NCBI GenBank assembly: GCA_964503235.1
Contig: CAZCZJ010000003.1
Location: forward strand, 1 to 61,368
DNA from: an uncultured Dehalococcoidaceae bacterium
GTDB lineage: Bacteria; Chloroflexota; Dehalococcoidia; Dehalococcoidales; RBG-16-60-22
Length of the DNA stretch: 61,368 nt
Direction: 5' to 3'
The position numbers and the translations under genes are program-made. The notes below the pieces were generated by a model. That model was not told where the DNA came from. It saw only the letters and a program-made list of their open reading frames with translations, and ran no database searches. Positions 1-61,368 of this stretch are shown piece after piece (within the stretch, counting starts at the first letter, position 1; each line of letters starts with the position of its first letter).

Positions 1-793
1 CAATAATCAATACCGCCAGGACTACGGCAATTATCAGCAGATAGTCGGCAATCTTGAGAACCGCACGCTGCAAATGGCTGCGGGTTACCGCTGTTTCCAC
101 CAGTTGTGCCGTCTTACCATAATATGTATCTTTACCGGTTGTATAGGCGACTGCGTCAATCTCTCCCTGCTTCAGGATAGACCCGGAATAAACCGTATCC
201 CCCGGCTTGTGCTCTACCGGAAGGGATTCGCCGGTGAGAGCGGACTGGTCCACCTGAACCGGGTCTCCGTCGAGTAACCTGGCATCTGCCGGTATGATAT
301 TGCCGATACGGAGACGAACGATATCACCGGGTACAAGTTCGCGCGCGGGTATGTCGGACCATTTGCCATCCCGCTTGGTATTGGCATGGATAGCCAGCTT
401 ATTCTTGAGCGCGGCAATAGCGTTGCCTGCCTGGAATTCCTCACGGAAGCCTACAATAGCGTTTATTATTAACAATGCCAGAATGACGCCGAGGTCAGGC
501 CAGTGCCGCAATACCGCCGATAGGATTGCGGCAACCAGGATCATAATGGGAATAGGCCCCCAGAAATAGGCAAGGAATTTCAGGAGCGGATTTTCCTTCT
601 TTTCCGGGAGTTCATTGTAGCCGTACTTTTCTATTCGCTTCTGCGCCTCAGCTTTGCTGAGACCATCGGGCGAAGACTGCAGATTCTTTAGCAGTTCGGC
701 AACGGACAGGTCCTTTAGTTGTCCTTGAGTTGATTCAACCGTCTTGTCTTGGCCCGGTGACCTGATTTTTCTTTCTTTACTCTGTTTGTTCAT
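1..793 (-). CDS. P-type cation-transporting ATPase, N-terminal part (plasma-membrane H+-ATPase-like); partial, continues past the left edge
   Basis: Absent from the ORF track because there is no stop inside the window. Hand translation of the minus strand from ATG 793-791 (AAGGAG about 9 nt upstream) gives MNKQSKERKIRSPGQDK..LSVAELLKNLQSSPDGLSKAEAQKRIEKYGYNELPEKKENPLLKFLAYFWGPIPIMILVAA..VPGDIVRLRIGNIIPADARLLDGDPVQVDQSALTGESLPV. This is the typical N-terminal/actuator pattern of P-type ATPases. Confidence 0.85.
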   Translation of the reverse strand, partial: MNKQSKERKIRSPGQDKTVESTQGQLKDLSVAELLKNLQSSPDGLSKAEAQKRIEKYGYNELPEKKENPLLKFLAYFWGPIPIMILVAAILSAVLRHWPDLGVILALLIINAIVGFREEFQAGNAIAALKNKLAIHANTKRDGKWSDIPARELVPGDIVRLRIGNIIPADARLLDGDPVQVDQSALTGESLPVEHKPGDTVYSGSILKQGEIDAVAYTTGKDTYYGKTAQLVETAVTRSHLQRAVLKIADYLLIIAVVLAVLII

Positions 794-850
794 CCCCAGC
801 ACTCCTTCTGGCCCTGTCTTTTAACAGCGAGCGCCACAGACCTGATCGAA

Positions 851-1783
851 TTAAGATTGCCGTGGTCTCACCAGCAGAAGGGGAGTATTTCCATGGTGCA
901 GAACCTTATCGGCAATACTGCCGTGGTCCCAGCGGCCAAATCCTGAATGCCCGTGCGTTGACATGGCTACCATCTCTGGATGTATCTCCTCCTCTGCCTT
1001 GATAGTCTCCTCGTCAGCAGAACCTACTCTGACCTCATAACTTGTTTCAATACCCTGGGATATTAGTTTATCATCTACGCTTTTTATGTATTTTTCAGCC
1101 ACTTCCTTCAGCGGCTTAAGTTCTTCATCGGTGTAAGGTATTTTTATAATTCCCGAGCCGCCATAATAACCCATTCCGTCATAGCCAGGGTAAATATGAT
1201 AGGGTGGTTCTACGACGTTAAGGAGACTGATCTTGGCCTTGATTTTGGAGGCAAGGGTTTCAATATAGGGGAGCACCGCCTCACTGTTCTTCGACCCGTC
1301 AAGGGGGACCAGTATATTATTCAGATGAACACTCTTGGGTACATCGGTATTAGCCCTGATAAGCAGCACCGGACATTTTAAAGCCCTGGCAACTTTATTG
1401 GCCGTATCTCCGAGTGCCCATCGCCTTATTCCGGTTCTCCCGTGCGTGGCCATCACAATCAGGCTGACGTTCTCTTTCTCAGCGTAGTCCAATATTTCCT
1501 CGGCAGGGTTGGCTAACATGCTTGGCGAACCGATGATAGCCGACTTCACCTTCACTTTTTCCCCATGTGGTAGGTCTGGAGATTTTTTCATCTCCTGCTC
1601 TACCGTCGCCGCCATTTTACTGATGTAGACTTTATGGTCGAGGTTATCCGGGGCATCGGCCGGCGTCCTTACGTGCAATAAAATAACCTCCGAACCGAAA
1701 TGTCTGGCCAGCTCTTCGGCATAGGGCAGGGCTATTTCGGCCAGTTTGGAAGTATCCAGCGGGACAAGAATCCTTTTATACAT
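851..1783 (-). CDS. universal stress protein, tandem Usp domains
   Basis: 310-aa ORF with two Usp halves. Each ends in the G-x2-G-x9-G(S/T)-type ATP motif (MATHGRTGIRRWALGDTANKV; MSTHGHSGFGRWDHGSIADKV). Confidence 0.85.
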   Translation of the reverse strand: MYKRILVPLDTSKLAEIALPYAEELARHFGSEVILLHVRTPADAPDNLDHKVYISKMAATVEQEMKKSPDLPHGEKVKVKSAIIGSPSMLANPAEEILDYAEKENVSLIVMATHGRTGIRRWALGDTANKVARALKCPVLLIRANTDVPKSVHLNNILVPLDGSKNSEAVLPYIETLASKIKAKISLLNVVEPPYHIYPGYDGMGYYGGSGIIKIPYTDEELKPLKEVAEKYIKSVDDKLISQGIETSYEVRVGSADEETIKAEEEIHPEMVAMSTHGHSGFGRWDHGSIADKVLHHGNTPLLLVRPRQS

Positions 1784-1832
1784 TTAATTTCCTCCTATTA
1801 AAAACATAATTATTGTTCAGGACATAGTCAAA

Positions 1833-2747
1833 TTACTGTGGCCTCACCAGAAAAATAGGGCTGGTAATGCCACGAAGTATCTTATCCGTGATATCACCAT
1901 ACTCCCAGAGGCTAATGCCTGATGAACCATGTGTTGCCATAACAACCAGATTCGGATGATTATTGTTCGTGTATTTTGTAATTTCGTCTGCTGGTTTACC
2001 CATAAGCACTTCTTTTTTAACATTAAGTCCAGCATCGGCAAGGCGTTTCTCCACTTTTACCAGGTATTGCTCAGCTTCCTGCTTAAAATGATTTATTATC
2101 CGCTTTTCATGTGCCTCCGAATCGGGTTCCGGGTAGTCGGCAGTAATGAATGGTTTTTCATAAACTCTGAGTAAAACTACGTTCACCAGTTCAGCACCAC
2201 GCTGCTTTGTTAACGCTTCTACATGCGGAAGTACTGATTCAGCGAATTTTGAGCCGTCGAGGGGAACCAGCAATGTCCTCTTGGGCCATTCATCATGGAT
2301 AATCTCCTCGGGGATATTGGCCCTGACCATCCAGACGGGGACCTCCGATTTCCGGAGGACCTTATCAACCGTGCTTCCCAAAGCCCAGCGCCTTACCCCG
2401 GAACGGCCATGAGTCGCCATCAGGATCAGGTCAATATTGTTTTCCTCAGCATAACTTAGGATTTCCTCAGCAGGATGGCCGTCAGCCACTTCGGCTCGTA
2501 CCTCGACCGCCTTTCCTCCTGAGGGTATGCCTGTCTTTTTCTGTACTTCTCTGGCTTGTTTCTGTACTTTTTCTGACGCATGTTCAAGATATGCACGGCA
2601 CATAAATTGTGAATCCGTTTTAGTCGATTCGCATACATGGAGTAAATTCAGTTCCAGGTCCAGTCTACCCGCAAGCTCCTTGGCGTAAGGTAGAACTACT
2701 TCGGCGAGTTCCGAGCCGTCAAGCGGGACCAGCATTCTCTTGTACAT
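1833..2747 (-). CDS. universal stress protein, tandem Usp domains (paralog of 851-1783)
   Basis: 304-aa ORF with the same MYKR(I/M)LVPLD start and the same two-domain layout (MATHGRSGVRRWALGSTVDKV; MATHGSSGISLWEYGDITDKI). Confidence 0.85.
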   Translation of the reverse strand: MYKRMLVPLDGSELAEVVLPYAKELAGRLDLELNLLHVCESTKTDSQFMCRAYLEHASEKVQKQAREVQKKTGIPSGGKAVEVRAEVADGHPAEEILSYAEENNIDLILMATHGRSGVRRWALGSTVDKVLRKSEVPVWMVRANIPEEIIHDEWPKRTLLVPLDGSKFAESVLPHVEALTKQRGAELVNVVLLRVYEKPFITADYPEPDSEAHEKRIINHFKQEAEQYLVKVEKRLADAGLNVKKEVLMGKPADEITKYTNNNHPNLVVMATHGSSGISLWEYGDITDKILRGITSPIFLVRPQ

Positions 2748-2928
2748 TTTTACTACCTCCTTTGTCGTGATATATTACGATATTCCATATGAGAACCGCA
2801 ATGCCATTTATCCTGTCTCCAATTTAAGATTTCGGGCTTTCGATAAGGGTGACCGAAGCAATATTTTAGTAAATTCTTAATTATTCATTGTTGTCTACAA
2901 TTTTAAAAAATATCTGGCAAAGTTGGTA

Positions 2929-3804
2929 TTAACTAATAACCCTCCTGTGGAAGCCCTTGCACCCGGCCCAAAGGAACAGGATAGAGAATCCAACGAGCAC
3001 GGGATAAATCACATATAACTGCATGTGCGAGGCCGTGGTCAACGCGGCGCGGAAGCCCTCGGTCACGTAGATAAGCGGGTTGACGCAGACCAGAGCCTGC
3101 AGCCAAGAGAACCCGCCGACCTTGATAGCCGCCAGTGATGTCCACGGGTAGTAAGTGCCGCCGAGGAAGGTCAGGGGCAGGACGATAAATCCGAACATGA
3201 CGCCGATGTTGCGCGGTGAAATGCGGGTTCCCAGAAACAGCCCGAGACTTGAGGTCATGATACAGGTGAGTGGGATGAGCGTGAGCAGCAGCGCCCAGTG
3301 CACCGTTAGATTTGGTTGCACGCCCTTGGTGTGGACAATTGCCGCAATCGGGAACACAATTACGGCCGCAATAAGGCCCTGGATGGCTCCGGCCACGACT
3401 TTACCGATGGCCACCAGCGATACCGGCAGTGGTGCGAGTACCCGGTCTTCAATCTCTTTGGTATAGCCGAACTCGTTGGCCAGGGGCAACGCTACTGCCA
3501 TGATTCCCTGGAACATAATTGACAGGCCCACGACGCCGGCAACAAGTACGGTAGCGAATGCCGATAAACCACCCGCCGAACCTCCACCGATACCTTCGCC
3601 AATCTGAGGAAATACGTACAGGAAAACAAAGACCAGGAGGAAAGGCTGGATTAAAGTGCGGGCAATGAAGACACCCAGGTTCTTTCTCAGTACCGTGAGG
3701 TCACGCAGCAACAAGGCATTGAAGGCAGTACGGCTGGCACCTGCCGCTGACCGTGTAGGTCTTGATGTTTGAGCATTTGATACCCTGGTCATGGTGCCCA
3801 TCAA
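2929..3804 (-). CDS. ABC-2 type transporter permease
   Basis: 291-aa polytopic hydrophobic ORF. Its start overlaps the stop of the upstream ATPase gene by 4 nt (3801-3804), indicating translational coupling. Confidence 0.8.
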   Translation of the reverse strand: MMGTMTRVSNAQTSRPTRSAAGASRTAFNALLLRDLTVLRKNLGVFIARTLIQPFLLVFVFLYVFPQIGEGIGGGSAGGLSAFATVLVAGVVGLSIMFQGIMAVALPLANEFGYTKEIEDRVLAPLPVSLVAIGKVVAGAIQGLIAAVIVFPIAAIVHTKGVQPNLTVHWALLLTLIPLTCIMTSSLGLFLGTRISPRNIGVMFGFIVLPLTFLGGTYYPWTSLAAIKVGGFSWLQALVCVNPLIYVTEGFRAALTTASHMQLYVIYPVLVGFSILFLWAGCKGFHRRVIS

Positions 3805-4796
3805 TCGCGTAGCTCCTTTCCTGTCAGGTTTATGAAGACAGTTTCGAGAGTGGGCTCGGCTATAGACAAATCGATGATATTGAAACCTCCCTGTTCAGCA
3901 ATGGCAACTACCCGGGGGAGTACGCCGGCGGTGCCTTTTATGTGGAGCTGGATCGTACTATCGAGTCGCCGGCTCTCGGTCACTCCTTCGACCTGCTCTC
4001 GAAGGAGCTGAGCGAGGGCATCTATGTCACCGCTCGCTGACACGGTTACAATGCTGTCCGCGTTGACCGATTCCTTTAAGCCCTTCGGGGTGTCCATAGC
4101 GAGAATACGTCCATGGTCCATAATGGCTATCCGGTCGCAGACCGAATCCGCCTCCTCCATATAATGTGTTGTTAATAAAATAGTCTGACCTTCGGAGTGC
4201 AGCTTACCGAGGATATCCCATAAGGCGATACGGCTCTGCGGGTCAAGACCGGCCGTAGGCTCGTCGAGAAAGAGGACCGACGGGCGGTGGATAAGCGCCC
4301 GGGCTACCTGGAGCCGCTTCGCCATGCCGCCGGAAATGGTGGCTACGTCCGCTTTGGCGCGTTCGGCAAGACGGAACTCGACCAGGAACTTATTCGCTGC
4401 TTCGCGGCTCTCTCTGGCGCTCATTCCGAAAAAGCGACCGTGGTAGTAGAGGTTCTCCCAGACGGTCAGGGCTCGGTCAAGGTTGTTCGTCTGAGCCACA
4501 ACACCAATCACCTGCTTGACGAGCGCCGGATGAGCGACGACGTCGATATCGGATACAAAAGCCTTGCCGCCCGTCGGAATTACCAGGGTGGTGAGCATAC
4601 CGACGGTCGTTGTCTTACCGGCACCGTTGGGGCCGAGCAACCCAAAGATTTCCCCGCGGTGTACCTGCAAATCGAGCCGGTCAACAGCCAGAACATTGCC
4701 GTCTGAGTATCGTTTGGTCAATTGCTCGCAGCGTATGACCTCGTCGACAGTAGTGTGTTCGCCCACAATATTGATATCAGCAGCATTCGCACTCAT
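3801..4796 (-). CDS. ABC transporter ATP-binding protein (DrrA/ABC-2 exporter type)
   Basis: Walker A GLLGPNGAGKTT, signature ISGGMAKRL, Walker B VLFLDEPTAGLD. Confidence 0.9.
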   Translation of the reverse strand: MSANAADINIVGEHTTVDEVIRCEQLTKRYSDGNVLAVDRLDLQVHRGEIFGLLGPNGAGKTTTVGMLTTLVIPTGGKAFVSDIDVVAHPALVKQVIGVVAQTNNLDRALTVWENLYYHGRFFGMSARESREAANKFLVEFRLAERAKADVATISGGMAKRLQVARALIHRPSVLFLDEPTAGLDPQSRIALWDILGKLHSEGQTILLTTHYMEEADSVCDRIAIMDHGRILAMDTPKGLKESVNADSIVTVSASGDIDALAQLLREQVEGVTESRRLDSTIQLHIKGTAGVLPRVVAIAEQGGFNIIDLSIAEPTLETVFINLTGKELRD

Positions 4797-5263
4797 AACG
4801 GCGGAATAAAAACTCCTTCAACTCTGTTACATCTTTTCATTATTATGGTAGAAGAATTGTGAAATAGTCATAAAATCGCTAGTAAATAAGTTACAAAGTT
4901 ATGACATTTGGAGGATAGCAAAGACTGGTAGGAAGAAATTATCACTGGTAGTTCTTGGGATATCGGGCATAATGAACCAGACATATTTTGGACGTGAAAT
5001 GCAAGGATTATTAAAGGACGAATGATCTCCACATCATTGGAATCCGATTATAGGAATAACAGCGCTGGACCGGCTAGGGCCGGCTCTTATAATGGTTATT
5101 TTTAGTGTGATAGTCATCAAATTCTTGTTTGTTGAATAACAAGTCAAAGATTCGTTACACTAACAAAATAGAATCCATCACTAGTAGGCTCGAAAGATTG
5201 ATATAATAGAATCGAATTCATGATAATACCCAAGGTTTAACAATAAGACCAGAGTATATTAAG

Positions 5264-6292
5264 ATGAAGATTCCATTTAAACATTCTATTATTGCCTGGT
5301 TGACTTTAATCCGTTTAGGTGCCACAGCCAGGGGAATGCTTCCTTTCTTCCTCGGGACGGTCATTGCCTGGAGCGAAGGATATCAAATAAACTTCATAGT
5401 TTTTTCGCTTTCGTCGCTGGCTGTCCTCAGCATTATGGTCTCAACTTTTTTAATAAACGAATATTTTGATTATGATACGGACCATTTGAATACAGATTTC
5501 CATAGACTATCAGGTGGTTCACGGGTCCTGGTCCGCGGGCTCGTGCCCAGGAAGCTAGCTTTATATACCGCATATTGTATCTTCGGGCTTGCCGTTATCA
5601 TCGGCCTGGTTCTCTATTTTTACTTTAAAACCGGCCCATTGACCATCCCATTCGGTGTAATGGCAATCCTTATCGGATATTTTTACACGGCAAAGCCGTT
5701 AAGGCTCTCCTACAGGGGAATAGGAGAGCTGTCAATTTGGTTTACCTGCGGCTGGCTGGCAACAGTTACGGGCTATTATCTCCAAACAGGAGAAGTCACC
5801 TCTGTAATCTCTTTGGTTTCCCTGCCTGGGGCAACTTCGGTGTTCCTTCTTATTCTGATAAACGAAATTCCGGATATACACTCCGACTCACTCTCCGGAA
5901 AAAGAAACCTTGCGGTGATACTGGGCAAGCGTAATGCGCTTCTCCTTTTTTCTTTTCTCCTCGTTGGTGGCTGGCTAAATATACTGGTAATCATTCCATT
6001 TGGAATTCCCTGGACGACCGGTCCTTTTTCACTCGTTCTCTTGCCCATCATCGTATTGAACCTGATGGATATTAAAAGACTTTCTGCTAGCAGGCAAATG
6101 CTTGAGAGATTATCGGTGCGCACCATGCTTTTCGACCATCTAGTCACCTTTATTTACTCGGCTGCCTATATACTTGCCGGAATCAACGCCAGCAGCATGG
6201 ATAGAGCAATAATTATCATCATACTCTGTTATCTGGCTATCTTCATACTTGAGGGAATGAGCCTATTACTTTCTTTAAGAATACAAAGATAA
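5264..6292 (+). CDS. UbiA-family aromatic prenyltransferase (MenA-like)
   Basis: 342-aa polytopic membrane ORF with the two Asp-rich motifs NEYFDYDTD and NEIPDIHSD..GKRNL. Confidence 0.75.
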   Translation: MKIPFKHSIIAWLTLIRLGATARGMLPFFLGTVIAWSEGYQINFIVFSLSSLAVLSIMVSTFLINEYFDYDTDHLNTDFHRLSGGSRVLVRGLVPRKLALYTAYCIFGLAVIIGLVLYFYFKTGPLTIPFGVMAILIGYFYTAKPLRLSYRGIGELSIWFTCGWLATVTGYYLQTGEVTSVISLVSLPGATSVFLLILINEIPDIHSDSLSGKRNLAVILGKRNALLLFSFLLVGGWLNILVIIPFGIPWTTGPFSLVLLPIIVLNLMDIKRLSASRQMLERLSVRTMLFDHLVTFIYSAAYILAGINASSMDRAIIIIILCYLAIFILEGMSLLLSLRIQR

Positions 6293-6397
6293 AATTTCTG
6301 TATTCGTAGACACGGCGGCTACAGCCAACAGCATCGCCATTACAGCTAACGTTCTGGAAGAGATAGGCAAATGGAACGTATGGAGAAAAAGGGGGCG

Positions 6398-6447
6398 ACT
6401 GCCTTCTAAGCAGCGGGTCGTGGGTTCGAATCCCTCCAGGGACGCCA
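6398..6447 (+). tRNA. 3' fragment of tRNA-Arg(UCU), anticodon arm to CCA; the 5' half is missing, so this is a pseudo-tRNA or att-like remnant
   Basis: The fragment reads ACTGC-CTTCTAA-GCAGC (anticodon TCT), variable GGGTC, T arm GTGGG-TTCGAAT-CCCTC (one T:T mismatch), acceptor 3' strand CAGGGAC, G, CCA. No complementary GTYYYTG acceptor strand or D arm exists in the 100 nt upstream. Confidence 0.55.
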
Positions 6448-6502
6448 GCTCCGTTATAAATCCTAGAAAATTTCTGGAATACACTCATTTACGGTTACTA
6501 TC

Positions 6503-7165
6503 TTAGAGAAGATTTACAATAACCCGGAACCAGATATTGACTACCACATGAATTATAAATGCCGGCCAGTATGAATTCCCTCTATATACCACGTAGCCGA
6601 GATAGATCCCGACTAAAATGGTACTTATTGTTTCCATCTCCGGTTTTCCGAAATGAAGGAGCACGAAAGGAATCATCTGGACAAGTATGCTTATCTCTCC
6701 CAGTTTTTCTTTTAATCCGAAAAGGAGAAAGCCGCGATAGAGAAATTCCCAGGCAAACATGTACACCAGCGTCTCGAGAGAGTATTTAAGCAGGTCGAAT
6801 TTCTCTATAGTGTAGTACCCCTCCAATGTGGAAAAACGAGAAGAGATATAGAGTACCGGGACAGCTATGACGATGGATAAGATAACATGAAAGCCCCATA
6901 TCTTCCAGTTGCCCAGCCTGAATCCAAAGTCCAGGGGATTTTTCCGCAAGAGAATAATTATCGTTAGCAGAGGCAAAATCGCGAAATATATCAGGGAACT
7001 CAACCACTGGGGTGAAACAGGATGGTATTCATCCAGGGTTAGGAAAAGGGTAGCCGAACAAAATACCACTACCTCCGGATAATACCTCTTTAAGAAGGAG
7101 TAAATACCCTTAATTTCATTCTTGGCGAATTCGAGCATAACCGTTTTCATTATGAAACTTTTCAA
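6503..7165 (-). CDS. CPBP family intramembrane glutamic endopeptidase (CAAX protease/Abi family)
   Basis: 220-aa membrane ORF with motifs WEFLYRGF, FVLLHFGKP and FIIHVVVN. Confidence 0.75.
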   Translation of the reverse strand: MKSFIMKTVMLEFAKNEIKGIYSFLKRYYPEVVVFCSATLFLTLDEYHPVSPQWLSSLIYFAILPLLTIIILLRKNPLDFGFRLGNWKIWGFHVILSIVIAVPVLYISSRFSTLEGYYTIEKFDLLKYSLETLVYMFAWEFLYRGFLLFGLKEKLGEISILVQMIPFVLLHFGKPEMETISTILVGIYLGYVVYRGNSYWPAFIIHVVVNIWFRVIVNLL

Positions 7166-7395
7166 GTACTATGGCAATTACACCCGTCTTTGCCTGAAAC
7201 TAATGGACAAATGTGTTACTATATGCACAAAGGACAGCCTGCAACCCGCTCTTTCCCCAGGGGATTTCAGAAAGGTGTGGCTACCATCGCAAAGAGAATC
7301 TTGATTATCGAGGACGACCCGAGCTTTTCGAGGGCGATTAATCATATCGTAGAGAATTATCAGGCATACACGTACTCCTTGTTCAGGATTACTCT

Positions 7396-7641
7396 CTAAA
7401 ATCGGGGGTTTCTCGTGCCACCGGTTACCCGTCGGTCAATTTTCGTAATACGGTTGATGGCTGAATTAAGAACATCGATTTCTTCCCGGGTAAAAAGCCG
7501 CCAACCACGACTGTCCCTCCGCTCAATGCTACCGAGAATATCTTTTTGCAGCCACCGATATAATGTGTTTCTGCTGACACCTATCATGCGAAATACTTCA
7601 GCGGTTCTGTAGTAGGTCTTGCCATCCATTATTACCGGCAT
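7396..7641 (-). CDS. small MerR/excisionase-type helix-turn-helix DNA-binding protein
   Basis: Contains YYRTAEVFRMIGVSRNTLYRWLQKDIL..RDSRGWRLFTREEID. I moved the start to the internal ATG 7641 (MPVIMDGK), which has GGAG about 10 nt upstream. The track start at 7683 would run into the conserved promoter-like repeat. Confidence 0.7.
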   Translation of the reverse strand: MPVIMDGKTYYRTAEVFRMIGVSRNTLYRWLQKDILGSIERRDSRGWRLFTREEIDVLNSAINRITKIDRRVTGGTRNPRF

Positions 7642-7667
7642 TTGTAAAGGCTCCAACGATTCGATGA

Positions 7668-7750
7668 GTATACCTAAGTACAATCTAGTTAATTCAACTT
7701 ACAACGGCATTACAATAAGACAGTTGAACCTTACAAAAATGACACAAAAG
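7668..7750. repeat. copy A of an ~83-nt promoter-like module, also present at 13240-13322
   Basis: Hand alignment with 13240-13322 gives 41/47 identities over the first 47 nt (GTATACCTAAGTA.AATCTA..TAAT..AACTTACAACGGCAT) and 62/83 overall, ungapped. It lies immediately upstream of the minus-strand HTH gene. Confidence 0.7.
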
Positions 7751-7956
7751 GGATTCATCAGGTTCGGAGTTTAATCAGTATTCCGGACTGACTACTATCA
7801 TCGATAGATATCAGTTGGAAAGATTGATATGACAATCGAGGAGAGATACCGGATTCGAACTATCGCTTGAAAAAAGCCAAGATTCGCCTCCGCAAAAATG
7901 AAGCGGAAAGATAACGCGGAAACTATATTCTGGCGTCGGACCGGAATCACGTCTAT

Positions 7957-9321
7957 TTACAGTGTACGGTAATAAAAGCCCCTTGCTATTGCTTCTTCAC
8001 CATCGAAGGCCCTTCGTATATCAACTAGAACAGGAGCGGAGTTCATGTGCCCTTCGAGTCCTTCCAGGGTAAGCCCATCACCATTTCCCTTAAAGATGTC
8101 ATGAACCACAGCCAGGATAATGCCGTCAAATTTGCCTTCATCTTCCAGTTTCTTTAACATCTTTATGCCAAATTCTTCTTCAGCTTCGATAGTGTCCAAT
8201 AAGGGATCATAGCCAAAGGTCACAATGCCGTAGCTCTTTAATTCCTCTATCATATGTTTCTGCGGAGTTTCCCTGGTATCCGAGACATTCTCCTTATAGG
8301 TCAGACCCATGATGAGTACCCTGGACCCCTTAATTACCTTACCTGCATCATTCAGGGCTTTGATGGTCATTTCAGCCACGTGTTTAGGCATAGAATCATT
8401 TATCGCCCTTCCTGCCGAGATAACTTGAGAGTGGTAACCTAGTTCCTGGGCTCTGCGAACCAAGTAATAAGGGTCTACGGGAATGCAGTGTCCGCCGACA
8501 AGGCCTGGAGAATAGCGGTGAAAATTCCATTTAGTTCCGGCGGCATCAAGAACCTCTTTGGTGTCCAGGTGGAGTTTTTCAAATATAAGAGACAACTCAT
8601 TCACCAGAGCGATGTTCAGATCTCTCTGTACGTTTTCAATAACCTTAGCTGCCTCGGCAGTTTGGATATTCTTGGCTTTAAAAATATGCGGGATTATTCG
8701 GCCGTAGAGCTCGGCGATAAGTTCCGTCGTTTCCTCATCAATTCCCGAAACGACCTTACAGATCTTCTCTATAGTATGCTCTTTATCACCGGGGTTAATC
8801 CTCTCGGGGGCATAAGCTACCTTGAAGTCCTCGCCACATTTGAGCCCGGACTCTTTTTCCAGAATTGGCTTAACAATCTCTTCGGTAACACCGGGGTACA
8901 CCGTTGATTCCAGAATTACTGTGCTTCCCTTTTTTAAATTTTTACCTACAGTGGTCGCTGCGCTTTCAACGCAGGAAAGATCCGGTTCCTTTATTTCCGT
9001 TACCGGCGTGGGCACACATATGATGATGAAATCTGCTTGTCCTATTTTTTTCGGTTCATTAGTAAAAAGGAGTCTGGGATTATCATATCTTTGACGTAAA
9101 TCATCTACTCTCTTAGCATTGATATCATAGCCGATTACTTTTAGGCTTTTTGCAAACGATTCAATCAAAGGCAAGCCTATGTATCCTAAACCAACGATAC
9201 ACACAGTAGCTTTATCCACCTGAGCTTTTACGATTGAAACACGTGCTGGATCGGTTTTGCCGGGAACAGTGTTATTAGAACGTGTTTTTCTATAGCTTCG
9301 CTTTGGCTTTTGGATAGACAT
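7957..9321 (-). CDS. nucleotide-sugar 6-dehydrogenase of the UDP-GlcNAc/UDP-ManNAc class (WbpA/TviB/WecC-like)
   Basis: Rossmann motif VCIVGLGYIGLPL and catalytic GGHCIPVDP. AAGGAG lies upstream of ATG 9321. Confidence 0.85.
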   Translation of the reverse strand: MSIQKPKRSYRKTRSNNTVPGKTDPARVSIVKAQVDKATVCIVGLGYIGLPLIESFAKSLKVIGYDINAKRVDDLRQRYDNPRLLFTNEPKKIGQADFIIICVPTPVTEIKEPDLSCVESAATTVGKNLKKGSTVILESTVYPGVTEEIVKPILEKESGLKCGEDFKVAYAPERINPGDKEHTIEKICKVVSGIDEETTELIAELYGRIIPHIFKAKNIQTAEAAKVIENVQRDLNIALVNELSLIFEKLHLDTKEVLDAAGTKWNFHRYSPGLVGGHCIPVDPYYLVRRAQELGYHSQVISAGRAINDSMPKHVAEMTIKALNDAGKVIKGSRVLIMGLTYKENVSDTRETPQKHMIEELKSYGIVTFGYDPLLDTIEAEEEFGIKMLKKLEDEGKFDGIILAVVHDIFKGNGDGLTLEGLEGHMNSAPVLVDIRRAFDGEEAIARGFYYRTL

Positions 9322-9405
9322 TTTTTATCTCCTTATCTCTAATGCAGTAAGTTTTACCAGTCCCCTAAACAGACTACCTCATCAATAAAATTTTGAGCAG
9401 GATAT

Positions 9406-9443
9406 GTTAGATCTGGGTTTATCATTTGTAAGAATTTAGTAAT
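9406..9443 (-). promoter_or_regulatory. phased direct-repeat array; pentamers read CTAAC/TAAAC/CTTAC/ATTAC on the minus strand at exact 11-nt steps
   Basis: On the plus strand, GTTAG at 9406, GTTTA at 9417, GTAAG at 9428 and GTAAT at 9439. The array sits 85-120 nt upstream of the minus-strand dehydrogenase start (9321) and in its orientation. Confidence 0.45.
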
Positions 9444-9628
9444 AACTAAACAGGCACTTCCGCTATAATCTCCTGAGGTCGTATGTTAATAGTCGACACC
9501 AAACCTTCCATGCAGAATTCTTTTCATTATAACACTTCCATCTTTTTTTACCTGATTTCAATATTTTTTTACCCATACCACAGACCCCGAAAATAGACTG
9601 TTTAGGCTTCAGTTACAAGACGATTTAA

Positions 9629-9657
9629 TTCTAACCGAATCTTAACTTTAGCCTTAC
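9629..9657 (+). promoter_or_regulatory. phased direct-repeat array beginning with TTCTAACC
   Basis: TTCTAACC at 9629, with pentamers CTAAC 9631, TTAAC 9642 and CTTAC 9653 at 11-nt steps. It lies 140-170 nt upstream of the epimerase start. Confidence 0.45.
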
Positions 9658-9797
9658 TACAATCCAACCCCAAACAAGGGATAATATAAAGTCTTGAGTA
9701 TTTGGTATAATAAGTCATAACACTGGTAAAACAATGTCAAATAGGAGACTATGAACCTGAAAAGTCGTATCGCATCGTTAAAAAGGGCAATACAAGA

Positions 9798-10742
9798 ATG
9801 AATAAAGCAGTCGTTACCGGCGGCGCCGGATTCATAGGTTCACATATCGCGGAAGAACTGAGCAAACGCGGCTATCAGGTTACGATAATCGATAATCTGT
9901 CTACCGGCAATTTATCAAATATTGAATCGATTCTCCGTAGCAGAAATGCTGAGTTTGTTCAGGGTAGTATAGTTGATTTGCCGGTACTGCGTAAACTGTT
10001 CTCGGGTACAGACTATGTCTTCCATCAGGCGGCGATACCCAGCGTTCCGCGTAGTATTAAGAATCCGAAAGCGTCCCATAACATCAATGCTACCGGTACT
10101 CTGAACGTGCTACTAGCTGCCCGCGATAAGGATGTTAAAAAAGTGGTCTATGCTTCGTCTTCATCAGTTTACGGTGATACCCCAACTCTTCCCAAGGTTG
10201 AAGATATGACTCCAAATCCCCTATCGCCCTACGCTATATCCAAACTCACCGCGGAGTACTACTGCAGGGTATTTCACGAAATTTACGGACTGCAGACCGT
10301 TTCTTTGCGGTATTTCAACGTTTACGGTCCGAGACAGGATCCTGATTCTCCGTATGCCGCTGTTATTCCTTTATTCATAAATCTGGCACTAGCGGGAAAG
10401 TCACCGGTGATATTTGGCGATGGCAAGCAAAGCAGGGATTTCACCTTCGTAAAAGATGTAGCCGAAGCTAACATCCTGGCAGCCGAGAGTGAAGCTACTG
10501 GTATCTTCAACATCGGTAATTCTCAAAGAGTCACTATCAACCATTTAGTACGACTTATCATCAAGCTAGTAAGAAATAGATCCATAAAGCCAATATACAA
10601 GGATATGAGGGTTGGAGATATTCTACATAGTCTAGCCGATATCACCAAAGCCAAGGCTTTTGGTTATAATCCCAAATACAGCCTGGAAGAGGGCCTTAAG
10701 GAGACGATTAATTCGTTTCAGGAGATGCATGGGTTAAGCTAA
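9798..10742 (+). CDS. NAD-dependent nucleotide-sugar 4-epimerase (WbpP/TviC-like SDR)
   Basis: Contains GGAGFIGSH, YASSSSVYG and YAISK (the YxxxK motif). Confidence 0.85.
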   Translation: MNKAVVTGGAGFIGSHIAEELSKRGYQVTIIDNLSTGNLSNIESILRSRNAEFVQGSIVDLPVLRKLFSGTDYVFHQAAIPSVPRSIKNPKASHNINATGTLNVLLAARDKDVKKVVYASSSSVYGDTPTLPKVEDMTPNPLSPYAISKLTAEYYCRVFHEIYGLQTVSLRYFNVYGPRQDPDSPYAAVIPLFINLALAGKSPVIFGDGKQSRDFTFVKDVAEANILAAESEATGIFNIGNSQRVTINHLVRLIIKLVRNRSIKPIYKDMRVGDILHSLADITKAKAFGYNPKYSLEEGLKETINSFQEMHGLS

Positions 10743-10851
10743 TCCGCTATATAGTTAATTGGAATAATTCAGATTAATCAAATACTGCTACAAATCAGCA
10801 CAAAATAAAGGTGCACGAATTGCATGATTAACCCTTATTATCGAGGTTGGC

Positions 10852-11124
10852 ATGAGAATTCAACTTAAAGGTAGAGGTCACGTGCCAGCAATTGTTACCG
10901 GTAACGAATTTGGCATCAAAATCCTGCGAAACATGCAACAGGAAACCGATTTCGATGGTATTACCCTAGACGTCGCTCATGATATTTTCAGGGAGGCCGG
11001 GCTTGAGATTAGCCTGGATAAACCGGTTAATGTAACTAACGAAAGGCCGGTTTTAATAAACGTAAAAAGATACCTCGATGGCTCTAAAGCGCGTGAAAAA
11101 GGCTTTTACTGCCGTACACTGTAA
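10852..11124 (+). pseudogene. C-terminal fragment (~last 75 aa) of a nucleotide-sugar dehydrogenase paralog
   Basis: The fragment reads NEFGIKILRNMQQETDFDGITLDVAHDIFREAG..RPVLINVKRYLDGSKAREKGFYCRTL. This aligns with the C-terminus of 7957-9321 (EEFGIKMLKKLEDEGKFDGIILAVVHDIFKGNG..APVLVDIRRAFDGEEAIARGFYYRTL). No Rossmann or catalytic part precedes it. Confidence 0.6.
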
Positions 11125-11942
11125 TGAATAAACGGTTTACACTCAAACGTACCGCCCTGAGCCTGACTCTTACCCTTATTATCCTAGGTATTATCTTTAT
11201 CGGACTCGATATCCTTGATATCAACGAAGACTATAGACTGCATTGGCCAATAGCGGTCATCAATACCATATTCATAAGCGCAGTTGGCCTGTTGACGATA
11301 TATTCCGCTACGAAGAATTATCTTCACTCTGGTTCGCTAGAGATACTAGCCCTGGGCGGTGGCGTCCTGGCTCTGGTTTTCAGTATTACCCTTTACGGGT
11401 GGCTGACAAATACGGACCTTGATACACGTATTACCGCGTATGACAGCGGCGTATTATTAGCCTCGATTGTTTTTTTAGCAGGAGCGATCCTTGCTATAAA
11501 GATACAGGGCCCTTCCGGATGGAAGACCGGGTCTAATAAATTAAGTGTTACAATTATCTATGCCGCTGTATTTCTGCTTATTACGGTTATCACCTGGCTG
11601 GCATATCAGGACATTATTACGGTTTTTACACATGAATTTACCGAGCACTTTACCGCCAGAGACATCGTGCAGGGAATAGCCGCAATTTTCTATGTGAGCG
11701 CCGCACTGATTTATCTGAGGAAATACCGTGGTTCACAGGCTAATATCTACTTCTGGTATTCTCTGGGCTTGATACTCTTTGCCGCGGGGGTAATCTTCAT
11801 ATCACGAGGACCTCTGGAAGGCCGGATTGCCTGGCTGGGTAGAGCATCTCAGTACATTGCCAGTATCTATTTCCTCGCTGCCGCTCTAAGTGTTTACAAG
11901 CGGCCAGGCGCTAATGGAGTGGCGAGTAAAAGAGAATCATAA
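11124..11942 (+). CDS. polytopic membrane protein of unknown function (about 7 TM)
   Basis: 272-aa hydrophobic ORF. Its ATG overlaps the stop of the preceding fragment (TAATG). I recognised no catalytic motif. Confidence 0.55.
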   Translation: MNKRFTLKRTALSLTLTLIILGIIFIGLDILDINEDYRLHWPIAVINTIFISAVGLLTIYSATKNYLHSGSLEILALGGGVLALVFSITLYGWLTNTDLDTRITAYDSGVLLASIVFLAGAILAIKIQGPSGWKTGSNKLSVTIIYAAVFLLITVITWLAYQDIITVFTHEFTEHFTARDIVQGIAAIFYVSAALIYLRKYRGSQANIYFWYSLGLILFAAGVIFISRGPLEGRIAWLGRASQYIASIYFLAAALSVYKRPGANGVASKRES

Positions 11943-11962
11943 AATACGGGTACAGCAGGCCG

Positions 11963-13201
11963 CTAATTCACCAGATCCGAAGCCAGATGCAGATAGTCCC
12001 TGAGCAGGCGGGGCATGAGGTATTTACTCCTCACCGATTCTTTTCCAGCTCGGCCTATTTGTCCGGCTAATACAGGATTCTTCAGTAGAGTGACAATCCG
12101 CTCGGCGCAGTCCGACGGGCTATAAACCAAAAAACCGGTTTCTCCGTCGCTAATTTGATGCCGGATACCCCCACAATTACCACCGATTACCGGCCTTTGC
12201 TTCCACATAGCCTCCGCAACCGTTAGTCCGAAGCCTTCACGAATGGACTTCTGCAGTACAACGTCTGAACCGGATTGAAAGGCGTTCACTTCTCTGTCAC
12301 CGATAAGCTGCGGAGCGGAAAAGATATGGATATCAGAATCGTTTCCGCAGTATTCCTGCAAATTTTCCAGAATTTCAAAAGCATCAAAATCGTCTATAGC
12401 CGTCATGGCGCCGACAAAGGCGAGTTGGAGTCCGGGTATCTCTTTTTTCGCCAGCCTGTAGGCGTCAGCCACGCCCCACGGGTCTTTCCACTTATCGAAG
12501 CGGGATACCTGCGAGATAATGGGCCGGTTTAAGTCTAGACCCAGCTCAGCCATTATCTGCCTTGCCCGTGAATATGTCATTTCCCGGTGCTTTGGCTGCA
12601 GGGGGTCAATAGCCGGTGGAATTACCACGACTTCAGTGGGATTATTGCCGTTAGGGAAATACTCGGGCATGCTGGCTATTATCCTTTGATATTTTGTCAT
12701 ATAAGGAAAAAGCATTTGGCGGGCTTCTTCGTTGGGTTGGGTAGTGTCAACGTGGCAAATCCATACACCGATATCGGAATTCATAAAGGACAGCATGGGT
12801 AAAACCTGAGCATCATGAATAAACCACAGGTCGGCGTTAACTCCCATTGATTTCAAAGATTTAACCGCTTTCTCATTTCGTGCCTGATAGCAATTAAAGT
12901 CGGCGGCACTGGGTATAACACTTCCTCCCTGGAGACAGTGATGTAAGGTCTTACTTACGCTAAAGAATGAGTCATCGGGTAGCAGGGCATACCATTCCGC
13001 CTGAACACCAACTCCCTGCATAAGCGGTACCAGCGACTTGAGTATTTCCGCTACTCCCCCACCCTGAGCGGTAGCATTAATATGTATTACACGCAATCCC
13101 CGCAGCTTCTCGGCAACTCTAGTTACATCTGATAGTAAACCTTCAGATACGATACCGTGATAACCATCGAGTTTGACTGCCTGGGTAGAGACTATCTGCA
13201 T
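11963..13201 (-). CDS. GT4 glycosyltransferase, TreT (trehalose glycosyltransferring synthase)-like
   Basis: N-terminal RVIHINATAQGGGVAEILKSLVPLMQGVGV resembles TreT-type enzymes. The E-x7-E region reads EGFGLTVAEAMW. AAGGAG lies before ATG 13201. Confidence 0.7.
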   Translation of the reverse strand: MQIVSTQAVKLDGYHGIVSEGLLSDVTRVAEKLRGLRVIHINATAQGGGVAEILKSLVPLMQGVGVQAEWYALLPDDSFFSVSKTLHHCLQGGSVIPSAADFNCYQARNEKAVKSLKSMGVNADLWFIHDAQVLPMLSFMNSDIGVWICHVDTTQPNEEARQMLFPYMTKYQRIIASMPEYFPNGNNPTEVVVIPPAIDPLQPKHREMTYSRARQIMAELGLDLNRPIISQVSRFDKWKDPWGVADAYRLAKKEIPGLQLAFVGAMTAIDDFDAFEILENLQEYCGNDSDIHIFSAPQLIGDREVNAFQSGSDVVLQKSIREGFGLTVAEAMWKQRPVIGGNCGGIRHQISDGETGFLVYSPSDCAERIVTLLKNPVLAGQIGRAGKESVRSKYLMPRLLRDYLHLASDLVN

Positions 13202-13239
13202 GTAATACTCCTTTATAGCAGTATGTTGGCAAACGATGG

Positions 13240-13322
13240 GTATACCTAAGTAAAATCTAAATAATCTAACTTACAACGGCATAACACAAAGGTAAGTAAA
13301 TCTCACAAAATCAGCACAATAA
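13240..13322. repeat. copy B of the ~83-nt promoter-like module (see 7668-7750)
   Basis: See copy A. This copy starts 39 nt upstream of the GT4 start codon. Read in gene orientation it offers TTAGAT..19 nt..TATACC, where copy A offers TTGAAT..19 nt..TATACT. Confidence 0.7.
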
Positions 13323-13478
13323 CAATCTAAACAATATGGATGTTGCTCAATTCTTTAGTCAGCAATTCTACCTTAATAACTACAGGTAAGAATACGGTAG
13401 GATAAAGGCAGAATTCGATTAGATATGAAGGTAAGCCATAGATACCGGACAGCTGACTGACAGGTTATTGGCGGTTCA

Positions 13479-14444
13479 TTAATGGTAGTCTTTATACCTT
13501 CTGGTTGCCCTCTGTTCCAGCGGCAAGGAGAAGCTAAAAATACTGCCTCCCTGGGACCTGTTGCCGGCCCATATACGGCCGCCGTGGCCCTCTACTATCA
13601 TTTGACTGATATACAGGCCAAGGCCAGCACCAGGGGTGCTTTTTATTATCTGGTTATCCACACGATAGAATCGTCGGAATATATTCTCCAGGTCTTCTTC
13701 AGGCACTCCCAGTCCATCATCCGCAACACTAACAACCAGGGAGGGAAAGCTTATCGCAGGAGCATCTCCAAAGATACTGCAAAGGTCCTGTTCATCGCGA
13801 ACCAGCCGAACATCAACCGTAATTTCACCACCCTGTGGTGAGTATTTAATAGCATTATTGATAAGATTAGTTAAAACCTGTTCTATCTTTTCCGGTTCGG
13901 CTTTTACGAGAGGCAAACGCTCTACAGGGGTGATTCGTATTACATGTTTGTTCGTCTGACTCTGCATCTCGGGTATTAATTGCTGGAGTAAATCATTTAG
14001 ATAAACGGAATGGGTTATCCATGTATCAGAGTTTTCAAGATGAGAAATGTCTCTCAGATTCTCCAGCAGGCGAAGCATCCTGTTACTGGCTGATTCTATA
14101 CCGCGGAGATATTGCTTCTTCTGCTCCTCCGTAATGGACTCGCTGAGTTCCAGTAAAGTCCCGGTATATCCCTTGATAACAGTAAGAGGTGAGAGTATCT
14201 CATGCCATAACACCGAAAGATCATCCGTAGTAGTATGCGTTTTCTTATCATGTGTAGCGGCATCATAGGTTACCGGTAGACCGTCTTTATCCTTATACAC
14301 CATCAATTCCGGTTCGCTTCTATTACCACCGTCACCAAACATATACCTTTTCCCGGTTCCTTCTTTCTCCGGCAAGTTACCATCATCGCTATAATGAGTG
14401 CGGAGTAGATTTTTCTTTTGCCTAGCCGAAAGATTATGCTTCAT
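13479..14444 (-). CDS. sensor histidine kinase, cytoplasmic (no TM segment)
   Basis: H box WHEILSPLTVIKGY, N box NLINNAIKYS, G1 DDGLGVP, G2 GAGLGLYIS. Confidence 0.85.
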   Translation of the reverse strand: MKHNLSARQKKNLLRTHYSDDGNLPEKEGTGKRYMFGDGGNRSEPELMVYKDKDGLPVTYDAATHDKKTHTTTDDLSVLWHEILSPLTVIKGYTGTLLELSESITEEQKKQYLRGIESASNRMLRLLENLRDISHLENSDTWITHSVYLNDLLQQLIPEMQSQTNKHVIRITPVERLPLVKAEPEKIEQVLTNLINNAIKYSPQGGEITVDVRLVRDEQDLCSIFGDAPAISFPSLVVSVADDGLGVPEEDLENIFRRFYRVDNQIIKSTPGAGLGLYISQMIVEGHGGRIWAGNRSQGGSIFSFSLPLEQRATRRYKDYH

Positions 14445-14453
14445 CGCTTTATG

Positions 14454-15170
14454 TTAAGACCCTAACGCCTCGACTTCTTCACTAGCCCGGGCAAAGTAAT
14501 AGCCAACCCCTCGTTCGGTTAATATTAACTTTGGCGTATGGGGATTCTCTTCTATCTTCTGACGCAGGTACCGGATATAAAGTTTGACGAAGGATTTATC
14601 GCCGATATAATTAGGGCCCCAGGCTTTTTCCAGCAGCTGCTCATGAGTTACTATCCAACCGCGGTTTTTAATCAGGCATGATAAGATCCTGAATTCCGTC
14701 GGCGATAGTTTCACCCGCTTTCCCCTAACATATACCTGACGGCTTCTCCATTCTATTTCAATCTCGCCATTATGGAAATTACTCGGTTCACTATCAATAT
14801 TAGCTGAGCCGGTCCTTCTCAGGACAGCCTGAACTCTGGCTATCAGTTCACGAAAATCAACAGGTTTGGTAAGATAATCATCGACACCGAGGTCAAACCC
14901 CCTTAGTTTATCGGCTTTCTTACCATTTACCGTTACCATCATTACGGGAATATCACTCATATCCCGGATCCTGCGGCAGACTTCCCAGCCATCCATCTTG
15001 GGAATATTAGCATCCAGAAGCACCAGGTTGGGTCGGTTGCTATAGACATGGCGCATACCTTCGGCGCCATCCTGAGCGGTGAATACATCATACCCGGCAT
15101 TCTTGAGCCACATGCGGGTCAGGTTAGAGAATTCAATATCATCTTCAATTAGTAATATTTTGCCTCTCAT
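14454..15170 (-). CDS. OmpR/PhoB-family response regulator
   Basis: Receiver domain (KILLIEDD, LVLLDANIPKMDG) plus a winged-helix output domain (LSPTEFRILSCL..ILTERGVGYYF). Confidence 0.9.
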   Translation of the reverse strand: MRGKILLIEDDIEFSNLTRMWLKNAGYDVFTAQDGAEGMRHVYSNRPNLVLLDANIPKMDGWEVCRRIRDMSDIPVMMVTVNGKKADKLRGFDLGVDDYLTKPVDFRELIARVQAVLRRTGSANIDSEPSNFHNGEIEIEWRSRQVYVRGKRVKLSPTEFRILSCLIKNRGWIVTHEQLLEKAWGPNYIGDKSFVKLYIRYLRQKIEENPHTPKLILTERGVGYYFARASEEVEALGS

Positions 15171-15258
15171 CTATCTATCCTCCTACTTTGCCACTGACCT
15201 CTTTACCCACTTTTTCTACATCGATTACAATATCTGGTTAGAAAATTCAAACCGTCGG

Positions 15259-15280
15259 AAATTTGCCATATGGCATATTT
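15259..15280. promoter_or_regulatory. 22-bp near-perfect palindrome AAATTTGCCATATGGCATATTT
   Basis: The core GCCATATGGC is a perfect palindrome and the arms have one mismatch. It sits about 90-110 nt upstream of the response-regulator start, inside a 577-nt divergent intergenic region. Confidence 0.4.
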
Positions 15281-15479
15281 AGGGTACAATTAGCTTAAGG
15301 TTAAAGTTTCTGAGGAAGCTAATATAAGGATAATATGGAAGTGGCCAGATGTCAACATCACTTTTTATACCTTTTCCCACCAATTTCCAACTTTAGTCAT
15401 GATACTTAAGTACTAAACCGAACAAACATCATAATTGTAAACATTTTTATTCCGATAGTCAACTAAAAATGTCTGTTTG

Positions 15480-15521
15480 TTAACCTAATTTTTACCAATA
15501 TCTTACATGTTTCTAACTTAC
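15480..15521 (+). promoter_or_regulatory. phased direct-repeat array
   Basis: TTAAC 15480, TTTAC 15491, CTTAC 15502 and CTAAC 15513 at exact 11-nt steps, plus CTTAC at 15517. Confidence 0.45.
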
Positions 15522-15647
15522 AATAAAAGCACCTGAAATTTCAAGTCAATCGCTAACCAAAATCATCTTTGATTCCCATCTATCGCGAATTATTTGCTTA
15601 CTCAATCATCTATATTCGATTATTAGAGCACTAGAAAATGCTAGAGA

Positions 15648-15687
15648 TTCTAACCATTTTCTTACTACCCTCTGACATCAATCTAAC
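15648..15687 (+). promoter_or_regulatory. phased direct-repeat array beginning with TTCTAACC
   Basis: TTCTAACC at 15648, with CTAAC 15650, CTTAC 15661, CTGAC 15672 and CTAAC 15683 at 11-nt steps. It lies 60-100 nt upstream of ATG 15748. Confidence 0.45.
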
Positions 15688-15747
15688 GCCTCCTTAATAT
15701 CATTATTTTGTCAGCATTTATTACCTATTGGATTACTGAGAAACACC

Positions 15748-18258
15748 ATGACTGCGAGCGAAAGTGGCATTATTACCCGGAAAGCGGGAAAAATCCTGGC
15801 GGTCAATTCCGACCCGGAGGTTATTCGTATCCTGGGCGTAAATCTGACGCATGCCAACCTTGAATTCATCTCGGCACAGAGCGGGGTTGAGGCAATCGAC
15901 AAGACCTTCTCGGAGAGACCGGACATCATACTCCTAGGCCCACCACTTCCCGATATAGGGGTGAGGGATATTTACCAGCGGCTCCAGAAGTCCCCACAAA
16001 CAAATCAGATACCCATTATTGTCATCAGTTCCACAAAGTCAAAGCACATTGTTCCCAATGAAGCAGAAAACGGGTCTATCCACTATATCACCAAACCGTT
16101 TGATCCGAACGATATAGTAAATCTGGTGCAGACACATTTAAAGCAAAAGAAAAGGATGGAAAACGTTCATCCGCTTACCGGACTGCCGAACCAGACCCAG
16201 GTGGCGCTGGAAATGACCGAGCTTATCAATCAAAAAAAAATATTTGCTTTTATCTATATTGTCATTGATAACCTGGCAATATTTAATAAAGCTTATGGCT
16301 ACTTACAAGGCGACCGCTCTATCAGGCTCCTAGCCGATACTATTACAGAAAATATCCGTATCTTCGGTAATCGGGATGACCTGGTCGGGCATGTCAATGG
16401 TAATAAATTCGCTATAATCAGCGCACCACAAAAGGCAAAGACCTTGTGCTATCGGATTAACGCCGAGTTTAACCGACGGATCAGAGACCTTTACCCAGAT
16501 GAGGATATGGCAAGGGGCTACATCTCTTATGAAAATCCAGATGGTAAAAAAGAACAAAATCCCATAATGAGTCTTCGTATCGCCCTGGTTACCAACCAGA
16601 AACGCCCTTTCCGGCATTATCTTGAAGTAAGTGAAACCATCGCCGAACAGATGGACCACCTCAAGCGTTTCCCCGATGATAAATCTCATCTCAATCTTCA
16701 AGCCAGCGACACCGAGTCGGAAATGGCGGCGGCCCCCGGATGTGTGTCAGGCATACAGCGAGAAGAATTGAGAGTATTATCCGGCATTTTAGACTGGCTG
16801 GACTTCACTATCAGGGAGCTTGATAATCCCCTGGCTATTACCAGGCATAATATAGATTCTTTATCAGATCTTCATATTAAAAGTCTCGGACCCGAGCAAA
16901 AGAAAAGCATCCAGATAATCCGTGAAAAACTTGACCAGCTTAGCCTTATTATCGAAGGATTATCATGTTTAACCAGAATCAAACGGCCTACCGCTGACGC
17001 TATCTTCGAAGAGGTAGATATAGCCAATACTCTGGATTGGGTTATAAATCAGATACGAGAGACGTTAAAGCAACGTAAGATAATAATAAATATAGACGTC
17101 GCTGACAAACTCGGGCCAATCTCGATTGATAGGAGGACTCTTACCGAGTGTCTCCTTTATATAATTAGTAATGAAATCCAGTTCCTGCCCTCGAAGGGTC
17201 ACCTGAAGATACGCGGCGCTGAGATAAACGAAGAATTCCTTACTATATTGATTATCAATCCCAGCCACCATACATCCCAAAGTAGGACAGGAGTAAAAAA
17301 TCTTGATGAAATAAAGAATAGTATTTATCCCGCCAAGCTGATGCTTCAGGGGCTGGGTGGAAAGCTGAATATCACCAGTGAAAAGGAAGAAGGGATAACA
17401 TACACCCTCATCGTTCCCAAAAGATGGCATAGCTGGATGCAGGAAACCAGTTCACTGCAACAGGCAACCGAAACAAGCAGAAAAGAGGCACAGTCCGAGC
17501 TGGTAAATATCCGCTACCTACTATCGCCACTCTCAGAGCAGGTACCTCCAGCCATGAAGGATAGCCTGGAAAAAATAAGGGGAAGAATCCAAGAGTTAGG
17601 GGTACTCTGCAATCGCACACTGTTCCTGACCGAAGACCTAAATAGCCGATTGGAAATCCAGCAGGAGTCCTTGCTACAGCAAGAATTAGAACAGCTAGCC
17701 AGCGTAGAGGCAATTCTGGCGATGGGTAGAGAGATAGTCAGGTCGATGAACCTCGAATGGGTCTTTAGCCCGGAAAGAGCCGAGTTTGTGTCCAAGTACG
17801 CCTTAAGCATTGCTAGAGAATACAAGCTGTCAGAAAACGACTGTCAATCTCTACGGTATGCAGCCATGATAAACGACCTGGGACTAGTATTATCTCCCCA
17901 GATTTTGATTGAGCTTATGCTGGTATCCGCTGAAGAAGCGGTCAGAATACAAGAACGGTTCAGTCCAATGTGGAAGGCACTCTCAGGCATTCCGTTTTTA
18001 AAGACAGCCCTTCTTTTTATCCGGCATATATATAATATGTGCGGTGAAGATGGCAGTTATTCCGATGCCAAATGCTTAGAAATTCCGCCGGGAGCAAAAA
18101 TTCTATTCGTCGTGAGTTCTTTCGAGCGTCTTACCTCAGGTCTGCCGTCACAGGAGAAATTAAGCCCGAGTCAGGCAATAAACAAAATCACCAATAAATC
18201 AGGCTGGTGCTTTGACCCTGATATCCTAAATACTTTTTTACAGCTATGGCGTCGGTAA
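15748..18258 (+). CDS. multidomain signalling protein (REC, GGDEF, HisKA/HATPase-like, HD-GYP-like) with every catalytic motif degenerate
   Basis: - REC: DIILLG has Gly where the phospho-Asp should be.
- GGDEF: HPLTGLPNQ..FNKAYGYLQGD is present, but the signature reads NGNKF.
- DHp: IRELDNPLAI has Arg where the phospho-His should be.
- HATPase: no DxGxG G1 box.
- HD-GYP-like: AAMINDLGL (ND instead of HD), RHIYNMCGEDGSYSD instead of HHE..GSGYP. Confidence 0.7.
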   Translation: MTASESGIITRKAGKILAVNSDPEVIRILGVNLTHANLEFISAQSGVEAIDKTFSERPDIILLGPPLPDIGVRDIYQRLQKSPQTNQIPIIVISSTKSKHIVPNEAENGSIHYITKPFDPNDIVNLVQTHLKQKKRMENVHPLTGLPNQTQVALEMTELINQKKIFAFIYIVIDNLAIFNKAYGYLQGDRSIRLLADTITENIRIFGNRDDLVGHVNGNKFAIISAPQKAKTLCYRINAEFNRRIRDLYPDEDMARGYISYENPDGKKEQNPIMSLRIALVTNQKRPFRHYLEVSETIAEQMDHLKRFPDDKSHLNLQASDTESEMAAAPGCVSGIQREELRVLSGILDWLDFTIRELDNPLAITRHNIDSLSDLHIKSLGPEQKKSIQIIREKLDQLSLIIEGLSCLTRIKRPTADAIFEEVDIANTLDWVINQIRETLKQRKIIINIDVADKLGPISIDRRTLTECLLYIISNEIQFLPSKGHLKIRGAEINEEFLTILIINPSHHTSQSRTGVKNLDEIKNSIYPAKLMLQGLGGKLNITSEKEEGITYTLIVPKRWHSWMQETSSLQQATETSRKEAQSELVNIRYLLSPLSEQVPPAMKDSLEKIRGRIQELGVLCNRTLFLTEDLNSRLEIQQESLLQQELEQLASVEAILAMGREIVRSMNLEWVFSPERAEFVSKYALSIAREYKLSENDCQSLRYAAMINDLGLVLSPQILIELMLVSAEEAVRIQERFSPMWKALSGIPFLKTALLFIRHIYNMCGEDGSYSDAKCLEIPPGAKILFVVSSFERLTSGLPSQEKLSPSQAINKITNKSGWCFDPDILNTFLQLWRR

Positions 18259-18309
18259 AAATAAATCCTATCGAGAATATACCCCGATTACGAAAGGGAT
18301 ACATGGTTT

Positions 18310-18347
18310 CTAACCTAATCCTAACGTTATCTTACTTTTAATTTAAC
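18310..18347 (+). promoter_or_regulatory. phased direct-repeat array preceded by TTCTAACC (18308)
   Basis: CTAAC 18310, CTAAC 18321, CTTAC 18331 and TTAAC 18343, with steps of 11, 10 and 12 nt. It lies 50-90 nt upstream of the ugd start. Confidence 0.45.
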
Positions 18348-18394
18348 TTGATTTAGTGAAAATAGAAATAATAAACACGGGAGTAGTTATTCAC

Positions 18395-19735
18395 ATGAGC
18401 AATATCAGTGTTATCGGAGCTGGATACGTCGGTCTATCAATAGCCGCCTGTTTTGCAGAACTGGGACACAAGATTACTCTATTAGAAATTAACTCCGATA
18501 AATTATCTGCTTTAAAAAACGGGATAATGCCCATCAGCGAACCGGGCTTAACCGAGATGTGGCAACGCAACAGGAAAGAAGGCAGGATTAACATTACCGG
18601 TCATTATGAAGATGGTTTATTGGATGCTGAATTTGCTTTCATCGCTGTTGGTACACCCGCCGCCAGTAATGGGAAAGCCGATTTGAAATGGGTAAGGCTG
18701 GCAGCAAAGAATATTGCCGAAGCAGCGAGTGGACCAATGGTTGTGGTGATTAAAAGCACCGTACCAATAGGCACAGCCGAAATCGTCGATAGAATTATCA
18801 CCTATAACGGCAGCAACGGTCATAGTCTTCCGGTAGTGTCTAATCCGGAATTTCTGAGGGAAGGTGCCGCGGTTTATGATTTCATGCACCCCACCCGGGT
18901 TGTTATCGGCTCGTCAAGCCCAGAGTCCATTGAAGCTGTAGCCAAGCTATATAAACCGCTTGATTCACCACTGGTTACCTGCGACAACAGGACAGCCGAA
19001 ATGTCAAAGTATGCCTGCAACGCGTTCCTCGCCACCAGGATTAGTTTTATGAACGAAATCGCTCTTCTCTGTGATGAGTACAGCGTCGATGTCGTCAAGG
19101 TGGCAAAAGTAATGGGATTAGACCCGCGTTTTGGCAGCGGGTATTTAAATGCCGGGCTGGGATGGGGAGGCAGCTGTCTACCCAAGGACCTTAAAGGGCT
19201 TATCCACATGGCAAAAAGCCGCGGATTCCCGGCACGTTTGCTTCGCGCCGTCCAGCAGATAAATCAACAGCAGGTTTATATAGTAATGAGGAAGCTTGAC
19301 CGGCTTTTGGGTTCTCTGGAAGGTAAAACCATTGGCATTCTGGGACTCTCTTTTAAACCGAACTCAGACGATATAAGGGATGCACGCTCACTAATGGTTA
19401 TTTCGCTGCTAGAAAACCAGGGGTGTCGCGTTAAAGCCTATGACCCGGACCCGGTAGCCATGCGGAATGCAGCTAAACTCAAGCTTGACGTTATCTATTG
19501 TGCCGACGCTTATGATGTCGCCAAAGACAGTGACGCATTAGTACTCGTTACCGAGTGGGACGAATTCAAAGAGCTGGATATGCCCGCAATGGCTACGATG
19601 ATGAATCAGCCTATTATTATAGATGGTCGTAATCTTTATGACCCCGATGAAATGATTCAAGCTGGATTTCTCTATGAAGGAATCGGCCGTTGCAGCCAGT
19701 GTATGCAAGAAACCAGAATTGGCATCGTTCAATAA
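18395..19735 (+). CDS. ugd: UDP-glucose 6-dehydrogenase
   Basis: ISVIGAGYVGLS Rossmann motif and catalytic GGSCLPKD. I prefer ATG 18395 (GGGAG about 11 nt upstream) over the GTG at 18356 given in the track. Confidence 0.85.
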   Translation: MSNISVIGAGYVGLSIAACFAELGHKITLLEINSDKLSALKNGIMPISEPGLTEMWQRNRKEGRINITGHYEDGLLDAEFAFIAVGTPAASNGKADLKWVRLAAKNIAEAASGPMVVVIKSTVPIGTAEIVDRIITYNGSNGHSLPVVSNPEFLREGAAVYDFMHPTRVVIGSSSPESIEAVAKLYKPLDSPLVTCDNRTAEMSKYACNAFLATRISFMNEIALLCDEYSVDVVKVAKVMGLDPRFGSGYLNAGLGWGGSCLPKDLKGLIHMAKSRGFPARLLRAVQQINQQQVYIVMRKLDRLLGSLEGKTIGILGLSFKPNSDDIRDARSLMVISLLENQGCRVKAYDPDPVAMRNAAKLKLDVIYCADAYDVAKDSDALVLVTEWDEFKELDMPAMATMMNQPIIIDGRNLYDPDEMIQAGFLYEGIGRCSQCMQETRIGIVQ

Positions 19736-19764
19736 ATGAAGTAGATAAAAATAAACGGATAAAG

Positions 19765-20526
19765 ATGGAATTGAGTCAGATTATGACTAGCAAACACGAA
19801 ACAGACAACAGAATAAAAACCTCAGATACACCAAAAGACGAGAACGTTCAACCTAGAGTTGTCGTTGCCAAGAAGAATAGCGGACGTCGTATTTTTAGAT
19901 ATCAATGGTGGAAAGGACTGATTGATTTCCTGTCTGCTTTTATCGCTCTAGTAATTCTAACGCCCTTGATGCTTCTGATTGCTATCGCGATAAAGATAGA
20001 TTCACGCGGTGAGATTATCTACCGTCGGGAGCAGGTGGGAAAAAACGGTCGTAGATTTACGGGCTATAAATTCCGTACCATGAGGGCTGACAACGATGAC
20101 AGTGAATATAAAGAGTACCTGGTGAAATATATACTGGAAAATGCACCGTACAAGGTAGACCATAACGGTCAGCTGGTATATAAGGTTACCGGTGATCCCA
20201 GGGTCACCAGATTCGGCGCTATGCTTCGCAAGACAAATCTGGACGAACTCCCCCAGCTTATTAATATACTTAAGGGTGAAATGTCCATTGTCGGTCCGCG
20301 CCCGGATATTCCGTTTGCGGTAAATATGTATGATAAACGGCACCGGCAGAGACTGCTGGTTAAACCAGGTATCACCGGCTTATGGCAGGTGTGTTGTCGT
20401 AAAGGCCTCTCTTTCGAAGAAATGGTACGCCTGGATATTGAATATATAAATGGACAATCGCTTTTACGGGATGCCAAGATTTTTATATTAACTATCGGCA
20501 CCATTCTCAGAGGCGACGGTAGTTAA
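19765..20526 (+). CDS. polyprenyl-phosphate sugar phosphotransferase (initiating phosphoglycosyl transferase, WbaP/PglC family)
   Basis: WKGLIDFLSAFIALVILTPLMLLIAIAIKIDSRG, FRTMR, DPRVTRFGAMLRKTNLDELPQLINILKGEMSIVGPRP. The internal ATG 19765 was chosen to avoid overlap with ugd. Confidence 0.85.
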   Translation: MELSQIMTSKHETDNRIKTSDTPKDENVQPRVVVAKKNSGRRIFRYQWWKGLIDFLSAFIALVILTPLMLLIAIAIKIDSRGEIIYRREQVGKNGRRFTGYKFRTMRADNDDSEYKEYLVKYILENAPYKVDHNGQLVYKVTGDPRVTRFGAMLRKTNLDELPQLINILKGEMSIVGPRPDIPFAVNMYDKRHRQRLLVKPGITGLWQVCCRKGLSFEEMVRLDIEYINGQSLLRDAKIFILTIGTILRGDGS

Positions 20527-20549
20527 TTGACAAATAAAGGGGGTAGTAA

Positions 20550-21605
20550 ATGATAAATATCGGTGTTGTAGGTTGTGGCTACTGGGGACCAAAACACATA
20601 AGGGTCTGCCACGAACTAAGAGATGTAGCACTTACTTCAGTGTGCGACATTGATGAAAACCGACTCCAACCGGTTCAGAGTCAGTATCCGACTGTTCACT
20701 CTACTACAGACTACAAAGAATTTCTTAAAACCAACCTGGATGCTGTAATTATAGCCACACCCGTTAATACACATTATCAACTGGCCAAGGAAGCGCTTCT
20801 GAGTGACAAACATGTTCTAATAGAGAAGCCAATAACTGCCACCAGCCAGGAAGCGTTGGAGCTTATAAATCTGGCCGACAAGCATAATCTGGTGCTTATG
20901 GCAGGACACACTTATGAATATCATCCCGCCGTGGACTTCCTGAGAGAAATGGTCAATAATGGCGACCTGGGAGATATTTATAGCATCGATGCCGCCCGCC
21001 TCAATCTCGGCCTGTTCCGGACGGATGTGAACGTTCTCTGGGACCTGGCACCGCATGATATCAGTATTATTTTATCAATACTCAAAGAGAATCCCATCGC
21101 GGTGAGCGCCCGTGGTACGCACCACATAGACCCCAATACGTATGATATTGCCTACCTCGAAATTATGTTTCCCAGCGGGGCTATGGGGCATGTCCACGTG
21201 AGCTGGCTTCATCCGCGGAAAATCAGACAGACTACTATCGTCGGCAGTAAGAAAATGGCAGTCTACGATGACGTTTCGGAAACGGAAAAAATACATATTT
21301 ATGATAAAGGAGTGGCTACTCCCAAGGAATACAACGGAAACAGTAACGGAGGTACCAATGGTAAATTCTCCGCCTGGCCACCCAATTATCGCTACGGTGA
21401 CGTTGTCATACCTTTTGTTTCTAATGCCGAACCTCTTAAGCTTGAAAGCAGTCATTTCGTTAGCTGTATCGTCGAAGGGAAAAAACCAAGGAGCGATGGA
21501 TGGGTAGGACTTAAAGTCACCAGCATTCTGGAAGCATCCGAAAAGTCTCTGGCAAATGGAGGGCAACGGGTGAAACTGGACCTAGCGGCTATGGCGATTA
21601 CCTAG
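20550..21605 (+). CDS. Gfo/Idh/MocA-family oxidoreductase (WbpB-like sugar-nucleotide 3-dehydrogenase)
   Basis: N-terminal INIGVVGCGYWG Rossmann motif and EKP motif (LIEKPIT). Its position directly ahead of the acetyltransferase and aminotransferase genes supports the call. Confidence 0.8.
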   Translation: MINIGVVGCGYWGPKHIRVCHELRDVALTSVCDIDENRLQPVQSQYPTVHSTTDYKEFLKTNLDAVIIATPVNTHYQLAKEALLSDKHVLIEKPITATSQEALELINLADKHNLVLMAGHTYEYHPAVDFLREMVNNGDLGDIYSIDAARLNLGLFRTDVNVLWDLAPHDISIILSILKENPIAVSARGTHHIDPNTYDIAYLEIMFPSGAMGHVHVSWLHPRKIRQTTIVGSKKMAVYDDVSETEKIHIYDKGVATPKEYNGNSNGGTNGKFSAWPPNYRYGDVVIPFVSNAEPLKLESSHFVSCIVEGKKPRSDGWVGLKVTSILEASEKSLANGGQRVKLDLAAMAIT

Positions 21606-21638
21606 AAACCACAGCTGCAAATAAACAAGGAGAAACTA

Positions 21639-22307
21639 ATGAGAGACGAGATGCAGTCCACAAGTGGAATAGAAGTTAACAACCAGATGGTTAGACTCGG
21701 GGAGAAATCTGTCATTGATGATGGTGTGGTGTTGGGATATTTACCGGTAAGAGGCGGGCATATCGTTTTAACCATCGGTTCCGGGGCTCGCATACGTCAG
21801 GGCACCATTATCTACGGAGGCAGCCGCATAGGATTCAACCTGGAGACTGGTCACTATGTCATTATCAGAGAGGAAAACGACATTGGCGATAACTTTCGCA
21901 TCTGGAATAACTCCGTTATAGATTACGGCTGTCACATCGCCAATGATGTGAAAATTCATAACAAAGTGTATGTAGCCCAATTTTCTACTATTGAAGATGA
22001 TGTTTTCCTGGCTCCCGGGGTAACTCTGGCGAATGATCTGCATCCGGGTTGTCCACATTCTCACGAATGCATGCGAGGTCCTTATATCAAGAAAGGCGCC
22101 CAGATAGGCATTAATTGTACCATTCTCCCGCGGGTGGTAATCGGGGAGCACGCTGTTATCGGTGCCGGAAGCGTGGTCACCAAAGATATCCCTGACGGCA
22201 CCGTTGCGTACGGTAATCCTGCCCAGGTGAAAGGTGATATTGATAGTCTCACCTGCAGCACCGGTCTTGGAGATAAGCCTTACAGTCATCTTACACGGAG
22301 GGTTTAA
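21639..22307 (+). CDS. hexapeptide-repeat (left-handed beta-helix) N-acetyltransferase, WbpD/WlbB-like
   Basis: Imperfect hexapeptide repeats run throughout (IGDNFRIWNNSVIDYGCHIANDVKIHNKVYV..IGEHAVIGAGSVV). Confidence 0.8.
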   Translation: MRDEMQSTSGIEVNNQMVRLGEKSVIDDGVVLGYLPVRGGHIVLTIGSGARIRQGTIIYGGSRIGFNLETGHYVIIREENDIGDNFRIWNNSVIDYGCHIANDVKIHNKVYVAQFSTIEDDVFLAPGVTLANDLHPGCPHSHECMRGPYIKKGAQIGINCTILPRVVIGEHAVIGAGSVVTKDIPDGTVAYGNPAQVKGDIDSLTCSTGLGDKPYSHLTRRV

Positions 22308-23431
22308 TGCGTATCCCGTTAGTAGATTTAAAAAATCAGTATCAAAATATTAAAGAAGACGTGCTATCCGAAATAAGCCAGGCTCTGGATAGTATGCAGT
22401 TATTTTTAGGTAAGAACGTCCAGGCGCTGGAGTCTGATTTTGCAGGTTATTGCGGCACCGAGTTCGCTATCGGGGTGAGTTCGGGAACCGATGCCCTGCA
22501 TATAGCGCTTCGCGCCTGCGGGATTGGCCCGGGGGATGAAGTTATCACTGTTTCACATACCTTTATTGCTACCGTTGAAGCCATCATCCTGGCGGGTGCC
22601 AAGCCAGTACTCATCGATATCGATCCCGAGACCTACAATATGGACACTTCGCAGGTTGAAAAAGCTATTACAAGTAAAACCAAAGCTATCATCCCGGTAC
22701 ACATATACGGATATCCGGCTGATATGGACCCGATAATCGAGATAGCACGGAATCACGATTTGAAAATTATTGAAGATGCCTGTCAGGCGCACGGGGCTGA
22801 ATACAAAGGCCGTCGGGTCGGATCATTAGGTGATATCGGCTGCTTTAGTTTCTACTTTACCAAGAATCTTGGAGCCTATGGTGAGGGGGGTATAATCACC
22901 ACTTCCGATCCTGATATAGCCCGGCGATGCCGGATGCTGCGGGATCACGGGCAGAATGAAAAGTATCATCACGCCTTAATCGGCATCAACGGAAGGCTTG
23001 ATGAATTGCAGGCGGCTGTACTGAGAATAAAACTACCACACCTCGAAAATTGGATTGAAAAAAGGCGAGTCCTGGCACAGGCTTACAATGAAGGACTACC
23101 AGAATCACTGATAAAACCACAAGATATGCCTTGGGCAAAGCATGTATACCATTTGTACGTAGTCAGGACACCGGAGCGAGACCAACTTCGTGAATGGCTT
23201 GAAAGCAAAGATGTCGGTGCCGGTATGCATTACCCCATCCCGGTTCATTTACAGGAAGCCTGGCGTGCTTGCGGAGGAGGTGAATTATCCTTACCCGTGA
23301 CGGAGAAAATAACCAAAGAGATAATATCGTTACCTATGTATCCTGAGTTGACTTTAGAAGAAGCTGGTATTATTTGCTCCTATGTTCGGGAGTTTATTGA
23401 TTCAAAGCTGGGAATAAAGGCAGAACGATAG
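22307..23431 (+). CDS. DegT/DnrJ/EryC1/StrS-family PLP aminotransferase (WbpE-like)
   Basis: Typical family pattern: GVSSGTDALHIAL, IIPVHIYGYPADMD, FSFYFTKNLGAYGEGG. The start overlaps the previous stop (TAATG). Confidence 0.9.
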   Translation: MRIPLVDLKNQYQNIKEDVLSEISQALDSMQLFLGKNVQALESDFAGYCGTEFAIGVSSGTDALHIALRACGIGPGDEVITVSHTFIATVEAIILAGAKPVLIDIDPETYNMDTSQVEKAITSKTKAIIPVHIYGYPADMDPIIEIARNHDLKIIEDACQAHGAEYKGRRVGSLGDIGCFSFYFTKNLGAYGEGGIITTSDPDIARRCRMLRDHGQNEKYHHALIGINGRLDELQAAVLRIKLPHLENWIEKRRVLAQAYNEGLPESLIKPQDMPWAKHVYHLYVVRTPERDQLREWLESKDVGAGMHYPIPVHLQEAWRACGGGELSLPVTEKITKEIISLPMYPELTLEEAGIICSYVREFIDSKLGIKAER

Positions 23432-23616
23432 CTATTATGAGTTAATGCTGGCCAATGCCAGTATGAAGAATTAAAATTAAAATGATGATATAATATAGAA
23501 CGAACCAGCTATCTTACAGGGAATATCAGGAGGTAATTGATATTAACACCAAAGATGAACTACCGAAGAACCAGGTAGCTGAGAAAGAGGACCAGGCTAC
23601 TAAAAAGAAGTTAGCC

Positions 23617-25239
23617 ATGGTTCCTATCCTGAGCCGACGTTCGATTGTAATACTCGTTGTTGGTTTAGTGGTTGGGTTATTGATCGCGTTTGGTTATTGG
23701 CTTGTCAGTCCTGCTTTTATTTCTACCGATGACGAAACCGGGGTGGGGGGGGCGGATTCAACCGGCACAGGCACAGGATTGCTGGGATTTTTGGGAATAG
23801 AAACCGGCGGTCCCTACCGGAGCACCGTCAGCATTCAAATCGTGAACCCCGGCTCTACTTATTTATCTCTATCTTTCCTACAGCAGTTAGGTGAGTATTA
23901 CGCTGCTAAAGAAAACACCCTGCCGTTCTATGAATTCCTTAGCCAGGAACTGGAAAAATATCCTCTTGAGACTGCATATACTATTGATGAATTGAGAACA
24001 ATTATCAAGACGGAATATGATTTAACAAGCGAGCTTCCCTCTATTAAAGTTAGTGCAACCGCTGATACCGAGGAAGAAGCTGCGTTTTTCGCGGAACTGG
24101 CTCCCCAAGCTTTCCTTGATTATCTAATTGCCGAAGAAAAAGAGAAGCGAGACAAAGAATATAACAATACCTTAGAGGAATTAGAGACAGTTAAAGAAGC
24201 ACTTTACGAAGCCCAGCAGGAATTAAATACTCTCAAATCGCCGGATATCCTCGATAACCCAAGTTATATATCACTAAGCGCCAAGGTAAACGCACTGCAG
24301 CAAGAATTTGATAGCCAACTAAGTTTGCTAACGCTGGAATATTATGGAGATACGGACATCAAGGATGAGTATGAAAATACCCTGCAGGAAATTGATAATA
24401 TTGTCGCTGAACTTATTAAAGCCGAACAAGACTTGCGGGCTGCTAGCGGACAGGATTCCAGCAACCTGTCAGACAATGCAAATATATTATTGTTAGAGAG
24501 TAAAATCAGAGGTTTGAAGAGCCAGCTGGACCTTCTAATAAGCGGTGATGGAGAAACGATCGGTTTGAGTCAATATATTTCGAATGGTATCAGTTCAGGT
24601 ACCGCGTATGATAATCTCGTGGCCCAGATAGAAATAACGGCTGAATCCCTTGCCGAGGCTAAACAAGAATATGATGAACTCGTTAATTCATCGGTTCAAC
24701 AATCCACGGTAATTAGCTTAGAACAACGAATAGCGCAGATAAAGGTAGATACTCTGAGTGCCGAATTGACAGCCTTGCAGGAAAAGCTTGCTACGCTTTA
24801 CAAGTATATTATCGATCTCAATAACGAAGACGGAAGCGCCGAATCGAGATTTAATACAATCTCACTCGCTCTCAACGATGCTAAAAAAGAACTTGAAACA
24901 CTTGAAAAACAATTGGGATATGATCGACTTTACGCTGATATGGAGTTAATGATAGCTGAGGATAGAGTCAGTAATTATAACGACAGGATAGCCGACCTGA
25001 ATGAACAGCTCGGGTCTTTATTAAGCAACAATGTTGAATCATTAGAAACCGGATATCTCGTCGTAGGTAACCCCTCTATTCCCTTTGTCGTGCTCCCGGA
25101 ACGATCCACGGCAAGTACCACTTTATTAATGGGCGCTATCGCCGGGGTGATTGTCGCCTGGATAGCGATGAACTCCAGGTGGTTTATCAACGTGGTATTT
25201 AAATCTGGCTCGGCTAAACCGGAAGATGATGAGGACTAA
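23617..25239 (+). CDS. Wzz-like polysaccharide co-polymerase / chain-length determinant, without a kinase domain
   Basis: N-terminal TM (IVILVVGLVVGLLIAFGYWLV), a ~430-aa coiled-coil-rich periplasmic-type region, and a C-terminal TM (LLMGAIAGVIVAWIAM). The start is uncertain; see noticed_but_rejected. Confidence 0.65.
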   Translation: MVPILSRRSIVILVVGLVVGLLIAFGYWLVSPAFISTDDETGVGGADSTGTGTGLLGFLGIETGGPYRSTVSIQIVNPGSTYLSLSFLQQLGEYYAAKENTLPFYEFLSQELEKYPLETAYTIDELRTIIKTEYDLTSELPSIKVSATADTEEEAAFFAELAPQAFLDYLIAEEKEKRDKEYNNTLEELETVKEALYEAQQELNTLKSPDILDNPSYISLSAKVNALQQEFDSQLSLLTLEYYGDTDIKDEYENTLQEIDNIVAELIKAEQDLRAASGQDSSNLSDNANILLLESKIRGLKSQLDLLISGDGETIGLSQYISNGISSGTAYDNLVAQIEITAESLAEAKQEYDELVNSSVQQSTVISLEQRIAQIKVDTLSAELTALQEKLATLYKYIIDLNNEDGSAESRFNTISLALNDAKKELETLEKQLGYDRLYADMELMIAEDRVSNYNDRIADLNEQLGSLLSNNVESLETGYLVVGNPSIPFVVLPERSTASTTLLMGAIAGVIVAWIAMNSRWFINVVFKSGSAKPEDDED

Positions 25240-25399
25240 TTACTGTCAATAGTTAAGACTCAAAGCACCAAGCATTAGTGACCTGCTCCCAATAGTAATA
25301 CCACTCTTTAGGTCGTTGTCACAGCCAGAGAAATCCCTTTTTCCTGTAGTAGCTGATTTTACGTACTTGGTGAATAATAAATAATATCATATTAGTACT

Positions 25400-26617
25400 T
25401 CATTTCCATCTACTCAAGAATTTGCCGGCATTCAGGCACAGGGCTGCTCCGAATACCAGCGGTATCCAGGCTATAGTCCTTAGCCACACGAATCTTTTAT
25501 CTTCACCACGGTACTTAGCCAGAACGGCGATGGACTGATCTGTTCGACTCATCATCAAGCTGCGAACCAGAGTTAAAGTCTCATATCTGAGCTTACTCCA
25601 CTTAACCGGTGAACACAGAGTTCTATTATTCATCAAGAGATTGACTAACCTGCGTTTCCATACAGCTGGCTTCAACGCCTCCATAGCTAATACCGGCACC
25701 CGAGCTCCGAGAAGCTCCCGAGCCCATTTTAAAGAATAGTAAGTAGTCGGTATTATTCCCCAGGAACCGGCCGACTCTATAATGAGGTCCCAGTTTAAAG
25801 TGTCTTGATTTATTTTTAGAAATTCGGTGATGTCGCCCAGATATTTAAGTTGTTGTCCGTCTTGCGCTAGCAGATTATTGGCTACATATAAAAGGGTGTC
25901 TTCAGGCGAGAGTACCGTAGCAGCACCCCCTTGAAATTCTTGGATTCGAGCACGGCGCCATATATCAGATTGGGGAACATTGATAAGCTTGGGGTCATTC
26001 AAATCCCAGTGGAGTTCGATCATCAGGGGAAATCGGTTTTTTTTATAAAATACACGATGAAAAGGATGTGATACTTCTGCCGGTAGGGCTGATGGCGTAT
26101 AACCCATTTCTAGGATCAGAGACGCAGCCTCAAGTATATTCTCATCTGACACTAAAATATCTATATCGGTGGTGGTACGTAATATAGGATTGACATAGAG
26201 TTGTTCGGCGAGGACGATACCTTTGAGCGTAATCACCTCGATTCCATGCCGGCGGAAAGCGGACAGGACTTTACCGAGTTCGTCAGATAGAAACATGTTG
26301 CGATAAATATTATTCTGGTAAATCCGTCCCAGTCTTTCCGAGTAGGGTACGGGTACGTAGCTTTTAAATTCGTCTTGGGCCAGATTATGCGCCAGCAGTG
26401 GGGTAACACCGTGATATTCAGCCAGATAAAGTAGATATTCCCAGTCAACAGTGCCCGCCAGAGCCTGAGCCAGCCGCTCCCTGTTTTTTAAATCAACCTC
26501 GGCTCTAACGCCGAGAAGCAGGATTTCTCTAGCCGCCCGTTTACCCGCCGGTGATGATTTGGGCTTAGCCACTTTCTCGGGTATGGTTCGATTTTTCGTA
26601 CCAGCTGTATTAAGCAT
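25400..26617 (-). CDS. nucleotidyltransferase-family protein (PF14907-like, uncharacterised NTase)
   Basis: 405-aa ORF with the pol-beta-type pattern RTTTDIDILV followed by ..IELHWDL, as I remember it for this family. Confidence 0.6.
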   Translation of the reverse strand: MLNTAGTKNRTIPEKVAKPKSSPAGKRAAREILLLGVRAEVDLKNRERLAQALAGTVDWEYLLYLAEYHGVTPLLAHNLAQDEFKSYVPVPYSERLGRIYQNNIYRNMFLSDELGKVLSAFRRHGIEVITLKGIVLAEQLYVNPILRTTTDIDILVSDENILEAASLILEMGYTPSALPAEVSHPFHRVFYKKNRFPLMIELHWDLNDPKLINVPQSDIWRRARIQEFQGGAATVLSPEDTLLYVANNLLAQDGQQLKYLGDITEFLKINQDTLNWDLIIESAGSWGIIPTTYYSLKWARELLGARVPVLAMEALKPAVWKRRLVNLLMNNRTLCSPVKWSKLRYETLTLVRSLMMSRTDQSIAVLAKYRGEDKRFVWLRTIAWIPLVFGAALCLNAGKFLSRWK

Positions 26618-26637
26618 ATTCTTTCACGAATATATAG

Positions 26638-27441
26638 TTAATATTGTATCAGGCTTCCTTCCATCTTAGCTTTTTTCAGAGCTCTCCTGAAAACGAGGAA
26701 TGATAAGGGTGTCAGAACGAGGGTAAAACCCAGAAGTATAAATATGTCATACCGGAGTTCGTATATCGATTGACCCTGGAGCATGGCCAGTCTCATAGAA
26801 TCTAAAGCGTATGTTAGAGGTAAGACCTTGGAGAGCGGTTGCAGCCAGTCGGGCAGCACGGCTACCGGATAGAACACGCCCGCCAGCAGACTGGATGCGC
26901 CGTTGAGTATTATCGCCACCGGGTCGCCCTTCTTTACAATGAGCACCAGCGCTGCCGAAAGCACACCGAAGCCGGTGAAACTGGCTATCGACAGAATCAT
27001 TATCAGCAATGCCCCACCGACATTGGCTCCACCCAGGTCGGCCCCGAAGACAAATGCCCCGACGACCAGATAAAGGGCCACACGAAATATCGTCAGCAGG
27101 TATCCCCACAGTGATGAAGAAATAAGGATGGCACTGAGACGGGTGGGACTGAGGAGCATTATTTCCAGGGTACCCATGACCTGGCCCTCGCGGATGCTTG
27201 CCGCGAAGCTGGAAAGAGATAGTCCTAAAAACCCGGTGAAAGCCAGCCCGATAAGGACGAAAGAGAAGTAGTTGCCACCATATACCTCCAGCTGCGGGGC
27301 TATAGACCCGCCGAAAAGTTCGGATAGGAAATAGAATATAGCCACACTGAAGAAGACACCGCCGATTTGCAACATGAAAGAGAAGCGGTAGCTTATTGCC
27401 TGTGAAAAATCACGCTTGATAAAGGCAGCCGCAACAGACAT
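26638..27441 (-). CDS. ABC-2 type exporter permease (Wzm/TagG-like)
   Basis: 267-aa ORF with 6 TM. Its ATG overlaps the stop of the ATPase gene at 27441. Confidence 0.8.
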   Translation of the reverse strand: MSVAAAFIKRDFSQAISYRFSFMLQIGGVFFSVAIFYFLSELFGGSIAPQLEVYGGNYFSFVLIGLAFTGFLGLSLSSFAASIREGQVMGTLEIMLLSPTRLSAILISSSLWGYLLTIFRVALYLVVGAFVFGADLGGANVGGALLIMILSIASFTGFGVLSAALVLIVKKGDPVAIILNGASSLLAGVFYPVAVLPDWLQPLSKVLPLTYALDSMRLAMLQGQSIYELRYDIFILLGFTLVLTPLSFLVFRRALKKAKMEGSLIQY

Positions 27442-28481
27442 CAGCTATTCTCCTTATCCGTTTCGGTATGCAAGGCGTGCAGGAATATCTCTTCAAGCGG
27501 CAGCGGGTCCAGCTGGCAGTCCATTATTTCGGCGCCGCTGTTTACCGCTACTTTCATGATATGGGGTAATACCGCCGCACGATTTGAAATCATCAATTTC
27601 AGTTTGACCACACCGTCGCGTCTTTCGGTCAGGTTGCAATCAATTACGCCATCAATAGCCCTGAGTTGCGGCAGGATTGTCTCGGAGTAATTCCCAACCT
27701 GTAAAACACACTCCTCCTGAGTTTGAAATACAGAACGTAATTCACTCACCGTCCCCAGAGCCTTGAGATGACCATGGTCCATAATCGCCAGTCGGTCGCA
27801 AAGTTGTTCGGCTTCATTCAGGTTATGCGTAGCCAGGACAACCGTTTTTCCCTCACCAGCTATCTTCTCCTTCAGGAAAAGACGTACCGCTTGAGCGCTG
27901 ACGGGGTCGAGACTCCGGGTAGGCTCATCGACGAATAAGAGACGGGGCTCGCTGAGCAGGCCCCTGGCTATGGCCAGTTTCTGACGCATCCCGGTAGAGT
28001 AATTTTGAAATCTGGTATCGCCCTCATCGGCCAGTCCAACGAGGTCCAGCAGTTCGTTGATACGGGCACCGACCTGCTTTTTCGGGATATGATACAGAGA
28101 AGCGTAGAACCGAAGGTTCTCGCGACCGGTAATACGCCAGAAAAAGCTCCTCTCCTCGGCGCTGACCAGTCCCACCGTTTCTTTTACCGATTGTTCTTCC
28201 TTGATGATATCATGTCCGAAGACCTGCGCCGTACCCGAGTTAGGTAGTACCAGGCAGCAGAGCATTTTTATCAGGGTGGTCTTGCCAGCGCCATTGGGTC
28301 CGAGCATACCGAAAAACTCCCCCTCCTTAATCTCCAGGCTGACGTCTTTCACCGCCTCGACCCATTCCCTGTGTCTGAAAGGCAGCAAATCGCGGTACCC
28401 GGAAGTACGGGGAAACCTTTTGGTAATATTGGTGATGCTGACAGCGGTACTCATACCACCCGCTTTCGTCCGATAATCCAC
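27441..28481 (-). CDS. ABC exporter ATP-binding protein
   Basis: Walker A GMLGPNGAGKTT, signature YSTGMRQKL, Walker B LLFVDEPTRSLD, plus a C-terminal extension. Confidence 0.9.
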   Translation of the reverse strand: MDYRTKAGGMSTAVSITNITKRFPRTSGYRDLLPFRHREWVEAVKDVSLEIKEGEFFGMLGPNGAGKTTLIKMLCCLVLPNSGTAQVFGHDIIKEEQSVKETVGLVSAEERSFFWRITGRENLRFYASLYHIPKKQVGARINELLDLVGLADEGDTRFQNYSTGMRQKLAIARGLLSEPRLLFVDEPTRSLDPVSAQAVRLFLKEKIAGEGKTVVLATHNLNEAEQLCDRLAIMDHGHLKALGTVSELRSVFQTQEECVLQVGNYSETILPQLRAIDGVIDCNLTERRDGVVKLKLMISNRAAVLPHIMKVAVNSGAEIMDCQLDPLPLEEIFLHALHTETDKENS

Positions 28482-28963
28482 TGAATCCTGCCCAGGGTTT
28501 GCCTTAGAGTTATTTGTAGCGGGACGCGATACCGGACCAGTAGCGTGATAAGTCGCGTGTTCAGGTAATTCAGTTTACCCGATAATTTCAGCGCTTTACC
28601 GTTCCTTTCTATCTGAATCACCCTCCCGAAGACCTGCTCTACAGTTACCGGCTCATCGGATTGACGCATACTATCGCCGTTGGTTAAAAATGAGCCTGAG
28701 CCGTTTCTCTTGATAAACCGGTGCACTATAAAGGTGCCTGATGGCAAACAATAGAAGGCAATATCACCCGGATTAAGCTTGTCGGCATTTACCACCTCAA
28801 TCAGAAGAATATCTCCGTGTTTGATAAAGGGGTACATACTCTGGCCACGGCATTTAACCCGTAAGGGAAGACCCACAGATAGTTCTTCTTTGGGAACGTC
28901 ATCCGGAGAGATAGAGATTTTTTCGATAATCTTATCACTACCACAATATGCGTTTATTGGCAT
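28451..28963 (-). CDS. S24/S26-family serine peptidase, SipW/archaeal-type signal peptidase I-like
   Basis: CRGQSMYPFIKHGDILLI (Ser motif), FIVHRFI (His motif), FLTNGDSMRQSDEPV. The internal ATG 28963 was chosen because the 26 codons upstream overlap the phased repeat array. There is no obvious N-terminal TM. The 3' end overlaps the ATPase gene by 31 nt. Confidence 0.6.
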   Translation of the reverse strand: MPINAYCGSDKIIEKISISPDDVPKEELSVGLPLRVKCRGQSMYPFIKHGDILLIEVVNADKLNPGDIAFYCLPSGTFIVHRFIKRNGSGSFLTNGDSMRQSDEPVTVEQVFGRVIQIERNGKALKLSGKLNYLNTRLITLLVRYRVPLQITLRQTLGRIQWIIGRKRVV

Positions 28964-29015
28964 GATTAAAGCCGTACCCCGCTTATCTATGAATTGGAAA
29001 TATACTAATATACTA

Positions 29016-29063
29016 GTTATTTTATGTAAGATGCAAGTCACAATTGTGTAAGAATTTGGTAAA
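29016..29063 (-). promoter_or_regulatory. phased direct-repeat array, minus-strand orientation
   Basis: On the plus strand, GTTAT 29016, GTAAG 29026, GTAAG 29048 and GTAAA 29059, with steps of 10, 22 and 11 nt. It lies just upstream of the peptidase operon. Confidence 0.4.
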
Positions 29064-29065
29064 AA

Positions 29066-29085
29066 TTACACGTATTTACGTGTAA
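29066..29085. promoter_or_regulatory. perfect 9-bp inverted repeat TTACACGTA-TT-TACGTGTAA
   Basis: Read directly from the sequence. It lies in the 233-nt divergent region between the peptidase operon and uppP. Confidence 0.45.
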
Positions 29086-29196
29086 AATCGTTTAGCATGT
29101 GAGTGACTCTTAACGGGAATGACCTTGTTACCGGTTTGATGAAATGATACAATTCACATTATTGGTTAAGCATACCGCTAGTTTCAAGAGGCTTTC

Positions 29197-30000
29197 GTGG
29201 GACTTATCCGAGCTTTAGTTCTGGGTATTGTACAGGGTCTGACTGAATTCCTGCCGATAAGTAGCTCCGGTCATCTGGTATTATTGCCGGCGGCTCTGGG
29301 GTGGGACTCCCCGACTCTGGTATTCGACGCTACCGTACACCTTGCCACGCTGATAGCCGTGATAGCGGTCTTCTGGCGTGACGTGGGTGTTCTAATCGTC
29401 GCCTGGTGGAAAGGTGTGTGGGGTGGTCAGCCTCTAAAAACAGTTGAATCCAGAATCGCCTGGTGGATAATAGTAGGCACGATACCCGGTATTTTAGCGG
29501 GAGTGTTTCTGGAGGGTACATTCGAGTCCTTATTCTCCGAGCCGCGAGCCGTCGGCGGCTTTCTTCTGGCTACTGCCTTGCTGCTTGTTTTAGCCGATAT
29601 TCTGGGTAAGCGTCAGCGAGGTTTTACGGATATTACCTGGTGGAATGGACTTCTCATCGGCATAGGTCAGGCGGCTTCTATTTCCCCCGGGCTTTCCCGG
29701 AGCGGTACCACTATATCCGTGGGAATGTATTGCGGACTAACTAGGGAAGCGGCGGCACGTTTCTCTTTCATACTGGCAATACCCATTATTCTCGGCGCCG
29801 GATTGGTCAATCTGGTTGAACTGGTTCAACATGGCGATATATCTGCCGAAGCCCCCGCCCTGGTTATAGGATTTCTCGCTGCCGCTGTTTCCGGATATGC
29901 GGCTATTAGATTCCTCTTGGCTTACCTGCGCAAACGGCCTTTATTCCCCTTTGCCATATATTGCGTGCTGGTAGGTATTCTGGCGATAACCTTACTCTAA
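29197..30000 (+). CDS. uppP: undecaprenyl-diphosphate phosphatase
   Basis: GTG start. LVLGIVQGLTEFLPISSSGHL and SRSGTTIS are the hallmark BacA/UppP motifs. Confidence 0.9.
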   Translation: MGLIRALVLGIVQGLTEFLPISSSGHLVLLPAALGWDSPTLVFDATVHLATLIAVIAVFWRDVGVLIVAWWKGVWGGQPLKTVESRIAWWIIVGTIPGILAGVFLEGTFESLFSEPRAVGGFLLATALLLVLADILGKRQRGFTDITWWNGLLIGIGQAASISPGLSRSGTTISVGMYCGLTREAAARFSFILAIPIILGAGLVNLVELVQHGDISAEAPALVIGFLAAAVSGYAAIRFLLAYLRKRPLFPFAIYCVLVGILAITLL

Positions 30001-30066
30001 AAAGCGATATAATACCCGGTGGTAGGGGTTGACGTGAAGCCTGAAATGGAATGCAAAATAGGTAGC

Positions 30067-30363
30067 TTATCGGCGATCCCTGTCGTCTCTTCGTCTTTCG
30101 CTCAGTCTTCTTATCTGCATGGTAAGCACGAAAACGGCAAACAGGGTTATGATTAATGAGGCACTAATCTCTATCCAGAGAATGAGAGGGTCTCTTTCTA
30201 TAAAGTAAACCGCCCCGTAAGCGGCGATGACAATCATGTGAATGAGCCAGGCAATAGCCAGTGCTATTAGCAGCATTTGACTTATCAGGACAACCGAAGT
30301 AAATTTCAGTCGTCGCCGCATTGATAGTGGCTTGTTATCAGTTTTCCGGAACCACTTTAACAT
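30067..30363 (-). CDS. small two-TM membrane protein with an Arg/Asp-rich tail, function unknown
   Basis: 98-aa ORF starting 10 nt downstream of the 1316-aa gene. It has two hydrophobic spans and ends RRLSERRRDDRDRR. Confidence 0.45.
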   Translation of the reverse strand: MLKWFRKTDNKPLSMRRRLKFTSVVLISQMLLIALAIAWLIHMIVIAAYGAVYFIERDPLILWIEISASLIITLFAVFVLTMQIRRLSERRRDDRDRR

Positions 30364-30373
30364 TAATTACCTG

Positions 30374-33300
30374 TTACTCGACATATCCTCGAAGCATCTC
30401 ACGTCGGCGATAGATAACTATTGCTAATACGGTTAATAGTACAATCAAGGTTCCGCCGATAATGATTCCGAGAGACCCCCAGCTTATTCCTTTTGTTAGT
30501 GACTCCTCGATAAGGGTAAACTTCTCAAATTGTATGCTGTGAACGACTCCGTTTGGCCCCTGGAGCTCCGCTTCGAAGATATAGGTCCCCATACTCCAGC
30601 CTTCTGAAGGCACATAACTGAGATAGCCTGAATCCTGGTCGGCTTCTACCTGGTTCAGCGTTATCAACGGTATCTCTTCCCAGAGTTCACCGTCGCGGAA
30701 TACTTTTAGAACTAACATGGCTCCCGCGTCGAGATTCTCGGAGTTCTTTATCTGGTAGTCTATCCTGGTAGACTCTATCTTACTTGTTCCGGGATTATAA
30801 GTCGGGGTTATGTCAAAACGACTGATTTCAGGCTTTGGCATCGTTATGATTTCAACATCAACATTTTCGGTGGATTTTACCGTAAAAAAGACAACCTTCT
30901 CACCAATGCTTATAGCGTGTTCTCCTTCAGTCTCCGGGGTAATGGTGAAGATGATGATTTCACTATCACCCCCGGCAATGTCGACATATTTACTGTCTAC
31001 GAACTCATTGTCCATTTTCAGAATAGCCTCGTAAACACCAGGCAGGTCTCCGATATTGCTTAGCAGAGTACTAATCTCGACTCTTTCACCGAGATAAATT
31101 ACTGACGGGGTGATAGTGATATTACTGGTTATGAATTCTGCCGGAGCTTCGTATGTTTCTGCGGTGAATGTCTTCTCGACAACGCCTATGCTTATCCTAT
31201 GTATTCCGGCAATATCGGGTACGGTGCTGAAAATTACTGTACCGATATCACCGCCATCGAGTGTTATAAGTTCCGTAGCATACACTTCGTCATCCAGCAT
31301 CAGACAGACTTCATAGTCCCCGGTCAGGTCTCCGGTATTAACAACCGTAGCCTGTATATCAACATTACTACCACAGGTGACGATATCTGGATATGTAGAG
31401 ATATCGGCTATCTCAAAGCTTGCCGGGTGGGTATAAGCAAGCAAAGCGTACGTAGAGAAATGTTCTAAATTAGCTGAAACTGTATTATCCGCCTGATTGG
31501 TACTGGAGGGAATTGCCTGCCACTCTCCGGTAATCCGATCGAAAGTACCTATTATCAGGTTCTTCTCGGCCACGCCATAAGGGACCTGGTTATCGGAATA
31601 ACTCATAATAAGATTGACAGTTGGCTCAAATTTAGCCCCATCAGGAGCGATATCGTATACCGAACCCACGATTACCGCATCATCAGGTGGCGGTGGTACG
31701 CTCCCTATCATTTTTTCAATTACAATATTTATCAATCGTACTCCCATGCTATTCGTGCCGACAGTTTCTTTAGGGATGTTGATTTTAACACTATTATCGG
31801 ATGATTGGGCAATAACCTCTATATTGAATTTCCCGGATGAAGTAACGAAGTTAAAAACACTGGTTATTTCTACATTATCATCATCATCATTACCACTATC
31901 GCTGCTGCCTCCACCGCCACCAGCGCTAGTAATATTTATAGTGACTACAACACTATTTGAGTTTACCTCTCCATCATTAGCCCGGTAAGAAAAAGAGTCC
32001 GGCCCCGTATAGCCTGGGTCAGGAGTATAGTTGAATGAACCGTTAGGATTGAGTGTGAGACTACCGTGGCTGACACCGCTAATAGGAATTACTGTTAACG
32101 AATCTCCGTCTACATCATTATCATTACCGAGAATACCGGGTGCAGGAACGCTCAGGGTGGTATCGGGTTCGTTGCTATAATAATCACTTACCCCTACCGG
32201 GGGTTGATTCTCACCTTCGCTCCGGATGGTGAAGTTGTAAGATTCCTGGTTCATGACATTAGGCGTTGCTTTAAGGTCGCGCGCGTTTATCATGACATCA
32301 ACAACCTGCTCGTAGTCGAAGTCGACGGGAGGATTATAACTCAGCGTATAATCATATTTATTACCGGTGATCGTGGGGGATACTGTCGAACCTTCCACGC
32401 GCATTACTATAGAGCTCTGGTCGACACCGGTCCCGGTATCTCTAATATGAACCACGATATTCGTATTGGGTGCTGCAGTAGTGCTGTATTTTTGTGGATT
32501 GTGTCCGGAGGTATAGGGTGGTGTATTATCTTCAGCAGGTACTCCGGTGTACTCATACGCACCTATATCCGGTCCGCCACCGCTGTAAGGCCAGGGGGAA
32601 TTGGCATCATTGAACCCCTGGAGGGCTACACCAGCATTTACACATGGAGAGTCGGCTCTTAACTGGAAATTACCACTAGCTGCGTTGGCAAACCCGGCAT
32701 CGGCGGTTGAAACGCCGTGCATTTCCTGTCCGGTTTTCGATTGTAGAATTGCAAGGGTATTAGCTCCATCAGCACCATATTTAACGAAATAATTGTTATC
32801 AGGAACATCAGTAGACCACAAGAAGTCGTAGTCAAAGTCGCATGGGACATTTATGCTATTCTTTAACTCTATCACATACCTTCCACAGTACACGATATTG
32901 TTTCTGGAGACTATGTTGCCAATATCATCATTAGTTTGTGTAATTCCGTTATTAGCATCCACCATGTAGTAAGTATTATGGTAGTAATAAAGTCTGCCGT
33001 AACCAGTGGTTTGTTTGCCTGTCTTGGTGGCTTTGGAGTCTAAACGTCCAGAGGCATTCCAGACTACATTTCTGAATACATAAGCGGGGCCTTCCAGCAC
33101 GGGGCAGGTTGCGATACCTATATCACAATCCTCTATGTAGTTATTCCAGATTCGTGTGTTCTTATCGCCGCCTTCAATTTGGAGCCCGTCGTCAGCCGCC
33201 CGGTAAATCTTGTTACCGTAAAAGTCGCAGCTTTCAAGGTAGTCTTCCGCGCTGTCCACATCTTCAGGATATGTACTGACGCCGTCCCAGAGCTGATAAC

Positions 33301-34324
33301 CGGCGGAGCTAATAGTGTTATTTCTTATAACAATTCCGTACTGTGCCTTGACCAGACCAACACCGCTACTTAGACCCTCACCCCCTGTAGTCCAGTCGAA
33401 GGAGCAGTTCTGGACGAGGTGATTATAGCAAACAATATTATCCCTTTCGGGTGTTGGAACCTCTAGAGATTTACCCTTAAAACTAACCGCCCCATATAGA
33501 TTGGTATAGCCATCACCATGAGCTATGCCATATTCAGTATGGTTATTATGAAATGTGCAATTTTCTATGATGCTGTCGTGGGATACGGATAGATAAATCG
33601 CGGGGTAGAGACTGTCTCTGAAGTTCAGGCCTTTGAACCGGATATAATTTTTTTGAAGCCCGTAGAAAAGAATTCCGATTGTCCCATTACCGGTTATGAT
33701 AACATTCTCGTTATTGTACGGCATGAATGTAATCCAGCCGGTAGAAGTGCCTGAAACCGAAAGCTCCACCTCCTCGGAATAAGTTCCTCCCCTGATAAGA
33801 ATTGTAGAACCCGGAGAGGAAACATCAGATGCCTTTTGTATCGTCCGGTAGGGACTGCCGATTGAGCCGTTCCCCGTCGTGTCATTGCCATTTGTAGCTA
33901 CATAAATATAATTGGTACCAATCGGGGGGTTATCATTCCTTGTTGCGGTGGTTGTGGAAACGGAACCACCGCCGCCGTTAGCATCAATAAGAGTAACCCT
34001 GATTTCATACTGGGTATTAGCCGTAATCCAGAAGATATTTCCCCGGTACTGGCGTTCGGCCCGGTCGACATACATCTCGGGAGCCGTCTTCCAGGTTCCG
34101 CCTGATGGCCGGTATTCCAGGACAGCGCTGTTATTCTGGTTGTTGTCTCCGGAATAGTTAACGGTGACCCCGATACATTCGAAGGTAGGAATCGCGGAAA
34201 TGCTGCCCGGCGTTGTCCCGTCACCGGCGGCTGCGAGCACTGCGGGGGTAAACTCTATTGAGAATACTATGACCATAATCAGGATTATTATAGAAATACG
34301 GTGAAGCCTGAACTTGGACGTCAT
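30374..34324 (-). CDS. large cell-surface protein: signal peptide, FN3-like domain, right-handed parallel beta-helix (pectate-lyase/DUF1565-like), cadherin/VCBS-like Ig domain, tandem CARDB domains, C-terminal TM anchor
   Basis: - N-terminal hydrophobic leader ending AVLAAAGDG.
- YIYVATNGNDTTGNGSIGSPYRTIQKA..ILIRGGTYSE, the beta-helix entry motif.
- GILGNDNDVDGDSLTV..FNYTPDPGYTGPDSFSYRANDG.
- Two CARDB-like repeats (VVNTGDLTGDYEV / LSNIGDLPGVYEA).
- The C-terminus reads LGIIIGGTLIVLLTVLAIVIYRRRE. Confidence 0.8.
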   Translation of the reverse strand: MTSKFRLHRISIIILIMVIVFSIEFTPAVLAAAGDGTTPGSISAIPTFECIGVTVNYSGDNNQNNSAVLEYRPSGGTWKTAPEMYVDRAERQYRGNIFWITANTQYEIRVTLIDANGGGGSVSTTTATRNDNPPIGTNYIYVATNGNDTTGNGSIGSPYRTIQKASDVSSPGSTILIRGGTYSEEVELSVSGTSTGWITFMPYNNENVIITGNGTIGILFYGLQKNYIRFKGLNFRDSLYPAIYLSVSHDSIIENCTFHNNHTEYGIAHGDGYTNLYGAVSFKGKSLEVPTPERDNIVCYNHLVQNCSFDWTTGGEGLSSGVGLVKAQYGIVIRNNTISSAGYQLWDGVSTYPEDVDSAEDYLESCDFYGNKIYRAADDGLQIEGGDKNTRIWNNYIEDCDIGIATCPVLEGPAYVFRNVVWNASGRLDSKATKTGKQTTGYGRLYYYHNTYYMVDANNGITQTNDDIGNIVSRNNIVYCGRYVIELKNSINVPCDFDYDFLWSTDVPDNNYFVKYGADGANTLAILQSKTGQEMHGVSTADAGFANAASGNFQLRADSPCVNAGVALQGFNDANSPWPYSGGGPDIGAYEYTGVPAEDNTPPYTSGHNPQKYSTTAAPNTNIVVHIRDTGTGVDQSSIVMRVEGSTVSPTITGNKYDYTLSYNPPVDFDYEQVVDVMINARDLKATPNVMNQESYNFTIRSEGENQPPVGVSDYYSNEPDTTLSVPAPGILGNDNDVDGDSLTVIPISGVSHGSLTLNPNGSFNYTPDPGYTGPDSFSYRANDGEVNSNSVVVTINITSAGGGGGSSDSGNDDDDNVEITSVFNFVTSSGKFNIEVIAQSSDNSVKINIPKETVGTNSMGVRLINIVIEKMIGSVPPPPDDAVIVGSVYDIAPDGAKFEPTVNLIMSYSDNQVPYGVAEKNLIIGTFDRITGEWQAIPSSTNQADNTVSANLEHFSTYALLAYTHPASFEIADISTYPDIVTCGSNVDIQATVVNTGDLTGDYEVCLMLDDEVYATELITLDGGDIGTVIFSTVPDIAGIHRISIGVVEKTFTAETYEAPAEFITSNITITPSVIYLGERVEISTLLSNIGDLPGVYEAILKMDNEFVDSKYVDIAGGDSEIIIFTITPETEGEHAISIGEKVVFFTVKSTENVDVEIITMPKPEISRFDITPTYNPGTSKIESTRIDYQIKNSENLDAGAMLVLKVFRDGELWEEIPLITLNQVEADQDSGYLSYVPSEGWSMGTYIFEAELQGPNGVVHSIQFEKFTLIEESLTKGISWGSLGIIIGGTLIVLLTVLAIVIYRRREMLRGYVE

Positions 34325-34795
34325 AAATCCACCTCTTGGTTTGATAACTCCGTCAATCTCAATTTCATAATATATTAATCCGTCTCAATGAGTCAATAGT
34401 AAATTAGTAATGAATTTAGGTGTGACTGACCTTTCCTTCCAAAACAGTAGCACGCTGAATTAGAGTCAAAGTATCGAGTAGGACTCATCATGACTGTTAA
34501 GAAGTACACCAAAGGAGTATTCTGAAATAACGGCTGGACTCTAGACAATGATGCGGCTAATGATGGGGTAAGGTCATGATTATTAGTATATGTGATAAAA
34601 TATTTTTAAAAATTCTCCACTTTTCCTTTTATAACTCGCGAACAAATCCCATCAGTTCCTCGGTTATTATTAATATGCAATATGCCATATTTTAAAACCA
34701 AGATAGAATAGATATAATAACATCTTCTTGTGTTTTTTGATTACACCCGAAAATGCTCCCGATACCCGCTGCCGACTTTTAAAGCGGCGACGCGG

Positions 34796-34820
34796 TTATA
34801 ACCTAATTCTTACAATTAAC
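34796..34820 (+). promoter_or_regulatory. weaker copy of the phased-repeat motif (TTATAACCTAATTCTTACAATTAAC)
   Basis: ATAAC 34798, CTTAC 34808 and TTAAC 34816, with steps of 10 and 8 nt. It lies 50-75 nt upstream of the ORF start at 34871. Confidence 0.3.
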
Positions 34821-34870
34821 AAACCAAAATCTAATGTTTAATGCGTAAGATATTTATAATTGGATCCTGA

Positions 34871-36112
34871 TTGAAGATAAAAATGTTGATAGATGAGTCT
34901 GGTGCCATAAAAATGGGCGATCTTATCACAGGAATAGATACAGGTGATGTATCAATAGAGGAAGTAAATGATACCGATACTTTCCGATCATTGAAAGATT
35001 CCTGGAATGAACTATTACAGCAATGCCCTGATAATGATATCTTTCTTACATGGGAATGGCTGTTCCACTGGTGGAAACACTATGGTGGCGATAAAAAGTT
35101 AAGGATCTTGTTAATCAAAGAAAGAGACAAAATTCTTGGTATTGCGCCCTTCATGCAATCGAGATATCGTATCGGCTGGTTCAGTGTTAACGTGCTGGAG
35201 AATATATGTTCCGAAAATTGCGACTACAGCGGTATCATTCTTACCGAAAAAAAACATGAGTCTATAGCCCTGCTCATGGATTATCTGGCAAGAATAATAA
35301 AAGATGAAAAATTAATCATAAGAATATACCACATTCCGGAAAACAGCGTTTTTCTTTCTATATTGCGTGAACAATATCCATCGCATTCAGATTCTCTTTT
35401 CCTGAATGAAAAGATTATAAGTTTCTGTCCCTATATCGAGCTTCCGGCGACCTTTGAGGAATACTTTAATGCCCTCAGTAAAAAGAAGCGCGCCAATGTA
35501 AGGCGCGCCAGGCGATCCCTGGAGCAAGACCATGTGGTCGAATTTAGAAATTATTCAGAAGATGACGATTTAAGGAGCCAACTCCAAGTTCTCTTTGAGT
35601 TTCATCAAAAGAGATGGCAGGAGAAAAATATTATCAGTAAATTTACAACGTCGGAAGCACGAGGCTTCTACATGGATGTATCTCAGGCTTTCATTAAAAA
35701 TAAATGGTTGAATTTTTCTTTCCTCAACGTAGACGGGAAAACAGTCTCAGCAGAATGGGGATTTGATTACAATAAAGAGTCCTACTATATGTCAGGTGCC
35801 TTTGACCTTCACTATTCAGGCTACAGCTTGGGGACTCTGCACCTGATGAAATTGGTAGAGAATGCAATCCAAAATGGCCAGAGAAAATTCGATTTTCTAA
35901 AAGGAGATCAAGCCTACAAGTCTCGCTGGGCAACCAGTAAAACAGCTAACATCAGGATAACCATAGCTAAAAGTGGACTTGTGGGCAGGTACCGGGCCAA
36001 ATTATTTCAGATGCTGATAAAATATCGCAATGTAAAAGAGCGCGGCTTCGGCGAAAATATTACCCTGCTTTTTAGGAAGCTGCGCTACCGAGGAAAGCCA
36101 AGCGACGATTAA
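34871..36112 (+). CDS. FemAB-superfamily / CelD-like GNAT-fold acyl(aminoacyl)transferase (Acetyltransf_6-like)
   Basis: FLTWEWLFHWWKHYG.., LSKKKRANVRRARRSLE, F..HQKRW.., FDFLKGDQAYKSRWAT. The start is uncertain: TTG 34871 in the track, with ATG 34883 or 34913 also possible. Confidence 0.65.
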   Translation: MKIKMLIDESGAIKMGDLITGIDTGDVSIEEVNDTDTFRSLKDSWNELLQQCPDNDIFLTWEWLFHWWKHYGGDKKLRILLIKERDKILGIAPFMQSRYRIGWFSVNVLENICSENCDYSGIILTEKKHESIALLMDYLARIIKDEKLIIRIYHIPENSVFLSILREQYPSHSDSLFLNEKIISFCPYIELPATFEEYFNALSKKKRANVRRARRSLEQDHVVEFRNYSEDDDLRSQLQVLFEFHQKRWQEKNIISKFTTSEARGFYMDVSQAFIKNKWLNFSFLNVDGKTVSAEWGFDYNKESYYMSGAFDLHYSGYSLGTLHLMKLVENAIQNGQRKFDFLKGDQAYKSRWATSKTANIRITIAKSGLVGRYRAKLFQMLIKYRNVKERGFGENITLLFRKLRYRGKPSDD

Positions 36113-36124
36113 AGATTTGATTCC

Positions 36125-36739
36125 TTAGAACGCGAACCTGTTCCTCAGTTTTTCGCCGAGTTTCCTGCCTTTGATATATAACCCGTTAAATTTTCTGAGC
36201 AAGGCAGTTTGAAGGCTTTGAGCCTTTACCTCTCCATACCTTTCATAGAAAACGATATCTCCAAGGGGTTTCCTCGCAAAGACTTTGTCCTTTACCTCAG
36301 CTCGATATCCTAACGGTGTATAAGCAATAACTCTGATTTCATCGGGGACTCCCAGAGCTTCCTTCACCTGCTTCTCGTCGAAAGCTCCTATCCAGCAGGT
36401 CCCCAGCCCCAAGTCAGTGGCGGCCAGTATCAGGTGTTCCAGGGAAATCCCGATGTCCAGCATATAGGTGTCCGTGCCGGGCTTGCGGCCGGATTCTTCA
36501 GGGTTGATACACGCTACGATGATGATCGGCGCCTCGCTGAGCCATTTATTTTCTTCCCCGGCAAGCTTTGCTTTAATGTCCTGGTCTGTGACGATAATGT
36601 ACTGCCAGCATTGACGATTTTTAGGTGAGGGCGCCAGCCGGGCCGCTTCCAGAACGGTTTTCAGGTACTCATCGGGTACCGGAACAGATTTATATTTTCT
36701 GATACTACGCCTTTTTTTTACTACTTCCATGAATTCCAT
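36125..36739 (-). CDS. nitroreductase-family flavoprotein
   Basis: RRSIRKYKSVPVPDEYLKTVLEAARLAPSPKNRQCWQYIIV. Confidence 0.8.
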   Translation of the reverse strand: MEFMEVVKKRRSIRKYKSVPVPDEYLKTVLEAARLAPSPKNRQCWQYIIVTDQDIKAKLAGEENKWLSEAPIIIVACINPEESGRKPGTDTYMLDIGISLEHLILAATDLGLGTCWIGAFDEKQVKEALGVPDEIRVIAYTPLGYRAEVKDKVFARKPLGDIVFYERYGEVKAQSLQTALLRKFNGLYIKGRKLGEKLRNRFAF

Positions 36740-36799
36740 AACAATCTCCTCCAGGTTTTGCTCGGAAGCCGGACTTGCGCCTCCGACAAATTGCCGCGC

Positions 36800-39196
36800 T
36801 CAACCGATGTGCCGGTACAGGAACGAGCCAGCTGCCATGCAAACCCACTTGGGCATTACATACGAGAATAACCGCATTGCCCGATATTTTACGCTGCTCT
36901 CGGTAACGTTGAAAAAGCCCCTTTTAACCGGAAAATAATAGTAAGGTGATGGAATCGCTTTTGCTCCCCACCTGCTTTTAAAGGTGCGGAGTCCTTCGTC
37001 TTCCGGTGAGCAACGCCCGAAATCAAAGTATTTATAATTATGGGCACAGGCATATTTGATTGCCTCCCAGATTATCAGGTGGTTGGGACGTTTCTTAAGG
37101 TATTTCTCGTCGGAAGCATTGTATTTATAATAAATGGTATCACCGTGGCCGAGAAAGACGACCCCGGCCACGGTCTTGCCTTCACATTCAGCTATCCCCA
37201 CGAAACCTTGGTTCTGCGAGATGACATTACGGAAAATACTTTTAAAGAAATTGCGCGGTTGCGGGAATACCCCGAGTTTCTTGCGCGTCGCCACATGCAA
37301 CTTGTAAAAAAGTTCTATATCTGCTTCGCTACTCGTCAGGCGAACGGTAACGTCGCGTTTCTCAGCCTGGTGGATACATCTTCGGACACTGTGGTGAAAC
37401 CTGGCGCTTAATGCCTTTAGGTCCGGCTCCAGTTCCAGCAGGTATCTGGTATAGTAGTCATAACTTATCAGTTTAAGCTTGGCTTCGGGAGATTCATTTT
37501 GCCATCCCCTGATTTCTACGTAAGAAGGGGCACCCTTACCCGTGTTAAGCTCGTTCTTGGTTTTGTTCAGTAGCAATTCAATATCCGCTTTGTCCCCGCC
37601 CAGGGGCCAGCAATAGTCAGAGAAGGGAAGGCAGACCAGCCTTCTCCCTGTGAATTTACACCGGATAAAGTAAAAGGGTATCGCCGCTCTCATCTGACCA
37701 TCCTCATTCTCGGTGATGTGGTATCGCGGCGAATAGTCATAAGTTTCTTTAATCACCCGGGCCCAGGCGGAAGTATGAAAAACTGTGCTGTTTTCCTGAC
37801 CGGTAACGAACTCGTCCCACATACTATCGGTTGTTGGATCGATAATCCTGACCGGGGTAGTCCTTTCGTCTTGGATAGGCTGAATCTGGCTGTACTTCCT
37901 GAAGGAAAGGAGGCTCCGTATCTTCTTTAGGAGTCTGCTATTTAATACTCCTGTCCTTTTCCAGAATCTAAGAAACAGGATGAATTCCACAATAAAGGGC
38001 AAAGGGTCATCGAGCGACGCAACCGCAAATTGTTTTTTCCCTTTAAGAGAATTCAGATATTTGCTCAAGCTCATCTTCCCTTTTAGAAGCTCGATAGCCA
38101 CGGTAGGAATATCCGTTATCAGGCGAATCCACTTAACTCCAACGCTATAACCATCCTGCTTCACCTTTTCTCCCAGAGTATCCAGATATGAAAGATAAGG
38201 CAGGTCTACCCCGGCGCCGATGGCTATGCTATGCCAACCCCAGGGCCTGGGATTTATTTCAATCAACTTGAATTGCCCATCTCTTGAATCCAGCATGAAT
38301 TCGACTTCGGATAGGCCGGAGTATCCCATTGCAGTAAGAATTTTCTTACTTGTTTCTACCAGCTGAGGTAAATATACGGTCTGAGCGTAAGTGGTAGCAT
38401 GGCCGAAATCCATGGGATGCTGTCTTGGACGCCGCACAGCTACATGAGCCAATAGCTTCCCGTCGCTGCATAAAGAACCGACCGAGAACAGGCCTTCGGT
38501 TCTCCCGGGTATTAATTCCTGTACCATGAGTGTTTGCGAAGGGTTGATTTCCGGAACCATTCTCGTATATTCGTCAATGAGCTGTTTTTTATTTTCAACA
38601 CGAATCGCCTTTTTCTGAGTCCTACTATAGAAAGGCTCTTTTATCGATGGTTTGAGAATGGCCGGAAATCTCACTTCCAGCTCTCTCACTTCCTCGATAC
38701 TGCGTGGATAACATGTGGCGGGTATGGCAATACCCACCTTCTCCGCCAGCTGGTAGGTCAGCATCTTATCATAAGCATATTTGACTATGTCCCATTCCGG
38801 AGTTGTCACCCTGTAATATTCTTCCAGTTGTTGCTTGTGTTGAGATAGGAAACAAACTGTTTCATCATCGTTGGGATATATTATCCATCCGTTAAGATTG
38901 TCTCTTATGGCTAGGTCAAGCAGGAACTTCAGGAAAATTGAATCTTCATTTACATAGGGACATTTTAGAAATTTCGTTTTATATCTTGAAAACCGGGCGA
39001 TACACTGCCTGTTACTAAGCACATAGACCGGGACACCCCGTTCACCAAGGCTCCTCACGATGCCGAGAGCTTGAAAAGTGCCTCCAATAATAACCGCCCC
39101 TACTTTTTCTTTCTGGTTGTCAGACATAGTTGACTTCTTTTTATTCAAATGGCTTTCTTTCATATTCTTCTTCACCGTATGATTCAATATCGCCAT
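36800..39196 (-). CDS. fusion protein: N-terminal ATP-grasp carboxylate-amine ligase and C-terminal FemAB/CelD-like transferase
   Basis: - N-terminal half: VIIGGTFQALGIVRSLGERGVPVYVL.., FPAILKPS.., LMVQELIPG.., SEVEFMLDSRDGQFKLIEINPRPWGW, the ATP-grasp pattern.
- C-terminal ~350 aa: FHTSAWARVIKETY.., FHHSVRRCIHQAEK.., LHVATRKKLGVFPQP.., YKYFDFGRCSPEDEGLRTFKSRWGA. Confidence 0.75.
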   Translation of the reverse strand: MAILNHTVKKNMKESHLNKKKSTMSDNQKEKVGAVIIGGTFQALGIVRSLGERGVPVYVLSNRQCIARFSRYKTKFLKCPYVNEDSIFLKFLLDLAIRDNLNGWIIYPNDDETVCFLSQHKQQLEEYYRVTTPEWDIVKYAYDKMLTYQLAEKVGIAIPATCYPRSIEEVRELEVRFPAILKPSIKEPFYSRTQKKAIRVENKKQLIDEYTRMVPEINPSQTLMVQELIPGRTEGLFSVGSLCSDGKLLAHVAVRRPRQHPMDFGHATTYAQTVYLPQLVETSKKILTAMGYSGLSEVEFMLDSRDGQFKLIEINPRPWGWHSIAIGAGVDLPYLSYLDTLGEKVKQDGYSVGVKWIRLITDIPTVAIELLKGKMSLSKYLNSLKGKKQFAVASLDDPLPFIVEFILFLRFWKRTGVLNSRLLKKIRSLLSFRKYSQIQPIQDERTTPVRIIDPTTDSMWDEFVTGQENSTVFHTSAWARVIKETYDYSPRYHITENEDGQMRAAIPFYFIRCKFTGRRLVCLPFSDYCWPLGGDKADIELLLNKTKNELNTGKGAPSYVEIRGWQNESPEAKLKLISYDYYTRYLLELEPDLKALSARFHHSVRRCIHQAEKRDVTVRLTSSEADIELFYKLHVATRKKLGVFPQPRNFFKSIFRNVISQNQGFVGIAECEGKTVAGVVFLGHGDTIYYKYNASDEKYLKKRPNHLIIWEAIKYACAHNYKYFDFGRCSPEDEGLRTFKSRWGAKAIPSPYYYFPVKRGFFNVTESSVKYRAMRLFSYVMPKWVCMAAGSFLYRHIG

Positions 39197-39226
39197 TCGT
39201 TATACATCCCCTCGGTTGTACACTCG

Positions 39227-39946
39227 TTAATTCGGGACGTCGTAAACCTCACTTCGGTCGCTTTTATCCTGGTGGTATTTCCTGAACGTAAAGAATAATA
39301 ATTTAAATCCCGGTGCATATCCAAACCGCTTAAATCCTGTCCTTTCGGCTCCTTTTATGGAGGCTATGTTGTCTTCTTCAATATAGCCTATTACCCATTT
39401 ATAGCCCCGCTCCTTGCAGATTCGCAAGCGGTCAATAATGATTGAAGGATGGAGTCGGTTACCCCGGAACTTCTCAAAAGTATAAGCTCCTGCCAGAATA
39501 ACCTCATCTTCCCGGAGAGTGTGGAACCATTTTCTAAACCCACCCTCTACTTTTTTATCATCCGTTGGGAATATAGTAAACGCTATGGTACATATCTCAT
39601 TGGTATCCACCGTCCTGGCAACATAGCAGTTTTGGTAGCCGTCTTCGAACATCCACTTACGAAATAGTACCTTTTCAACCATCTTCTTGCTTTCCGCTTT
39701 GGCTTTCTCCATTACCTCTTCCATGTCTTCTTTGGTGGCCAGCTTAAGAGTATATTTAATATTGGCTTCGATTTTTGGCAGTTCGAACTGCTCCAGATTC
39801 AAGGATAGACCAATCTGGTTAGACCGGCTGTATATATGCTGTTTCAACTTCTTCAGAAAAACTCTGAGGCCAGCGATTTTTAATAGCATGACTCCGTAGT
39901 ACATCAAGCCCAGGATTCTCTTTAATATTGCTTTTATTTTTTTCAT
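39227..39946 (-). CDS. GNAT-family N-acyltransferase (tentative)
   Basis: The C-terminal half has GNAT-like beta4-alpha3 features (AGAYTFEKFRGNRLHPSIIIDRL..GYIEEDNIASIKGAERTGFKRFG). This is a weak, motif-level call. Confidence 0.5.
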   Translation of the reverse strand: MKKIKAILKRILGLMYYGVMLLKIAGLRVFLKKLKQHIYSRSNQIGLSLNLEQFELPKIEANIKYTLKLATKEDMEEVMEKAKAESKKMVEKVLFRKWMFEDGYQNCYVARTVDTNEICTIAFTIFPTDDKKVEGGFRKWFHTLREDEVILAGAYTFEKFRGNRLHPSIIIDRLRICKERGYKWVIGYIEEDNIASIKGAERTGFKRFGYAPGFKLLFFTFRKYHQDKSDRSEVYDVPN

Positions 39947-39960
39947 CTTGGATGCATCCG

Positions 39961-41271
39961 TCAGCTCTTGAATTTGCTCTCCAGAATCCTCATTATAAAA
40001 TCCGTTATTGTTATGGAGTCGATATCTCCGGTTATGGATAACGCGCTTCTGGCCCCATCAGGCCAACGCCAGTACCTGAGCAAACAGGCATTCGATTGTT
40101 CGATTTTTTTTGAAAGAGCCTTTTCATCAGCCTGGTTGAACTTCTTTAAATCATCGAGATATATCCCGCACTCTTCCGGTTTTTTATTGAATTCTACAAT
40201 ATATCCTTCGCTCTGTAAAAACTTGACGGCTGTAGTAGAAGACCCTGCTGCTATGCCGATAACAGGTCGCACTGGACTTTCCAGGGAAAAATCTCTATCC
40301 CTGATGTACAGATAACTATCTAACCACCGGTCTGCAGATACGTTTACTTTACCGTTTTTTAATAATATTGTGGCTCGCTCGGAGCACTCCGCTTTTACTC
40401 CGTATCTGCCGTCACTCCGGTGTTCAATTTTGAAAGTGAACTTGTCTCTCTCCCGCCACCACTCGGCGATCTCTCTTAAAGTGGCTATCCAGACCGGCGG
40501 ATTTAATTCTCTGGCCTTTCGGAGTATTTTCACCAAACCGTTTTCACAGTGTATAATCCTTTCAGGATGTAACGAGAAATTAAACAGCTCACCGCTGTCA
40601 TATATCCGCTGCATGATTTCCACCCAGATATCACTGATTTTTTCCGAGTCGGTAATACCCATTCGTTCCACCAGTACTTCATCGTCTGGAATAGAAACCG
40701 GAATTTCTATCAACCCGTCTTCGAATCTAGGCAAAGATAAATACTTTTCGGCATCCAGCGGCTGGTAAAACTCCTTCAGGAGACTGAGGTTGTCCTTAAC
40801 ATACGTCGAGTAACTGTCGATATCGTTTACCGGCCACCACAAGGCGCGGCTGCTATCGTACAGGAAACCCAGGTCACTCAATATCGGCGTCGTGTGTTCA
40901 TTGGTCCGCAGAAAGGGAGCGCGAAAACCGACGAAAGGAACCTGGCATCGATTGAAGGTATGCATCGCTCTCTCAAAGTGATGGCCCATTTTTTCGTTAT
41001 CGACTACCTTATAGTCGATGTGTACGTATCCGTGTACCGCGAACTCGACTCCCCGATAGCTTAATTCCTTGATGTATCCCGGGTGTCTTGCCAGCACCAC
41101 TGCGGTAAGGGCAAATGTCGGGATACAGCCGGCGCTATGCGTTACATCGAAATATCTTTTAAGACAGCGTTCAAACTTCTTCGAGGAAATGCCGAAGCGG
41201 CACGCTACCGTAATAATCCTCGATATTAAATTTCTGAGTCCCCTTGATTTTGATAAAAAGCTTAATTTCAT
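39961..41271 (-). CDS. polysaccharide deacetylase-like protein (NodB-type N-terminal domain plus a C-terminal domain of unknown function)
   Basis: IPTFALTAVVLARHPGYIKELSYRGVEFAVHGYVHIDY and FVGFRAPFLR resemble the carbohydrate-esterase-4 pattern. The canonical TFDDG motif is not obvious. Confidence 0.6.
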   Translation of the reverse strand: MKLSFLSKSRGLRNLISRIITVACRFGISSKKFERCLKRYFDVTHSAGCIPTFALTAVVLARHPGYIKELSYRGVEFAVHGYVHIDYKVVDNEKMGHHFERAMHTFNRCQVPFVGFRAPFLRTNEHTTPILSDLGFLYDSSRALWWPVNDIDSYSTYVKDNLSLLKEFYQPLDAEKYLSLPRFEDGLIEIPVSIPDDEVLVERMGITDSEKISDIWVEIMQRIYDSGELFNFSLHPERIIHCENGLVKILRKARELNPPVWIATLREIAEWWRERDKFTFKIEHRSDGRYGVKAECSERATILLKNGKVNVSADRWLDSYLYIRDRDFSLESPVRPVIGIAAGSSTTAVKFLQSEGYIVEFNKKPEECGIYLDDLKKFNQADEKALSKKIEQSNACLLRYWRWPDGARSALSITGDIDSITITDFIMRILESKFKS

Positions 41272-41374
41272 CTCGGCCGCGGCATCACCACCAAGTCAGC
41301 AAAAAGCTGGAGTTCGGCTCTCTGAGAGCCAATATTCCCTATACTAACTCTTGTGCCATTACCTCCTTAAATAT

Positions 41375-44300
41375 TCACGCTTTGTTGCTCAGTCGTCCCA
41401 CTGCCGCCTCAATACTTTCATTTATTTTTTCCGCCAATAGCGGTACAAAAGGCTCGGCGAGCATCTGCCTGGGATAAACCGGCAGTTTATAAAGCTCAAT
41501 CCCCAAGGGGGCTATTTCACCCCAGTTCACTTCCGGCAGAGTATTTTCTTTGTATTCCTTAGCCGGAACAATATTTACAATCGGCCAGGGATAGGCATCT
41601 TTCGGCACGTATTCATTGGCTGCCCTGTTGTTAGTTTCTTCTAACAAATAGAGCAAAGAATGGTACCCGTTATCTTTACGAAACTCGAACCCGCTTGATT
41701 TTACCGTCTCAATTAGCAACGCTAGCCTCTCTTTAATAAGGTCCATCCTCCGTTTCATGAAATTTTTTTCTCCGGATAGTAATCTTCCCCGGTTAAAATT
41801 GATTTTCTGAAGATAGTAATAAATCTTATCAAGTATCGACCGGTCTGGCATATTACCCCAATTGTAGGTCTCCATAAAAATCAACATAGCCACTTCCTGC
41901 CCCCGGGCACGCAATCGCTGAGCCATCTCCAGCGCCACCGTACCGCCCATGCAAAAGCCACCCAGCAAATACGGGCCGGCGGGTTGAACAGCCAGAATCT
42001 CCTGCAGGTACTGCTCCGCCATGTCCTCAATACGGGTGTGAAAAGGCTGTTCTCTATCCAGCCCGCGTGATTGCAGCCCATACACCGCCTGTTCCGGCTT
42101 TAAGTACCGCAGCAGGTCAGAATAGATTAAAATATTACCTCCGCCGGCGTGCGCGAGATAAAGAGGCAATCCGGAATCTCCAGGCTTCATCTCTACCAGG
42201 CATTGCCAGGAATCCGCGCCCCCACTGTCGCGGATAAGCTTGGCCAGTGTATCAATCGTAGGTGCTTTATAGAGAGTGGCTATGGGGAAATTTTTCTGGA
42301 ATATCCTCTCGATTTTGCTGAACAGTTGAACGGCTATCAGGGAGTTGCCGCCCAGATCAAAAAAGTTATCGGTGTTGCTCACATGCCTGACGCCGAGTAC
42401 ATTCTGCCATATCGCGGCGAGAGTCTCTTCTACACTTGTCTCGTGATTTTCAAAAACATTCGCTGGCGGCTTATTCCTCGATTCCTGCACTGGCCGAATC
42501 GCTTCATCCCCCTCATTTATCGAAACGGCTTCGCCGGAGGCTATTTCAGGTATCTGTTGGCCGGTGTCAACCCAGTAGCGCTGGCGTTCGAAGGGATAGG
42601 TCGGCAAAGATACGCGATGCCGGAGCTCGTCTTGGTAAAAACCGTACCAGTCCACTTCAAGTCCGGCCATCCAGAGCTGCCCGAGCGTGTTCAGGATATA
42701 AGCCATATCTGAGGTTGCCTCTTTCGGGTGATGCGTCGAGGCGAGTATAACGCTTTCCGGTGTTGCCGCCGGATGCTGCCTGGCCAGTGTGCTGAAGGTG
42801 TTACCCGGCCCGACCTCAAGAATAACCCTGTCCGGTTCTTTTAATAATTCCTGCAGGCAATCGGAAAACCGTACCGTCTGCCGCAGTTGCCTGCCCCAGT
42901 ACTCCGGATTGGTGGCCTCCTCCGAGGTAATCCAGGTGCCGGTAACGTTGGAAAGGAATGGAATCTGCGGCGCATTCAGTTTGACCTGCCCTACCTCTTC
43001 GACAAGGGCACTCACTACGGGTTCCATCATTCCGGAATGAAAAGCATGAGAAGTGTGTACGTGACGGCAGGTTACCTCTTTATCGGCTAGCTGCTTTTCC
43101 AGTGCGCCAACAGCCTCTTTTTCTCCGGAAACAACGCAAAGCGAAGGCCCGTTGATAACCGCCAGCGATAGCCTTTCATCAAGTAACTGTCGCACCTCTT
43201 TTTCGGGGAGAAACACGGCCAGCATCGAGCCTGCAGGCATTCCCTGCATCAACCGGCCCCGGGCAGCCACCAGTGCCAGGGCGTCCTCGAGAGAAAACAC
43301 CCCCGCCAGGCAGGCGGCAACATATTCCCCGATACTGTGCCCTACCATCGCCGCCGGGTGCACACCCCAGGATTTCCATAGCTGCGCCAGGGCGTATTCG
43401 ATGGTGAACAGCGCCGGCTGGTTCATGGATGTCTGCATCAGCTTTTGCGTCGCGTCGGCGGTAACCGGTCCCTCCGGATACATTATGTCACGTAAGTCCA
43501 GTTTAAGGTGGGGTCGGAGAATCTCCGAGCAGCGGTCTATCTGCTCCCGAAAAACCGGCTCGGTATCATAGAGTTCCCGCCCCATGCCGACATACTGGGA
43601 GCCCTGCCCTGAGAATATGAACGCCACGTCGCGTTTACCTTTATCTCCGGTGGAATCCAGCACCCGTTTCTTATCAACCATCCTCAGGGTTTCTATAGCA
43701 TCGTCGATATCCTGACAGACCAGCATACGCCGGTGATTAAACTGTTTCCGCCCGATCTGGAGCGTATAGGCGATATCGGCGAGGTTAGCTCCCCCGTGAT
43801 TCCTCAGGTATTCCTCCAGGTTTACCGTCGCAGTCTCCAGAGCCGTGGCCGTCCGGGCTGAGAGGAGTAATAACTGCCAGCCCCGCGACTTTCCTGAATC
43901 ATCTACTCTGGGAGCTTCTTCCAGGATGACATGGGCGTTGGTACCACCAACACCGAAAGAACTCACCCCCGCCCGGCGCGGTATGCTGTCGGGTTGCCAC
44001 TCCGCTAATGCCGTATTGACGTAGAAAGGACTGCTCGCAAAATCAATATCATGATTTGACTCTTTATAGTTTATATTGGGAACCAGCATTTTCTTATGGA
44101 GCATCATGGCGGTCTTTATCAGCCCCACTATACCGGCGGCGGCGTCCAAGTGCCCGATGTTAGCCTTGATAGAGCCGATTGCGCAGGATTTTTCCACGGT
44201 AGCCCGGTTATGAAATGCCTGTGTCAGTGCCGCGATCTCAACGGTATCCCCCAGATATGTCCCGGTACCGTGGGTTTCAATATAGGAAATGGTTTCCGGC

Positions 44301-45223
44301 TTGACATCTGCATTGGCCAGAGCCATGGCGATAACTTCGGCCTGACCATCGACACTGGGAGCGGTAAAACTGACCTTGTTAGCGCCGTCATTATTCATGG
44401 CGAGCCCTTTTATAACGGCGTAAATCTGGTCTCCGTCTCTTAGCGCATCCTCAAGGCGTTTCAGCAAAACGACTGCGGCACCATTACTGAAGACGGTACC
44501 ACTAGCCTGCGAATCGAAGGGCCGGCAATGGCCGTCGGAAGATACTATCTCACCTTCCTGATATAGATAACCACTGTTCTGCGGACAGTTGACAAAGCTG
44601 CCGCCAGCTAACGCCATGTCACACTGGTAGCTCATCAGGCTGTCAAAGCTCTGGCAGACAGCTACCAGCGACAATGAACAGCCGGTATAAAGACTCACGC
44701 TCGGGCCCCTGAGATTTAATTTATACGAGACACGTGTGGCTAAATAGTCAGGGGCATTTGCCAGATTAGTCTGGTGTTCACCGAAAGTCTTGATCAGATT
44801 TCGGTTACAGGCTATGATATTGGAGAAATAGGTATTGTATCCCGTACCGCCATAGACAGCAATCAACCCTTTATAAGTATCGGGATTATAACCCGCGTCT
44901 TCAAGGACTTCCCAGGCGCACTCAAGAAAGAGACGCTGCTGTGGGTCAATTAGTGAAGCTTCTCGGGGGCTGATGCGAAAGAAGCCGGCATCGAATTTAT
45001 CGACATCATTAATCATCCCCCTGGCCCTGACATAGTTAGGGCTGTTTCTTAATTCTTCACTTATGCTCGCGTCCAGGTCATTATCACCCATAAAAGTGAT
45101 GGACTCGACGCCCTCGCACAGGTTACGCCATAGCTTTTCGGTATCAGGCGCGCCGGGGAATCTCCCCGCCATACCGATGATAGCGACTCCAGATAAATTA
45201 GGATTACCCATAGAATCGGTCAT
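41375..45223 (-). CDS. type I polyketide synthase module KS-AT-T-TE, with no KR/DH/ER
   Basis: - KS: DPQQRLFLE, TGCSLSLVA (Cys), HGTGT, NIGHLDAAAG.
- AT: FIFSGQGSQYVGMG, GHSIGEYVAA, HAFHS (malonyl-type motif).
- Carrier: FFDLGGNSLIAVQL (PCP-like).
- TE: GPYLLGGFCMGGTVALEMA, where Cys (codon 41951-41953) sits in place of the GxSxG serine. Confidence 0.9.
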   Translation of the reverse strand: MTDSMGNPNLSGVAIIGMAGRFPGAPDTEKLWRNLCEGVESITFMGDNDLDASISEELRNSPNYVRARGMINDVDKFDAGFFRISPREASLIDPQQRLFLECAWEVLEDAGYNPDTYKGLIAVYGGTGYNTYFSNIIACNRNLIKTFGEHQTNLANAPDYLATRVSYKLNLRGPSVSLYTGCSLSLVAVCQSFDSLMSYQCDMALAGGSFVNCPQNSGYLYQEGEIVSSDGHCRPFDSQASGTVFSNGAAVVLLKRLEDALRDGDQIYAVIKGLAMNNDGANKVSFTAPSVDGQAEVIAMALANADVKPETISYIETHGTGTYLGDTVEIAALTQAFHNRATVEKSCAIGSIKANIGHLDAAAGIVGLIKTAMMLHKKMLVPNINYKESNHDIDFASSPFYVNTALAEWQPDSIPRRAGVSSFGVGGTNAHVILEEAPRVDDSGKSRGWQLLLLSARTATALETATVNLEEYLRNHGGANLADIAYTLQIGRKQFNHRRMLVCQDIDDAIETLRMVDKKRVLDSTGDKGKRDVAFIFSGQGSQYVGMGRELYDTEPVFREQIDRCSEILRPHLKLDLRDIMYPEGPVTADATQKLMQTSMNQPALFTIEYALAQLWKSWGVHPAAMVGHSIGEYVAACLAGVFSLEDALALVAARGRLMQGMPAGSMLAVFLPEKEVRQLLDERLSLAVINGPSLCVVSGEKEAVGALEKQLADKEVTCRHVHTSHAFHSGMMEPVVSALVEEVGQVKLNAPQIPFLSNVTGTWITSEEATNPEYWGRQLRQTVRFSDCLQELLKEPDRVILEVGPGNTFSTLARQHPAATPESVILASTHHPKEATSDMAYILNTLGQLWMAGLEVDWYGFYQDELRHRVSLPTYPFERQRYWVDTGQQIPEIASGEAVSINEGDEAIRPVQESRNKPPANVFENHETSVEETLAAIWQNVLGVRHVSNTDNFFDLGGNSLIAVQLFSKIERIFQKNFPIATLYKAPTIDTLAKLIRDSGGADSWQCLVEMKPGDSGLPLYLAHAGGGNILIYSDLLRYLKPEQAVYGLQSRGLDREQPFHTRIEDMAEQYLQEILAVQPAGPYLLGGFCMGGTVALEMAQRLRARGQEVAMLIFMETYNWGNMPDRSILDKIYYYLQKINFNRGRLLSGEKNFMKRRMDLIKERLALLIETVKSSGFEFRKDNGYHSLLYLLEETNNRAANEYVPKDAYPWPIVNIVPAKEYKENTLPEVNWGEIAPLGIELYKLPVYPRQMLAEPFVPLLAEKINESIEAAVGRLSNKA

Positions 45224-45226
45224 GTA

Positions 45227-47176
45227 TCAACTTCCCTTAGATGATAGCCTCTGGCGTGAAAAGGATTTTCTTCTTCGTTGCGCCCGCTCCTGGATATTAT
45301 GAAAAGACGGCTGGCTGCCCCGGTTCTGACTCAGGTATTTCGCCATTGCCCTGATATTGGGATATTGAAATAGCTTGACGACGGGCATCTCGATTTGGAA
45401 TGTCTCCCGCACCAAGGTGATTAATTTTACGGCTAAAATAGAAGTACCACCCAGGTCAAAAAAGTTGTCCTCGATGCCGATCTCTTCAAGACCTAATACG
45501 CGGCACCACAAATCGTTCAGGACTTTCTCCTGGTTCGTGGAAGGACTAATATAGGTCTGCTCCATTTCGGGTCGTGCCCGGTCAGGTTCGGGAAGTGCCC
45601 CCCTATCTATTTTACCATTATGTGTTAAAGGTAACTCGTTTAGCGTTACAAATACGGCCGGCAACATATAATCGGGCAGTCTACCCGCCAGGAATCGGCG
45701 TAGTGACTCCACCGTGGGTTTTTGACCCGCTGGTGGCACGATATATCCGCCAAGACGCATATTCCCGAAACCATCTTGTTTAACGGTAACCGCGGCGTCC
45801 CGTACCTGCGGGTGTTGCCTGAGAACAACTTCGATTTCACCGATTTCAACCCGGTTCCCGTAGAGTTTGATCTGTCCATCGAGTCTGCCTTCAAACCGGT
45901 AGTTGCCATCGGGCATCAAGTTACCCTGGTCGCCCGTTTTGTAGATTATTTCCTGTCGGTCTATCACCAGGGGATTCTGAACAAAGGAAACTTCATTTAA
46001 TGCCGGCGCATCATAGTAGCCCTTTGTCATAAAAGGTGTCTTGATATAAATCTCTCCGGTTTCACCAACCGGGCTGAGCTTACCGTTATTGATAACCAGC
46101 GCCTCCGTATCCGGTATCGGTTTGCCAATCGGTACTATCTCGCCAGGTGCAAAATTATTATCGCTGATACGATAGAACAACTTGGCGAGAGTTGTCTCGG
46201 AAGGCCCGTAAAGATTAACAAGCTCGACACGGTTCCCGCAGACCTGCCTCCAGCAAACAACATCATTTCCGTACAATGCCTCACCGGCTATCAGAGCATA
46301 TTTCAGATCCGGCAGTGCGTCACTATCGCTGTTTGTTTCCTTAATCTCTCTTGTCAGCAGGCGAAAAACGGTCGGGACGATGTGCGTTAGTGTTATGCGG
46401 TTATCCCGCATCCAGTAAAGCAGCTTCCTTGGATTATGTCTGGTTTCTTCATCCGGGATGCACAGAGTGCCGCCGGCGAACAATGGCACGAAGATATCCC
46501 TCAGGCTCACATCGAAGGTCACCGCGGAAAGCAGACTTATCCGCACGTCCTGATTTAAATTGAATTCACCAATCTCCCAGTGGATAAAGTGGCTCAGCCC
46601 CTTCTGGGAGCCGAGAATAACTTTTGGTTCTCCGGTGGAGCCGGAAGTGGTAACAAGGTAGCAACCGTCATCCGGCCGGGAAGCGATGGGTGGATTGTCA
46701 TCCGGAAAGCTGGCATTATTTGTTATGGCGTTGCCGCCGGGTAGGTTTTTCAGATTCAGGTTGCCAGCCTCGTCAATAACCAGTAGATAACTCGGATTGA
46801 TAGGTGGTTTAAATCTCTGTAGCTTTGCCAGGATTTCATTCTCAAGAACCGTGCTGGTGATGAAGATATTCGGCTTTGTCTTACTCAGGATATTACCCAG
46901 GCGTGCATCCGGGAACTCCCTGTTCAGCGGCATGAATACGGCGCCGGCCTTGAGTGCGCCCAGTACGGCCATCACATACTCAATCGACGCATTAAAATAA
47001 AGCCCGATAATTTCCTGAGCACCTACACCATTCTTGATTAGAGCATGCGCAATCCGGTTAGCATTGGCGTTTAGCTCGCTATAAGTGACGCCGCGCGAAC
47101 CATCATCAATGGCCGTATTCGCCGGAAATCTCCCGGCGGCTCTTTCAAATAAACTGTGTATTATCCTGTTATCCAT
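45227..47176 (-). CDS. stand-alone NRPS adenylation-thiolation (A-T) didomain
   Basis: A3 LVTTSGSTGEPKV, A4 FDVSL, A5 NLYGPSETT, A7 YKTGDQG, A8 GRLDGQIKLYGNRVEIGEIE, A10 NGKIDR. T domain FFDLGGTSILAVKL. There is no C, E or TE domain. The stop lies 3 nt before the PKS start. Confidence 0.9.
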   Translation of the reverse strand: MDNRIIHSLFERAAGRFPANTAIDDGSRGVTYSELNANANRIAHALIKNGVGAQEIIGLYFNASIEYVMAVLGALKAGAVFMPLNREFPDARLGNILSKTKPNIFITSTVLENEILAKLQRFKPPINPSYLLVIDEAGNLNLKNLPGGNAITNNASFPDDNPPIASRPDDGCYLVTTSGSTGEPKVILGSQKGLSHFIHWEIGEFNLNQDVRISLLSAVTFDVSLRDIFVPLFAGGTLCIPDEETRHNPRKLLYWMRDNRITLTHIVPTVFRLLTREIKETNSDSDALPDLKYALIAGEALYGNDVVCWRQVCGNRVELVNLYGPSETTLAKLFYRISDNNFAPGEIVPIGKPIPDTEALVINNGKLSPVGETGEIYIKTPFMTKGYYDAPALNEVSFVQNPLVIDRQEIIYKTGDQGNLMPDGNYRFEGRLDGQIKLYGNRVEIGEIEVVLRQHPQVRDAAVTVKQDGFGNMRLGGYIVPPAGQKPTVESLRRFLAGRLPDYMLPAVFVTLNELPLTHNGKIDRGALPEPDRARPEMEQTYISPSTNQEKVLNDLWCRVLGLEEIGIEDNFFDLGGTSILAVKLITLVRETFQIEMPVVKLFQYPNIRAMAKYLSQNRGSQPSFHNIQERAQRRRKSFSRQRLSSKGS

Positions 47177-47189
47177 TTTTATCCTGAAA

Positions 47190-48533
47190 TCACATAAAAT
47201 CCGTTTTTACTTTCGAGATTACATAGTGCCGCTTACCCGCCTCGGTGGGTTCGATATTATCTACCTGTATTACGGATATGTTCATCATACCGCCGAAAGA
47301 TGGCTGCAATTCATTACGGATATCTTCTAACAGAGCCGGAGCAACTCTTTGCCGACATAATAGACGTACCTCTAAATGTTCTCTATCTGGTTGATAAATC
47401 TGGAATTGCTGTACCCCATATTGATATTTGGATATAATTATATCATCGACGATTACTGAGTGAACAATCTGGCCGTCAGGTCTTACAAGAAGATCATTAT
47501 TCCGTCCGACTATCTCTTGGAGGACAGGCATACCCCGCCCGCAGGAACAGCCCCCGGTTTCATAAATCCCCACGTCGCCGTTTTTATATCTGATAAATGG
47601 CATGGCGTACTGGTTCAAGGCCGTGACGACCACCTCTCCCATCTTTCCATCATCGACGACCTGCCCACTTTCTACCAGTTCAAGGTAGCGCTCTTCGTTC
47701 ACGTGGAGACCTCCTTGGGGACACTGGTAAGCATAACTGAATATCTCCAGGGAGCTGTAATGGTCGGCCACCGGTGCGTGAAAAATCTCCTCGAAAAGAC
47801 CCCGCATTGAAGGCGTTATTTTCTCAGCCGTGGTTTCTATGAGCCTGGGTTTAATAGACGTGATATGGCGCTCTTTAAGATAATGAGCGAATACGGATAG
47901 TGCCTGCGGATAGACTCTGATTATTTCTGGTTGCCACCTGATAAGCATTTCGGTAAACGCTTGCATTTTGTTTTCGGTCATCGTCCGGGCATTCAAGTAC
48001 CGGTATCGCTTGATTTTGGCAGCCAGGCGGTCTTTCCATTTCCACTCCGGATAATCCTGTAAGGAGCCTGTAATCCAGGCCATCTTATTTCCCCGTCTTA
48101 CCCCGTACCAGCCGCGGCACCGGGCTTCAACGGCATAGCTCCAGTACGCCGCGGAGCTATCCATGATGAACCGCATCGGTTCTCCGGTAGAACCGGATGT
48201 TTTCCCCTCGAAGACACCTCCTCGATAAACGGTTGAAACGAGGTCTCCACGATGGTTTTTCACATCAGTCCTGGTTAGGAAGGGGAGAGCCTGAAAGTCT
48301 TTCAAGCTTTTAATGTCCTGCGGGTGAATACCTTCACGCTGGTAGCGCTGACGGTAAAACGGCACGTATTCATAGGCGTAGCTCACCAGCCGCTGGATTT
48401 TCTTTAATTGTACCTCTTCCAACTCGCCCCTTGTAAGCCATTGGGAACTTTCCAGCTCCTTCAGACAACGCCGGATTTCCTGGTGCCCCGGTAACAGGTA
48501 CTTCCTTAAAAACTGGTAAACACTCGAATACAT
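47190..48533 (-). CDS. CapK/PaaK-like adenylate-forming ligase (phenylacetate-CoA ligase family), copy 1
   Basis: 447 aa. Canonical AMP motif GKTSGSTGEPMRF, plus the family features YRQRYQREGIHP..LPFLTR and C-x-CGRG. Confidence 0.8.
   Translation of the reverse strand: MYSSVYQFLRKYLLPGHQEIRRCLKELESSQWLTRGELEEVQLKKIQRLVSYAYEYVPFYRQRYQREGIHPQDIKSLKDFQALPFLTRTDVKNHRGDLVSTVYRGGVFEGKTSGSTGEPMRFIMDSSAAYWSYAVEARCRGWYGVRRGNKMAWITGSLQDYPEWKWKDRLAAKIKRYRYLNARTMTENKMQAFTEMLIRWQPEIIRVYPQALSVFAHYLKERHITSIKPRLIETTAEKITPSMRGLFEEIFHAPVADHYSSLEIFSYAYQCPQGGLHVNEERYLELVESGQVVDDGKMGEVVVTALNQYAMPFIRYKNGDVGIYETGGCSCGRGMPVLQEIVGRNNDLLVRPDGQIVHSVIVDDIIISKYQYGVQQFQIYQPDREHLEVRLLCRQRVAPALLEDIRNELQPSFGGMMNISVIQVDNIEPTEAGKRHYVISKVKTDFM
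48273..48403. repeat. 131-nt patch ~95% identical to 49690-49820, inside paralog 1
   Basis: Hand alignment shows 7 mismatches in 131 nt, including a 48-nt perfect run (CTGAAAGTCTTTCAAGCTTTTAATGTCCTGCGGGTGAATACCTTCACG). Confidence 0.85.
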
Positions 48534-48609
48534 AATCCCTATTTACGTGTCGTCTATTTCACGTGCCTTATTCTCTTTGCCTGATATTCTATAGGTACAG
48601 CAAGTGTAA

Positions 48610-49950
48610 CTAATAGCCATCCGGCTTAACTTCCGAAATAATGAATCGATGCTTGCCCGCTGCTGTCAATTCAATGTGGTCTACCATCTTTACAGATATT
48701 TGCATTTTCTTACCGAAATATGGCTGTAATTCATTCCTGATATTTGTTTCCAGCTTGATTGCATTTGGTTTCTGCTTGCATAACAATCGAACCTCGAGGT
48801 GTTGCTGATCTGGTTGATAAATCTGGTATCGGTATACTTCCGGTATTTTCTCTACGACGTCATCAACACTGGTCCAATGAATAACCTTTCCATCAGGGTT
48901 CACAAGTAAATCGCAGTCTCGTCCTACCACCTCACGGAGAACCGGCATACCCCGACCGCACCTACAGTCCGTGGGATCGATAATCCCCACATCATTGTTC
49001 TTATACCTGATAAAGGGCATAGCATACTGGTTTAATGGTGTGACAACAATATCTCCCATCTGGCCGGGAGGGACAACTTGGCCGCCGGATACCAGTTCGA
49101 GATAGCGGTTTTCTATTACATGTAGGCTCCCCTCAGGACACTGATAAGCAATAATGCCTGATTCCCAAGAACCATAACCGTCGGCTATCGTTGCTTGAAA
49201 AACGTGCTCGAATAACTGCCGTTGGTGATGTGTCATTTTCTCAGCACAGACCTCGATTAGCTTAGGTCTGATAGACGGCAATTTATGTTCCTTAAGATAT
49301 CTGGCGAAAATGTAGAGAGCTGTCGGATATGCCCTAAACATATCCGGCTTCCATCTTGATAACATCTCGGCGAAGTCCCGCATTTTCAAATCGTCCATTG
49401 TACGGCTGTTTAAATACCGTCGTCGACGTATTTGAGCACGGAGACGTGAACGCCAGTTCCAGCTCGGAAAATCTTTTTGATTGCCCCAGACCCAAGCTAT
49501 CTTGTCCCCCGGTGTGATCCCATACCAGCCGCGGCACCGGGTTTCAACCGCAGAGCATTCCATTAATGAAGACTTGTCCATTATAAAACGCATCGGATGC
49601 CCGATGGAACCACCAGTAGTATACTCGTAAGTACTGCCTTGATATACCGAAGATACAAGTAATTTCAGGTTATTATTCACATCATCCCGGGTTAGGAAGG
49701 GGAGAGACTGAAAGTCTTTCAAGCTTTTAATGTCCTGCGGGTGAATACCTTCACGTTGATAGCGCTGCCGGTAAAACGGCACGTTTTCATAAGCATAGCT
49801 CACCAGCCGCTGGATTTTCTCGAGCTGTATTTCTTCCAATTCGTATCTTGTCAGCCACTCTGTTTTTTCCAACTCCTCCATGCAGCGCCGGATTTCCTTA
49901 TGCCCCGGTAGCAGGTACTTCTTTGATAACTCGTAAAGATAGGAATACAT
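48610..49950 (-). CDS. CapK/PaaK-like adenylate-forming ligase, copy 2 (divergent AMP motif)
   Basis: 446 aa, collinear with copy 1. The N-terminal ~95 aa are nearly identical. The AMP/P-loop motif reads TTGGSIGHPMRF rather than TSGSTGEPMRF. Confidence 0.8.
   Translation of the reverse strand: MYSYLYELSKKYLLPGHKEIRRCMEELEKTEWLTRYELEEIQLEKIQRLVSYAYENVPFYRQRYQREGIHPQDIKSLKDFQSLPFLTRDDVNNNLKLLVSSVYQGSTYEYTTGGSIGHPMRFIMDKSSLMECSAVETRCRGWYGITPGDKIAWVWGNQKDFPSWNWRSRLRAQIRRRRYLNSRTMDDLKMRDFAEMLSRWKPDMFRAYPTALYIFARYLKEHKLPSIRPKLIEVCAEKMTHHQRQLFEHVFQATIADGYGSWESGIIAYQCPEGSLHVIENRYLELVSGGQVVPPGQMGDIVVTPLNQYAMPFIRYKNNDVGIIDPTDCRCGRGMPVLREVVGRDCDLLVNPDGKVIHWTSVDDVVEKIPEVYRYQIYQPDQQHLEVRLLCKQKPNAIKLETNIRNELQPYFGKKMQISVKMVDHIELTAAGKHRFIISEVKPDGY
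49690..49820. repeat. 131-nt patch ~95% identical to 48273-48403, inside paralog 2
   Basis: See 48273-48403. Confidence 0.85.
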
Positions 49951-49993
49951 ATTACCTTCTCTCCTGGCTATAGTATTTAACGATTAAGTTTAA

Positions 49994-50809
49994 TTATTGA
50001 AGAAAATAGTACCGGTTATAATACCCCGCTCTCCGCCACGGGTCAATAAATAATCTAATAAACCATCTCTGCCTTAGCAATATGAAATTCATTTTCGCTA
50101 ATATGGATAGACTGAGGGAAAGAAGGCCCCTTGAGAGGCTGTTCTTTTGTAACAAGGATGGAAGTTTATCGTACAGGTTATAAAGTAAGGAGGGAAACAT
50201 ACTATAGTTATTATAAATCAGCTTAAATCCGCTGGTCTGTAGTAATTTGCTATATTCATCGTCGGTACGGAAAACGCACGGATTGCTACTATCTCCATAC
50301 CTTCGCTGCTTCAATGCGACTGAATCTCTCGTTATCAATAACCCATCTTTGTTTAAATGATGCCTTAATTGTTTTAGCAGATCTGAAACCGAATCATCAT
50401 CCATATACATCAGGCAACCACCGATATGGATTATATCAAAGTTTCGATTTTCTAAATAAGAATAGTCGGTTATATCTTGACACAAGAACGTTACGTTGCT
50501 AATCCCTTTATCACTGGCAAACTTATTTGCATACTTTATGAATGTCGGCGAAAAATCAATAGCGACAACGCTTTTACATTTTTTCGCGAAATCTATTGCA
50601 TAACTTCCGATATTGCACCCCAGGTCCAGAACAGACATAGATTGATCAAACTTTACCAGACGGAATAAGTGTGCTATCTGCATCTTGTAACGGTAGTTTA
50701 AGCGTACTTGGTCGTCGGACATGGTAGTGCCTATTGCATAATAATTGGAATGGATGTTCTTTGCCTTCTTTTCCCAGAATTGCTGCATATCATTACAACT
50801 AGGTTCCAA
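49994..50809 (-). CDS. class I SAM-dependent methyltransferase
   Basis: Motif I VLDLGCNIGSY, and post-I VVAIDFS. Confidence 0.8.
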   Translation of the reverse strand: MEPSCNDMQQFWEKKAKNIHSNYYAIGTTMSDDQVRLNYRYKMQIAHLFRLVKFDQSMSVLDLGCNIGSYAIDFAKKCKSVVAIDFSPTFIKYANKFASDKGISNVTFLCQDITDYSYLENRNFDIIHIGGCLMYMDDDSVSDLLKQLRHHLNKDGLLITRDSVALKQRRYGDSSNPCVFRTDDEYSKLLQTSGFKLIYNNYSMFPSLLYNLYDKLPSLLQKNSLSRGLLSLSLSILAKMNFILLRQRWFIRLFIDPWRRAGYYNRYYFLQ

Positions 50810-50877
50810 TTTAGCCTCTCCAACAACATCTGCTACAACGTAATTAAAAAAGAATCTGATATTTTATATATTTTGAA

Positions 50878-51624
50878 TTAAGGTTCCCATTCGAAATATA
50901 CGGGTTCAAAATATTGTCCTTCTTTAACAAACGCAGCTTGGTATCCCTCATTGACGTTCAAATCGCAAATTGACCACCGGGCGGCAGCTTCTGAATCTCC
51001 TTCAATACTTACCAATCTAGCCGGCTCATCCCGCGCCAGCGATACATCGAATTTATCCAGCGGGTAAGACAGGCCGTCTCCGGTAGCTTTAATAAAGGCC
51101 TCCTTGCGCGTCCAGCAGTTGAAAAACGCCTGCCTCTTCCCACTCTCAGGCAGTATGCGGAAAACCTCGTTCTCTCCCGGAGAGAAGAAACTCATAGCGA
51201 TTTGATCCATCTCAGGCATGTCTCGTATCCGCTCGATGTCAATACCTATTTCACGGTTCCTGATAAAAGCGTATATTGCCAGCCCCTCCGAGTGGGATAA
51301 ATTAAAATGAATCTTTTTCCGGTTAAAATCATCGGCGAGTGCCGGCTTGTCATTCTTCCCATAAGAAAATAGCACTCTTTCTGGTTCAACCCCAAGATAA
51401 CAACCCAGTAGTATTCTCAATATCCCCCGTCGTACGATAAACCGGTTTCTCTCCTTTTCAAAATGAAATCGCCCGGCCCTTTTTCTCTCACCGGCAACCA
51501 GCAGACTGTGATACGGCGATATCGTTCTATCCAGAAAAGCACTCCAGATATGGACTTCGTCTCTGGCTAATTCAAGGTCTGTCGATTTGACTATATTTAA
51601 TTGACGGTTCATCTTTATATCCAC
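50878..51624 (-). CDS. Sfp-type 4'-phosphopantetheinyl transferase
   Basis: FNLSHSEGLAIYAF, IGIDIERI, WTRKEAFIKATG. Confidence 0.85.
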   Translation of the reverse strand: MDIKMNRQLNIVKSTDLELARDEVHIWSAFLDRTISPYHSLLVAGERKRAGRFHFEKERNRFIVRRGILRILLGCYLGVEPERVLFSYGKNDKPALADDFNRKKIHFNLSHSEGLAIYAFIRNREIGIDIERIRDMPEMDQIAMSFFSPGENEVFRILPESGKRQAFFNCWTRKEAFIKATGDGLSYPLDKFDVSLARDEPARLVSIEGDSEAAARWSICDLNVNEGYQAAFVKEGQYFEPVYFEWEP

Positions 51625-51795
51625 TGAAGGGGAAATCCCAACACCTTTAGCATAAAATCATAAGGTTAGAAAAAAGTTAGGTTTGGGTTATAAGACGGAT
51701 AAAATGTAGATGAAGTGAGCCATGGGGCTTGAATCCATTCTCGCCATTCAAATACAAATTCATAGAAATATTCTTGTTAAAATGATTTATGTCAA

Positions 51796-52818
51796 TCATA
51801 CATCTAAAATAACCTTTATTCTTCGAAGAAGGTGATAACTCCCTGAGACGCTGGCCTTAAAGAACAAAATATTCTCACCTACTGCTATCCGCTTAAGTTT
51901 ATATAGAAATGAATTTTCATCGTTGAAGCCCTTTTCAACCGTAACCGCCGATTCGTAACCATAGCTCTTCACCTTAGAAATTACCCTGTCATTGTACGAA
52001 CCAGCCGGGTAGCAAAAATGATCTACCTTACGTCCAATGTTTCTCTCGATATCAAGTTTCGAGTTATATACTTCATCTTCCAGTTCCTTATCTGTGACAA
52101 GATTAGTACAGTTAGGATGCCTTCTGGTATGGCTGCCAATTTCAAGAATGTTGGGATCTAATCCCTTGATTTGCTCCCAATCGGCCATAATAAATTCTTT
52201 GGGAATATTAATTAAATTGTAATTGCCGAATTGCTTAAGATGTTCCAGCCTTTCTTTATCCGGGAGTGTACGCAGTTTCGCTTTAATGTCCTTCATTGCA
52301 TGCCCAATTGATATCCTATCACCCAGTATGTAATTGATTACTTCTCCTTTGAAGATAAACTTAAAATCCTTAGTGTTTTGATTTCTAATCACCGTTTCTA
52401 CAAAATCCGTCCACAATAGCTCATTTGTCCCGACTAAATCAGATACCAGATAGATACAGCCCTTGGCACCATAATCTTTCATTATTGGATAGGCATTTTC
52501 TACAACATTTCTAAACCCGTCATCGAAAGTGAGAACCACAAATTTATCCAGTCTGTTTTTATTTTTTATGGCATCTAATAAGTCTGTCATACTCACGAAG
52601 ATATATCCCTGGTTCTTGAGATACTCTAAATGTTTTCTGAAAAGCGACTTAGGAATGTGTCTCTCGTCGAAACCTCTCAGTAGGTCAAAGGTATCGTCAC
52701 ATATGCCGTGATACAAGAGAATAATCACCTTGTGTCGGTTTAATGTCCGGCATAGGGCATTTATCCCCAAGATGTCCAACGCCAATAGTAGCAATATACG
52801 CAAATACAGCCTAATCAT
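51796..52818 (-). CDS. polysaccharide deacetylase (NodB/CE4)
   Basis: N-terminal TM, VVLTFDDGFRNV, GCIYLV, HTRRHPN. Confidence 0.85.
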   Translation of the reverse strand: MIRLYLRILLLLALDILGINALCRTLNRHKVIILLYHGICDDTFDLLRGFDERHIPKSLFRKHLEYLKNQGYIFVSMTDLLDAIKNKNRLDKFVVLTFDDGFRNVVENAYPIMKDYGAKGCIYLVSDLVGTNELLWTDFVETVIRNQNTKDFKFIFKGEVINYILGDRISIGHAMKDIKAKLRTLPDKERLEHLKQFGNYNLINIPKEFIMADWEQIKGLDPNILEIGSHTRRHPNCTNLVTDKELEDEVYNSKLDIERNIGRKVDHFCYPAGSYNDRVISKVKSYGYESAVTVEKGFNDENSFLYKLKRIAVGENILFFKASVSGSYHLLRRIKVILDV

Positions 52819-52912
52819 CCCTATTTATATCTCGATCATGCTTATATATATGACCCTACCCCATTTTTTTTGATCCTCACCCAAAAACTGTAGCGGCATT
52901 GGTGAGAGAATT

Positions 52913-53101
52913 TCAGTTTTCTTGACTCTGCCCAGCATATTGCTTGGGCATCAGATTGTCAAGCAAGCCATGCGGTCTCTACTCATTGTAGTCACACCAC
53001 CAAGATTCGAATTTCTCCCTGGCATCCTCCATGCACAAAAACCAGTTTGCGTTCAAATACTCGTTCCGGAAGCTACCATCAAACGATTCGATCTCTATTC
53101 C
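52913..53101 (-). mobile_element. remnant of an IS3-family transposase (C-terminal end of OrfB/rve), disrupted
   Basis: Hand translation of the minus strand gives GIEIESFDGSFRNEYLNANWFLCMEDAREKFESWWCDYNE*RPHGLLDNLMPKQYAGQSQEN*. This is the classic IESFNG..R.E.LN...F.....A....E.W..DYN..RPH..L pattern with an in-frame TAG, and the frame is closed upstream. Confidence 0.7.
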
Positions 53102-53383
53102 CGTGCTCCCGGAGCGGACTCAGGCTCGAAACATCTTGATGATTGGGGCCATAGTAGGGGGAGTTGTTACCTTGGCATTATTGAACTAAAGATGGCTCAT
53201 AAGGGCAGTTATTTCAGCTAACCCTAATGAAGGTGAAAATAACAAGCCTGAAGATTGATAATTATAATTTGCATCTCATTTTGTATCAAGTTAGGATAGT
53301 ACTGGTCGATGCTCTATTTTGAAAGAGAAATAAGTTGGAATCAGCATCCAGCAAGATTTGAAGGTCCATTGAAAGCGAATGAT

Positions 53384-53423
53384 TTCTAACCTGATTCTTA
53401 CTTTTATCTTACTGGGTAATAAC
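53384..53423 (+). promoter_or_regulatory. phased direct-repeat array beginning with TTCTAACC
   Basis: TTCTAACC at 53384, with CTAAC 53386, CTTAC 53397, CTTAC 53408 and ATAAC 53419 at exact 11-nt steps. It lies upstream of the plus-strand GT/Wzy/Wzx block. Confidence 0.45.
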
Positions 53424-53650
53424 CTCCGGATGAAAAAATTACAATAATGGCGATGGAAGGCATAGCCATCTATGAAAAACTTTAGTGCTTTCTACAGTCC
53501 CACCTGAACAGGGCAAGGCTAGGAATACGTTGCCACCGGGTGCTATAACCAGTATATTCCTCGCCGGGGGTATATTGAATTATAATATGGACTGTTTAAA
53601 GCGATGTCTTCATCCAGCACCGCTAAACCCGAGGGAGATGATAAAGAGAA

Positions 53651-53794
53651 ATGAATAAAACGGTCTTGGTTACCGGTGCCGCCGGACTCATCGGTTCCCA
53701 TCTATCAGAAAAGTTGGTCCAGCTCAATTATCAGGTTATCGGGCTGGATAATTACGATGATTTTTATTCTCCGGCTTATAAGATGGTATGAAGG
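53651..53794 (+). pseudogene. N-terminal 47-codon fragment of an NAD-dependent epimerase/dehydratase
   Basis: [46 protein letters not shown] parallels the N-terminus of 9798-10742 (MNKAVVTGGAGFIGSHIAEELSKRGYQVTIIDN). It stops where the next GT gene starts. Confidence 0.6.
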
Positions 53795-54792
53795 TTTTAG
53801 CAGTTACCAATATGTACCCGACTCCCCAGGCACCGGCCTTCGGGCCTTTTATCAAAGCCCAGATAGATTCCGAAAGGAAAGAGGGTATCGATATTGATGT
53901 GCTTTTTATCAATGGTGATAAAAGCAGGTGGAACTATTTATGGGGCTTTTTTAGATTCTGGGCACGGCTCCTTACCAGGCGTTATGACCTGATTCACGCC
54001 CATTACGTATTTATGGGAATCCTGGCCAGGTTTCAGTTTCTGTATCCAGTCGTTTTGACGCATACCGGGGCCCAGGTATTTAGAGGCTGGCAGGCTAAGC
54101 CAAGCCGTATCATCTCTCGAATGTGCGACAGGGTGATCGTCCGCACCCTTGAGATGAAAGAAAAGATGGGTATAGAAAAGGCTGAAATCATACCTGCCGG
54201 TGTTGACTTCGATCTGTTTAAACCCATGCCGCCAGAAGAATGCCGCCGGCAGCTGGGTCTATCCCAGGATAAAAAGCTGGTTCTCTGGGCCGGAGCGTAT
54301 GCCAGACCGATAAAAAGGTACGATATCGTCGAGAAGGCGATAGCTATTTTACAAAAAAATATGTCCGGGGTAGAGCTGGTATTAGCCACCGGCCACCCGC
54401 TCGATGTAGTGCCGCTATATATGAACGCCTGCGATGTATTACTACTGGTCTCTAACGCCGAAGGTTCACCGAACGTTATCAAGGAGTCCATGGCCTGCAA
54501 CCTGCCTATCGTGTCCGTGCCGGTAGGAGATGTACCCGAGATAATCGGTGATACCGAAGGTTGTTATCTATGCACGCAAGATCCTGAGGATGTTGCTGAA
54601 AAACTCCAAATGGCTCTCCTGTGGGGAAAAAGGACCGAAGGCCGCGATAAAATAAAACACCTTGAAATAGGTGCCGTTAGCCGGAGGATTATCGCAGTGT
54701 ATGAGGGGCTGCTAAAGGAAAAACAGGAACATATGCTATCAAGATTATGGTCATGGTGCCGTAACGGAGAGAAGGTAACTAAGGGGCAATGA
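53788..54792 (+). CDS. GT4-family glycosyltransferase
   Basis: [26 protein letters not shown] (E-x7-E). Confidence 0.85.
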
Positions 54793-55946
54793 AAAGAGTA
54801 TGTATCATCAGACAAAAATATTATCCGATGCAGAGAAACCTGCGCCGTAACGCGGAGACTCTAGTTAAAGAAGGGTACCAGGTAGATGTTATCTGCGTCG
54901 GCAGAAAGGGACAACCACGGCACGAGATGGTCAATGGTGTGAACGCACACCGCATCCACTATTCATACCATCGGAACAATGCCTTATGGTATATCTTTGA
55001 TTATTTCAGTTTTTTTATACTGGCGTCTCTCAAGCTGGCGCGGCTATCCATCAAAAAACGTTTTGACGTGATAGAAGTCTGTAACATACCTGACTTTCAT
55101 ATATTTGCAACCCTCTTCCCCAAGCTTCTGGGAAGTAAAGTTACTTTTTACATGTTTGAGAAGACAGAGGCATTGTTTGCTACCAATCTTGGGCTAAGCC
55201 GCAAACACATATTTACCAGAATCATAAATTTCATCACGAAAACGGTCATGCATTATGCTGACCATATAATTTTTACCGATGTTGTGGTACAGAAAGAGGC
55301 AATAGAGAATTTTGGGATTCCAGGCAGCAAAACAACCCTTGTTTTAAACGTACCCGATGAATCCGTCTTTAACCTTGAACCTGTTAATGACGCCGACGAT
55401 AATCACCATTTCAATATTACCATAGCAAGCTCGATTTTAAAACGGTACGGGTTACAGACAATGCTTCAGGCGGTACCATTACTCCTTAAAGATATTCCCG
55501 AGTTAAAAGTACATATCATCGGAGGCGGCGAATTCCTTCCGCGTATTCGACAAATGGCTCAAGAGATGGGAATAGAGCCGTATTTAGATATTATCGGGCC
55601 TATCCCTTACGGAGAAGTATCATCCTATATTGCACGGGCTGATATCTGTGTGGCGCCCATGATCGGTGATGTCGGCACCCCCAATAAAGTCCTCGAGTAT
55701 TTTGCTCTGGGAAAAGCAACAGTGTCCACTGATCTGCCCGGGCTGAAGGCTCTATTCGATGACGACTCTATATTATATTTCCAATCCGGCAATGAGGTGG
55801 AATTAGCCGAGCGGATTCTGGAGTTATATCATAACCCGGAGAAGCGGGCTGCTATGGGTCGCCTGGCTCAGGAGTTCCATCGTAAACACAGTTGGCCGAT
55901 AATGAAGCAGGCATACCTGGGAGTATACAAACGACTAATGGACTAA
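54789..55946 (+). CDS. GT4-family glycosyltransferase
   Basis: GT-B C-terminal pattern GTPNKVLEYFALGKATVSTDLPG. It overlaps the previous gene at ATGA. Confidence 0.8.
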   Translation: MKRVCIIRQKYYPMQRNLRRNAETLVKEGYQVDVICVGRKGQPRHEMVNGVNAHRIHYSYHRNNALWYIFDYFSFFILASLKLARLSIKKRFDVIEVCNIPDFHIFATLFPKLLGSKVTFYMFEKTEALFATNLGLSRKHIFTRIINFITKTVMHYADHIIFTDVVVQKEAIENFGIPGSKTTLVLNVPDESVFNLEPVNDADDNHHFNITIASSILKRYGLQTMLQAVPLLLKDIPELKVHIIGGGEFLPRIRQMAQEMGIEPYLDIIGPIPYGEVSSYIARADICVAPMIGDVGTPNKVLEYFALGKATVSTDLPGLKALFDDDSILYFQSGNEVELAERILELYHNPEKRAAMGRLAQEFHRKHSWPIMKQAYLGVYKRLMD

Positions 55947-55948
55947 AT

Positions 55949-57316
55949 ATGGAAGTTTCGGTTAAAAAACAAAGTATCCTACAACGGCCGCTGGGTATTA
56001 CTCTGATTGCCTTAGGAGCGGCCATATTGTGGGTTGTCTTCCCCGGCGACGCGGCGCCGCTGGTATTCCTGGCGGTAGCGGTATTATTCATCATCGGTCT
56101 CAGAGAGCCGGTCTGGGCGGTAGCCGCCTTGCTTGTTTCCCAATTATCAATCCCTGGCTATTATATTGGGCCAATCAGCCTGCGTCTTTTATTGTTACTT
56201 TTAACTGGAATTTTAATCTGGCGCGCGCATATTCAGGGGAAAATACAACTCGGAAAGAAAGCCAAGCGAATCATTATCCCGATAATCCTTCTTATCGCGA
56301 TAGTCGCTATCTCGAATTTGTTCAACTCAAGCATTGATTTTGTATACAAAGAACTCCGATATTTGTTAGCAGGACTGCTTATCGTTATCTTCCTGCCGGC
56401 GGTAATCAAAAACGTCAGAGACCTCAAGCTGCTTTGTGGTGTTGCCATTACAGCGGTTACCATCTCGGTGATAGCCGCTCTGTATCAGAGTGTGGCTCAT
56501 TCCGGAAGAGTTCGTGGCATTTCGGAAAGCTCACTTCAGTTATCTTATATCCTCAGCATGGTATTCCTGGTCATCCTGGCAATATTGATTGTAGAGGGGA
56601 TAAAAAAAGAGAACCGGAGACTTTTATTACCGGCAGTATTGATGCTACCGGCTTTATACTTAACATACACACGTTCGGCACTCTTTGCCCTTTTTTTTGG
56701 GCTTGTGGCGCTGTTTCTCTTTTTAAAAACACGCATCAGGGGCGAGATCATAATGCTGGCTATCCTAGGCGTTACCATTTATTTATCCGCAAGCGGCTTT
56801 ATCGACAACTTCTCTTTCGGCGCCCGGAGTGAGGAAAATCAGGAGGCAAGCAGCGTTACACGAAAGATACTCTGGCAAACGGGGCTTGCCATCGCGATGG
56901 ATAACCCCGTCCTGGGTATCGGGGGTGCCCAATACAAAGAACTCTCTCTGGAATATACGTCTGCCATCGACCCATCTCTCCTAGAGGATAGATATTGGAC
57001 TTACCAGACTCTGGGCCTAGGAGAGTTCCAGATTCACAATGATTTTCTTAGAATGTGGGTCTACTACGGCACAATAGCCTTGGTGGTCTTTCTATGGATT
57101 TTTCTTGTAATCATGCGGAACTGCATTGAGTCATTCCGGACATCAAAACGGAAATTCATCAAGGGGCTTTCTGTCGGTTTAGCAGCCGGACTTATATCTT
57201 ATTCTATTAATGCTTTTTATCATAACGTGCTAGCGGATTTCTCTCTTTTGTGGCTCATAGCCGGCTTTTCCCTGGCGACAATTAAACTAGCAGACCAAGA
57301 GAATAATGTGCTCTGA
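55949..57316 (+). CDS. O-antigen polymerase/ligase-family membrane protein (Wzy-like)
   Basis: Polytopic, more than 10 TM, with a Wzy_C-like segment YLTYTRSALFALFFGLVALFLF and a large loop before the last TMs. The internal ATG 55949 was chosen to avoid overlap with the GT gene. Confidence 0.7.
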   Translation: MEVSVKKQSILQRPLGITLIALGAAILWVVFPGDAAPLVFLAVAVLFIIGLREPVWAVAALLVSQLSIPGYYIGPISLRLLLLLLTGILIWRAHIQGKIQLGKKAKRIIIPIILLIAIVAISNLFNSSIDFVYKELRYLLAGLLIVIFLPAVIKNVRDLKLLCGVAITAVTISVIAALYQSVAHSGRVRGISESSLQLSYILSMVFLVILAILIVEGIKKENRRLLLPAVLMLPALYLTYTRSALFALFFGLVALFLFLKTRIRGEIIMLAILGVTIYLSASGFIDNFSFGARSEENQEASSVTRKILWQTGLAIAMDNPVLGIGGAQYKELSLEYTSAIDPSLLEDRYWTYQTLGLGEFQIHNDFLRMWVYYGTIALVVFLWIFLVIMRNCIESFRTSKRKFIKGLSVGLAAGLISYSINAFYHNVLADFSLLWLIAGFSLATIKLADQENNVL

Positions 57317-57341
57317 TATGCTAGGAATGAAGTGACAAATA

Positions 57342-57605
57342 ATGCTTGACGTTAAGAACAAAGAGAAATTACAGATGATGTTTTACCCAACGGCAAAGGA
57401 TGTCATTATTGGCCCTGTAAGAAGAGCAACGGACCAATACGTACAACCCGGGTCTAAAGTGTTTAATGCAGGCTGTGGGAAAGGAACATGGTTGCTACGG
57501 AAATATCGCGGTATCATGGGCAGCTGGACAGGTGTTGATGTTCAGCCTCCAAAGGAAACCATGATGAACGAGTTTGTTTCATGCGATCTGGAGAACATAC
57601 CATAA
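57342..57605 (+). pseudogene. truncated N-terminal part of a class I SAM methyltransferase (87 codons)
   Basis: KVFNAGCGKGTW (motif I) and WTGVDV (post-I) are followed by a stop after DLENIP. About 170 nt of non-coding sequence follows. Confidence 0.45.
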
Positions 57606-57800
57606 TTCACTCGGGCGAAACCGATTAGGTCACAGATATCAGGTGTGTACCACAAGCCATAAAAAAGCCATGAAGAACGTAAGGCTTAAAAGTATATGCG
57701 GTAACGATTACCTGCCAGCCGCAGTCATCTTGGAACATTATTATTGTAGCTACCAGAAGTTAGTTTTGGTCAAGCAGTGCTGCCATATCAAGGAAAATCG

Positions 57801-58955
57801 ATGAAAAACCCGAGAATCAAAGTAATGTTCCCGACAAACTATCTGGGAATCGGCGGGGCTGAGCAACAACTATTGGAGTTGGTGAAAGGAATTGATAAGG
57901 AACATTTTGAACCGATAGTTCTTACTCTTTATCCGGGGGGTCCCCTGGATAAGGAGATAAGGGCAATCCAAGGGGCCAGCTTGATTTCCGTTAATAGAAA
58001 GGGTAAATACGATTTCTGGACAGTATTCAAAATACTCAAGCTTCTCCGGCAAAAGGAAGTGGATATCATTCAACCATTCCTCATTCCGGCTACTTTCTAC
58101 GGGCTGCTGGCTGCTTTGATAAACCGTACCCCGGTAAAGATAATGACGGAACGCGGCGGATTTCGCTCCCCTGGTAGTCTTGGATTCCGTATTTATCAAA
58201 AAATACAGGATAGATTAACGCGCTTTGCCGATTGGGTCGTCGCTAACAGTGAAGCGGGTAAGAGCTATCTGATAAGCCGGGGCATCAATCCGGCTCGTAT
58301 AAAAGTCATCTACAACGGTATTAATCTCAGCCGTCTTACTCCGGACCCGGTGAAAGTCGCGCGCCTGCGGGAACAACTCAATTTGCCGGCGGACGGAATG
58401 GTCGTCGGAATGACGGCTAATCTTCAGCCGGATAAAGACTACGTGACATTTCTCCGGGGGTCCAGGATTATACATGAAATGATGCCGCAGGCACGGTTCG
58501 CCATTCTGGGCGAAGGACCTTTGCGGCCGGACATCGAAAACCTGGCTAAAGAGCTGGGGTTGAAATCTCTGGTGACATTCTTCGGGCACCAGCGGGACAT
58601 CGCCTCTTATATATCCTGTTTCGATGTAGCCTGCCTGTGCTCGGTACATTCGGAGGGATGTTCGAACGTAATTTTGGAATCCATGGCCATGGGAAAACCG
58701 GTGGTGGCCTCGGATGTGGCCGGGAACAGAGAACTGGTGGAACACGGCGACAACGGGCTTTTGGTCCGCACCGGTGACCCCGGGGCTTTTGCCGAGGCCG
58801 TCCTTACATGTCTCAGGCAGCCGGACCTGGCGCGAGAGATGGGAGAACGCGCCAGGAAAATTGTCGTGGCACGGTTTAGCCTCGACCGTATGGCGCGTGA
58901 TTACGAAACGCTGTACGAACAAACCCTACTGGTAAAAAAGAAGGGGAAGGATTGA
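57801..58955 (+). CDS. GT4-family glycosyltransferase
   Basis: GGAEQQLLELVKG at the N-terminus and EGCSNVILESMAMGKPVVAS (E-x7-E). The start is taken at MKNPRIKVMF. Confidence 0.85.
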   Translation: MKNPRIKVMFPTNYLGIGGAEQQLLELVKGIDKEHFEPIVLTLYPGGPLDKEIRAIQGASLISVNRKGKYDFWTVFKILKLLRQKEVDIIQPFLIPATFYGLLAALINRTPVKIMTERGGFRSPGSLGFRIYQKIQDRLTRFADWVVANSEAGKSYLISRGINPARIKVIYNGINLSRLTPDPVKVARLREQLNLPADGMVVGMTANLQPDKDYVTFLRGSRIIHEMMPQARFAILGEGPLRPDIENLAKELGLKSLVTFFGHQRDIASYISCFDVACLCSVHSEGCSNVILESMAMGKPVVASDVAGNRELVEHGDNGLLVRTGDPGAFAEAVLTCLRQPDLAREMGERARKIVVARFSLDRMARDYETLYEQTLLVKKKGKD

Positions 58956-59024
58956 GGACACCTTAACCGGGATACGATCGTCATACCGTCTCGATAATCT
59001 AAAACAAAATATCCTGGAGAAAGT

Positions 59025-60575
59025 ATGGGTATAGCCAGAACCATAGCCAGAAATACTATATACGAATTAATAACCAATGTGTCTGAACTGGGGATAGCTT
59101 TTGTTGTAGGAATAGTACTAACGCGAGGCTTAGGCCCAGAGCAGTACGGTCTTTATGCTTATACAATATGGCTTCTCGGTCTCGCATCGCTTGGCACTAA
59201 TCTTGGTTTTGGAGAAATGAGCCGGAGGTTTATTCCCGAAGCAATGGGGCGCCAGGACACCCGCGAGGCAGCCGGTTTTGTGCAACTCTCATTTATATCC
59301 AGAATCACGGCTTCTATAGTTGTGTTTCTAGCTATTCTATTTTCATCCGGCTATTGGGCACGGGCAAGCGGTGATGAAGGTAATCAGCTATTATTTATTG
59401 TTGCTGCTTGTACTATAGTGCCCGCCACGATACAACAAGCAATCATCGGGGTATTTAAAGGGTTCCAAAAATTCGAAAATTCTCTTTACATCACTATGAT
59501 TATGAGTCCCGTGCGTCTCGTGCTGGTCATAATATTTATGGCTCTGGGTTATGGTGTGATGACGGTGATTTTGATAAACCTCTTTACGCTGATCCCGAGT
59601 CTATTAATGGGAATCTTCCTGTTACGAAAGTTAGTGCCACTAAAAATGTTGTTCTCGCCATCACTCCTCTCCAGCGATAGAAAAAAACAGGCGTTGAGAT
59701 ATTCTTTATTAGTGGCAGGTATGTTAGGCTTGGGTTATTTAATCGGCAAAGACACTGAAATCTTCTTCCTGGGATTATACCGTACGGTTGAAGATATTGG
59801 TTTCTTTAAATTAGCCTATACTATTGCACCGATGACTTCGCTCTTTCCAGCAGCTTTTGGTTTTGTGCTTCTTCCGGCCCTCGCTGAGCAGTTCGGTAAG
59901 GGAGCTATTGAGCAATTAAAGGAAATATATCTTACCTCCACGCGGTACCTGATGATAGTGGCGTTACCTACGGCTGTGGGTGGGATTGCCCTGGCTGACT
60001 CGTTCATTACAGTCATATACGGACGGGATTATAATCCTGCGATTACCCTTTTCCAGATCATCTGCGTGCCTATTGCTATTGACAACATAGCTAATGCTGG
60101 CAGTGTCTGCATCCGCAGTATAAACCGCCCAGGTTTTCTTCTTATAACAAGGGTAATTATTGCCCTAAGCAACGTTGGCTTGAGCCTGTTACTTATCCCG
60201 AGATATGGCATATTAGGAGCGGCTATTGCCAGTTCAATATCCCTGGCAATAAGCCTCCCATTTTACTCCATTTTCGTTTCAAGAAGAATCGGGGTCACCT
60301 GGCCGATACGGGATACTATCAAGATAGTCGCAGCCTCAATAATCATGGGCGTGGTAGTTTACGCTCTTCATAGCCAAATAAATGATGTTCTCAGTCTGGC
60401 TCTTGGCATACCGCTTGGCGTAGTCATATATATTGTAGCTATATTTGCTTTCAGGGAAATAAATGCACAAGATATTAAAAATCTCAGCGGTATCCAGAAT
60501 TCTCTACCCTCGGTCCTGAGAAAATACTATATTTCCCTCCTAGGATTGATGGAGAAGGTTATTACAAAGAAATAA
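59025..60575 (+). CDS. oligosaccharide-unit flippase (Wzx; MOP/polysaccharide biosynthesis protein family)
   Basis: 516 aa, about 14 TM, with the N-terminal pattern ..ARNTIYELITNVSELGIAFVVGIVLTRGLGPEQYGLY typical of PST flippases. Confidence 0.8.
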   Translation: MGIARTIARNTIYELITNVSELGIAFVVGIVLTRGLGPEQYGLYAYTIWLLGLASLGTNLGFGEMSRRFIPEAMGRQDTREAAGFVQLSFISRITASIVVFLAILFSSGYWARASGDEGNQLLFIVAACTIVPATIQQAIIGVFKGFQKFENSLYITMIMSPVRLVLVIIFMALGYGVMTVILINLFTLIPSLLMGIFLLRKLVPLKMLFSPSLLSSDRKKQALRYSLLVAGMLGLGYLIGKDTEIFFLGLYRTVEDIGFFKLAYTIAPMTSLFPAAFGFVLLPALAEQFGKGAIEQLKEIYLTSTRYLMIVALPTAVGGIALADSFITVIYGRDYNPAITLFQIICVPIAIDNIANAGSVCIRSINRPGFLLITRVIIALSNVGLSLLLIPRYGILGAAIASSISLAISLPFYSIFVSRRIGVTWPIRDTIKIVAASIIMGVVVYALHSQINDVLSLALGIPLGVVIYIVAIFAFREINAQDIKNLSGIQNSLPSVLRKYYISLLGLMEKVITKK

Positions 60576-60601
60576 CTCACTATATAGTAGAAGGTTTAAA
60601 G

Positions 60602-61368
60602 ATGAGTTTATTTTCGATAAGGAACTTCAAATATATTCCTCTTTTTGGTAATAGAATTGGGTATATTGGTTGGTTAGGGCATGGAAATTTGGGTGATGAG
60701 GCCATGTATAAGGCTACTCAAATGGCTTTCAATCGTAATGATATCTTACTATATAAATATCATAATAAAATGCAATACTTAGAGAATATCATGAAAAAGC
60801 GAATCTATAAATTCGTCATGCTTGGAGGAGGGACTCTAATAAACACCCGGGGTTCCGGGGGGCAGCTTCGCCTTGCTCAGAATCTGAATTACCCAACTGC
60901 TGTATTTGGGTCTGGAGTCAGGAACCCTGAATTTTGGGACAGAATTCCTGGCGAATCAAATCTACTAGGTGAATGGATTACTATATTAAAACAATGTGAG
61001 TCTGTTGGAATAAGGGGGCCCATTTCACAAAGCATTTTAGAACAAAATGGATTTCATAAAGCAGAAGTCATTGGGGACCCGGTATTGTTTTTAGCTCGAC
61101 CGAACATTGAAGAAAAGGCAATGAATAAGAAATTGGGGCTTAACATCGGGACTTCATACGGAAGAATATGGGGTAAAGAAGAAGAGGTCTTAGATTTTAT
61201 CGTTAAATTTGCACATATTATGATTGATAAGGCGTGGGAAATAACATTCGTTCCAGTTTGGGATCAGGATTTACCATATATCGAAGAAGCTGTGCGGCGA
61301 ATTAATAAACACATTAACATTTTTCTAAAGTACAAATCGTTAGAAGATACTTTAAGATTTATTGAGTC
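60602..61368 (+). CDS. polysaccharide pyruvyl transferase family protein, partial (runs off the right edge)
   Basis: Absent from the ORF track. Hand translation from ATG 60602 gives MSLFSIRNFKYIPLFGNRIGYIGWLGHGNLGDEAMYKA..LGGGTLIN..GIRGPISQSIL..IGDPVLF, the PS_pyruv_trans pattern. Confidence 0.7.
   Translation, partial: MSLFSIRNFKYIPLFGNRIGYIGWLGHGNLGDEAMYKATQMAFNRNDILLYKYHNKMQYLENIMKKRIYKFVMLGGGTLINTRGSGGQLRLAQNLNYPTAVFGSGVRNPEFWDRIPGESNLLGEWITILKQCESVGIRGPISQSILEQNGFHKAEVIGDPVLFLARPNIEEKAMNKKLGLNIGTSYGRIWGKEEEVLDFIVKFAHIMIDKAWEITFVPVWDQDLPYIEEAVRRINKHINIFLKYKSLEDTLRFIE

Follow-up and report, generated by a model that had tools for sequence, protein, structure and literature searches.

A predicted type I thioesterase domain with cysteine at the nucleophile position and proline at the triad histidine position, encoded in a polysaccharide locus of an uncultured Dehalococcoidaceae bacterium

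In this study, a contig stretch of 61,368 nucleotides from an uncultured Dehalococcoidaceae bacterium (hereafter the window) was analysed. Judged by its motifs and its place in a neighbour-joining (NJ) tree, the terminal thioesterase (TE) domain of a polyketide synthase (PKS) in the window is a member of a large uncharacterised clade of type I TEs, in which the nucleophile is always Cys and the triad His is always replaced by Pro. TE domains set the exit route of polyketide and non-ribosomal peptide products, and their annotation as Ser-His-Asp hydrolases or cyclases is nearly automatic. The branch described here is very large, has exchanged Ser for Cys and lost the His, and recurs beside sugar-modifying genes in little-cultured phyla. 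If its members are transferases, many of the "released acids" predicted by genome-mining pipelines would be wrong, and a route from assembly-line chemistry to the decoration of cell-surface polysaccharides would become testable. In that case a His-free Cys alpha/beta-hydrolase would also be of value for mechanistic study and as a scaffold for engineering.

Results

The TE domain covers residues 997-1282 of the PKS (41378..42235, minus strand) and is assigned to the alpha/beta-hydrolase fold by PF00975, AF2, and Foldseek. It scored 89.6 bits against PF00975 (cut-off 26.4), and the aligned profile positions were only 2-130 of 226. The AF2 model had a pLDDT of 86.9 and a pTM of 0.86. Its top Foldseek matches were all TE domains, the best being those of AB3403, Skyxy, Pks13, and NocB. 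When the isolated TE was compared with NCBIfam, Pks13 was the best match, but all Pks13 and EntF matches were sub-threshold. No curated family covering these TEs was found in NCBIfam, and the names in the source databases are generic.

The minus-strand reading of 41300-42300 contains the codons ggt ggc ttt tgc atg ggc ggt (GGFCMGG) within the segment translated as AGPYLLGGFCMGGTVALEMA. The TGC codon at 41951..41953 (minus strand) encodes Cys1091. In the alignment, this residue falls in the column of the nucleophile of solved TEs, namely AB3403 (GGWCFGG), EntF (LGYSLGG), and Skyxy-TE (GWSLGS); the Ser-to-Ala mutant of Skyxy-TE (GWALGS) aligned at the same column. In the AF2 model, Cys1091 (Cys95 in TE numbering) sits on the nucleophile elbow, at the turn from strand 89-94 into helix 96-110. 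Thus, the earlier note was right that a Cys, encoded by TGC at 41951-41953, stands where the Ser of GxSxG is expected, and the alignment that it had proposed as a check places this Cys in the nucleophile column of a type I TE that exceeds the PF00975 cut-off. The HMM alignments with solved TEs, together with the secondary structure of the AF2 model, ruled out another Ser at the elbow, which that note had named as a possible refutation. Furthermore, 85 of the 93 relatives that have a residue in this column carry Cys (101 relatives in all). Alignment and predicted fold agree that the domain is a genuine type I TE, with Cys1091 as the residue at its nucleophile position.

A sequencing or assembly error in a Ser codon (TCC or AGC), against which the earlier note had warned, is of negligible probability. 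One base change would suffice in principle, and no other point speaks for it. Read-level support was taken from Logan contigs rather than raw reads. In the contigs of four separately assembled salt-marsh metagenome runs (word depth 6-16), there were 0 differences over 41800-42100, and 100% of the sampled 31-mers of 41375-42450 were present in three runs. In addition, the 77%-identical orthologue from another Dehalococcoidaceae MAG (locus L005) also reads GGFCMGG, in agreement with the Cys of most homologues. The Cys codon over related loci is TGC in 52 cases and TGT in 17, so that the amino acid itself is under selection.

The canonical triad His could not be found in the loop after beta8, where canonical TEs have Gly-x-His; in the alignment to AB3403, this column is Pro1251. 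The codons of Tyr1250-Pro1251 lie at 41471..41476 (minus strand), and in the AF2 model this loop follows strand 246-251. The PGxH of relatives reads PVYP here, and the family motif LPVYPxGMLxEPF aligned with LPGDHSSIM of AB3403. Among the homologues, the triad-His column holds Pro in 76 and His in 11, and Pro is present in all 61 sequences of the Cys/Pro clade. In contrast to the His, an acid partner was located. Glu1118 (41870..41872, minus strand) comes directly after strand beta6 (115-121 in the AF2 model), which is triad position I, and aligned with the Asp in the IDT/LDT motif of AB3403 and EntF. This column is Glu in 46 and Asp in 45 of the 101 homologues plus the query. Thus, the search for Asp and His partners suggested by the earlier note succeeded for the acid and failed for the His, whose canonical place is occupied by Pro1251, a replacement that the note had missed. 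In the loop after beta7 (following strand 219-224), no acidic residue reached 80% conservation; there is a conserved, clade-specific Tyr1224 instead.

Other His residues of the domain were considered as well. A His in lid helix 1 (motif Q-x-x-x-F-H) is shared by about 85% of the Cys/Pro clade members; the TE here and its nearest relatives have Asn at this site (Asn1144, 41792..41794, minus strand), and elsewhere in the clade Gln, Ser, Ala, or Gly occurs. Half of the His-type relatives carry the lid His too, and therefore it should be older than the loss of the triad His. Its role as a relocated catalytic base was not adopted for this reason and because of the Asn in both the TE here and its orthologue. 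His1025 (42149..42151, minus strand), in the H-x-G-G-N loop after strand beta3 in the oxyanion-hole region, is nearly invariant (59/61 Cys/Pro and 20/20 His-type sequences); as canonical members share it, it cannot be a clade-specific replacement. His66 of the TE is Gln in the orthologue, and His192 lies in a low-confidence loop of the AF2 model.

The Cys/Pro TEs are defined by three motifs: the elbow G-G-[YF]-C-[ML]-G-G, [ED]-T-x-N after beta6, and L-P-V-Y-P-x-G-M-L-x-E-P-F after beta8. All three are present in the TE here, and the NJ tree places it among the clade members; its residues Phe94, Asn148, Arg162, and Asn203 differ from the clade consensus (Asn148 being Asn1144). In this tree, the Cys/Pro sequences form one coherent clade spread over many phyla, and Cys+His TEs arose several times among Ser+His relatives. 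We found at least 576 genomic relatives of the TE. Representatives with E ≤ 1e-30 comprised 14,639 clusters, and about 100 of the best 150 were of the Cys/Pro type. At 81 genomic loci, the states of the nucleophile and triad-His columns were Cys+Pro (60), Cys+His (6), Ser+His (14), and Ser+Pro (0); the association of Cys with Pro is significant when phylogeny is ignored (Fisher p = 2e-11). Cys and Pro occurred together in 61/61 clade sequences. The clade includes ACP-TE (36), A-PCP-TE (24), and KS-AT-ACP-TE (9) architectures as well as multimodular NRPSs. Compared with the orthologue at L005, dN/dS was 0.118 for the TE, which is the lowest of the protein's domains and indicates purifying selection, and 0.075 for its lid. 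A literature search for TE clades with Cys and without the His, or for exopolysaccharide acylation linked to NRPS or PKS, returned nothing relevant, a weak result as most subscription journals were outside its coverage.

The TE ends a single-module type I PKS of 1282 aa (41375..45223, minus strand), in which the Pfam order is KS, AT, PP-binding, and Thioesterase; KR, DH, and ER are absent from the Pfam domain calls of this protein. The translation contains the Cys-His-His motifs of KS (TGCSLS, ETHGTGT, and KANIGH) and the AT motifs GHSIGE and HAFH, the latter of malonyl type. The carrier domain (residues 934-997; 42233..42424, minus strand; PF00550, 52.3 bits) has an NRPS-type phosphopantetheine site, FFDLGGNS. 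Upstream, a 649-aa gene with AMP-binding and PP-binding domains (45227..47176, minus strand) stops 3 nt short of the PKS start codon and is predicted to load an alpha-amino acid starter. Its product scored 341.2 bits against TIGR01733 (cut-off 317.4), and its A domain keeps Asp235 and Lys517, with the approximate code DVRHLALLAK (read against GrsA as reference), which could be matched to no substrate. The absence of KR, DH, and ER from a KS-AT-carrier-TE module that follows an amino-acid A-carrier protein therefore makes an amino-acid-derived beta-keto chain a fair prediction for the PKS product, in line with what the earlier note had assumed.

The window is a polysaccharide locus, with an initiating sugar transferase, GT4s, Wzy, Wzx, UDP-sugar dehydrogenases, a GFO/hexapeptide/DegT trio, and two CE4 deacetylases. 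A CE4 polysaccharide-deacetylase-like gene of 436 aa (39961..41271, minus strand; PF01522, 35.5 bits) lies downstream of the PKS on the same strand, 103 nt past its stop, and its product matched TIGR03006 (XrtA-system polysaccharide deacetylase) weakly. Homologues of this gene were found near Cys/Pro TE genes at L003, L005, L008, L013, L020, L031, L032, L034, L035, and L041. The same operon-like run contains a gene of 798 aa for an ATP-grasp and FemAB/GNAT-like fusion (36800..39196, minus strand; Pfam ATPgrasp_Ter, Acetyltransf_6, and FemAB; TIGR03019 E 1.3e-38, below cut-off), a methyltransferase gene by Pfam, and, at its end, a nitroreductase-family gene (36125..36739, minus strand; PF00881, 113.6 bits). 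The nitroreductase gene is syntenic in L005 and L008, and a 404-aa neighbour in L087 gave a faint match to Nitroreductase of Pfam. A gene for a HetI/Sfp-type phosphopantetheinyl transferase (PPTase) lies at 50878..51624 (minus strand; NF042922 E 5e-61, below cut-off). Such an enzyme is required for the priming of both carrier domains, and PPTase genes were near the TE at 17 of 45 Cys/Pro loci. Homologues of ATP-grasp, FemAB, or GNAT6 occurred at 17/45 Cys/Pro loci versus 1/16 His-type loci. In both Chloroflexota and Acidobacteriota, a module of FemAB-like, CE4-like, ATP-grasp, and PPTase genes recurs beside Cys/Pro carrier-TE genes.

Discussion

We propose that Cys1091 would be the acyl-accepting residue of the terminal TE, and that the acyl-S-Cys intermediate would be handed to a nucleophile other than water, likely a sugar amine, so that the TE would act as an acyltransferase decorating the polysaccharide of the locus. 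With the acceptor read from the gene neighbourhood, we give this proposal somewhat less than an even chance. An alpha-amino acid would be loaded by the A-carrier protein, and one malonate extension by KS-AT would give a gamma-amino-beta-ketoacyl thioester on the carrier domain. Thiol-thioester exchange could then move the chain to Cys1091; a general base should be dispensable for this transfer, since a thiolate placed at the N-terminal end of the elbow helix is nucleophilic enough. Since there is no His to activate water, the acyl-S-Cys would be hydrolysed inefficiently and might instead be captured by a stronger nucleophile, most likely the amine of an amino sugar or glycan. This amine might be released by the adjacent CE4-like deacetylase, arise by a DegT aminotransferase route, or belong to an amino acid added by the FemAB/ATP-grasp protein. 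Such a role would be akin to that of the Pks13 TE, which loads a beta-ketoacyl chain onto trehalose. The earlier note had suggested, as an alternative, a thioester-linked acyl-enzyme fit for passing its chain to the amine or hydroxyl of a glycan. This idea agrees with the missing His and with the CE4-like, FemAB-like, ATP-grasp, and sugar genes nearby, and is consistent but unproven.

It should be noted that a recognisable glycan gene lies within 10 kb of the TE at only 20 of 45 Cys/Pro loci, a partial association that counts against glycan transfer, and that the clade occurs in many architectures, so that a single acceptor type is unlikely. As to a His-less mechanism throughout the clade, the lid His of most members could be a relocated base, although the TE here has Asn. 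A more general and rather doubtful idea is that the Cys/Pro TEs form a class of carrier-protein-dependent acyltransferases that has so far gone unrecognised. Its members would work through a His-independent acyl-S-Cys and connect NRPS/PKS chemistry to N- or O-acylated amino sugars or exopolysaccharides, and they would be common among phyla with few cultures, such as Chloroflexota, Acidobacteriota, Planctomycetota, and Verrucomicrobiota.

The same module could also release its own product by intramolecular aminolysis, in which the gamma-amine attacks the Cys thioester to give a five-membered lactam (a tetramic acid or pyrrolidine-2,4-dione) that is unrelated to the glycan or attached to it later. 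The order of A-carrier and KS-AT-carrier-TE without KR is what this chemistry would need, an amine nucleophile requires no His and so fits the Cys/Pro state, and the methyltransferase of the run could O-methylate the enol. However, most clade members are ACP-TE or A-PCP-TE without KS and would not make a beta-keto-gamma-amino chain, and it would stay unexplained why FemAB-like, CE4-like, and ATP-grasp genes are conserved as neighbours. We regard lactam release as unlikely. An ordinary hydrolytic or macrocyclising TE, in which Cys is a tolerated variant of Ser and another group serves as general base (the residue at the lid His/Asn148 position, His1025, Glu1118 directly, or Tyr1250), is quite unlikely in our judgement. 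The several origins of Cys+His among Ser+His relatives mean that a change from Ser to Cys by itself comes easily, the canonical triad is intact in AB3403 with Cys as its nucleophile, and the lid His is conserved in most of the clade. However, Pro in every clade member and the complete lack of Ser+Pro point to a coupled change of mechanism. The lid His predates the loss of the triad His, and the TE here and its orthologue lack it too, yet their lid is under strong purifying selection.

This selection also bears on the idea that the TE-like domain is catalytically dead and retained for a structural or docking role, which would agree with the lost His and with a Pfam model that covers only the N-terminal half. 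The strict conservation of Cys and of the oxyanion-loop H-x-G-G-N is not expected of a dead domain, and no other domain of the protein has so low a dN/dS; this makes the idea very improbable. Even less can be said for a TE forming strained rings (beta-lactone or beta-lactam), to which the earlier note had linked the Cys and which we consider highly improbable. ObiF1 and SulM, which were compared with the TE here through their published features, do share the Cys nucleophile in GxCxG and pass through a thioester acyl-enzyme intermediate (PMC6668435, PMC11298585). However, their distinguishing features are an acid relocated after beta7, a Gly at position I (in ObiF1), and Gln-Cys-Asn in SulM (PMC6668435, PMC11298585), and all of them are absent here: Glu1118 occupies position I, and the motif reads Phe-Cys-Met (clade consensus Tyr-Cys-Met). 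The triad His is present in both enzymes and missing from the TE here. Their substrates supply a beta-hydroxyl or beta-sulfamate nucleophile, whereas the module here has no KR and therefore should make no beta-hydroxyl, a beta-keto group being predicted. Neither protein matched the TE profile at E ≤ 1e-3; in the sequence search, ObiF1 gave only a weak match (E 1.8e-10) through its carrier domain, and SulM was unmatched.

Comparison with known systems

The closest known relative is the TE of AB3403, an Acinetobacter baumannii NRPS (PDB 4ZXH/4ZXI), which was the best match in sequence (E 2.4e-33; profile E 7.7e-36) and in structure (Foldseek E 6.5e-18). Its acid is at position I, and the protein is still called uncharacterised (PMC11298585). 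Like the TE here, it combines a Cys nucleophile (GGWCFGG) with this acid after beta6; it differs in having the canonical His (LPGDH) where Tyr-Pro stands here and Asp where Glu stands here, and it ends a C-A-PCP-TE module of an NRPS. Thus, Cys-TEs are not the few, strained-ring enzymes of the earlier note, since the closest solved structure also has Cys and Cys marks a very large clade.

Acyl transfer from a Cys is known from the PHA synthase PhaC, an alpha/beta-hydrolase with a G-x-C-x-G-G elbow, in which the acyl-S-Cys is resolved by a nucleophile other than water. However, PhaC keeps a Cys-His-Asp triad, uses CoA thioester substrates, and polymerises hydroxyacyl units. In the NodB/NodA and LpxC/LpxD systems, a GlcNAc amine is deacetylated and then N-acylated from an acyl carrier protein. 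The likeness lies in pathway logic only, with a CE4-type deacetylase gene adjoining genes for a carrier-bound acyl chain in a glycan pathway; NodA and LpxD have unrelated folds, and there is no alpha/beta-hydrolase TE in those systems.

The TE of Pks13 has a Ser-Asp-His triad. Mycobacterial Pks13 is a KS-AT-ACP-TE enzyme without reductive domains, in which the beta-ketoacyl product is transferred to trehalose by the TE (PMC11649247). Its family (NF040607) was among the top NCBIfam matches of the whole PKS, with 614.8 bits against a cut-off of 2100. Unlike the PKS here, Pks13 has an N-terminal ACP, and it joins two fatty acyl chains rather than an amino acid and malonate. Nevertheless, both Pks13/FadD32 and the system described here pair a non-reducing condensing PKS with a separate adenylating enzyme, and the PKS here is likewise predicted to make a beta-ketoacyl product.

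Cysteine at the nucleophile elbow of the thioesterase

The TE core at window 41300-42300 (minus strand) reads AGPYLLGGFCMGGTVALEMA, and its tgc codon (41953-41951) belongs to a PKS ORF of 1282 aa, 41375-45223(-). Pfam recognized in this protein a ketosynthase (KS, residues 13-386), an acyltransferase (AT, 535-809), a PP-binding carrier (934-997), and a Thioesterase domain (1020-1146), which scored 89.6 bits where the cut-off is 26.4. In the translation, the catalytic motifs of KS (TGCSLS, ETHGTGT, and KANIGH), AT (GHSIGE and the malonyl-type HAFH), and carrier (DLGGNS) are intact. The Pfam domains of the whole protein include no KR, DH, or ER. Thus, the product of this module is expected to keep a beta-keto group.

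The carrier-TE region was searched against PDB sequences with phmmer. Cys1091 shared a column with the catalytic residue of solved TEs, for instance in GPYFLGGWCFGG of AB3403, GPYYLLGYSLGG of EntF, and GWSLGS of Skyxy-TE together with its Ser-to-Ala mutant GWALGS. The AF2 model of residues 997-1282, built with a 24-sequence alignment as input, was confident (pLDDT 86.9, pTM 0.86). In this model, strand 89-94 precedes and helix 96-110 follows Cys95 (= Cys1091), the arrangement of the classical nucleophile elbow; Glu122 (= Glu1118) directly follows strand 115-121, and Tyr254-Pro255 are in the loop after strand 246-251. The top Foldseek matches in PDB were TE domains only (AB3403, Skyxy-TE, Pks13, NocB, EntF, and Vlm2). 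Furthermore, no phmmer or profile alignment against PDB offered an alternative Ser at the nucleophile position. The earlier note had read Cys where the GxSxG Ser is expected and asked whether a different Ser sits at the elbow; the alignments and the model confirm its reading, and Cys holds the elbow. Its expected Asp/His partners were found in part, with the acid Glu1118 at position I and Pro in the canonical column of the absent His. Both its fold and its Pfam score place the domain among type I TEs, as one that lacks this His.

The TGC codon proved to be real; the earlier note had named an assembly error as a finding that would refute its reading. Across 41800-42100, assembled Logan contigs (not raw reads) of four separately assembled salt-marsh metagenome runs showed 0 differences at word depth 6-16, and all sampled 31-mers of 41375-42450 were present in three runs. 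The orthologue in L005, a Dehalococcoidaceae MAG locus syntenic with the window, also reads GGFCMGG (TE identity of 75% over the codon alignment and 77% by tblastn). In related loci, the nucleophile Cys is encoded by TGC in 52 cases and TGT in 17, and the Ser of relatives is always TCN. A sequencing or assembly error was rejected because of the identical contigs, the Cys of the orthologue, and this synonymous codon use.

A widespread clade with Cys and Pro

In the TE-domain alignment of 101 homologues, the nucleophile column holds Cys in 85 and Ser in 8, the position I acid is Glu in 46 and Asp in 45, and the canonical Gly-x-His column holds Pro in 76 and His in 11. The profile-to-PDB alignment sets the family motif LPVYPxGMLxEPF on LPGDHSSIM of AB3403; therefore, Pro replaces the triad His. 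Across 81 loci, there were 60 with Cys+Pro, 6 with Cys+His, 14 with Ser+His, and 0 with Ser+Pro (Fisher p 2e-11, a descriptive value because the sequences are related). In the NJ tree, the Cys/Pro sequences formed one coherent clade, and Cys+His arose several times amid Ser+His relatives.

A scan with one genome per species gave at least 576 relatives. Hosts among the matches listed were Dehalococcoidaceae, Desulfobacteraceae, Anaerolineales, Syntrophales, Nitrospirae, many Acidobacteriota, Planctomycetota, Verrucomicrobiota, Ignavibacteria, and cyanobacteria. When 1.84 billion cluster representatives were searched with a profile, 14,639 proteins scored at E<=1e-30, and about 100 of the best 150 showed the Cys/Pro state. 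The premise of the earlier note, which took Cys-TEs for a few enzymes tied to strained rings, is therefore too narrow. The Cys of AB3403 had already been noted (PMC11298585). An NCBIfam search of the isolated TE found no curated family for this clade, and the literature searched, whose coverage is incomplete, held no paper on a Cys, His-less TE clade. In addition, a tandem pair of TE-like domains is common to many relatives (P0102, P0103, P0107, P0108, P0111, P0112, P0129, and P0130 of the representative library), and in some proteins the nucleophile position of one copy is Asp or Gly.

Residues conserved in the clade, unlike in His-type relatives, are Tyr/Phe94 (preceding the nucleophile), Asn125, Phe147, Glu162, Asp203, Pro224, Tyr228 (loop after beta7), Leu251, Pro255, and Met258. 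In 85% of its members, the Cys/Pro clade also has a His in the lid (column 148, motif QxxxFH). Since 50% of the His-type relatives share it, this lid His was there before the triad His was lost. His1025, within the oxyanion loop H-x-G-G-N, hardly varies in either group (59/61 Cys/Pro and 20/20 His-type) and is therefore no specific replacement. Column 148 is Asn in the window protein (Asn1144, 41792-41794), the L005 orthologue, and two close relatives, and Gln, Ser, Ala, or Gly in other clade members. Between the window and L005, dN/dS was 0.118 for the TE and 0.075 for the lid, and the TE was the best-conserved PKS domain (75% identity vs 56% for KS). The TE is not decaying. The window protein and its orthologue further differ from the consensus of the clade at Phe94, Arg162, and Asn203. 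Given the lid Asn, these differences, and yet the strong purifying selection on the lid, the two appear to be a sub-lineage whose lid has changed.

Gene neighbourhoods of the TE genes

The gene content identifies the window as a locus of polysaccharide biosynthesis, with two UDP-sugar dehydrogenases and an epimerase/dehydratase, a Bac_transf initiating transferase, a GFO/hexapeptide-acetyltransferase/DegT trio (19690-23431), several GT4s, Wzy, Wzx, BacA and ABC-2 transporters, and two CE4 deacetylase-like genes. The trio is presumably similar to the WbpB/D/E route for 2,3-diamino sugars, and a sugar of this kind is a candidate acceptor. The trio and the Bac_transf transferase recur near Cys/Pro TE genes of other phyla (L015, L033, and L058).

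The PKS gene stands in a same-strand run of PPTase, methyltransferase, two PaaK/F390-like ligases, A-carrier, KS-AT-carrier-TE, CE4-like protein, orf239, ATP-grasp-FemAB fusion, and Nitroreductase. The A-domain code of the A-carrier, read against a GrsA reference, is approximate. The ligases (47190-48533 and 48610-49950), tandem PaaK/coenzyme-F390-synthetase-like adenylate-forming enzymes between the methyltransferase and A-carrier genes, had no homologues in the 87 related loci. The fusion (36800-39196) is one 798-aa protein of ATP-grasp and FemAB/GNAT (Acetyltransf_6), which are separate genes in other loci. Between it and the CE4-like gene, the 239-aa ORF (39227-39946) had no Pfam or NCBIfam match; it is 68% identical in L005 and there seems to lie in one ORF with the FemAB-like part. 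A 1316-aa protein (30374-34324), possibly located at the cell surface, has cadherin-like/Big_9 domains and a faint DUF1565 match; its gene separates the ABC transporter/BacA genes from the proposed acyl-decoration operon.

The family TE ORFs were ACP-TE (36), A-PCP-TE (24), KS-AT-ACP-TE (9), and multimodular forms. In L001 (1-11218, Caldilineaceae MAG), the KS-AT and ACP-TE genes lie about 8 kb apart, with only very small called ORFs between them; an insertion, a repeat region, or a disrupted gene could account for this gap. In precomputed Pfam contexts of six relatives, recurrent neighbours were GT4, UDP-glucose dehydrogenase, ATP-grasp_Ter, FemAB/Acetyltransf_6, PPTase, and methyltransferase. 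When loci of at least 15 kb were probed with the window's proteins, ATP-grasp, FemAB, or GNAT6 homologues were found in 17/45 Cys/Pro and 1/16 His-type loci, and any glycan-type gene in 20/45 and 3/16, respectively. Furthermore, a module of FemAB-like GNAT, CE4-like, Ter-type ATP-grasp, and PPTase genes adjoins Cys/Pro carrier-TE genes in two phyla, Chloroflexota (window 36125-51624, L005, and L008) and Acidobacteriota (L003, L013, L020, L031, L032, L034, and L035). This suggests one conserved, undescribed pathway unit.

Proposed mechanism and known systems

The TE combines Cys on the elbow, an acid at position I, no canonical His, strong constraint, and a glycan-locus context. In the mechanism we propose, thiol-thioester exchange would carry the chain from the thiol of phosphopantetheine onto Cys1091, and the acyl-S-Cys intermediate, with no water-activating His, would be taken by a better nucleophile. 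The gene neighbourhood, namely the CE4-like gene next to the PKS and the conserved module, leads us to favour an amine as the acceptor; it would belong to an amino sugar or glycan, or to an amino acid that the FemAB/ATP-grasp enzymes attach as a decoration.

Intramolecular lactamisation to a tetramic acid would agree with the PKS module, but it is at odds with the many KS-less clade members. An ordinary hydrolase using an alternative base is another rival, and a dead TE domain is contradicted by the near-invariant Cys and the low dN/dS. A Cys nucleophile alone would be of modest interest; the grounds for a bench test are its coupling with Pro, the large scale on which this state occurs, and the glycan association.

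The closest solved TE is AB3403, which differs at His. The link to strained-ring formation drawn by the earlier note was not supported, since the defining features of ObiF/SulM-type ring formers were tested and were absent; the window TE is not an enzyme of that type. Pks13, the best NCBIfam match of the isolated TE, is a precedent for a sugar-loading TE: it is a KS-AT-ACP-TE protein without reductive domains whose TE puts a beta-ketoacyl chain on a sugar (PMC11649247).
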